DNA of 32,000 nt from an archaeon (GCA_041657425.1 JBBABY010000011.1:1-32000); one strand, 5' to 3'. Positions 1 to 32,000 are shown, counted from the stretch's first letter. Notes: generated by a model from the sequence alone, not told the origin. Program-made: numbers and translations.

Positions 1-2
1 AT

Positions 3-182
3 TTTGCAACTGCAAACTTATCAACGACAGGAAATGCCACAAATTTATCTTCAATTATTAATGAAGAGGAACAAATAATCAAAGCAGGAACTTATCACCC
101 TAGTTTAAAACAGTGTTGTTGTAATTTTTTTTGTACTCGCAAATCAGCATATTGTTGTGATAGCTCAAATGATGTCAGCTAG
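3..182 (+). CDS. 3' end of an ORF that starts upstream of the window (59 codons + TAG); Asn-sequon-rich with a Cys-cluster tail
   Basis: Own translation of frame 3: FATANLSTTGNATNLSSIINEEEQIIKAGTYHPSLKQCCCNFFCTRKSAYCCDSSNDVS*. It is open from the window edge, while the other two + frames hit stops within 80 nt. No family recognised. Confidence 0.3.
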   Translation, partial: FATANLSTTGNATNLSSIINEEEQIIKAGTYHPSLKQCCCNFFCTRKSAYCCDSSNDVS

Positions 183-276
183 AAAAAACTGAAATTGTAA
201 AAATTAATTGGAAAAAAATTAAAAGGGAACAATAAATAGTTGACAATGATTTTCTTTTAGATTGATTAATAACTTT

Positions 277-1143
277 TTATTTTCTCCATTCTTTTTTCAA
301 AAGTAAAGCATCTTGATAAGGAATAGGGCTTTCACAAATGATTGTCCCTTCTGCTTTTATTTCTTTTAATTTTTCTAGTATCTTTTTGTATGGAAAGTCA
401 TTTGCTTTGTCTTCAAACATTAAATGGTTTCTTTCGCCTTTTTCGGAGTAATTGATTCCTGACATGTGCATGTGCATCTTCTTAAGGTAGTCTGGATAAC
501 TGGAAAGGGTTTCAAAAAAAGAATTAATTTTTTTTTGTTCTCTAAAGTATCCGTTCTTTCTTGCATGTTGGTGTGAGAAGTCAATGACTGGCAATACTCC
601 TTCTGATTTATACTTCTCATAAAAATAAAAAATATCTTCTAAGGAACCAACTTGTGTTTCTTTTCCTGTTAGTTCAAGGCCAATATGTATTTTTTCCTTG
701 TTACCTTTTTTCTCAACTGTTTCAATTATCTTCTCTAACCCACTAGAGATTTTATTATAAACTTCTTCTTTTTCTTGCTTTTGGAAAAAGCCAGGATGGA
801 AAAGTGCAATCTTGGAACCAATTAGTTGTCCAACAATAAGTGAGTGAGAGATATACCCAATACTGTTTCTAATGATATCAGAATCAAGAGAACTAAGATT
901 AACATAGTATGGACAATGAATGCTAAGTGAGATATTTTTTTCTTCTGCAGTTTTTTTAATTTCGGTAAGTTGCTCTTTGTTGTTTGTCTTAAGATAAACC
1001 CCTCTAACGAATTCAATTTCCATAGCGTCAAGACCAAAACTTGAAACTTGTAAAATCCCTAAAGTTGTCTGGTCTTTAACCTTAGGTAAGGTAAATTTGG
1101 AAACCCCAGGAATTCCTGCAGTTCCAAATAATAATTTATTCAT
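277..1143 (-). CDS. Endonuclease IV / xylose-isomerase-like TIM-barrel protein (AP endonuclease family 2-like)
   Basis: 288 aa. N-terminal FGTAGIP, IHCPYYVNL, FHPG, IGLELTG, DFSHQHA and HMHMSG..ERNHL resemble the metal-ligand blocks of Nfo-type enzymes and archaeal TIM-barrel homologues. Its start overlaps the stop of the ferredoxin gene by 4 nt. Confidence 0.6.
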   Translation of the reverse strand: MNKLLFGTAGIPGVSKFTLPKVKDQTTLGILQVSSFGLDAMEIEFVRGVYLKTNNKEQLTEIKKTAEEKNISLSIHCPYYVNLSSLDSDIIRNSIGYISHSLIVGQLIGSKIALFHPGFFQKQEKEEVYNKISSGLEKIIETVEKKGNKEKIHIGLELTGKETQVGSLEDIFYFYEKYKSEGVLPVIDFSHQHARKNGYFREQKKINSFFETLSSYPDYLKKMHMHMSGINYSEKGERNHLMFEDKANDFPYKKILEKLKEIKAEGTIICESPIPYQDALLLKKEWRK

Positions 1144-1331
1144 TCTTTTTCAACTTTAATACAAGAAACAGGGCAAGAGTCTGCTGCAACTTGGTTACAT
1201 CCAATTTCAGTAATTTTAACTTTTTTAGGAACTGGCTTTTCTCCCTTGTATTCCCAATTGTCTGGACAAAGAGCAACACAAGCTCCACAACCTACACATT
1301 TATCTTTGTCTTGACTGATTTTATAACTCAT
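1140..1331 (-). CDS. Small 4Fe-4S ferredoxin
   Basis: 63 aa with CVGCGACVALCP and a second block C..(6)..CPVSCI. GGAGAA lies about 8 nt upstream of the ATG on the minus strand. Confidence 0.8.
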   Translation of the reverse strand: MSYKISQDKDKCVGCGACVALCPDNWEYKGEKPVPKKVKITEIGCNQVAADSCPVSCIKVEKE

Positions 1332-1414
1332 TTAGTTTTTCTCCTTTTTTACGTTTTTATAATTAATATCAACAATACATATAAGCAAATAAACATATAT
1401 TTAAATGTTTCTTT

Positions 1415-1430
1415 CCTTTATAAATATATT
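1415..1430 (+). promoter_or_regulatory. Putative archaeal TATA box for the pilus-locus operon
   Basis: cctttataaatatatt lies about 25-35 nt upstream of the ATG at 1453, in the 121-nt divergent intergenic region. That spacing would give a leaderless or very short-leader mRNA. Such motifs are common by chance in DNA this AT-rich. Confidence 0.25.
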
Positions 1431-1452
1431 TTAATATTAAAAAAGATGTATA

Positions 1453-3678
1453 ATGCCTGATAATTATAAGAAATATAAGATGTCTAGAGAGAACCCTGGA
1501 GAAATCTATAGTTCAATATCAATAGACTCAAGAGATTTTTCTAAACCTTCAGATAAATTGTCTAAGAAAGTATCTGGCGGATATGTTACTTTTTGTAAAA
1601 AGATATATGAAAAGTTTCCAAGTCTAGGACAAAACGGTAAATTTACAGAAGAATATCAAAAAGCAATTGATTTTTTAGATTGGGACTTAAGTGCAGAAGA
1701 ATATAATGCAACAGTTAAGTTTGTTTTAATTGGAGGAATATTTCTAGTAATGTTAATTGTAGGATTACTTTTTAAATTTCTATTGCCTATAATGACAGAA
1801 GCTTTTGGTTCTTCAATTTTTGCAATGATTTTAGTTATAGGTATTCCTTTCGGAGTTTTCTTTTATATTTATAACACCGTTAGAAGATATCCGTTAGTGA
1901 AAGTAGAAGACGAAACAATAAAAGCATTAACTTTTGTTCCTGAGATTCTAGGTTATATGATAATGTCTATGAAGTTAGTACCTAATTTAGAAAAAGCAAT
2001 AGAGTTTGCGTCAATTCACGGTCATGGAAAGATCGCAGAAGATCTAAAAAAATTATTGTGGGAAGTAAAAGTTGGAATAAAGAACAGTGTTGCTGAAGGA
2101 CTAGATGATTTAGCATATAGATGGGGAGATGTTTCAGTAGAATTAAAAAAAGGATTAATGAAAATAAGAGCATCAGTTATTGAATCCTCAGAAAGTAAAA
2201 GATATCAATTATTAGATCAAACAATGAGTGAAACATTAGTTTCAGTAAAAAGTAAATTAGAAGACTATGCAAGAACTTTAAATCAACCAGCAACTATTAT
2301 GTTTTATTTAGGAATTCTTTTACCATTACTTTTAATTATTGTTCTCCCTGTTGGTTCTGCTTTTTCTGGTTCTGCTCTTGCTCAGCCAATTTATTTAATA
2401 TTGATTTATAATATTACAATACCTCTTGCTTGTTTTTTCTTTGCTCAAGGAGTTATTAAGAAAAGACCTCCAACATATAATCCCCCACATATCCCTGATG
2501 ATTTTCCAGGACTACCAAAGAAGAATCATTTAAAGATTGGTGAAAATCAATTTAATGTTTTTATAATAATTATTATCTTAGTAGTTGCAAGTGTATTTGC
2601 AGGATTGTTTTTAGAAAAAACATTTGGAATAACTAAGGAAAAGATACTAGAAGAACAATTAGGAACAACAACTCCAGTGTGGCCTTGTGATACAGTAGCT
2701 GACAAAGCTTCAAAAGCATTAAATCCTAATTTTCGATGTACAGAAGAAAGATTATTCTGGCAAGATCCTAAAAATGCAGTTACTCCATATTTTGTTATTT
2801 TCTTTAGTTTAATGGCAGCGGCGTTATCAATTTCTCTATGGTGTTATACAACAAGTGTTTACAAAAGAAGAATACAATTAACAACTGAAACTCAAGAAAA
2901 AGAGTTTAAGGACGCTCTTTATATTATTGCTAGTCGCTTAGGAGAAAACAAGCCAATAGAAGATGCATTTGATCATACAAGACAATTCCTTTCAAAGTCA
3001 AGTGTTGCTAGAGATATTTTTGGTAAGACTGTTGATAATATTAGAGTTTTAGGTTTAACACTTGAAGCAGCTGTCTTTGATAAGACTTATGGTGCTTTAA
3101 AGAACAATCCTTCAACAATCATAAGTAGTGCTATGCAATTAGTTGTTGATTCTGTACAGATGGGAGTTAATGTTGCAGCTAAGACATTGTTATCTTACTC
3201 AATGCAACTTAGAAACACAGATGAGATTAATCGTCTTCTTTCAACGTTGATTGCAGAAATCACTTCAACATTAGATAGTATGGCTAAATTTATTGGTCCA
3301 ATTATCTTAGGAGTAACAACAACTCTTCATAAAGTGGTGATTTCCACTCTTGCTTCAGTTGCAAGTTCAGGGGCAATTCAAGAAATGTCTCAGTCTTTAG
3401 AGAACATAGAAAGCGCAGGAATTGGAAGCAATCTAAGTTCTATTTCTTCATTTGGTAATGCCATTAATGTGGATGTTATTGGAAAATTAGCAGGAGCAAC
3501 TGCCTTTACAATTATTGTTGCAATCTATTTGATAGAAATCGTTCTTATCATGACATATTTTACAACCATGATTGAACAAGAAAATATGACTCTTGTAAAG
3601 TATAGAATTTCTCAAACACTTCCAATTGCAGTTATATTATTTATAGTTACAGTAATCTTAGCAAACATGGTATTATGA
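1453..3678 (+). CDS. PilC/TadC/ArlJ(FlaJ)-like polytopic platform protein of a type IV pilus-like system, unusually long at 741 aa
   Basis: About 9 predicted TM helices. Two cytoplasmic helical repeats are each followed by TM pairs, as in T2SSF domains (FVPEILGYMIMSMKLVPNLEKAIEFASIHGHGKIAEDLKKLLWEVKVGIKNSVAEGLDDLAYRW... and EFKDALYIIASRLGENKPIEDAFDHTRQFLSKSSVARDIFGKTVDNIRVLGLTLEAAVFDKTYG...). It heads an operon of prepilin-like genes. Assigned by eye only. Confidence 0.5.
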   Translation: MPDNYKKYKMSRENPGEIYSSISIDSRDFSKPSDKLSKKVSGGYVTFCKKIYEKFPSLGQNGKFTEEYQKAIDFLDWDLSAEEYNATVKFVLIGGIFLVMLIVGLLFKFLLPIMTEAFGSSIFAMILVIGIPFGVFFYIYNTVRRYPLVKVEDETIKALTFVPEILGYMIMSMKLVPNLEKAIEFASIHGHGKIAEDLKKLLWEVKVGIKNSVAEGLDDLAYRWGDVSVELKKGLMKIRASVIESSESKRYQLLDQTMSETLVSVKSKLEDYARTLNQPATIMFYLGILLPLLLIIVLPVGSAFSGSALAQPIYLILIYNITIPLACFFFAQGVIKKRPPTYNPPHIPDDFPGLPKKNHLKIGENQFNVFIIIIILVVASVFAGLFLEKTFGITKEKILEEQLGTTTPVWPCDTVADKASKALNPNFRCTEERLFWQDPKNAVTPYFVIFFSLMAAALSISLWCYTTSVYKRRIQLTTETQEKEFKDALYIIASRLGENKPIEDAFDHTRQFLSKSSVARDIFGKTVDNIRVLGLTLEAAVFDKTYGALKNNPSTIISSAMQLVVDSVQMGVNVAAKTLLSYSMQLRNTDEINRLLSTLIAEITSTLDSMAKFIGPIILGVTTTLHKVVISTLASVASSGAIQEMSQSLENIESAGIGSNLSSISSFGNAINVDVIGKLAGATAFTIIVAIYLIEIVLIMTYFTTMIEQENMTLVKYRISQTLPIAVILFIVTVILANMVL

Positions 3679-4199
3679 AATTTAAATTAACAGAAAAAGG
3701 AGATGGAGAAAGTTTTGAAACTTTTCGTTTACTTATTGCTTTCGTTCTTGCCCTTGCAGTTTTAGTAATTATTATTAGTATGGTTAATAGTACAAATAAA
3801 CAAGCAATACTTATTAGTGATCAAAAACTTAAAGAAGGACTGCTGTCCGCAGCAAAGAGTCCAGGGACAAGCACAAGAATTCCATTTATTATTGAAGACT
3901 TAATGTTATCAGGAACCATTTCTAAAACAAGAATAAGTAATTATTCTGGCCTTGATGGAAATTGTATAGCTTTAGTTTATGGTGCAGGAATCACTCCCCT
4001 TAATCCAAATACAAATGATATTTTAAAAATAAAGGCAAGCAGATTAGAAATGAATGTTTATGCTTATTGTGATTTTAATGATGGGGACCATCCAGATGTT
4101 GCAGAAGATCAAATTTCTACAGACTCTGTTGTTTGTCCTACATACTGTGTATTTTTCTTTAATAAGAAACCAGATGATTCTCTTTATCATTCCGATTAA
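3675..4199 (+). CDS. Pilin-like protein with a divergent class III signal peptide; a distant member of the head-domain family seen at 5896-8374
   Basis: MKFKLTEKG/DGESFETFRLLIAFVLALAVLVIII (charged leader, KG, hydrophobic helix). LLSAAKSPGTSTRIPF...SGLDGN...C..VYGAG...YCVFFFNKKP loosely parallels LLKTQVDSPGAEQCTTKVTF...TGLDPE...CVVYPRKTA. 4 Cys. ATGA overlap with the upstream gene. Confidence 0.5.
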   Translation: MKFKLTEKGDGESFETFRLLIAFVLALAVLVIIISMVNSTNKQAILISDQKLKEGLLSAAKSPGTSTRIPFIIEDLMLSGTISKTRISNYSGLDGNCIALVYGAGITPLNPNTNDILKIKASRLEMNVYAYCDFNDGDHPDVAEDQISTDSVVCPTYCVFFFNKKPDDSLYHSD

Positions 4200-4263
4200 G
4201 ATAGAAGATTAGTCTTTAAAAATTCTTCTAATAATAGATTATATATCTAAATAGTGATTAATT

Positions 4264-4755
4264 ATGAATATTTTTACAAAAATCTTATTTGTTATTCTTG
4301 CAGTAATAATACTGGTGCTTGGTTTCTTTGTTGGAACTATTATACTTATAGTTATTTTTACTTTATTAATACTTATGACTATTTTGTTTGTAGTTATTTG
4401 GATATTCAATAATATAGTAAGTTTGTTTCAAACGAATTTTGCGAAACTTGCATTTAAGTCTATATTTTCAGTTGCAATAACATATGGGTTAATTGAATTA
4501 CTTTGGTTATTTACTTCTAAATCTTTTTTAGCTATGGATAAAGCAATTGCAATCTCAACACTTTGGGTAATCTCTGCATTGATTTTTGGAACCTTATGGT
4601 ATTTATTACACCTTAAGCAATCAGCAAAGAAACATCAATATCTTTGGGATGAATATAAATCTCCAAACACTTTAAGTCTTATGGATGTTCTTTTAATGGT
4701 GGTCTTTCCATCCATAATGATATTAATATTCAACTCAATACATACTTTGATATAA
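4264..4755 (+). CDS. Polytopic membrane protein, function unknown
   Basis: 163 aa, 4-5 hydrophobic helices, in-operon position. No conserved catalytic motif recognised. Confidence 0.55.
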   Translation: MNIFTKILFVILAVIILVLGFFVGTIILIVIFTLLILMTILFVVIWIFNNIVSLFQTNFAKLAFKSIFSVAITYGLIELLWLFTSKSFLAMDKAIAISTLWVISALIFGTLWYLLHLKQSAKKHQYLWDEYKSPNTLSLMDVLLMVVFPSIMILIFNSIHTLI

Positions 4756-4756
4756 T

Positions 4757-5857
4757 ATGCCAACTATAATCAATAAAGAAAAAGAAAAGATTGTAACAAG
4801 AATAATTGGCAATATTATAACTAATCATCATCTTCAAACTAATCAAGTTTATTATTATAACAAATATGAAATTACTACATTTATTGATATAGAATTTAAA
4901 AAAATACTACTTGCAAAGTTTTCAGAGAAAGAATTAGTTAAGCTTTCTGAAAGAATAAAGTTGTTCTATGCAAATAAACCAAACTCTAATCAACTTGCTT
5001 CTTTTTATGAAATGTTTAGGTATTTACGTAATCATCCTAATTCTTTAGATTTAAAAAAAGATAAACTAAGTTTTCTATTTTCTGAAATAAAGAATATTGA
5101 GCAAAAGAAACTATTGACAATGGTTTATTCTAAAAGAGCAGAAGATTGGTGTAAAGAAACATATCCTGGTTTTTTAAGATCTCAAACCGCAAATACACTA
5201 TATACTGCAAAAGTAAAAATAAACGGAGTTATAAAAAGAGTATTTATTAAAACTCCAATTGGAAAGACTAGAACAGAGGATCTTGGTTTTAATAAACTAA
5301 TGATTGATCCAGATACTTTTAGATTATATACTTTCAAGACTGATAATTCTGGGAAAATTATTGAAAAAAGTATTAGGCCTCCTAAATTAAATACAATGAA
5401 TCGAAATGTGGATAATAGTCAATATATCTCTCTTGAAGAATTCAAGACCAGATTTACTTATAATTTAGTCAAATATATAGATGAAAAATATGGTTTAGAA
5501 AACCTTATTTCATCTTACACCGTGTTTGGTGGGAAGACTAATTTAGAAAGACTAGAAAATTCTAAAGATATTATTTTTAGTTATTTAAAAGACAAATATA
5601 AATTATCTCAATCAATTACAATTTTTGCAAAATTAATTAAATCTATATTAATTCAACAACCAAGAGAGAATCAAGAATTCGTTAGAGAATATTTATCTTT
5701 AGTAATTAAAGAAACAATTCAGAAAAACACAAAACCAGAAGAATATAGAATGCACGAAAGTTTATTTAAGAAAACGATTTTTGAAGATAAGATAAAAGTA
5801 AATAATACAAAAAAATCAAAAGTTTCAAAGCCATCAGCAAAGATAAGACCTAAGTAA
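4757..5857 (+). CDS. Basic soluble protein of unknown function embedded in the pilus locus
   Basis: 366 aa, no TM segment, Lys-rich tail (KVNNTKKSKVSKPSAKIRPK). Starts 1 nt after the previous stop. No motif recognised. Confidence 0.55.
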   Translation: MPTIINKEKEKIVTRIIGNIITNHHLQTNQVYYYNKYEITTFIDIEFKKILLAKFSEKELVKLSERIKLFYANKPNSNQLASFYEMFRYLRNHPNSLDLKKDKLSFLFSEIKNIEQKKLLTMVYSKRAEDWCKETYPGFLRSQTANTLYTAKVKINGVIKRVFIKTPIGKTRTEDLGFNKLMIDPDTFRLYTFKTDNSGKIIEKSIRPPKLNTMNRNVDNSQYISLEEFKTRFTYNLVKYIDEKYGLENLISSYTVFGGKTNLERLENSKDIIFSYLKDKYKLSQSITIFAKLIKSILIQQPRENQEFVREYLSLVIKETIQKNTKPEEYRMHESLFKKTIFEDKIKVNNTKKSKVSKPSAKIRPK

Positions 5858-5895
5858 ATAAATAACCTTTTAAATGGTTTATCTCTTTCTTTTTT

Positions 5896-6594
5896 ATGGA
5901 TTCAAAAAAAGTAGATAAATGGTTAATGATTATCTCAGGTGTTTTTTTAATTATAGGATTAAGTTTTATTATTTATTGTATAAATTATGTTGGAACATTA
6001 TCTACAACACAAGGATTATTATTTTTTATAGGAACTATTTTTACTGCTTTTTTTTCAGGATATTTAATTTTATCTTTTATAATGTGGACGTTTCAATCAA
6101 TTTTTAAGAAACTAAGTGATCATTTTAAAGTTGATATTTTTCTTAAATTATTTGTTTGGATAATTATTTCAGTAATTTTATTTGTATTAATAAGAGGACA
6201 TTTTACAGAACATAATTATAATTCTCCAACAAATATTATTAAATCAAAACTTTTACATTCTGCAATAGAAACCCCAGAATTAGAGCATTGCTCAGATTCA
6301 ATTATTTTCAATAAAGGAACATATAGAATAACTTCTGAAAGTGTTACAAAAGAAACAGGATTATTGCCTGAACAAATTATTTTTATTAATCCACAAGACA
6401 TTAATAAATTTGAAGTAAAAGATAATGTGCTACAAAATAAAGACTTTTACCCAAAATCATATATTATTTGTGCAATTTGTGATGTTGGCAAAACTAAATT
6501 ACAATCCACCCTTATAGTAAATAATATAAATACAATAATTGATTCAAATATTGAAGGACAAACATTATGTGCAGTTTATCCTAAAACAATATAA
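5896..6594 (+). CDS. Three-TM membrane module fused to a diverged pilin-type head domain
   Basis: N-terminus MDSKKVDKWLMI..YLILSFIMW..FKKLSDHFK..TM. C-terminus ETPELEHCSDSIIFNKG..GLLPEQIIFINPQ..SYIICAICD..GQTLCAVYPKTI aligns with the head of pilin 7850-8374, with the same four Cys positions. Confidence 0.7.
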   Translation: MDSKKVDKWLMIISGVFLIIGLSFIIYCINYVGTLSTTQGLLFFIGTIFTAFFSGYLILSFIMWTFQSIFKKLSDHFKVDIFLKLFVWIIISVILFVLIRGHFTEHNYNSPTNIIKSKLLHSAIETPELEHCSDSIIFNKGTYRITSESVTKETGLLPEQIIFINPQDINKFEVKDNVLQNKDFYPKSYIICAICDVGKTKLQSTLIVNNINTIIDSNIEGQTLCAVYPKTI

Positions 6595-6612
6595 TTAAAA
6601 TAAATGATAAAT

Positions 6613-6927
6613 ATGGATTCAAAAAAAGTAGATAAATGGTTAATGATTACTTCTGGGATTTTACTTATCCTTGGTGGTGTTCTATTTTATTTCAATAGAG
6701 CGTTTGGTGGGAACTTTATAACTCACGCAATAGTAAGAATTGTGGGAATAATTATAATAATCTTTTCAATATGTTATTTAGTATTATCATTATTGATGGC
6801 AATACTTCAATTAATCTTTAAGAAATTAAGCAACCACTTCAAAGCAGAAGTTTGGTTTAAGATAGTTCTCTCAATAATTCTTACAATTATTATTTCTTAC
6901 ATACTAGGAAGTTTACCAAGCATATAA
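6613..6927 (+). CDS. Stand-alone copy of the three-TM module, with no head domain
   Basis: I prefer the ATG at 6613 over the track start at 6604, because 6613-6649 is identical over 37 nt to the start of gene 5896. MDSKKVDKWLMI..YLVLSLLMAILQLIFKKLSNHFKAEVWFKIVL parallels the 5896 N-terminus. Confidence 0.6.
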   Translation: MDSKKVDKWLMITSGILLILGGVLFYFNRAFGGNFITHAIVRIVGIIIIIFSICYLVLSLLMAILQLIFKKLSNHFKAEVWFKIVLSIILTIIISYILGSLPSI

Positions 6928-6928
6928 A

Positions 6929-7762
6929 ATGAAAAAGGAAAAAAATATGGACTTAAAAAAAGAAGACGAAGATTACATTTACGAGGCAGTGAATAAAGCT
7001 AATAAATCTACAGTAAATTCAAAGGATGGAGGTAAATATAAAGAAATAGATAAAACTATTTTACAATGGTGTCCAATTGTATTGATACTATTAATAACTA
7101 TTGGCATTTTATTTTCTACATTGTCTGCAATTGGTGGCAACCAGACATTGATTCTAGCTATTCTTTTTTATACATATATAACATTATGTACATTTACTAT
7201 ATCTTATCTTGTTTTGTCTTTGTTATTTTGGATAATCGGGTTACTATCAAAAACATTTAAAGAAGATTACAAGTCTAAATTTTATTTGAAAATAAGTATA
7301 AGTGTTATAGCAATTATAATAATACTTATTATAATAAATTCAACTTCTTGTATTGGCTGTAATTCAATGAATACAATACCTATAAAAAATACAAAAACAT
7401 TATTAAAAACTCAAATAGATAATCCAGGAGCAGAACAATGTACAACAAGTGTAACATTTACTAGAAGTGTGTCTAAATTATCATCAGAAGGAATTACACA
7501 AGATTCTGGTTTAAACCCAGAACAAGTTTATTTTGATAACCCCCAACAAATAAGTTCATTTGATATAAGTAATCCTCAAACATTAAAATATACATTTACA
7601 ACTTCAAAAAAAGTGGTAATGTGTATTCTTTGTTCAAATAGTATAGAAAATTTAAATTATGCAATTAGTGAAAATGCAAGAGCTACAGATGAGTTTGGAA
7701 GTGTGCCAAACATAACAGACAACCAAACAATTTGTGTAGTTTATCCAAGAAAGACTGCATAA
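6929..7762 (+). CDS. Three-TM membrane module fused to a pilin-type head domain (close paralogue of pilin 7850-8374)
   Basis: 277 aa. The TM module is YLVLSLLFWIIGLLSKTFKEDYKSKFYLKISI.... The head is TKTLLKTQIDNPGAEQCTTSVTFTRSVS..NPEQVYFDNP..LKYTFTTSKKVVMCILCSNSIENLNYAISENA..QTICVVYPRKTA. The true start may be the ATG at 6947 (MDLKK), which resembles the MDSKK starts of the paralogues. Confidence 0.7.
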   Translation: MKKEKNMDLKKEDEDYIYEAVNKANKSTVNSKDGGKYKEIDKTILQWCPIVLILLITIGILFSTLSAIGGNQTLILAILFYTYITLCTFTISYLVLSLLFWIIGLLSKTFKEDYKSKFYLKISISVIAIIIILIIINSTSCIGCNSMNTIPIKNTKTLLKTQIDNPGAEQCTTSVTFTRSVSKLSSEGITQDSGLNPEQVYFDNPQQISSFDISNPQTLKYTFTTSKKVVMCILCSNSIENLNYAISENARATDEFGSVPNITDNQTICVVYPRKTA

Positions 7763-7794
7763 CAAGCTTTAAAAAGATTTTGTTAATATTATTT

Positions 7795-7846
7795 CATTAT
7801 ATTATATTTAAGTAAAAGAAAAGAATTTAAAAAAACAAAAAGGTGA
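7795..7846 (+). promoter_or_regulatory. Putative promoter (TATA-like cattatattatatttaag) and Shine-Dalgarno AGGTGA for the canonical pilin gene
   Basis: This is the largest intergenic gap in the locus (7763-7849). AGGTGA at 7841-7846 lies 3 nt from the ATG at 7850 and 9 nt from the ATG at 7856, so 7856 may be the real start. Confidence 0.3.
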
Positions 7847-7849
7847 AAA

Positions 7850-8374
7850 ATGATTATGTTAAAATTAAACAATAAAGGACAAGCATCATCAACATTTCAA
7901 TTATTGATTGCTGCAGTAGTTGCACTTGCAATACTTGGAGTATTGTTAAGTATATTAAATGTAATTCCCGGACCAAATGCGGATCCAAGTAATGCTACAA
8001 AAACATTGTTAAAAACTCAAGTAGATAGTCCTGGTGCAGAGCAATGTACTACAAAAGTAACATTTACTAGAAGTGTGTCTAGAGTTGCTACAGAATCAAT
8101 TACTGCAGAAACAGGATTAGATCCAGAACAAGTGTATTTCGATAATCCAGAAGGTATGACTCCACCATTTGAACTTAGTGAAAATCAACAATTACTTAAA
8201 TATACATCTACTACTTCAAAAAAAGTAATTATGTGTATTATTTGTTCAAATAGTATAGAACATTTAAATTCTGCAATTAGTGAAAATGCAAAGTCTACAG
8301 ATGATTTTGGAAATGTGCCAGAGGTAGAAGATGGACAAACACTTTGTGTAGTTTATCCAAGAAAAACAGCATAA
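7850..8374 (+). CDS. Archaeal type IV pilin with a canonical class III signal peptide
   Basis: MIMLKLNNKG/QASSTFQLLIAAVVALAILGVLLSIL shows the [KR]G-Q-A cleavage motif followed by a hydrophobic helix. The globular head of about 125 aa has 4 Cys. Confidence 0.8.
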   Translation: MIMLKLNNKGQASSTFQLLIAAVVALAILGVLLSILNVIPGPNADPSNATKTLLKTQVDSPGAEQCTTKVTFTRSVSRVATESITAETGLDPEQVYFDNPEGMTPPFELSENQQLLKYTSTTSKKVIMCIICSNSIEHLNSAISENAKSTDDFGNVPEVEDGQTLCVVYPRKTA

Positions 8375-8389
8375 TTAAGATGAAACATT

Positions 8390-8626
8390 ATGAATTTTAA
8401 ACAAGAGCTGAAAAGGTTATTGAAGGAGAAGAGAGGACAGGCTGATGGGGCTTCTACTCTCTATATGCTAATAATCGTAGCTGTAGTTGCTCTTGTTCTA
8501 ATTTCTGTTATTAAACCAATGTTTAGTAGAAGTATGAAAACTCAAGTGGATCTTGCAAATCTCCCTAATCAAGGAACAACTGCAAGTCCAACTGTTAATG
8601 CTCCTGCAACTACTGGAACAACTTAA
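8390..8626 (+). CDS. Small type IV pilin (78 aa precursor) and a candidate major subunit
   Basis: KEKRG/QADGASTLYMLIIVAVVALVLISVI class III signal peptide, with a short Thr/Pro-rich tail TTASPTVNAPATTGTT. The size is like that of short archaeal major pilins. Confidence 0.7.
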   Translation: MNFKQELKRLLKEKRGQADGASTLYMLIIVAVVALVLISVIKPMFSRSMKTQVDLANLPNQGTTASPTVNAPATTGTT

Positions 8627-8687
8627 ATTATCAAGTAAAAGCAAAACAACAAGCTTTTTAAATTCTTTTTCTATATTTATTTCTAAT

Positions 8688-9281
8688 ATGAACAATAATA
8701 TCTCTGTGATTAAAAGTAAACGTGGACAAGCAAGTGCTCCTTTCGAAGTTTTAGTCGCTGTTATTCTTATGGGCTTTGTTATAATCGCAGGCACCTGGGC
8801 CTTAACTAATCTTTCTCAAAGTACTTGTATTGGGGATAAGAGACAAAATATGAGTGAACTTAAAGAAGCAATTAGAGATGTTGTTCTTGGTTCTGATTTA
8901 ACAATTAAAAATATAAGTTTTGATACAAGACCTTGCTTAAATCAAAAATATGAAACAATAACACTTACAAGTTATGATAGCCCAACTAGATGTCAAGCAT
9001 ATTGTGGTGGTGGAGAAAATTGTATTTTAATGGAATATATTTATGATGATGGAAAAACTAGACAAATGCCAATTACTCCAATCTGTATGGATTTACCAAC
9101 AGCAATAAGTTTTGAAACATCATTAGCAGAGTGTGGTACTCAATATCTCCCTGAGGACTGGTTTGCAATGAATCTAAGTTCAAGTCCAAGTCCGAATATA
9201 ACTTCTGGAAAATATAGATTATTTATGAAAAGTACAAGTAGTAATAGTGTAAGAGAAATGTGTTTTCTAAAGAGATTGTGA
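8688..9281 (+). CDS. Pilin-like protein with a class III signal peptide and a Cys-rich head (8 Cys)
   Basis: I prefer the ATG at 8688 (MNNNISVIKSKRG/QASAPFEVLVAVILMGFVIIAG). The track start at 8553 would overlap gene 8390-8626 and add a low-complexity extension. Confidence 0.75.
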   Translation: MNNNISVIKSKRGQASAPFEVLVAVILMGFVIIAGTWALTNLSQSTCIGDKRQNMSELKEAIRDVVLGSDLTIKNISFDTRPCLNQKYETITLTSYDSPTRCQAYCGGGENCILMEYIYDDGKTRQMPITPICMDLPTAISFETSLAECGTQYLPEDWFAMNLSSSPSPNITSGKYRLFMKSTSSNSVREMCFLKRL

Positions 9282-9288
9282 AAAATAA

Positions 9289-9984
9289 ATGATTGAATTT
9301 TCTTTATCTAAATTAAATATGTTAATATTTGTTACAGCTGTTGCAGCGATAGTTATCTTTTTTATGGCAGCAGTTAATTCTCAAATGAAAACAAGACAAA
9401 GTTTTGAACTAGTCTATAAAGTTGGAAAGGAACTAAAGACAGGTATTGAAAGTAATAGTTATTGTACGGTTAAGTTCATTACTATTCCAAAAACAATACA
9501 AACAAATTCTAATGGATCAGATGCATTTAATATAAAGTATAAATTAAATATTTCAGCTTATGCAGAGAAAAAGAAGTTAGTTCTAGCAGTAATTGATAGA
9601 AAACAATATAAACCAAAAATCTATGCAGCTTATGATATTGATTATGAAGGAACTATGAAATTATATAATTCTGTTTGTAATGCCGATACTCAATGTAATG
9701 GATCTACAAATATAGAAGTGACCGGTGGAGATCCAAGTATAGTTGATTTTGATCCATTAAAAGTAAATTCCATTGATACTCAGATTCTTTTTGCAAAAAC
9801 AATTAATAATGGCAGTCCTACAATATATTTAATTCCTTGTCTTTATAAGAATGGAATATATAGTTGTCGTGCTTTCTTAAATGCTGATAGTTCTGGAACA
9901 AAATTAAAAGATTTAATACCATGTCTAGGAGCAGTAAGTAATTTAGTTGATTATACTGATCAATCAACAGGAAGTGCAAGTTAG
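9289..9984 (+). CDS. N-terminally anchored secreted protein, possibly a minor pilin, with no canonical KGQ motif
   Basis: MIEFSLSKLNMLIFVTAVAAIVIFFMAAV hydrophobic N-terminus, 6 Cys, in-operon position. Confidence 0.5.
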   Translation: MIEFSLSKLNMLIFVTAVAAIVIFFMAAVNSQMKTRQSFELVYKVGKELKTGIESNSYCTVKFITIPKTIQTNSNGSDAFNIKYKLNISAYAEKKKLVLAVIDRKQYKPKIYAAYDIDYEGTMKLYNSVCNADTQCNGSTNIEVTGGDPSIVDFDPLKVNSIDTQILFAKTINNGSPTIYLIPCLYKNGIYSCRAFLNADSSGTKLKDLIPCLGAVSNLVDYTDQSTGSAS

Positions 9985-10497
9985 ATGAACAAAAAAGGAT
10001 ACATTGGAGCAATTGGTGACGATCTCCCAAGTTTAATACCAATATTCTTAGGTATAACTATCTTCTTTGCTGTATTTTTAAGTACCTATAATGTTTATAG
10101 AAATAACACAGACCTTTATTCTTTAAGAAACGATGCAATAAATATTGCAGGAGTTATGAAAGAAGAACCATTAATTGCTGATCAAAATCAGTTTAATAAA
10201 TCTTGTGGAAGAATAAAAACTAAATATAACTGGAATGCATTTATTACTTCTTTTGATCTTAATTCAGATAATTATCATTCTCTTAAACCCAGTGATCTTA
10301 ATCCAGATGTACTATATCAACATTGGGAAGAGGAAGAACTAGGCACTTCTAGAAAACTAATATGTAAGGAAGATGGATTAGAAGAATTAAAAACAACACT
10401 TGAAACAAAAGATGTAACAATCTATAAATACCCAATAACTGTTCAACAGGAATTCTTTGCAGAGCCAGCGTGGTTATATGTTGCAGTTTGGAAATAG
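9985..10497 (+). CDS. N-terminally anchored pilin-like or pilus accessory protein
   Basis: MNKKG/YIGAIGDDLPSLIPIFLGITIFFAVFL (KG followed by a hydrophobic helix). 2 Cys. The ATG directly abuts the preceding TAG. Confidence 0.5.
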   Translation: MNKKGYIGAIGDDLPSLIPIFLGITIFFAVFLSTYNVYRNNTDLYSLRNDAINIAGVMKEEPLIADQNQFNKSCGRIKTKYNWNAFITSFDLNSDNYHSLKPSDLNPDVLYQHWEEEELGTSRKLICKEDGLEELKTTLETKDVTIYKYPITVQQEFFAEPAWLYVAVWK

Positions 10498-10506
10498 GAA
10501 AGAATT

Positions 10507-11313
10507 ATGAAACTAGCACCAATTAAATTAAGAAGTAAAAAAGGACAAGCAGCAATAACTGATGCTTTATTTTTCTTATTAGTAATTGTAACTCTTTCTG
10601 TTTTAATGTTTAGGTATTCTTCAACTTATGGAACAAGAATTAATCAAGCAACTTCTGATTTATATTATAAAGAATATACAAATTCAGTTTTAAAAACAAT
10701 ATTTTATACCTCTGTTCCATTAAATTATTCTCTTGATCTCAATTCTAGTTTAGAAACAGATTATTTGATGACACAAGTAAAACAAAATTACTATGCAAAT
10801 GGAAAGATTGGGGAGTCTGATATTAATAGCTTAAATATTGGCACTCCTGGGGCTCCGGACTATAGAGATCTTGCAAAATTTAATTTATTTCATACAGTGA
10901 AAGCAACAATGATTCCATTAAGTTCTCATGATTATGTGTTTTATCTTTATAATGATGAAAATGATTCATTTGCTTATTTTATGATTAAGAATACTAATTT
11001 CAATCCAGTTGAGTTAAATTCAAATGCTCCAAGAAATGCAACTGCTCGTGGGATTGTAAATTATACTAATTCAATTCCTAATTATTATCTTTGTAATCCA
11101 AATGGCTATGCAGATATAAGAGATGTAATTTCTAGATCTCCAAAAATTTTCTCATCTTCTGTACCTTTATCTTTTCAACAATATACTGAAATTGGAAATA
11201 ATGTGTCATATCCTAAATCAACAGTCATTGCAACATTTGCTATTTGGCCAGCAACAGTCGATATCAATTCAATAATGCTAGAAGAGCAATTGAATTGTAA
11301 AATCGTGGATTAA
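10507..11313 (+). CDS. Large pilin-like protein with a class III signal peptide, a candidate minor or tip pilin
   Basis: MKLAPIKLRSKKG/QAAITDALFFLLVIVTLSVL. 268 aa, 2 Cys, several N-x-S/T sequons. Confidence 0.7.
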   Translation: MKLAPIKLRSKKGQAAITDALFFLLVIVTLSVLMFRYSSTYGTRINQATSDLYYKEYTNSVLKTIFYTSVPLNYSLDLNSSLETDYLMTQVKQNYYANGKIGESDINSLNIGTPGAPDYRDLAKFNLFHTVKATMIPLSSHDYVFYLYNDENDSFAYFMIKNTNFNPVELNSNAPRNATARGIVNYTNSIPNYYLCNPNGYADIRDVISRSPKIFSSSVPLSFQQYTEIGNNVSYPKSTVIATFAIWPATVDINSIMLEEQLNCKIVD

Positions 11314-11331
11314 AAAAATAGAAATAATAAA

Positions 11332-12108
11332 TTAGAATTTTAATCCTAATTCATCATCACCAATAACTTCACTTTCAAAGTCCGGATCTTTTTCTTCATC
11401 GTCTCCAAAATCAAGATGCTCTACTTTCTTTTCTTTCTTTGTTTTTTTGTCTGAACTTGTTGTTGCTTGTTTCTTTGTTTCTTCTTTAGGTTTTTCTGAG
11501 TTGGTAATGATTGAATCACGTGCTGAGTGTCTGCTTCTTTTTGTTTCAATTTCTTTAGGACTATTGTTGTTTGATTCACTTGTCTTTGTTTTGTCTTTTC
11601 TATCTTTATCTCTAATTTCTTCCTTTTTAGTTTCTTCAACAATATCATCAATTACAAGTTCAAGTTCTTTTCTGTCGTTTAAGAAGTCATAATCTCCTGA
11701 GACTCTCGTCCTAGAATTAGTGAGTTCGCTTCCATTATTTGTTCTTTCTTTTCTTGAGGACCTATAATGAGCATTATCTTGAACAATTTGTTTAATTGTT
11801 TCTTGATTAACATTAACTTCAGTATTAGATAATTGAGAATAGATAACATCAGTAATTTCATCAATGTCCGGATTAATACTATCTTTCATCTCTGTAAGTA
11901 TTTTATCAATTATTTGTTTTTTGTCTTTTATTGTAATTGTTGTTTCTTTAGATAAAGGCCCCGGAATGGTGGTTTCTTTTTCTGGTGAGCTAGTAACAGG
12001 AGCGTCCTTATATTCAACCTCTCCGTTCTCTTCAGTTCTATAAAATCTTCGTTCTCTTCTTTTAATTTTAGTAATATCCATAATTATCTCTCTTTTATCA
12101 TATAACAT
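11332..12108 (-). CDS. Highly charged, low-complexity (K/E/D/S/T-rich) protein of unknown function
   Basis: 258 aa with no TM segment, convergent on the end of the pilus operon. The biased composition also leaves shadow ORFs open in other frames. The true start may be the internal MDITKIKRR. Confidence 0.5.
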   Translation of the reverse strand: MLYDKREIIMDITKIKRRERRFYRTEENGEVEYKDAPVTSSPEKETTIPGPLSKETTITIKDKKQIIDKILTEMKDSINPDIDEITDVIYSQLSNTEVNVNQETIKQIVQDNAHYRSSRKERTNNGSELTNSRTRVSGDYDFLNDRKELELVIDDIVEETKKEEIRDKDRKDKTKTSESNNNSPKEIETKRSRHSARDSIITNSEKPKEETKKQATTSSDKKTKKEKKVEHLDFGDDEEKDPDFESEVIGDDELGLKF

Positions 12109-12190
12109 ATAAGCATATAATATTTAAAAACTATTATGTTAATATATATAAATATATTTAAGTATATTATTATATAAAAAAGACAAAAAT

Positions 12191-12724
12191 ATGAGTTCAA
12201 TACTATTAACGATATTAAATTACGTTTGGGTTTTTATAAAACTATTATTATTCAGTGCAGTTGCATCATTGCCTTTTATTGGAATTACTTATCTTTTAAA
12301 GACTCAATTTCTAAAATTAAGAACTAAAAAACTAAGTTATGCTTTGTCGTTATACATTCTAATTTATATTATTTCTTTTATTGGTCTAGTATTTATTTAC
12401 TTTATACCAATACTAGATAAATTTTCAACATTTACATTTCTAAACGGAATTGGTTTTGTAGTATTTCAGTTAATAAGATTATTACTAATAAATCTATTAC
12501 TATCTGCAATGATGTTTATTATTGCAATGTTTATTTCATTACTATATGATTCTTTTATAGAGAAGAAAGACAAGAAAAAGAAAGTAGTTAAAGTAAAAAT
12601 AGAAAAATTATCTTTCTTAAACTTGTGGAAAAGTTTTTCCATGGTTTTCTTTGTTATGTTTTTATTTATATTAATTGTTTTTCCATCATTAATAGCAATG
12701 ATTATGTATTTGATATTTATGTAA
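12191..12724 (+). CDS. Polytopic membrane protein, function unknown, immediately upstream of the giant gene
   Basis: 177 aa, about 5 TM helices plus a KKDKKKKVVKVK loop. There is a 12-nt gap to the next gene. Confidence 0.55.
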   Translation: MSSILLTILNYVWVFIKLLLFSAVASLPFIGITYLLKTQFLKLRTKKLSYALSLYILIYIISFIGLVFIYFIPILDKFSTFTFLNGIGFVVFQLIRLLLINLLLSAMMFIIAMFISLLYDSFIEKKDKKKKVVKVKIEKLSFLNLWKSFSMVFFVMFLFILIVFPSLIAMIMYLIFM

Positions 12725-12736
12725 GGTGTTTTACAA

Positions 12737-15700
12737 ATGAATGAATTAATAAAAAAAACGTGGGTTATTTTCTTTTTAATAATATTCTGTAATAGTATAT
12801 TTGCAGGAATTAATCCTGACAGATTATATTTTGCAGACACCGAAAATTCCTCACCTAGTAAAACAGGAATAGTTTTTGATCGTGGAAACGGATGTATGAC
12901 TACAGAGCTTCCAGAAGAATCAGTAAATGCGTTATGGAAAGAAATACTAATTAAAGGATTTTCCGTAGACACCTTAGGTTCTGATCAACCTGAAAATCTA
13001 AAAAGAGAAACTTTAGATAAAAATCAATTACTATTAACTGAAGCAGATGCTAAAGCAGGGGATATGGCAATAAAAAAAGAAATTCCCTCTCAATTAATAG
13101 ATCCATTAGAAGTGCCAATGCTTATTGGAAAAACCTGTCAAGGGGCTTTTTCATATGGAGCAAATTTAAAAGAAACACTAAGAGTTGGAAGATGTACTGG
13201 AAAAGACGCAGACAGTGAATGCTACTTAGCAGATTATGGACAATATAGACAAAACGGAATGACTGGTTTTTTAAAAGAAACAAAAGTTGTAGGTAAAGAT
13301 CTTATTAAAGGATTAAAAGACACATTAACTCTTAATGGCGATAGTAATTCAGATTCTAATAAAACAATGAATGAAGACTTAGGAGCATTTACAGATATTT
13401 CTTCAGCAGAATTAGAGCAATATTATCAAGCAATGGAAGCTAGTGATAGTAATTCTATTGAAACTGAAACTTGGAAATCAGTAGGTAATAAAGTTATAGA
13501 AAATACTTCTTTTACAACTAATTTCGCAGTAACAATGCAAACTACTTGTAGAGGAGAAAATTGTTATATTAATACTTATTCTTTATTTGATAAAATGTTT
13601 AATCAATATTTTTCTTTAGATATGGTTTATAGTGCAACATCTCCTGTGTTTTACAATACTATGGCAAGAATTGTAAATAATACCCCACTAGTTAAGAAAG
13701 GGTTAACTGCACTTCCAACTGCTTTAAAGAAAAAAGGGATAATTAAAGAAGGCGGATTTATAGATACTTTAACAAAAGATCCTGGTTTATTTATTCAAGA
13801 TCCATTTGGAAGAATAAAAAAATCATTTGATGCAGGGATATTTAGAAAATCTAATGTTGATAATTATGTTGAAGTTAATCTTAAACATTTTGATATACTA
13901 AAAAGAGATATACAAAACAATGATATTCAAGATGAAATAACTGCAACTTTAAAAGCACTTCAAGATAATCCTGGCGCAACTGCAGCCACAACTCAAGATT
14001 TAATTATTAAGAATTCTGCAAAATTAAATGCAGTTCAAAAAAGAGCATATGCTGATGTTATGCAAATATATCAATCAAAATTTGCAGCATCAAATGCATT
14101 ATTAAAATCAAAGATTGCAGATGGTGATTTTATAAGTGCAAAAAAAATAATTGATGAAGTAAGAGCAAATGGAGAACCAATTGATAACGCTCTAAGAAAA
14201 TTAACAAAAACACAACTTGATGCTTATGAAGATGCAGCATATACTGCTTCAACATTATCTCAAGCACATAAAGATATGGGATTTTCATCATATAGTTGGC
14301 AAGATGGATTTGATAAATCTGCAATAGTTGCTGACAGAAAATTACCAATTGCGGAAGTCAGTAGTACAGGTGTACCAGGCACACCTCCCACTATAACTAA
14401 AACCACTTTGGATTTAAAAACATATAAATCAAAAGACGGACATTCCTTCGGAGAGTTATTAGACAAAGAAAAACTGGGTACTGAATTTAATGGTTTTAGA
14501 TATAAGACTGATAGTAAATATGGATATGTAATGAAAGATATGGGCGATGTTCAAACAATTGATTATAAGATAATTCTCGCAGATGGAACTGAAGTTACAA
14601 GAAAAAGATTAAAAACAGTTATTGAAAATGTTGATAGATCAATACCAGGATATCCCGCAAATTTCGATGATTTAAAGGCAATTGCAAAAGAAAATCCTAA
14701 TGCAGTAATTTCCTATTTAGATGGATCAACAATAAAAGAAATTAAAGGGTATCAATTAAATGATACCTTGAAAGCAAAAATCACTTCTTTTGGAGGGACC
14801 GGAAATACAACAGTTTATACAAATGTAAAACCCGATTTTGTAGATAATGCGCTTCCTATTGATCCTTCAACAATACATCCAATTACAAATCCTTTAGGAA
14901 GTCCATATGCTGCCGGAGCATTAGATACAGATCCATTAGAAACAATGGCTTCATTAATGGACACCACTCCTGGTAAATTATCAGGTACTACTGGACGTTT
15001 TGATGAAGTTAATACTGCTCTAGCAAATAAAGAATGGGTTACAGGAAGAGGAAGAGATTTTATTTCTCAGCAATCTAAAATATATAATGGTGCGGCTTAT
15101 CAAAGATTTTTTACAAGAAATCCACTTGCTTTTGGAATTAATTTTGGATATTGGCAATTTAAAACAATGGGGAATACAATATTTGGAGAAACTCTTGGGC
15201 TAACTGAATATTCTATGTACCAATTACCTGAAACATATTCTGCTTTGCAAATAAAACATAAAGAAAATGCAAAAATTTATGATGATGCATATGTTGATTT
15301 CTTTGCAAATGATGGTTCTGATCAAGGAGATCTATTTATGGCATTTTTAAATTCTGGACTAATGTGGGCTAATTGGGCACCTCAAAAAATAATTGGTTCA
15401 ATAGAAGCAGATTGGGCACAATCTCTTAAAAGTACAATGAATAATATAACTCAAGGTCAAATAAAAAGATCAAAAGTTGATGATATTGTTTTAATTACAA
15501 ATAATATTAATTCTGGTTGTAATCAATCATGTAATTTTTCAATAGCTTCTGATTATTTAGAAAAAAATACTAAAAATGCGTCAATGGCTATGGAATTACA
15601 AATGATAGACTCTAATGCTCCGACAGATGTAAATAGTTCAACAGATGTAAATGCTCCAAAGAACCTTAATTCAAGTACATCAATACAACCCGCAATAAAT

Positions 15701-17761
15701 TATAATCAAATTAAAATCGATAGTGTAATTCCACAAAATGCAAATATAAAAACTACAAATTATTTATTAGAAAATACTTCTGATAAAAATTTAAAGAATC
15801 TAGGACAAACATTAATATCGTTTTCACATCATACAGATTATGATGGAACAGTAGCAACTGAAACAACAGAAAAAGCAATTGATTTATTAGATGCCCAAGA
15901 GCAAGGAAATACTTGTTCTCAAAAAGTAACTGAACTTGCATTAATGGGCCTTCCAATAGGGAGATTGTTACCAAAATCATTTAGAAATTATAGATTAGCG
16001 GCAGTGTTATCATTAGAACAACATTTTGCTTATGTTTTATTTCCTGGATCTGGATATTTTAGTTCATTTTTAGGTCCAGCAATATTTAGTGATTTGCCTC
16101 AACAATTTTTAATAATGCCTGAATTAAAAGGATGTGTTGATGATGAAGAGGGATTATATTCTCACTTTTTTGTTTCAGCAGAAGAAACTGATAGAATCGC
16201 AAAAGATTCAAAAAATAAAGTTGGCGAAGCAATAATAGAGGGAACAAAACAAGTAGAAACTGCAGTTTCAAAAATAACTTCTGGAACAGATCTTGAAAAA
16301 GGAGTGAAGTTTGGTTCAGAGCAAGTTCAAAAGTTTGCTGAAGAAAAACTTCAAGAGGATCCAATCGTTCAATCAACCTATACAACTGCAGGAGCAACAG
16401 CAGCTTCAGTAGAAGGTCAATTATTCTTTTTTGAAATAGGGCCAAGAGCAACTTGTAGAGCAAGTGGTTACAATGACAAGGGCGTTGAAGTATTAATGGG
16501 CCAAGATTCAAATGGAAATGATATGAATGTTAGAATCGACAAAGAAAAAGGAGAATTAACAGTAACTGATGCAAACGGCACAAGAACAATTATTGGCGGA
16601 AACAATAAAGATTTCGTAAGATTAATGGGAGATAATTTTGCAATTCCTGCTAAAGTTATACCACATAGTCTAAGTTATATTCCAACACCAAATGATACTT
16701 TACCATTATTTGAAATTGATGCTTATGGGAATTTAAGTGTTAAAAACGCAGAGTTCTTTGATTGTTTAAGAGCGGGCTATGAAGCGCAGACTGGTCTTAC
16801 CATGTCTTCAAGTGCAAGTAATTTAACTGAATATTTAGGTGCAGTAAAACTTGCTAATGTAATTCACCCTTCAGGAGCATATACCACTACATTTAGCGGA
16901 GATGGAATACTTGCTCAAGGTGCGGGGTTACCAAGAGAATTAACAAGTGGTAATAATTCAAAAGCAACAATATTAGGAAATAGATTTACAAAGATTGGTC
17001 CAATTGATGGTAGTGATAAAACAATTGGTCAAAATGTTGCAATTCAATTTGAAAAAGGACAATTAGTTTATTATGAAGATAAACAAGCATATATACTTTG
17101 GGTAGAAAATACAACAATCACTCATGGAAATGATATTGCAAAATTAAAAACTGAAATTACAAAAGAACAAGCAACAAATGGTTGTGATAAAGAAGAATTA
17201 GGAATCCAATTTTCAACCACTCCAGTTAAAGATAATGATCAAGCAAAAGCAAATACTGATAAATTAAATAAAGCTTTAGAAAAAGTTGGCCCATTTCAAA
17301 TGTTTGATACTCCAACTAAAACATTTATCTTTTACATAAGTGATCCACCAGAGTGTAAGCAAAGATTAAAGATAATTGATAAAGAAACAGGAGTAGTAAC
17401 TGATAGTGAAATACTTTCTTTTGAAAAAACCCCAAATGGTATATCTGTTAAGACAGCAGATGGTTCAACACACAATTTAGAATTTACTGCAGAAGATGGG
17501 GTTCCAAAATTAACATATAATGGAGATAAAGAAACATTAACTTCAGCTCAAGGAAAGAATGGTTCTTTCTGGTTTGATCCAGAGACTGGTAATTGGTATA
17601 CAACTAACGGAAATTTAATTCCTTTAAATGACAAATTTAAAGACGGAGTAACCTTTGCAGTTAATCCAAATGGAACAGTAACTGGTACACCAGAACAAAT
17701 GTATTCAATATTGGTTCAGGTGGTTCAGGAAAGAGCGGTAGTGGATTTAATGTTCCATTAG
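12737..17761 (+). CDS. Giant secreted/surface protein (1674 aa as read, about 1700 aa if joined to the out-of-frame C-terminal anchor)
   Basis: N-terminal signal-like MNELIKKTWVIFFLIIFCNSIFAG. AAGGTG lies 8 nt upstream of the ATG. 14 Cys after the signal, mostly in close pairs, and many N-x-S/T sequons. No domain recognised. Confidence 0.8.
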   Translation: MNELIKKTWVIFFLIIFCNSIFAGINPDRLYFADTENSSPSKTGIVFDRGNGCMTTELPEESVNALWKEILIKGFSVDTLGSDQPENLKRETLDKNQLLLTEADAKAGDMAIKKEIPSQLIDPLEVPMLIGKTCQGAFSYGANLKETLRVGRCTGKDADSECYLADYGQYRQNGMTGFLKETKVVGKDLIKGLKDTLTLNGDSNSDSNKTMNEDLGAFTDISSAELEQYYQAMEASDSNSIETETWKSVGNKVIENTSFTTNFAVTMQTTCRGENCYINTYSLFDKMFNQYFSLDMVYSATSPVFYNTMARIVNNTPLVKKGLTALPTALKKKGIIKEGGFIDTLTKDPGLFIQDPFGRIKKSFDAGIFRKSNVDNYVEVNLKHFDILKRDIQNNDIQDEITATLKALQDNPGATAATTQDLIIKNSAKLNAVQKRAYADVMQIYQSKFAASNALLKSKIADGDFISAKKIIDEVRANGEPIDNALRKLTKTQLDAYEDAAYTASTLSQAHKDMGFSSYSWQDGFDKSAIVADRKLPIAEVSSTGVPGTPPTITKTTLDLKTYKSKDGHSFGELLDKEKLGTEFNGFRYKTDSKYGYVMKDMGDVQTIDYKIILADGTEVTRKRLKTVIENVDRSIPGYPANFDDLKAIAKENPNAVISYLDGSTIKEIKGYQLNDTLKAKITSFGGTGNTTVYTNVKPDFVDNALPIDPSTIHPITNPLGSPYAAGALDTDPLETMASLMDTTPGKLSGTTGRFDEVNTALANKEWVTGRGRDFISQQSKIYNGAAYQRFFTRNPLAFGINFGYWQFKTMGNTIFGETLGLTEYSMYQLPETYSALQIKHKENAKIYDDAYVDFFANDGSDQGDLFMAFLNSGLMWANWAPQKIIGSIEADWAQSLKSTMNNITQGQIKRSKVDDIVLITNNINSGCNQSCNFSIASDYLEKNTKNASMAMELQMIDSNAPTDVNSSTDVNAPKNLNSSTSIQPAINYNQIKIDSVIPQNANIKTTNYLLENTSDKNLKNLGQTLISFSHHTDYDGTVATETTEKAIDLLDAQEQGNTCSQKVTELALMGLPIGRLLPKSFRNYRLAAVLSLEQHFAYVLFPGSGYFSSFLGPAIFSDLPQQFLIMPELKGCVDDEEGLYSHFFVSAEETDRIAKDSKNKVGEAIIEGTKQVETAVSKITSGTDLEKGVKFGSEQVQKFAEEKLQEDPIVQSTYTTAGATAASVEGQLFFFEIGPRATCRASGYNDKGVEVLMGQDSNGNDMNVRIDKEKGELTVTDANGTRTIIGGNNKDFVRLMGDNFAIPAKVIPHSLSYIPTPNDTLPLFEIDAYGNLSVKNAEFFDCLRAGYEAQTGLTMSSSASNLTEYLGAVKLANVIHPSGAYTTTFSGDGILAQGAGLPRELTSGNNSKATILGNRFTKIGPIDGSDKTIGQNVAIQFEKGQLVYYEDKQAYILWVENTTITHGNDIAKLKTEITKEQATNGCDKEELGIQFSTTPVKDNDQAKANTDKLNKALEKVGPFQMFDTPTKTFIFYISDPPECKQRLKIIDKETGVVTDSEILSFEKTPNGISVKTADGSTHNLEFTAEDGVPKLTYNGDKETLTSAQGKNGSFWFDPETGNWYTTNGNLIPLNDKFKDGVTFAVNPNGTVTGTPEQMYSILVQVVQERAVVDLMFH

Positions 17762-17856
17762 CTCCTGAGAATACTCTATGGTTATTCTTGTATATTTCAA
17801 TGATTATAAGTGGATTTATGTTAATCTATTCTTCTAAACCAAGAAGAAAGAAATGA
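17665..17856 (+). other. Open -1 frame encoding a Gly/Ser linker, TM helix and basic tail; probably the true C-terminus of the giant protein (frame break)
   Basis: Own translation of the frame ending at TGA 17854-17856: ...TNVFNIGSGGSGKSGSGFNVPLAPENTLWLFLYISMIISGFMLIYSSKPRRKK*. This frame is open only from 17665, whereas the main frame ends in the implausible ...ILVQVVQERAVVDLMFH*. Confidence 0.6.
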
Positions 17857-17908
17857 ATCCATTTATATTTATTTTTCTTTTTATATATTTATATTAACGT
17901 GATTAACT

Positions 17909-19381
17909 ATGGGAAGACTAGAAGAATATCAAGAAAGTAGAAAGAATAATTTTAATTATCTAAGTGAAAATGGAATAGATCCATATCCATATACTTACAA
18001 CAGAACACATATTTCTAAGGATATTAAGGAAAAATATAAAGATTTAGAGACAGATAAATACACAGAAGAAACTGCAAATGTTGCTGGAAGAATTCTTTCT
18101 TTAAGGTCTCTTGGTAAGATTGCCTTTATTGACCTACATGATACTTATGGTAAAATGCAAATTGTTGTTAAAGAGGAATCAATTTCTAAAGAGCAGTTTG
18201 CTTTATTTAATAAACTAGACAATGGAGACATTGTCGGGATTACTGGAAAGGTCTTTAAAACAAAAAGAGGAGAGCTTTCAATTGATGCAGAGAAGATTAC
18301 TTTCTTATCAAAGTCCTTCCTTCCAATGCCTGAGAAATTTCACGGTATCCAAGATGATGAAATCAAATATAGACAAAGATATCTTGATTTAATGACTAGT
18401 CCTGAATCAAGGGAAATCTTCATGAAAAGAGCAAAGATTATTCAGATTATTAGAAAAATACTAGACGATAAAGGATTTTTAGAAGTAGAAACTCCATTAA
18501 TGCAACCACTTTACGGTGGAGCAAATGCTAGACCTTTCATAACTGAGAGCTTTGTGTGGAAGAGAAAGCTATATCTTTCTATTTCTCCAGAATTGTATTT
18601 AAAAAGACTACTTGTAAGTGGTTTTGACAAGGTATATACCATCTGTAAGAACTTTAGAAACGAAGGTATAGATAAAACTCATAATCCAGAGTTTACAATG
18701 CTTGAATGTTATGAATGTTATAAAGATTATAACTCAGCAATGGATTTAATTGAAGAAATTTATGAAACTGTTGCTTTGAAGCTTTATGGAACAACAGTAA
18801 TCACTTATCAAGAAAAAACCTTTGATTTCAAGAGACCATGGAAGAAATTAACAATGATTGGTGCTCTTAAGGAGATTGGCGGCGTTGACATCGAAAAGTT
18901 AAGTGATGATGACTTAAAGAATCTTCTAAGGGAAAATAAACTTGAAATTGAGACTTTCAAGAGAGGTCTTGCAATATCAGAGTTATTCGAACACTATTGC
19001 GAAGAACATCTTTTAGGTCCAGTTCATATAATTGACCATCCAAAAGAAACAACACCTCTTTGTAAACTTCATAGAGATAACAAAGAATTGATTGAAAGAG
19101 ACGAGCCATATGTTAATGGAACAGAAGCAGGAAATATTTACAGTGAATTAAATGATCCAATACTTCAAGAAAAGTTAATGTTTGACCAAGCAGATCAAGG
19201 AAGAGGAAAAGGAGAGAATCATCCAATAGACACAGACTTTATTGAATCCTTGAAGTACGGAATGCCTCCAGCTTATGGCCTTGGTCTTGGAATCGACAGA
19301 CTTGTCATGGTCTTTACAAACAGTGCAAACATTAGAGAAGTAATTCTCTTTCCATTGTTAAAAGAAGAAGGGGAGCAGTAG
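17909..19381 (+). CDS. lysS: Lysyl-tRNA synthetase, class II
   Basis: 490 aa. N-terminal OB anticodon-binding region (VAGRILSLRSLGKIAFIDLHD..MQIVV), FRNEGIDKTHNPEFTMLECY (motif 2) and GLGLGIDRLVMVFT (motif 3). Confidence 0.95.
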   Translation: MGRLEEYQESRKNNFNYLSENGIDPYPYTYNRTHISKDIKEKYKDLETDKYTEETANVAGRILSLRSLGKIAFIDLHDTYGKMQIVVKEESISKEQFALFNKLDNGDIVGITGKVFKTKRGELSIDAEKITFLSKSFLPMPEKFHGIQDDEIKYRQRYLDLMTSPESREIFMKRAKIIQIIRKILDDKGFLEVETPLMQPLYGGANARPFITESFVWKRKLYLSISPELYLKRLLVSGFDKVYTICKNFRNEGIDKTHNPEFTMLECYECYKDYNSAMDLIEEIYETVALKLYGTTVITYQEKTFDFKRPWKKLTMIGALKEIGGVDIEKLSDDDLKNLLRENKLEIETFKRGLAISELFEHYCEEHLLGPVHIIDHPKETTPLCKLHRDNKELIERDEPYVNGTEAGNIYSELNDPILQEKLMFDQADQGRGKGENHPIDTDFIESLKYGMPPAYGLGLGIDRLVMVFTNSANIREVILFPLLKEEGEQ

Positions 19382-19477
19382 ATAACAAAAAAAGTAAGGT
19401 ATTTAAATATATTAGATAACATATTTATTACATTATTTAATTAAATTAAAAGGGGAAAAGAAAAAAAGGGAATAATT

Positions 19478-19732
19478 ATGACGCAAAAATGTATAACTTG
19501 TGGAAGAATAATTGGCAATTTTGGAATATATTGTCCAAAATGTCAAGAAGAACTTGAAAAGAAAATAAATAAAAGAGAGAGATTTGAAGAAGTTTATAAA
19601 AGTGCAGATTTCTTTGAAAAAGCAAAATTACAAGAAACTAAAGATATGCTTAAAGAAAGACAAGCAAGACTAAGCAGACCAAGAGAACAAACATTAAAAA
19701 CAATTTCTAAGAAACCAGTTTACAAAGAATAA
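19478..19732 (+). CDS. Small zinc-ribbon protein
   Basis: 84 aa with CITCG..(10)..CPKCQ, followed by a charged helical tail. Confidence 0.55.
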   Translation: MTQKCITCGRIIGNFGIYCPKCQEELEKKINKRERFEEVYKSADFFEKAKLQETKDMLKERQARLSRPREQTLKTISKKPVYKE

Positions 19733-19752
19733 GTTTTAATTAACTTATTTTC

Positions 19753-19769
19753 TTTTTTTTAATTTTTTT
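19753..19769 (+). terminator. Oligo-T tracts, a possible archaeal intrinsic terminator
   Basis: T8 (19753-19760) and T7 (19763-19769) lie just downstream of the stop at 19732, in a convergent intergenic region. Confidence 0.3.
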
Positions 19770-19846
19770 AAAACGCCACAATCTTCAGTAGGGTTTATAC
19801 TTCTGTCCAATAAATGATGTAAATATTAAATATGAAAGCAAAGAAA

Positions 19847-20479
19847 TTACTTCGCTTTTGATATAGATCTAAAAGGTTTAGGACGATTAGTTTTAATATT
19901 TGAATTTTTAATTTTTTTAATTCTCTCATTTAATTTTTTTAATTCTAATATCGCGTCTTTTTTATTTTTAGATAAATAATACAATCTTATTTCTGTTTGA
20001 AGTTTAGAAACATCTATTTTAAATGTTTTATAAAATTCATTAGGATCTATTCCTAATTCTTTTAATTTATGCTCATAATTAAGTTGATCATAAGATATTG
20101 TTATTTGCTCTGCTGTTAAAGGATATACCTCTTTTATTGCATTTTCTATTTTTATACCAGACTTTTTTAAGGCCAATAATTCTATAAATTTTTCTCCAAT
20201 TAATTCGAAACCAACGTTTTTTTGATTTCCTTCAGAACGTAAATGCACAGAATGTAATGTTCCCATTTTTTTAAAAATAGCACTTATTGTTTTCATTATT
20301 TCTTTTGTAACATTTAGATATGCAATTTTATTTTCTTTTAATTTCGTATTTATTAATATAGATTGAATTCTATAATATCTTTCATTAAGTGCTTTTAATT
20401 CTTTATAATCAAATCCTGCGTCTTCTAGTTGTCTTATAGATTTTTTTCTTTCTAAATCAATTGTATTCATATAATTCAC
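19847..20479 (-). CDS. Hypothetical soluble protein
   Basis: 210-aa ORF, Lys-rich, no motif recognised. Confidence 0.5.
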   Translation of the reverse strand: MNYMNTIDLERKKSIRQLEDAGFDYKELKALNERYYRIQSILINTKLKENKIAYLNVTKEIMKTISAIFKKMGTLHSVHLRSEGNQKNVGFELIGEKFIELLALKKSGIKIENAIKEVYPLTAEQITISYDQLNYEHKLKELGIDPNEFYKTFKIDVSKLQTEIRLYYLSKNKKDAILELKKLNERIKKIKNSNIKTNRPKPFRSISKAK

Positions 20480-20573
20480 CCTATTAAATAATTATAAAAT
20501 AAATAATAATTAAACAAACATATTTAAAAAGATTACTAAAATAAAGAAATTGTAGAATTGAACTAAATCTATT

Positions 20574-21203
20574 CTAATTTAATTGACTATCCAAGGCTGC
20601 TTTAACTTCATCAATTGTCTTTTCTGTACCACATGATCTTAGTATTTCTTTTCCAGTCTTGTCAAGAACAACATAAGCTGGAACATATCCACAATCTCCC
20701 ATAATGGCATCATAGTCAAGATTTGGATTATATCCTTGTGCTATTTCAGTTACAGGAAATACTTTGCCGTCTTTTCCATCAATTACATTTATCCAAATGT
20801 TTGCTTTAGTGGAGTAATTATCCCAAATCTCAGTTTCAAGTTCTGGAACAAGAATTTTACAATGTCCACAATAAGTTCCTGCAAATACAATAAATGATGG
20901 TTTTTTTGTTGCATAAAAGTCTTCAAGTGTAGAGCTTGCATTAATGGTATTGTTTGTAATTATTTCTGAATTGTTGTTTGTGGTGCCCGCATTATTTGTT
21001 GTAGTAATTTGGCTTTCAGTTTCAGTTATTTCGTTATTAGTTGAATTATTTTTGTCTTTATTTACTAAAACAGCCACCAATATAATTAATATTATAATCA
21101 CAACTGCAATTAATAAATATAAATTCTTTTTTTTAGGAGATAGTTTAATGGGACTATCTTCAAATAATTTTTTCTGTATCTTTTTAGATTTTTTTATACT
21201 CAT
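20574..21203 (-). CDS. Membrane-anchored thioredoxin-fold thiol:disulfide oxidoreductase (CGHC active site)
   Basis: N-terminal TM helix (LYLLIAVVIIILIILVAVLV), an Asn/Thr-rich stalk, then FIVFAGTYCGHCKILVPELE typical of TlpA/thioredoxin-like proteins. Confidence 0.8.
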   Translation of the reverse strand: MSIKKSKKIQKKLFEDSPIKLSPKKKNLYLLIAVVIIILIILVAVLVNKDKNNSTNNEITETESQITTTNNAGTTNNNSEIITNNTINASSTLEDFYATKKPSFIVFAGTYCGHCKILVPELETEIWDNYSTKANIWINVIDGKDGKVFPVTEIAQGYNPNLDYDAIMGDCGYVPAYVVLDKTGKEILRSCGTEKTIDEVKAALDSQLN

Positions 21204-22426
21204 TTCTTTTCTGTCTCCGTGTGCTTGTAGTTTCTTTTCATGATATAAACTTGTAATGGTGGAAATCCATTAAAGTAAATAGAAGAATAGCTCTTAGTAT
21301 ATGCTCCTGTTGAAAGGATATATAGTCTGTCTCCTTCTCTTACACTCTTAGGTATTAGATACTTATGTTTTTCATAAAGTATATCCATAGAATCACAAGT
21401 CGGTCCTGCAATTATCATTTCTTTACAGTCTTTTTCCTTTGGTGGTTTCTTATAGTTTTCAGTAAATATTGGATACTTAATAGATTCATCAAGAGTTTCA
21501 ATTAATCCCCCAAATTTACCAATATCTAAATACATCCATTCATACTGATTAGATAATGACTTCTTAGAAATCATTACAACTTCAGTAACAATAACTCCTG
21601 CATCAGCTACAATTGAACGTCCTGGTTCAATTATTATTTCCATATTTTCAGAAAAATTTTCTCCAAAGTCTTCCTCTAAGAATCTAGTTATTTCTTTAGC
21701 ATATGTTTCTAGATTATGTGTAGGGCTTATGTAATTGGCAGGAAATCCTCCTCCCATATTTATTAATTTTAATTCTATTCCTTCTTCTCTAGCTGCATCA
21801 AACAAATATCTACACTGTGCAATTGCTTGATCCCATTGTCCAATATCTCTTTGTTGAGAACCAACATGGAAAGATACTCCGTAAGGGATTAATCCTAATT
21901 TCTTTGATTCAAAAATTAAATGATAAATCATGTCTGGGTGTGCACCAAACTTTTTAGAAAGTGGCCAATCAGCTGATCCACCTTCCATAATTATTCTAAA
22001 GAATACTTTTACTCCAGGAGCTGCTCTTGCAATCTTTTTAACATCACTAATAGAGTCTGTTGCAAATATTCTTATTCCTTTTTTATAGGCATAAGCTATA
22101 TCTTCTTCTTTCTTAATGGTATTACCAAAAGAAATCTTATCAGGAGACACCTTTAATTTTAATAGCTGATCTAATTCAAAAACAGTGGCAACATCAAAGT
22201 TAGATCCTTTTTTTGCAAGCATCTTAATAATGTCATCTTCTGGATTAGCTTTAACTGCATAATATAATTTTGCATAAGGAATATTACCCATTAACTCATC
22301 AAATTTTTCTTCAATTTTTTTAAGATCAATAATAAGAAATGGAGTTTTTTTACCCTTCGCAAATCTTTTAATTCTTGCAAATTCCTTTTTCGATAGATAT
22401 TCAAAAAGGCCTCTATTTGAAAACAT
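21200..22426 (-). CDS. PLP-dependent decarboxylase, group IV (ornithine/lysine/DAP decarboxylase family, ornithine-decarboxylase-like)
   Basis: LYYAVKANP (PLP lysine), NMGGGFP, EPGRSIVADAG, GPTCDSMD. 408 aa. 4-nt overlap with the downstream thioredoxin-like gene. Confidence 0.9.
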   Translation of the reverse strand: MFSNRGLFEYLSKKEFARIKRFAKGKKTPFLIIDLKKIEEKFDELMGNIPYAKLYYAVKANPEDDIIKMLAKKGSNFDVATVFELDQLLKLKVSPDKISFGNTIKKEEDIAYAYKKGIRIFATDSISDVKKIARAAPGVKVFFRIIMEGGSADWPLSKKFGAHPDMIYHLIFESKKLGLIPYGVSFHVGSQQRDIGQWDQAIAQCRYLFDAAREEGIELKLINMGGGFPANYISPTHNLETYAKEITRFLEEDFGENFSENMEIIIEPGRSIVADAGVIVTEVVMISKKSLSNQYEWMYLDIGKFGGLIETLDESIKYPIFTENYKKPPKEKDCKEMIIAGPTCDSMDILYEKHKYLIPKSVREGDRLYILSTGAYTKSYSSIYFNGFPPLQVYIMKRNYKHTETEKK

Positions 22427-22474
22427 GTTTAATCTATAATCTCCTTTTATTTTTGTATTGCTTTTAATTTAGTT

Positions 22475-23152
22475 TTATTGAAAATGAAAATTATCTTCTT
22501 TTTTTTGTTTTGCATCTGTTATTGTTTTACCAACAAGAGAACCTAATATAATTCCTGCAAGTAGAGAATAAGCTTTAATATCTGCCAATTTAGATTGAAT
22601 TTCTTTTAATTTCTCTTTAGGAATATAACTTAATTCGTTTTTTATTTGTTCTATTTCTTTTTTAGAAAAAATGGTACTTAATTTATCTAAAGGCAAAGAT
22701 AAAAGATATCTTTTATAGTCTAAAACTCCAATTCTTTGTTCTATAGTTTTTCTTAATTTGGGATTGTTTTTTATTTCTGTATTAATTTTCCTAATTCGTA
22801 ATTGTATAATATCATTAATATTTTTTCTTTGAGTTTCTGGAAGTATATCATTAATTTGTCTTAATTTTACAACTCCAAGATTTACTCTTTTTATTTTTTC
22901 GTCAGCTATAATCATTTTGTCTTCTTCTAGAAAATAAAAGTTGCCTATATTAGTATTTTTATTTAATTCTTTAATTTCAGCAATATTAGAAACAATATCT
23001 ACAGTTGCTTCTGAATTTTTAAAACTTTTATCTATAGCTTTTTTACTAAAATGATTATCTATTGCCTTTTGTGTTCCAAAGCCAGAAATTGTAGCTACGC
23101 CAATAATTGCAGTATTCTGTATTGTTCTCTTTAACTTTGGTTTTAAAGGCAT
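22475..23152 (-). CDS. Hypothetical protein with N- and C-terminal hydrophobic segments
   Basis: I prefer the internal start MPLKPKLKRT (ATG at 23150-23152). The track start at 23251 would overlap gene 23167-23499. Confidence 0.5.
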   Translation of the reverse strand: MPLKPKLKRTIQNTAIIGVATISGFGTQKAIDNHFSKKAIDKSFKNSEATVDIVSNIAEIKELNKNTNIGNFYFLEEDKMIIADEKIKRVNLGVVKLRQINDILPETQRKNINDIIQLRIRKINTEIKNNPKLRKTIEQRIGVLDYKRYLLSLPLDKLSTIFSKKEIEQIKNELSYIPKEKLKEIQSKLADIKAYSLLAGIILGSLVGKTITDAKQKKEDNFHFQ

Positions 23153-23166
23153 AAGAAAAACCAGTT

Positions 23167-23499
23167 TTATTTTTGTGATTTCTTTAAGAATGCTTTTGCA
23201 AGTAAATAACTGATACCCCATAATATAAGTGTTGTAGGAATAACTACCCATAAATATTTAGACCCTAATATTGAGAATACAAATACAATCAATACAGATA
23301 TAAACAGAACACAGAATATTAAAAATATAATTAAAGAATAATATTCCCAATATGTTTTATTATTTTTCTTATGTTCAATAACTGGAGTTTTATTTTTTTC
23401 GGCAATCTTGGATTTTATTTTTGGGTTATTAATTTTTGTTTTATTTTTTATAGCTTTCATTTTTTTTTTCTTTTTTTCAACCATTTTTTTCCGCCTCAT
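23167..23499 (-). CDS. Small membrane protein with a very basic N-terminus and 2 TM helices
   Basis: 110 aa, MRRKKMVEKKKKKMKAIKNKTK... followed by two hydrophobic helices. 4-nt overlap with the upstream gene. Confidence 0.45.
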   Translation of the reverse strand: MRRKKMVEKKKKKMKAIKNKTKINNPKIKSKIAEKNKTPVIEHKKNNKTYWEYYSLIIFLIFCVLFISVLIVFVFSILGSKYLWVVIPTTLILWGISYLLAKAFLKKSQK

Positions 23500-24215
23500 T
23501 TTTTATTTTTTTTAATAGTTTTCTTTAATGTTTCTTTTTCATTTTCTTCCATTAAATCTAATTGTAATCTCTGGATATCAAGTAATCTTTGCCATTGGTG
23601 TTGTACTAAATTATCCATTTTTTCATGTAAGTTTCTAATCTCAAGTTCTGCTTTAAGATTTATCTTGTAATCATTTTCTGCTCTCTTTCTATCTTTTTGT
23701 TCTTTTCTGTTCTGGCTCATCATAATTATTGGTGCTTGAATTGCAGCAATACATGATAATATTAAATTAAGTAAAATAAAAGGGTAAGGATCATATGGCG
23801 CTTTCAATAAAAAAACAGCACTATTAATAACAATCCAAATAACTAAGAAAATTCCAAACATTATAATAAATGTCCAAGATCCACCGAATTCTGCAACTTT
23901 GTCTGCCATCTTTTGTCCAACAGATCTTGATTCTTTATCTTTTGTAATATTTTTTACAATTGATTCATGATCTACAAGACTCTTTAAAACATCTTTATCT
24001 AATTTGTCTAATTCTCCTTTTTCTTTTAGTAATATGTCTTCTATATATTCTTTTCTATATCTTTTTAATTCTTCTTTAGTAATATATCCATCTTCTATAA
24101 TCTTAGGGTCTTTTTCTCTAATTATAGATAATATCTCTGGTCTAATTGTATCTATTGGAACTTCACCAACTAGTTTTACACTAGATGGAATTATTTCTGT
24201 TTTTTTAGTGTCCAT
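23496..24215 (-). CDS. DUF1003-like membrane protein
   Basis: GGSWTFIIMFGIFLVIWIVINS...PYDPYPFILLNLILSCIAAIQAPIIMMSQNRKEQKDRKRAENDYKINLKAELEI matches the conserved core I recall for DUF1003. Confidence 0.65.
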   Translation of the reverse strand: MDTKKTEIIPSSVKLVGEVPIDTIRPEILSIIREKDPKIIEDGYITKEELKRYRKEYIEDILLKEKGELDKLDKDVLKSLVDHESIVKNITKDKESRSVGQKMADKVAEFGGSWTFIIMFGIFLVIWIVINSAVFLLKAPYDPYPFILLNLILSCIAAIQAPIIMMSQNRKEQKDRKRAENDYKINLKAELEIRNLHEKMDNLVQHQWQRLLDIQRLQLDLMEENEKETLKKTIKKNKK

Positions 24216-24228
24216 ATTTTTCTTAAGT

Positions 24229-24471
24229 TTAATGTTGTGGCTTAGAAAATTTAATTAATACGCAGATTGTAGCTAAGACAACTAATCCGTTTATTATTGC
24301 TCCTTCAATTTGTCCTGCCTTATATCCATCGAAGATAAGAAAAATAACCCCAAGCATATATGTTATAATAAAACTGGTAGATATTTCTCTTCTTTTGTTC
24401 ATTGTAAAGAACTGGATTACCCAAGCTATAAAAACAATTGATAAACCAATTAACGCATAATTTATTACCAT
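24229..24471 (-). CDS. Small membrane protein (80 aa, about 3 TM helices)
   Basis: ORF with hydrophobic helices, in a co-directional gene array. Confidence 0.45.
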   Translation of the reverse strand: MVINYALIGLSIVFIAWVIQFFTMNKRREISTSFIITYMLGVIFLIFDGYKAGQIEGAIINGLVVLATICVLIKFSKPQH

Positions 24472-24483
24472 TTTTTTCCACCT

Positions 24484-24636
24484 TTATTTTCTTATAAAAT
24501 TATCACAACCGCCTTTTGCGACTACGTCTCTACCAACGCAAGTGCCTTTTGCTTTATTAGTAGCAGCTCTTCTGAATCTTTTACAATCAGAGCAATTTTC
24601 TCCTCTTATTCCTTCACTCCAATATCCTGGAAACAT
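24484..24636 (-). CDS. 50-aa four-cysteine protein
   Basis: MFPGYWSEGIRGENCSDCKRFRRAATNKAKGTCVGRDVVAKGGCDNFIRK. GGAGGAATAATT precedes the ATG on the minus strand. The upstream 53 codons of the track ORF (24484-24795) are Ile/Leu/Phe-rich translated AT-rich spacer and overlap the next gene. Confidence 0.45.
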   Translation of the reverse strand: MFPGYWSEGIRGENCSDCKRFRRAATNKAKGTCVGRDVVAKGGCDNFIRK

Positions 24637-24748
24637 AATTATTCCTCCATTAAATATAATTATTAAAAATATTATTTTATCTATTAAATATAGATATATT
24701 ATGTTTATATATCTTTTGTTTAAAAAAATTAGAAAAAGAAGAAAGAAA

Positions 24749-25612
24749 TTATTCTTTCTTTTCTGAGAATGAATTTTGAACAATATTTTGATCAAAACCT
24801 AATGGAACGGTTCCTGTATTTCCATACACATATAATGCAGTATTATATACATTATTTGCTACAGAAAAGAAAGAAATTATTGCCATAAAGTAAATAACCA
24901 TTATTACTATAAACACTAATAAGACAATTGTCCCTAATGTTGAAAGTAATATTATTCCAAGTATTGTTGCGATTATTCCCAATAATATGAACAGAAAAGC
25001 CATTAATCCAACTCCAACTTGCTTAATTAAAGTTTCTCCCCAAGTTTTCTTTAAAGTTTCAACTGATCTAGAAATTGCTTTAAATGGGCCAACTTTCTCA
25101 TATACCATAACTGGAACAACAAATAAAGTCATAATACTCCATACTCCTCCAATAATTGAAGTAAGTACTTTAATTATAATTTCGCCAATTCCTCCAATTC
25201 TTTCTGCAACTTCATCTAATATTCTTAGAATTAGTCCTACTGTTGCAGAGATAAGACTCCAAGCTAATATTATTCCAATTCTTGAGAATGCAAATTTCAT
25301 TGCATCTCCAAAACTTACTTTTTTGTTATCAAGTGTATTTTTAATAATATAAACCACACCAACATTAAAGAAAGTTGCAATAAATGCAAGTCCAAAATAT
25401 ATTCCAAAAACAATTATCCAATTTATTCCTTCAGCTAATCCTTGATTGCTAGTTAAACTTGGTAATATAATTGATGGAAATACCATTGCTAGAACAAACA
25501 ATATAGAAAAGATTCCAGAAATTATTGGAAATAAAAACAATCTTTTGTCTTTATTCATAATATTAAAGCAAAGTTTAGTTATTTGCCAAGATCTATTAAA
25601 TGCATCAAACAT
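24749..25612 (-). CDS. Polytopic membrane protein (6-7 TM helices), family not identified with confidence
   Basis: 287 aa with multiple long hydrophobic helices. Confidence 0.6.
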   Translation of the reverse strand: MFDAFNRSWQITKLCFNIMNKDKRLFLFPIISGIFSILFVLAMVFPSIILPSLTSNQGLAEGINWIIVFGIYFGLAFIATFFNVGVVYIIKNTLDNKKVSFGDAMKFAFSRIGIILAWSLISATVGLILRILDEVAERIGGIGEIIIKVLTSIIGGVWSIMTLFVVPVMVYEKVGPFKAISRSVETLKKTWGETLIKQVGVGLMAFLFILLGIIATILGIILLSTLGTIVLLVFIVIMVIYFMAIISFFSVANNVYNTALYVYGNTGTVPLGFDQNIVQNSFSEKKE

Positions 25613-25707
25613 GTTTTGTACCTCTTTTTTAAAAATCGATTTTTTAATATAAATATAGAAGAAAAATATTTAAAAACGATTAGGATTCTCCTATTAAAGA
25701 TTAAATT

Positions 25708-26061
25708 CTATTTCTGGTCTTTTTTTGTCATTTTCGTAATCCTTAATGTTACCCATACGGCAATAACAGTAACTAAAACTGAATAAGTTATCATTGCCCA
25801 AACAGTTTCTGCTTTTCCAAAGAGAGACTGAAATATTGCTTTTATAGTATCATTCCAGGCAAGTGCCGCAACAAGTCCAAAGGCTGCAGTAATTAAAGTG
25901 ATTAATTTTTCTGAAACTTCTTTTTTTATTACTTCTTGTTCTTCTTTTAATTTCGCATTATGTTTTTTAAGTTTAGATATAATTTTTTTATCTATGTTTA
26001 ATTTTTCAATAATCTTCTTATCGATTATTTTAATATTGTTTATTTCTTTTTTTTTAACCAT
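25708..26061 (-). CDS. Small membrane protein with a K/E-rich coiled N-terminus and two TM helices
   Basis: 117 aa. LITLITAAFGLVAALAWNDTIKAIF...VWAMITYSVLVTVIAVWVTL may be DUF5654-like, recalled from memory with low certainty. Confidence 0.5.
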   Translation of the reverse strand: MVKKKEINNIKIIDKKIIEKLNIDKKIISKLKKHNAKLKEEQEVIKKEVSEKLITLITAAFGLVAALAWNDTIKAIFQSLFGKAETVWAMITYSVLVTVIAVWVTLRITKMTKKDQK

Positions 26062-26138
26062 TGTTTATCACGAATTTAAATATAGTTATTAAGATTTAAT
26101 TCAAATAGTTTAAAAAGTTTTCTTTAATCCTATTCTAT

Positions 26139-26852
26139 ATGATTCCACTACATAAGGAATTCCCTAATTTAAGATATCAAAAGATTACTTGGGAGAATAT
26201 AGATGATTTAACTCCTGAATTAATTAAAAGATTACGGAAAATAGGATCATTTGGATATGATAAAGATTTTTGGAAAAATAGAACCGTTACAAACAACAAT
26301 AAAATTATTATTTATTTAATTAAAGACGGGTCTTCAGTTTTAGGGTTTATAACTGGAGAATTATATTCTTTATCTGATCATTATATTGATTTAAAATTTG
26401 AAAGATTTGTTAACAAAGAATTAAACGGCAAAGATTTAACAACCCAAGAAATAGAAAATTTTTATAATAAAAATCGCGTAAAAACTAAAAGTAATATATT
26501 TCAAATTAATGAATTTGCAATAGATGAAAATCATCAAAAGAAAGATTTAGGTACAATATTAATGGCAAGAGTAGTTGCTGATCAAAGAGCTAAATATAAG
26601 TCCAAATTTGTTATAATGTATCCTTTAGAAAATACTAAAAAAGTAAATAAAAGAGTGGTTGGAAATTCTCCGATTCTTGTAAAAATTTTTAAAACTAATA
26701 AAGAAAACCTATCTGAAATAAAACAAGTATTTAGGAATTTTAACAAATCTCATTTTAGATATATTTTAAAAAGACAGGATACTAATGAAATGATAGTGAT
26801 TACTAAAAATCCAAATTATAAAAAAAGAGAAATAAGAAGTAAAGTAAAATAA
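26139..26852 (+). CDS. Possible GNAT-family N-acetyltransferase
   Basis: IFQINEFAIDENHQKKDLGTILMARVV resembles the GNAT beta4-alphaA acetyl-CoA motif (Q/R-x-x-G-x-G/A). The rest is unrecognised. Confidence 0.4.
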   Translation: MIPLHKEFPNLRYQKITWENIDDLTPELIKRLRKIGSFGYDKDFWKNRTVTNNNKIIIYLIKDGSSVLGFITGELYSLSDHYIDLKFERFVNKELNGKDLTTQEIENFYNKNRVKTKSNIFQINEFAIDENHQKKDLGTILMARVVADQRAKYKSKFVIMYPLENTKKVNKRVVGNSPILVKIFKTNKENLSEIKQVFRNFNKSHFRYILKRQDTNEMIVITKNPNYKKREIRSKVK

Positions 26853-26855
26853 GGC

Positions 26856-27428
26856 TTATTTCTTTTGCTTAGTTTTCTTTAGGATTATATTATATATTAG
26901 TAAAACAAATAATATTTCTACAGTTGTTACTATAGGGAATAATGATTGTTTCAATATAGAGTATGCTCCGATAGTTCCAGCGATCATTGATATTAATGAT
27001 CCTGTTATTATTGCATAATAGATTAGTTTTTCTTTAAAATTAATATTAACAACAATTAAAGCCACAAGTAAAGAAAATATAATTCTAAACCAACTTGCTT
27101 TTTTTTCATAAGCTTGTCTTTGTGTTTCTAATGCCTGATAACAAAAATCACACTTAGTGGTACAATCTGTATTATAAATTAAATTTCCACCCTGACTTGA
27201 ACAAACATTTATTTCTGTTTGTGAATAGTTACAGTCTTGTGTAACTGGTGTCACAATAGGAATTGTCTTTCCATTATATCCCACATTACAAACATCATAA
27301 TCTGGTTCTGTCATAAAAATTTTGTTAAAGTTAAAAACAGAAGTAATTACAAGAGTTGCAATAATTACAAAAACTGCAACATCAAGTACTTTTGATTTAA
27401 GGTCTTTTGTTTCTTTTGCTTTAACCAT
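26856..27428 (-). CDS. Membrane protein with a Cys-rich (6 Cys) extracytoplasmic loop
   Basis: 190 aa. An N-terminal TM helix, a loop containing DVC..QDC..NVC..TDCTTKCDFC, then 3 C-terminal TM helices. Starts 2 nt after the helicase stop. Confidence 0.5.
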   Translation of the reverse strand: MVKAKETKDLKSKVLDVAVFVIIATLVITSVFNFNKIFMTEPDYDVCNVGYNGKTIPIVTPVTQDCNYSQTEINVCSSQGGNLIYNTDCTTKCDFCYQALETQRQAYEKKASWFRIIFSLLVALIVVNINFKEKLIYYAIITGSLISMIAGTIGAYSILKQSLFPIVTTVEILFVLLIYNIILKKTKQKK

Positions 27429-27430
27429 AA

Positions 27431-28810
27431 TTATCTTCTTTTAGTGTATTTTTTTTGCTGTAATTTATCTTTATGCTTGAAGAAATCTCTTCTTTGTTTT
27501 TGCATTTCTTCAGGAGTCTTTTCTCCATTTATTACTTTCTTAACATTTTCTTTCTTCCTATCTCTTCCATTCTTACTGAAATGTTCTTTTCTTTCAGCAA
27601 ATCTATTCCTATTTACATTTCTGCCTTCTTGGTTTCTATCATTTAATCTACTTGTTTCTTCTGTAGATCTATTTAATTTCATAGGAACAAGAGGTGGAAG
27701 TTGTTTATTTTCAACCTTATAACCAAATCTTCTACACATTTTTAAGAAATCTGTTTCTTCTTTTGAAGTAATTATTGCAATTGCTTTTCCTTTTTTTCCT
27801 GCTCTAGCGGTTCTTCCAATTCTATGAATGTATTGTGTTGGATCTTTAGGTAAATCATAGTTATAGATATACTCTAAATTATCAATATGTATTCCTCTTG
27901 CAGAAACATCTGTTGAAATTAATACTCCTTCTTTATTTTGATGGTATCTTTCAATAGTTCCTGTTCTTTTATTTTGTTCTAATCCACCATGTAGTTTAAA
28001 ACATTCAATTCTGTTTTCTTTAAGGTTATTAAAAAGCACATCAACTTCGCTTCTTGTGTTACAGAACACTATTGCTTTCTTACAATGTTGTTTAACAAGA
28101 TAAAGTAATAATGAAAACTTCATATTTGATTTAACTAAGTAATATTCTTGTAATAGATTTTTAGGATCAATTGTATTTTCAATTACAATTCTCTGAGCAT
28201 TATGTATGTATTGCTTTTCAATTGTTGAAATATCATCAGAGATTGTTGCAGAGAAAAGCATTGTTTGTCTGTCTTTTGGTGTTTGTTTAATGATTTTAGT
28301 AATATCTTCAAAGAAACCCATGTCGCACATTCTGTCTGCTTCATCTAAGATTAAATATTTTATTGCTTCTAATCTTAAGTTCCCTCTATCAATTTGATCA
28401 ATTATTCTTCCTGGTGTTCCAATAACCATATCTGCATACCTTAATTGTCTTGCTTGGTTATTGATTGATGTTCCACCAAATACAACACAAGCTTCTGTGT
28501 TCTTATATTTTGCCATCTTCTTTACTTCTTCATAAACTTGATTAGCAAGTTCTCTTGTTGGAACGATAATTAATGCTTGTACTTTCTTTTGCTTAGTGAT
28601 ATTGGGTAATATCCCAGCTAAGAACGCAATTGTTTTACCTGTTCCTGTTGCTGATTGAGCAATTATGTTTTTTCCTTCAATAATTAAAGGAATTGCTTTA
28701 ATTTGAATAGCTGTTGGCTCTTTAAAGTCAAGTTCGGTTATTACTCTAAGTATATCTTTATCAGTAATTAAATCCTGAAAAGTTAATTTTGGTTTAATAG
28801 AATCTGTCAT
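27431..28810 (-). CDS. DEAD-box ATP-dependent RNA helicase
   Basis: AQSATGTGKT (motif I), PTRELA (Ia), TPGR, DEAD (II), SAT (III), ARGIHID (V), HRIGRTARAG (VI), plus a basic C-terminal tail. Confidence 0.95.
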   Translation of the reverse strand: MTDSIKPKLTFQDLITDKDILRVITELDFKEPTAIQIKAIPLIIEGKNIIAQSATGTGKTIAFLAGILPNITKQKKVQALIIVPTRELANQVYEEVKKMAKYKNTEACVVFGGTSINNQARQLRYADMVIGTPGRIIDQIDRGNLRLEAIKYLILDEADRMCDMGFFEDITKIIKQTPKDRQTMLFSATISDDISTIEKQYIHNAQRIVIENTIDPKNLLQEYYLVKSNMKFSLLLYLVKQHCKKAIVFCNTRSEVDVLFNNLKENRIECFKLHGGLEQNKRTGTIERYHQNKEGVLISTDVSARGIHIDNLEYIYNYDLPKDPTQYIHRIGRTARAGKKGKAIAIITSKEETDFLKMCRRFGYKVENKQLPPLVPMKLNRSTEETSRLNDRNQEGRNVNRNRFAERKEHFSKNGRDRKKENVKKVINGEKTPEEMQKQRRDFFKHKDKLQQKKYTKRR

Positions 28811-28917
28811 ATTTTTTCATTTTTTTGTTTATTATTTTTATCTATAAATAGTTATATATATTAGATATATATTTAAGAAGCAAACCCTTTATAAAATGGG
28901 ATAGAATTAACTAATAT

Positions 28918-29664
28918 CTATGGTAAACACTCAATTAATAAAGATTTTGGGTTTTCTAAATGTTCTTTCCAGAAATCTAATCCAAATTTGTTTATTCCTT
29001 CTTTACTTACTATTAAATTATGAAAATTAACTTTTCTAAAACCTGCACTTTGTAATATCTGTTTATATGTGTTTTTAGAGAAATAAGTGATATCTAATTC
29101 AATTCTACTAGATTTACTTGTCATAATCAATTTATAATTTTCTTCTTCATTAGGAGCTTCTAATTTATTAAATGTGCTTAAATATTCTTTTTTAGGATAA
29201 TATTCTTGTTTTTTAAAATCATAATCTGGATTCATAATCATAGCGATAAATTTTCCTTCTGAAGAAGTATTATTATATATTTTTTTACATAGTTTTAATA
29301 GTTCTCTTTTTGTTTTAACATAATGAAGTACATGGATTGCTAAAACTAAATCAAATTTGTCAATTATTGGCATTTCTGTGGCATCAAGTAGTCTATAATC
29401 TATTTGGTTATTTCTTTCTTTTGCGATTTTTATCATTTCTATAGAAGAATCAATACCTACAATTTTTCGTGGATTGAGTTCTAATAATTTTTCTGAGTAA
29501 TACCCAAATCCACAACCCACATCTAAAATGGTTTTATTATAAACAAGTCCTATATGATTAAATAAACTAGGATTTTGAGAATAATTTTTGCTAATTTGTC
29601 TGCTGGGTTCATTTATTGCATCTACATATTTATTTGCAATTTCGTTATACAATGTATTTTCCAT
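28918..29664 (-). CDS. Class I SAM-dependent methyltransferase
   Basis: ILDVGCGFGYYS (motif I), IVGIDSS (motif II acidic residue). GGAGGG upstream of the ATG. Confidence 0.8.
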   Translation of the reverse strand: MENTLYNEIANKYVDAINEPSRQISKNYSQNPSLFNHIGLVYNKTILDVGCGFGYYSEKLLELNPRKIVGIDSSIEMIKIAKERNNQIDYRLLDATEMPIIDKFDLVLAIHVLHYVKTKRELLKLCKKIYNNTSSEGKFIAMIMNPDYDFKKQEYYPKKEYLSTFNKLEAPNEEENYKLIMTSKSSRIELDITYFSKNTYKQILQSAGFRKVNFHNLIVSKEGINKFGLDFWKEHLENPKSLLIECLP

Positions 29665-29800
29665 ATTTCTCCCTCCTAATTTCTTGACTATTATAGAATT
29701 AGTTAAGGTTTTAAACCTAATAATATATGGTTTTACTTTAGTATAACCTATGTTTAATAAAAGTAATAGTATTTAAATATTTTGTAACTAGTATATTTGT

Positions 29801-30625
29801 ATGATATCACAAGAGAAAGTAAATGAAATTTTAAAGATTGTAGGTAAAGAGCCAAGGACGATACAGGAATTGTCTAAGGAACTAGTAATTAGTTGGATAA
29901 CTACTGAAAAATACATTGAAGAGCTTAAAAAAAACACTGGCCTTATAGATATTAAGCATATAAAGGTGGGTTATAACACTATTAAACTAGTGTACTCCAC
30001 TAATAAGATATCCTCAACAGATATTGAAGAAAATTTATTTACTAAAATTAAAGTAGCTAACTCAAAATTAGAATTCAATTTTATGGAGGTATTCCAATAC
30101 ATTCCAAAAGACAGATCTAATGGATATACTTTAAAGAACTGTGAAGATTTAGATCCTAAATTAGTTTTTGAATATTTAGAAAAATCTAATTTTATATATC
30201 TTTTTTCAGGCAATCTCTCTTTTTTAAAAATGAAGTATAAAAATGAAGTATTTATCGATAAACTAGAATCTAAATTAAAAACAGGATTAAAGATAAAGAT
30301 AATTGCAAGAATAGATATAGACACTGTAAAGAATATCAATTTGCTTATGCCATTATTACAAAGATATCCCGCATCTATTGAACTTAGACATCAACTTCAA
30401 CCACTTAGAGGCATAGTGTTTGATTGCGGTCACGCCATTTTTAAAGAAAGTAAAGAAGAGAAGAATTATAAGCTTCATGAACTTGAAAAAGATATTACTA
30501 TTATGTATGATATTTCTGATGAAGCCTGGATAAATTTTTTTATGAGTACGTTTTGGTACTTTTATAAAACATCAATTAATTATGAAGAAAAATTAGAAGT
30601 AATAAATAGAGTTTATAAAAAATAA
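29801..30625 (+). CDS. Winged-helix DNA-binding regulator, possibly TrmB-like
   Basis: N-terminal EPRTIQELSKELVISWITTEKYIEELKK helix-turn-helix, then a C-terminal domain of about 200 aa. Divergent from the methyltransferase gene. Confidence 0.45.
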   Translation: MISQEKVNEILKIVGKEPRTIQELSKELVISWITTEKYIEELKKNTGLIDIKHIKVGYNTIKLVYSTNKISSTDIEENLFTKIKVANSKLEFNFMEVFQYIPKDRSNGYTLKNCEDLDPKLVFEYLEKSNFIYLFSGNLSFLKMKYKNEVFIDKLESKLKTGLKIKIIARIDIDTVKNINLLMPLLQRYPASIELRHQLQPLRGIVFDCGHAIFKESKEEKNYKLHELEKDITIMYDISDEAWINFFMSTFWYFYKTSINYEEKLEVINRVYKK

Positions 30626-30628
30626 AAA

Positions 30629-30658
30629 AGATTCTCTTCTCCTAGATTTGGTTGGGGG
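30629..30658 (-). pseudogene. Decayed copy of the 3' end (T-arm plus acceptor strand) of tRNA-Tyr
   Basis: gattctcttctcctagatttgg (30629-30650) matches 31281-31302 gattccctcctcccagatttgg at 19 of 22 positions. All three differences are T here against C in the tRNA. Similarity continues for about 8 nt with a 1-nt gap. The T-stem can no longer pair, and no matching 5' half lies nearby. Confidence 0.5.
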
Positions 30659-30730
30659 GAAGCGAGTTTGTTGTTCGTTGTTAGATACTTTAGTTTCATT
30701 CTTACCAACTTCTTTAATGCTTAATAAAAA

Positions 30731-31201
30731 TTATTTCCTAAAAAAGTAATCTCCTGTTTTTATTTTTTTAATTTCATCAAGAGTAAAACCTTTTTGTTTT
30801 AAAACAGATGGAGTAATGCCACGAACTTTTAAATGATGATAATAAATATCTTTTAAGAAAACCTCATTATAGGTTTCTATATTTTGTATGCCTGTATGTT
30901 TAGAGGTTTGGTCTAAAATATCTCTCACAATCTGACGCGATTGATGTATAGAATCTTCAATAATAGAACCTACTGTTTCTTTAGTCCACGATTTTTTTAC
31001 CTTTGGTAATTCTAATTCATTAATACTTTCAAATATAGTTTTTAATATGATTTTTTCTGCTCCTACTTTCTTGGGAAACCATTGCCCATTCACTTTCTTT
31101 AATTCAAATAATTCTTTAGCTACAACAGCTTTTTTATCTTTTGGTATTCTAAACACTGGTGACATTTTTGCTGGTCTTTTTGCTACGCCTGCCATTTTCA
31201 A
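30731..31201 (-). CDS. Hypothetical basic protein (156 aa) lying between the tRNA-Tyr gene and the decayed tRNA fragment
   Basis: Clean ORF, no motif recognised. Confidence 0.5.
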   Translation of the reverse strand: MKMAGVAKRPAKMSPVFRIPKDKKAVVAKELFELKKVNGQWFPKKVGAEKIILKTIFESINELELPKVKKSWTKETVGSIIEDSIHQSRQIVRDILDQTSKHTGIQNIETYNEVFLKDIYYHHLKVRGITPSVLKQKGFTLDEIKKIKTGDYFFRK

Positions 31202-31283
31202 ATCATCTCCATTTAATTTTATTTATACAAAAGTATAGTTCAATATATTTAAAAAAGTAAGTATATAGAAATAGAAGTTGGAT

Positions 31284-31408
31284 TCCCTCCTCCCAGATTT
31301 GGACTGGGGATCTACCGGTCACTGCCTTTTTTTGTTATTCGAAAATAACAAAAATAGTGTGTTACTAAAGTCTACAGCCGGTCGCACTAACCGCTATGCT
31401 AAGGAGGG
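31284..31408 (-). tRNA. tRNA-Tyr (anticodon GUA) with a 52-nt intron at the canonical 37/38 position; CCA not encoded
   Basis: Minus-strand fold: CCCTCCT-TA-GCAT-AGCGGTTA-GTGC-G-ACCGG-CTGTAG[intron]A-CCGGT-AGATC-CCCAG-TCCAAAT-CTGGG-AGGAGGG-A. All stems pair (7/4/5/5 bp). Anticodon GTA at 31373-31375. C1-G72 with A73 and a short variable loop is the archaeal/eukaryal tRNA-Tyr signature. Confidence 0.9.
31320..31371 (-). other. tRNA-Tyr intron with a helix-bulge-helix-bulge-helix splice motif
   Basis: Intron: ACTTTAGTAACACACTATTTTTGTTATTTTCGAATAACAAAAAAAGGCAGTG. The central 4-bp helix is C32UGU35/GCAG, flanked by 3-nt bulges AG|A and UG|A. The outer helix is CUU/AAG. An internal 11-bp hairpin is capped by TTCG. 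Confidence 0.8.
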
Positions 31409-31482
31409 ATTATACTACTTAGTATATAATATTTAAGAAAGAAAAATTATATAAATAGCTACTTTTTATTATTTAAATAAAA

Positions 31483-31956
31483 TCACATCTTTATAAAAAA
31501 AATAAACACCATAAAAGCAATAATTACAATAATTATAAATATCACTATACTATATACAACTAATGATATAGATTTTTTAATTATTTCTGGATCATAATGA
31601 GACAGTTGTGCCTGATTATCATTTTGATCTTTATCGGGCAATTTATTTTTTTTAGGTAATAATGCAACAATGATTATAGGAAGTAAAAGTAAAGCTATAA
31701 AACCCAGAAATTGTGTAAGAATAAAGATAATGAATAATGCTCCAATAATAGATACAGATTTAACTCCAGACAAGTTTATAATTTTTTGTGATTTTTCTTC
31801 ATTTAAATCATCATTATTGTTTATTTTATGTATATAATTATGAGTATATACATCAACTATTGTTTTTAATATTAAAAATAGCAATATCTGGGTACGAAAA
31901 TATAATCCTCCAATAGTTAAAACAATCATTGCTGGGATAAATCTAAGATATGGCAT
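31483..31956 (-). CDS. Membrane protein (about 4 TM helices), function unknown
   Basis: 157-aa hydrophobic ORF. Confidence 0.45.
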   Translation of the reverse strand: MPYLRFIPAMIVLTIGGLYFRTQILLFLILKTIVDVYTHNYIHKINNNDDLNEEKSQKIINLSGVKSVSIIGALFIIFILTQFLGFIALLLLPIIIVALLPKKNKLPDKDQNDNQAQLSHYDPEIIKKSISLVVYSIVIFIIIVIIAFMVFIFFIKM

Positions 31957-32000
31957 AAAAATTAATCTTCCAATTGTTTCTGGTCTTTGTATATCTGTTT

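Follow-up and report, generated by a model that had tools for sequence, protein, structure and literature searches.

One pilin-like head domain encoded as a prepilin and as predicted three-helix membrane proteins in a pilus-type locus of an archaeon

Gene content of the locus

The window, i.e., the whole stretch of DNA analysed here, comprises 32,000 nt of an archaeal genome (GCA_041657425.1, JBBABY010000011.1:1-32000), and at its positions 5896-8374 carries four tandem paralogues, designated A, B, C and D (Table 1). A and C are fusions of a module with three transmembrane (TM) stretches to a globular head, B consists of the module, and D is a prepilin bearing the head. The starts of C and D correspond to the NCBI and ENA gene calls; the first-pass annotation of this DNA had used the upstream ATGs listed as alternatives, while its coordinates for A, B and gene E are retained.

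Table 1. Coordinates of the genes and gene parts considered; all positions are counted from the first letter of the window
Feature	Position	Strand	Description
741-aa polytopic membrane protein	1453..3678	+	eight TM-like peaks; first gene of every syntenic locus
Gene E	3675..4199	+	174 aa; class-III signal KG/DGES...; distant member of the wider prepilin family
Polytopic membrane gene	4264..4755	+	163 aa, conserved; roughly four hydrophobic stretches on visual inspection; borders the variable slot on its left
366-aa ORF	4757..5857	+	family not recognised (Pfam, NCBIfam); shares the variable slot with genes A to C
Gene A	5896..6594	+	232 aa; three-TM module and diverged four-Cys head, without class-III cleavage motif
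Module of A	5896-6210		aa 1-~105
Head of A	6220-6591		aa ~109-232
Gene B	6613..6927	+	104 aa; three-TM module without head, A subtype (MDSKKVDKWL...FKKLSNHFK)
Gene C	6947..7762	+	271 aa; alternative ATG 6929
N-terminal extension of C	6947-7027		charged, cytoplasmic
Module of C	7028-7351		three TM; followed by a CIGC linker
Head of C	~7364-7759		
Head-cassette DNA of C	7390..7762	+	repeated in D at 7996-8374
Gene D	7856..8374	+	172 aa; canonical class-III-signal prepilin; alternative ATG 7850; MLKLNNKG/QASSTFQLLIAAVVALAILGVLL, then linker, then head
Head of D	~7970-8371		
Head-cassette DNA of D	7996..8374	+	partner of C 7390-7762
Head-less prepilin	8390..8626	+	78 aa; class-III signal KRG/QADG...
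Four further conserved locus genes	8688..11313	+	
First of these	8688-9281	+	[KR]G and hydrophobic N-terminus
Second	9289-9984	+	hydrophobic N-terminus, no [KR]G
Third	9985-10497	+	[KR]G and hydrophobic N-terminus
Fourth	10507-11313	+	[KR]G and hydrophobic N-terminus

A variable slot, bordered by the 163-aa membrane gene on one side and by the gene of the head-bearing prepilin on the other, differs in content by genome. The module alone occupies it in the syntenic loci L015, L022 and L023; it contains a fused gene in L020/L026 as well as in L029, whereas the window has A, B and C at this place and L005 has nothing. The 366-aa ORF is missing from L005, L020, L022 and L023, and gene E is kept in every syntenic locus. 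In at least six syntenic loci the module, either alone or fused, is found directly upstream of the head-bearing prepilin, and the module is tightly linked to the pilus-type locus, a co-occurrence for which the first-pass annotation had suggested a survey. In at least four contigs, other fused copies are placed between radA and the gene of a PEP-utilising enzyme, a conserved setting of housekeeping genes, and many genomes have one fused copy at a housekeeping site. As some fused copies are adjacent to radA, co-regulation with the pilus genes does not seem to be required.

The head domain and its prepilin form

The head comprises about 125 aa with an alpha/beta structure and four conserved cysteines, and is present in A, C and D, so that three different heads lie in tandem within the window. 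The similarity of the heads greatly exceeds what chance would produce: BLASTP aligns C with D over 169 aa at 58.6% identity (E = 3e-65) and A with D over 168 aa at 31.5% (E = 7.5e-21), and A matches C with E = 7.6e-18. In an alignment of nine head sequences all four cysteines, which probably form two disulfides, are invariant, including those of A. Both the recurrence of the head of D at the C-terminus of C and the diverged version with the same four cysteines in A, as first noted from the sequence alone, are thus borne out. Gene E was likewise rightly suspected to be a distant member, as its residues 10-138 match a profile of 65 sequences from the wider prepilin family with 44.8 bits; there was no match of gene E to the narrow head profile.

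AF2 models were obtained for the proteins encoded by C (mean pLDDT 82.9, head 94-98) and D (mean pLDDT 90, helix at aa 9-33), and the topology of head and tether is alike in both, with pLDDT values of 91-98 for the head in either model. The modelled head consists of two long helices, one short helix and about seven strands, and in the fused proteins a tether of about 10-20 residues separates it from the membrane. Despite the confident model, the Foldseek and profile searches proposed earlier found neither a solved structure nor a known family resembling the head: no match was obtained in the PDB, FlaF and FlaG included (for D, none at E < 1), no Pfam or NCBIfam family covers it, and pilin family models did not match any of 65 family members.

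The leader of D is short and positively charged and ends in a class III signal (MLKLNNKG/QASS), which is followed by a single Kyte-Doolittle peak at aa 16-36, and residues 7-30 are nearly invariant across 20 homologues. In keeping with its first description, D is therefore a canonical class-III-signal prepilin with KG/QA and a hydrophobic helix. Prepilin-size members of the family have one TM stretch, and most carry a motif of the [KR]GQ[AS] type, with about one quarter not being matched by the motif regex.

The three-TM module and its topology

The module is common to A, B and C, with 46% identity between A and B (E = 3e-15) and a weaker match between B and C (E = 2e-4); over the first 51 nt, A and B are 90% identical. 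Gene A is identical to P0022 and has P0040 as its nearest relative (100% bootstrap), and orthologues of gene B (P0008-P0010) share 59-78% identity with it. The module measures about 105 aa in A and B and about 140 aa in C, the difference being solely due to the charged cytoplasmic extension at the N-terminus of C, which makes the earlier estimate of 130-150 aa rather too large for A. The module has no match in Pfam or NCBIfam.

By a Kyte-Doolittle scan, A, B and C each have three TM stretches, and D and E have a single one; both fused and stand-alone members of the family generally have three, with a few distant ones having two to five. K/R residues abound in the N-terminus and in loop 2 of A, B and C, loop 1 is uncharged, and the same pattern is seen in 31 family members. 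According to hydropathy and the positive-inside rule the N-terminus is thus predicted to be inside, loop 1 outside, loop 2 inside and the head outside the cell, as had also been reasoned in the first-pass annotation. No [KR]G motif occurs in the first 70 residues of 28 fused and five stand-alone members, and none is visible in loop 2 of 32 of the 33 fused or stand-alone members, the remaining one, P0119, having two TM peaks and hence no loop 2 to inspect. The prepilin form and the fused form are thus clearly set apart, and in A and C the prepilin leader is replaced by the module. In contrast to the nearly invariant prepilin N-terminus, TM3 of the fused form conserves hydrophobicity alone. The idea that TM3 might be a decayed pilin helix found no support, because a profile of the prepilin N-terminus scores on TM3 no better than on TM1, TM2 or reversed controls; the wording that the leader was replaced can therefore be kept. 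Directly after TM3, many fused forms conserve C-x-G-C or CGDNC, and C-x-G-C is missing from the A-type proteins, P0023, P0028 and others. As the fused protein would be held by three helices, often in addition to a charged cytoplasmic N-terminal tail, neither cleavage by a prepilin peptidase nor extraction from the membrane is predicted to be possible.

Distribution, assembly and selection

An exhaustive HMMER search among 1.84 billion representatives yielded about 18 fused, three stand-alone-module and about 75 prepilin-form clusters, and did not reveal any fusion partner of the module apart from the head, the module being always either alone or joined to it. Having no Pfam or NCBIfam match and a sole partner, and being tied to a pilus-type locus, the module is not a known promiscuous family, which the first-pass annotation had named as a possible objection. 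Members of the family come exclusively from low-GC MAGs of a small clade of tiny, DPANN-type archaea, the label Candidatus Diapherotrites (DPANN) being attached to one relative.

Because repeated head DNA within 600 nt can mislead assemblers, it has to be considered that the fused ORFs might be assembly chimeras or else decaying pseudogenes. However, ENA assembly ERZ27247350 differs from the window by one mismatch in 11,755 nt, a contig of 3,497 nt from Logan SRR18595299 spans the last ~300 nt of B followed by C, D and downstream sequence, and one of 953 nt from Logan SRR6484787 spans the B/C junction and the whole of C, both being 99.99-100% identical to the window. Since the four assemblies, including the window, stem from different runs and assemblers and agree at 99.99-100%, while the repeat copies are merely 81-84% identical, the arrangement of A to D is very unlikely to be an assembly artefact. 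With about 18 fused clusters in other genomes, intact ORFs, a conserved topology and dN/dS values below 0.5, an artefactual origin is hardly credible, and the misassembly that the first-pass annotation wished to see excluded can, as far as a comparison of assemblies allows, be set aside.

The ORFs of A and C are complete, each having a start codon of its own and encoding the conserved module at the N-terminus; among the fused genes, dN/dS ranges from 0.23 to 0.41. The existence of the module as a gene of its own, as previously proposed, is upheld by a dN/dS of 0.19 between gene B and its copy in L015, and gene B is under purifying selection. For the 78-aa prepilin dN/dS is 0.08, whereas D and its L015 orthologue have a dN/dS of 0.57 in comparison to 0.08-0.13 for neighbouring genes.

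Exchange of head cassettes

The head DNA of C and D is 81-84% identical from the head start to the stop codon, the similarity beginning at the codons for TKTLLKTQ. The heads of C and D form a clade (84% bootstrap), and dS between them is 0.42, as opposed to 0.56-0.80 between genomes. Among fused genes, the identities of head and module can be discordant: for the L027 fused gene and P0023, an identity of 89% in the head contrasts with 38% in the module, while P0002 and P0012 show the reverse pattern (module 78%, head 53%). Between L027 and L018 the DNA identity is about 50% as far as aa ~148, 87-100% from there to the stop codon and 33% past it. With breakpoints at the junction of module and head and at the stop codon, these alignments indicate that heads move as cassettes between prepilin and fused genes, and also between fused genes with different modules.

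Evidence for a pilus-type locus

Seven genes with class-III-like N-termini are clustered in the locus. No pilus ATPase, platform protein or prepilin peptidase was recognisable in the window or in the available parts of related loci, and members of the ArlB, ArlH, ArlI and ArlJ families were not detected in 1453-17761. The 741-aa ORF is a candidate assembly-platform protein; sequence methods did not assign it, as it has no match in Pfam or NCBIfam, T2SSF included, nor to PDB sequences even with a profile of three sequences, and hhalign did not detect an internal repeat. In the face of a missing recognisable ATPase, platform and peptidase, the assignment to a pilus system therefore rests on the seven N-termini and on synteny, and the likely designation of D as a pilin on its signal motif, the invariant N-terminal helix and the content of the locus. 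As D is adjoined by the head-less 78-aa prepilin, which is another candidate for the major filament subunit, D may be a minor or tip subunit and not the major one, and in that case the argument of a matching filament head would be weaker.

One head in two forms

It is highly probable that one outward-facing pilus-subunit head is made here both as an extractable prepilin and as a fixed three-helix membrane protein, and to our knowledge there is no earlier description of such a two-form arrangement for pilus systems. This degree of confidence pertains to the architecture. If it is extended to the proposal that the fused protein is a membrane-retained, non-extractable pilin paralogue at the pilus base, as the analogy with ArlF/ArlG might suggest, the statement as a whole is tentative and falls somewhat short of being probable.

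According to this proposal, the module would be a dedicated membrane accessory of the pilus-type locus which is useful even without a head and which would reside at or near the site of assembly. The anchored head would contact matching filament heads at the base of the filament, the fused protein would act as a non-extractable anchor, nucleator or terminator following the stator-like logic of ArlF/ArlG, and gene conversion would ensure that the anchored head continues to fit that of the filament. The short tether would be more in keeping with a function at the base of the pilus than with the binding of a distant target. Type IV filaments are normally held together by their helical core, and since TM3 is unlike the prepilin helix, the fused protein could enter a filament by head-head contacts only.

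ArlF and ArlG (FlaF/FlaG), which are duplicated filament subunits, stay in the membrane and envelope, where they form a stator (PMC8667602, PMC4425475). As in that case, the fused proteins are paralogues of a presumed filament subunit, their retention being predicted, and are encoded beside filament genes, and the logic would be a shared one in which one subunit domain exists in extractable and in retained forms. However, ArlF and ArlG have one N-terminal TM helix and the beta-sandwich fold of archaellins, whereas the anchor considered here is a module of three helices which is also found as a separate gene, and the head is an alpha/beta domain without a Foldseek match to solved structures. 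Furthermore, ArlF/ArlG are confined to archaellum operons with ArlB/H/I/J, in contrast to the absence of detectable archaellum genes in 1453-17761, and the head of the fused proteins, unlike ArlF/ArlG, is still exchanged with the prepilin gene.

A more specific version, in which a dedicated polytopic anchor, nucleator or terminator carries a conversion-matched filament head and the head-less module serves as a regulator or competitor, is unlikely to be right. Analogies to the proposed role are found in PapH of chaperone-usher pili and SpaB of sortase pili, where a paralogous subunit enters last or sits basally and fixes the fibre; these belong to unrelated assembly systems with unrelated folds, and we know of no terminator or anchor subunit of this sort for type IV filaments. 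If true, the fused protein would be the first such subunit described for any type IV filament, and a filament subunit would, independently of ArlF/ArlG, have been turned into a fixed part of the machine for a second time.

Alternative explanations

Alternatively, the fused protein could be a filament-independent surface adhesin or receptor in which the module merely anchors a displayed ligand-binding head, so that the cell body would bind from nearby the same target that the pilus recognises at a distance, e.g., the surface of a host cell if the DPANN archaeon is episymbiotic. In line with this, radA-adjacent copies reside outside the pilus-type locus, TM3 is not pilin-like, and the head evolves fast, as judged by the dN/dS of D relative to its neighbours, and recombines as a cassette, as expected of an exposed binding domain; that the head of C tracks that of D might mean that both forms are kept on the same ligand, and the exchange could reflect diversifying selection on an exposed ligand-binding domain instead of filament compatibility. 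A pure anchor, however, leaves unexplained why the head-less gene B and its orthologues are under purifying selection in a pilin-adjacent slot, the tether would hold the head beneath any S-layer (the presence of which is hypothetical here), and neither a fold nor a family match points to binding; on balance, an adhesin is an unlikely explanation. Sharply bounded head cassettes swapped between genes, three different heads in tandem and a fast-evolving prepilin head would also be compatible with the fused genes being a reservoir of head variants that act as donors or acceptors for gene conversion of the prepilin head in the manner of pilE/pilS, and the resulting variation could aid escape from viruses or host switching. 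This possibility, raised already in the first-pass annotation, is supported in part by the clear exchange of head cassettes, but A and C are complete ORFs under purifying selection and do not look like promoterless, 5'-truncated silent copies, a single fused copy resides at a housekeeping site in many genomes, and gene B lacks any head. A reservoir function is therefore improbable, and a reservoir effect may be a by-product.

Equally improbable is a locus that does not encode a pilus at all, in which class-III-type N-termini would only target and anchor surface proteins in a bindosome-like manner and the head, provided with either of two anchors, would function as an enzyme or binding domain at the surface. 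This would account for the lack of a recognisable ATPase, platform and peptidase as well as of matches to pilin families and to solved pilin-like structures, and class-III signals are widespread on archaeal non-filament proteins (bioRxiv 10.64898/2026.04.22.720090). On the other hand, an almost invariant prepilin helix is expected of a filament core and not of a mere anchor, the cluster of seven class-III-like genes includes with the 78-aa prepilin a head-less one typical of Epd/Flp-type subunits, and type IV pilus components of DPANN archaea are known to evade sequence detection (PMC6393860). Finally, the extra helices might constitute a long leader, with a protease other than prepilin peptidase cutting in loop 2 or after TM3, for instance at C-x-G-C; the product would be either a pilin-like subunit or a head that is soluble or bound to a lipid anchor. 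The cysteine motifs following TM3 in many fused forms would fit such a precursor, and so would the cleavage of ArlG on secretion by a protease of unassigned identity (PMC8667602). Yet the module, TM3 included, is conserved as an independent gene (B, P0008-10, P0065, P0113), which a leader would not be, loop 2 has neither [KR]G nor another conserved cleavage motif, and the C-x-G-C motif is not shared by all fused proteins (see above), rendering a long-leader precursor more improbable still.

Comparison with other pilin systems

The Epd, Aap, Ups and PilA families contain type IV pilins and minor pilins of archaea that bear class III signals (Makarova et al. 2016, PMC4858521). Their defining [KR]G and hydrophobic helix recur in D, in E and in four further proteins encoded by the locus (78, 197, 170 and 268 aa), and the locus as a whole resembles these systems in its clustered pilin-like genes, which evolve extremely fast and have lost similarity to other systems. 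It differs from them in that no Pfam or NCBIfam pilin family is matched and no ATPase, platform or peptidase was found nearby. Lacking a class III signal and having three TM helices, A and C are outside the definition of a type IV pilin, and share with type IV prepilins a globular domain homologous to a prepilin of the same system.

In the pilE/pilS system of Neisseria, the pilS copies are silent, promoterless and 5'-truncated. Several copies of an exposed, variable part of the pilin and non-reciprocal transfer between copies are common to both systems; in contrast to pilS, A and C each encode under purifying selection a complete membrane protein with its own conserved N-terminal module. In Geobacter, PilA-N and PilA-C are encoded by adjacent genes, and both halves together make up the filament subunit. 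There as well as here the helical and globular parts can be separated or joined by gene fission or fusion, but the stand-alone module B lies beside a prepilin that is itself complete, and the polytopic module does not resemble a pilin.

Domain sharing among the tandem genes

Four genes, A to D, lie on one strand between positions 5896 and 8374 of the window, separated by gaps of 18-93 nt. The first-pass annotation had proposed that they share a head domain and a membrane module, and these similarities prove to be far beyond chance, with E-values from 3e-65 to 2e-4: C matches D at E 3e-65 (58.6% identity, 169 aa), A matches D at E 7.5e-21 (31.5% identity, 168 aa), A matches B at E 3e-15 (46% identity across the first 84 aa), and B matches C at E 2e-4. 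The diverged head of A had also been credited with the same four cysteines, and in an alignment of nine heads that includes A these are indeed invariant, together with 17 further positions. With respect to the more remote ORF E, BLAST finds the N-terminal helix as the sole part shared with D; its description as a distant member is nonetheless a fair one, since its residues 10-138 score 44.8 bits with a profile built from 65 relatives of prepilin form.

Features of the window, with coordinates and predicted products
Feature	Coordinates	Size	Remarks
741-aa protein	1453-3678	741 aa	polytopic, eight TM-like peaks, two large soluble regions
E	3675-4199
366-aa orphan	4757-5857	366 aa	lysine-rich
A	5896-6594	232 aa	three-TM module and head (fused)
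B	6613-6927	104 aa	module alone
C	6947-7762	271 aa	fused; first-pass start at the upstream ATG 6929
Charged extension of C	6947-7027		before the module
Extra Cys pair of C	~7352-7366		...NSTSCIGCNS...
D	7856-8374	172 aa	prepilin with head; first-pass start at 7850
78-aa prepilin	8390-8626	78 aa	class-III signal, no globular head
Inverted repeat	7799-7833/8655-8689	35 nt	80% complementary
Giant secreted protein	12737-17761	1674 aa	signal-like N-terminus

Topology and the two kinds of N-terminus

By hydropathy, D and E have one TM stretch each and A, B and C have three (TM1 to TM3). In the latter three the N-terminus and loop 2 are rich in K and R and loop 1 is uncharged, which by the positive-inside rule places the head of A and C outside the cell, as originally assigned; the same charge and TM pattern recurs in 31 family members. 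The N-terminus of D is of textbook class-III type (MLKLNNKG, followed after the cleavage site by QASSTFQLLIAAVVALAILGVLL), with positions 7-30 almost invariant across 20 homologues. By comparison, the first 70 residues contain a [KR]G motif in none of 28 fused and five stand-alone proteins, and none is visible in the loop-2 sequences of 32 of these 33.

Upstream of the head, C and D have no DNA similarity, and in TM3 of the fused proteins hydrophobicity alone is conserved. MAFFT and HMMER lay the prepilin N-terminus over loop 2 and TM3, an equivalence that is positional only, and by eye the 'FKKL...F.I' of the module resembles the 'MFKL...F.L' of prepilins. When scored with a profile of 69 prepilin N-termini, TM3 reaches a median of 1.3 bits as compared to 0.8 for TM1, 0.3 for TM2 and 0.1 for reversed TM3, and it is the top-scoring of the three helices in only 13 of 31 proteins. 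Because TM3 thus scores no better than TM1, TM2 or its own reversal, the head is attached to a different polytopic module, in line with the earlier statement that in A and C the prepilin leader has been replaced. The notion that TM3 is a decayed prepilin helix, and the fused protein a pilin with a two-TM N-terminal extension, is unsupported.

C begins with a highly charged cytoplasmic extension, a helix in the AF2 model. A conserved, highly charged N-terminal extension of 33-47 aa (M.LKKEDEEY[IL]DS...) occurs in many fused and stand-alone proteins, among them the family members P0002, P0035, P0036, P0039, P0041-43, P0065 and P0113 and the one in the related locus L027 (3551-), and is a candidate for docking a partner in the cytoplasm. 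Directly after TM3, at the outer membrane face, C has an extra cysteine pair; such a pair (C-x-G-C or CGDNC) is found in many fused proteins (including P0003, P0004, P0012, P0015, P0016, P0035-37, P0039 and P0096), is missing in A-type proteins, in P0023 and P0028 and in every prepilin form, and might form an additional disulfide, bind a metal or mark a position for processing or lipidation.

Exchange of head cassettes

The head DNA of C and D is 81-84% identical, starting at the first head codons (7390 and 7996, respectively) and ending at the stop codons. Both heads form one clade (84% bootstrap) apart from the other fused heads, and at 0.42 the dS between them is lower than the 0.56-0.80 measured between genomes. 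Amongst fused proteins, the one of L027 is 89% identical to P0023 in the head and 38% in the module; for P0002 and P0012 the values are 53% (head) and 78% (module). At the DNA level, L027 and L018 are about 50% identical as far as aa ~148, 87-100% from there through the stop codon, and 33% beyond it. The mismatches between head and module identity and the sharp DNA boundaries indicate that heads are exchanged as discrete cassettes, between prepilin and fused genes as well as among fused genes.

A conserved locus with a variable slot

At least seven further contigs carry the conserved locus, which comprises, in this order, the 741-aa polytopic protein, an E-like prepilin, a 163-aa membrane protein, a variable slot, the head-bearing prepilin, the 78-aa prepilin and four closing genes, three of which have class-III-like N-termini. 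The slot is empty in L005, holds a stand-alone module in L015, L022 and L023, one fused gene in L020/L026, a 452-aa HExxH secreted protein and a fused gene in L029, and the 366-aa orphan together with A, B and C in the window. Since the module recurs in the slots of different genomes, it is a recurrent accessory of the locus, directly upstream of the head-bearing prepilin. The fused gene has another conserved position, between radA and a gene for a PEP-utilising enzyme (L001/L019, L017, L021, L027), and the MAG AMR_MDS_2622 has both a slot copy and a radA copy.

About 3-4 kb, or four to six genes, away from the radA-adjacent fused genes (L001 4993-6069, L017 90-1226, L021 5145-6263) lies a gene for a membrane-anchored DsbA/thioredoxin-like protein, which may bear on disulfide formation in the head with its four Cys. 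The 366-aa orphan is absent from four syntenic loci and has no match in Pfam, NCBIfam or PHROGs; in L029 its place is taken by the Cys-rich 452-aa secreted protein with its metalloprotease motif (HEVGH). For the block 4757-7762, an origin from a mobile element or virus was rejected, with no match in PHROGs and no relatives on viral contigs. Its G + C content of 24-26%, in a window ranging from 24 to 33% (1-kb windows), is not distinctive, because the stretches at 12-13 kb, 22-23 kb and 26-27 kb are equal or lower.

Family extent and selection

Word-indexed searches gave 7 and later 28 relatives. An exhaustive HMMER scan with a fused-plus-module profile against 1.84 billion cluster representatives (E<=1e-3) returned 98 proteins, comprising about 18 fused proteins, three with the module only and about 75 of prepilin form. 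The fused proteins have two to five predicted TM helices, mostly three, and the head. In none of the 98 is the module joined to any other domain, so that it is not a family routinely fused to unrelated domains, and its existence as a protein of its own, first proposed for B, holds also for relatives 59-78% identical to B. One relative is annotated as Candidatus Diapherotrites. Nothing above noise was obtained with Pfam, NCBIfam and PHROGs for all locus proteins or with Pfam for 65 prepilin-form members. Selection on B (dN/dS 0.19) and on the fused genes (0.23-0.41) is purifying; the D head evolves fast, with a dN/dS of 0.57 versus 0.08-0.13 for neighbouring genes.

Amongst distant members, P0058 (292 aa) has the head with three N-terminal and two C-terminal TM helices, P0108 (274 aa) has it with four N-terminal TM helices, and in P0095 (230 aa) it follows a single TM and a Cys-rich insert.

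Predicted structure of the head

In AF2 models based on alignments of 30-34 sequences, the head has pLDDT values of 94-98 in C and 91-97 in D. After the tether the layout is the same in both: a helix, then about seven strands broken by one very short helix, with a second helix ahead of the last strand. The loop before the head has about 10 unstructured residues and places it some 10-20 residues from the hydrophobic segment. In C, the three TM helices have pLDDT values of 56-82, and a further helix is modelled in the cytoplasmic tail. Foldseek searches of both models against the PDB, and of D against BFVD, gave nothing convincing (best E about 0.35), and the head had no recognisable solved relative there, including bacterial and archaeal pilins and FlaF/FlaG. 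Because it is confidently predicted yet without a solved structural relative, the head may represent a new fold and is a candidate for experimental structure determination.

Possible role of the fused form

One extracellular head is made behind either a cleavable class-III signal or a non-cleavable three-helix anchor, in a family that is conserved and under selection; the same anchor occurs without a head too and is linked to the locus, and heads pass from gene to gene. The fused architecture is well supported: three further assemblies, made from different samples with different assemblers, show the same arrangement at 99.99-100% identity. The window is 99.99% identical (one mismatch) to contig JBAYND010000001.1 (NCBI MAG GCA_041678985.1), and the initial concern that the fused ORFs might be an assembly artefact has become practically negligible. 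The fused form is probably a permanent membrane protein that keeps its head close to the membrane. That it is a long-leader precursor seems very improbable. A use of the fused genes as a reservoir of head variants, which would draw on the mobility of the heads, is likewise improbable.

At the pilus base, the fused form would act as an anchor, nucleator, terminator or stator-like element. This role is tentatively favoured, at somewhat less than an even chance, because the module is kept alone in the pilin-adjacent slot, which argues for a pilus-linked function of its own, because the tether is short and the C head tracks the D head, and because ArlF/ArlG provide the precedent of a duplicated filament subunit turned into a fixed part (PMC8667602, PMC4425475). 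Against it, the radA-adjacent copies show independence of the locus, and a filament-independent adhesin is an alternative that we regard as rather unlikely. Also against a role at the pilus base, TM3 is not pilin-like and filament contact would therefore be via the heads only, and D might be a minor subunit, since the adjoining 78-aa prepilin resembles head-less major pilins of the Epd/Flp type. Finally, family, PDB-sequence, profile and hhalign searches identified no ATPase, platform or peptidase among the locus proteins, which again counts against this role; type IV pilus components that escape identification are known for DPANN systems (PMC6393860), and there is only a slight chance that the locus is not a pilus system.

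Having three TM helices and no class-III signal, the fused proteins fall outside the definition of type IV pilins. They also differ from ArlF/ArlG, beta-sandwich proteins with one TM that are encoded in an archaellum operon, and resemble them in logic only. In term searches, an archaeal pilus census (PMC4858521) and a 2026 TFF survey gave no mention of polytopic pilin-head proteins, and none were found in the open-access literature. A pilin paralogue repurposed as a membrane-fixed component is as such a known kind of thing; clearly unusual are the dedicated polytopic module, its stand-alone form, the exchange of head cassettes and a head fold without a solved relative.

In every system, little is understood of how the membrane retains type IV filaments and of what sets their length or termination, and a naturally non-extractable pilin paralogue would make the question of anchoring and termination testable. 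DPANN archaea are thought to depend on physical contact with their hosts. For them, the family adds a previously invisible surface module without a Pfam or NCBIfam model or a solved structural relative, a clear case in which a membrane protein and an appendage subunit exchange a domain cassette, and a variable slot within an otherwise conserved locus. Should the fused proteins be plain adhesins, this would still be a useful, if less surprising, annotation of so far unannotated archaeal genes.

Neighbouring genes and an inverted repeat

The 78-aa prepilin, whose L015 orthologue is 92% identical (dN/dS 0.08), may be the true major filament subunit of the locus. The 741-aa protein opens every syntenic locus, is 73-80% identical between genomes and, by sequence, matches no family or solved structure. 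It may be a strongly diverged protein of the assembly platform; tests for a PilC/FlaJ platform by PDB phmmer search, three-sequence profile and hhalign internal-repeat search were all negative. Conserved just downstream of the locus (also L020 11323-, L022 6082-) is the giant secreted protein, which has no Pfam domain and may serve the system as an adhesin or as a partner of S-layer type; in between are a 177-aa membrane protein and, in opposite orientation, an acidic 258-aa protein.

D and the 78-aa prepilin are flanked by an inverted repeat, which is found at the same two positions in L015 (477-500/1350-1373), L020 (6380-6406/7294-7320) and L022 (948-992/1862-1906) with a spacing of 821-887 nt. 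In these three loci both arms contain AAGCTTTwwAAA; the arms in the window have no AAGCTT. The repeat may represent no more than two partly palindromic BRE/TATA-like promoters; an invertible switch of the segment carrying D and the 78-aa prepilin is conceivable.
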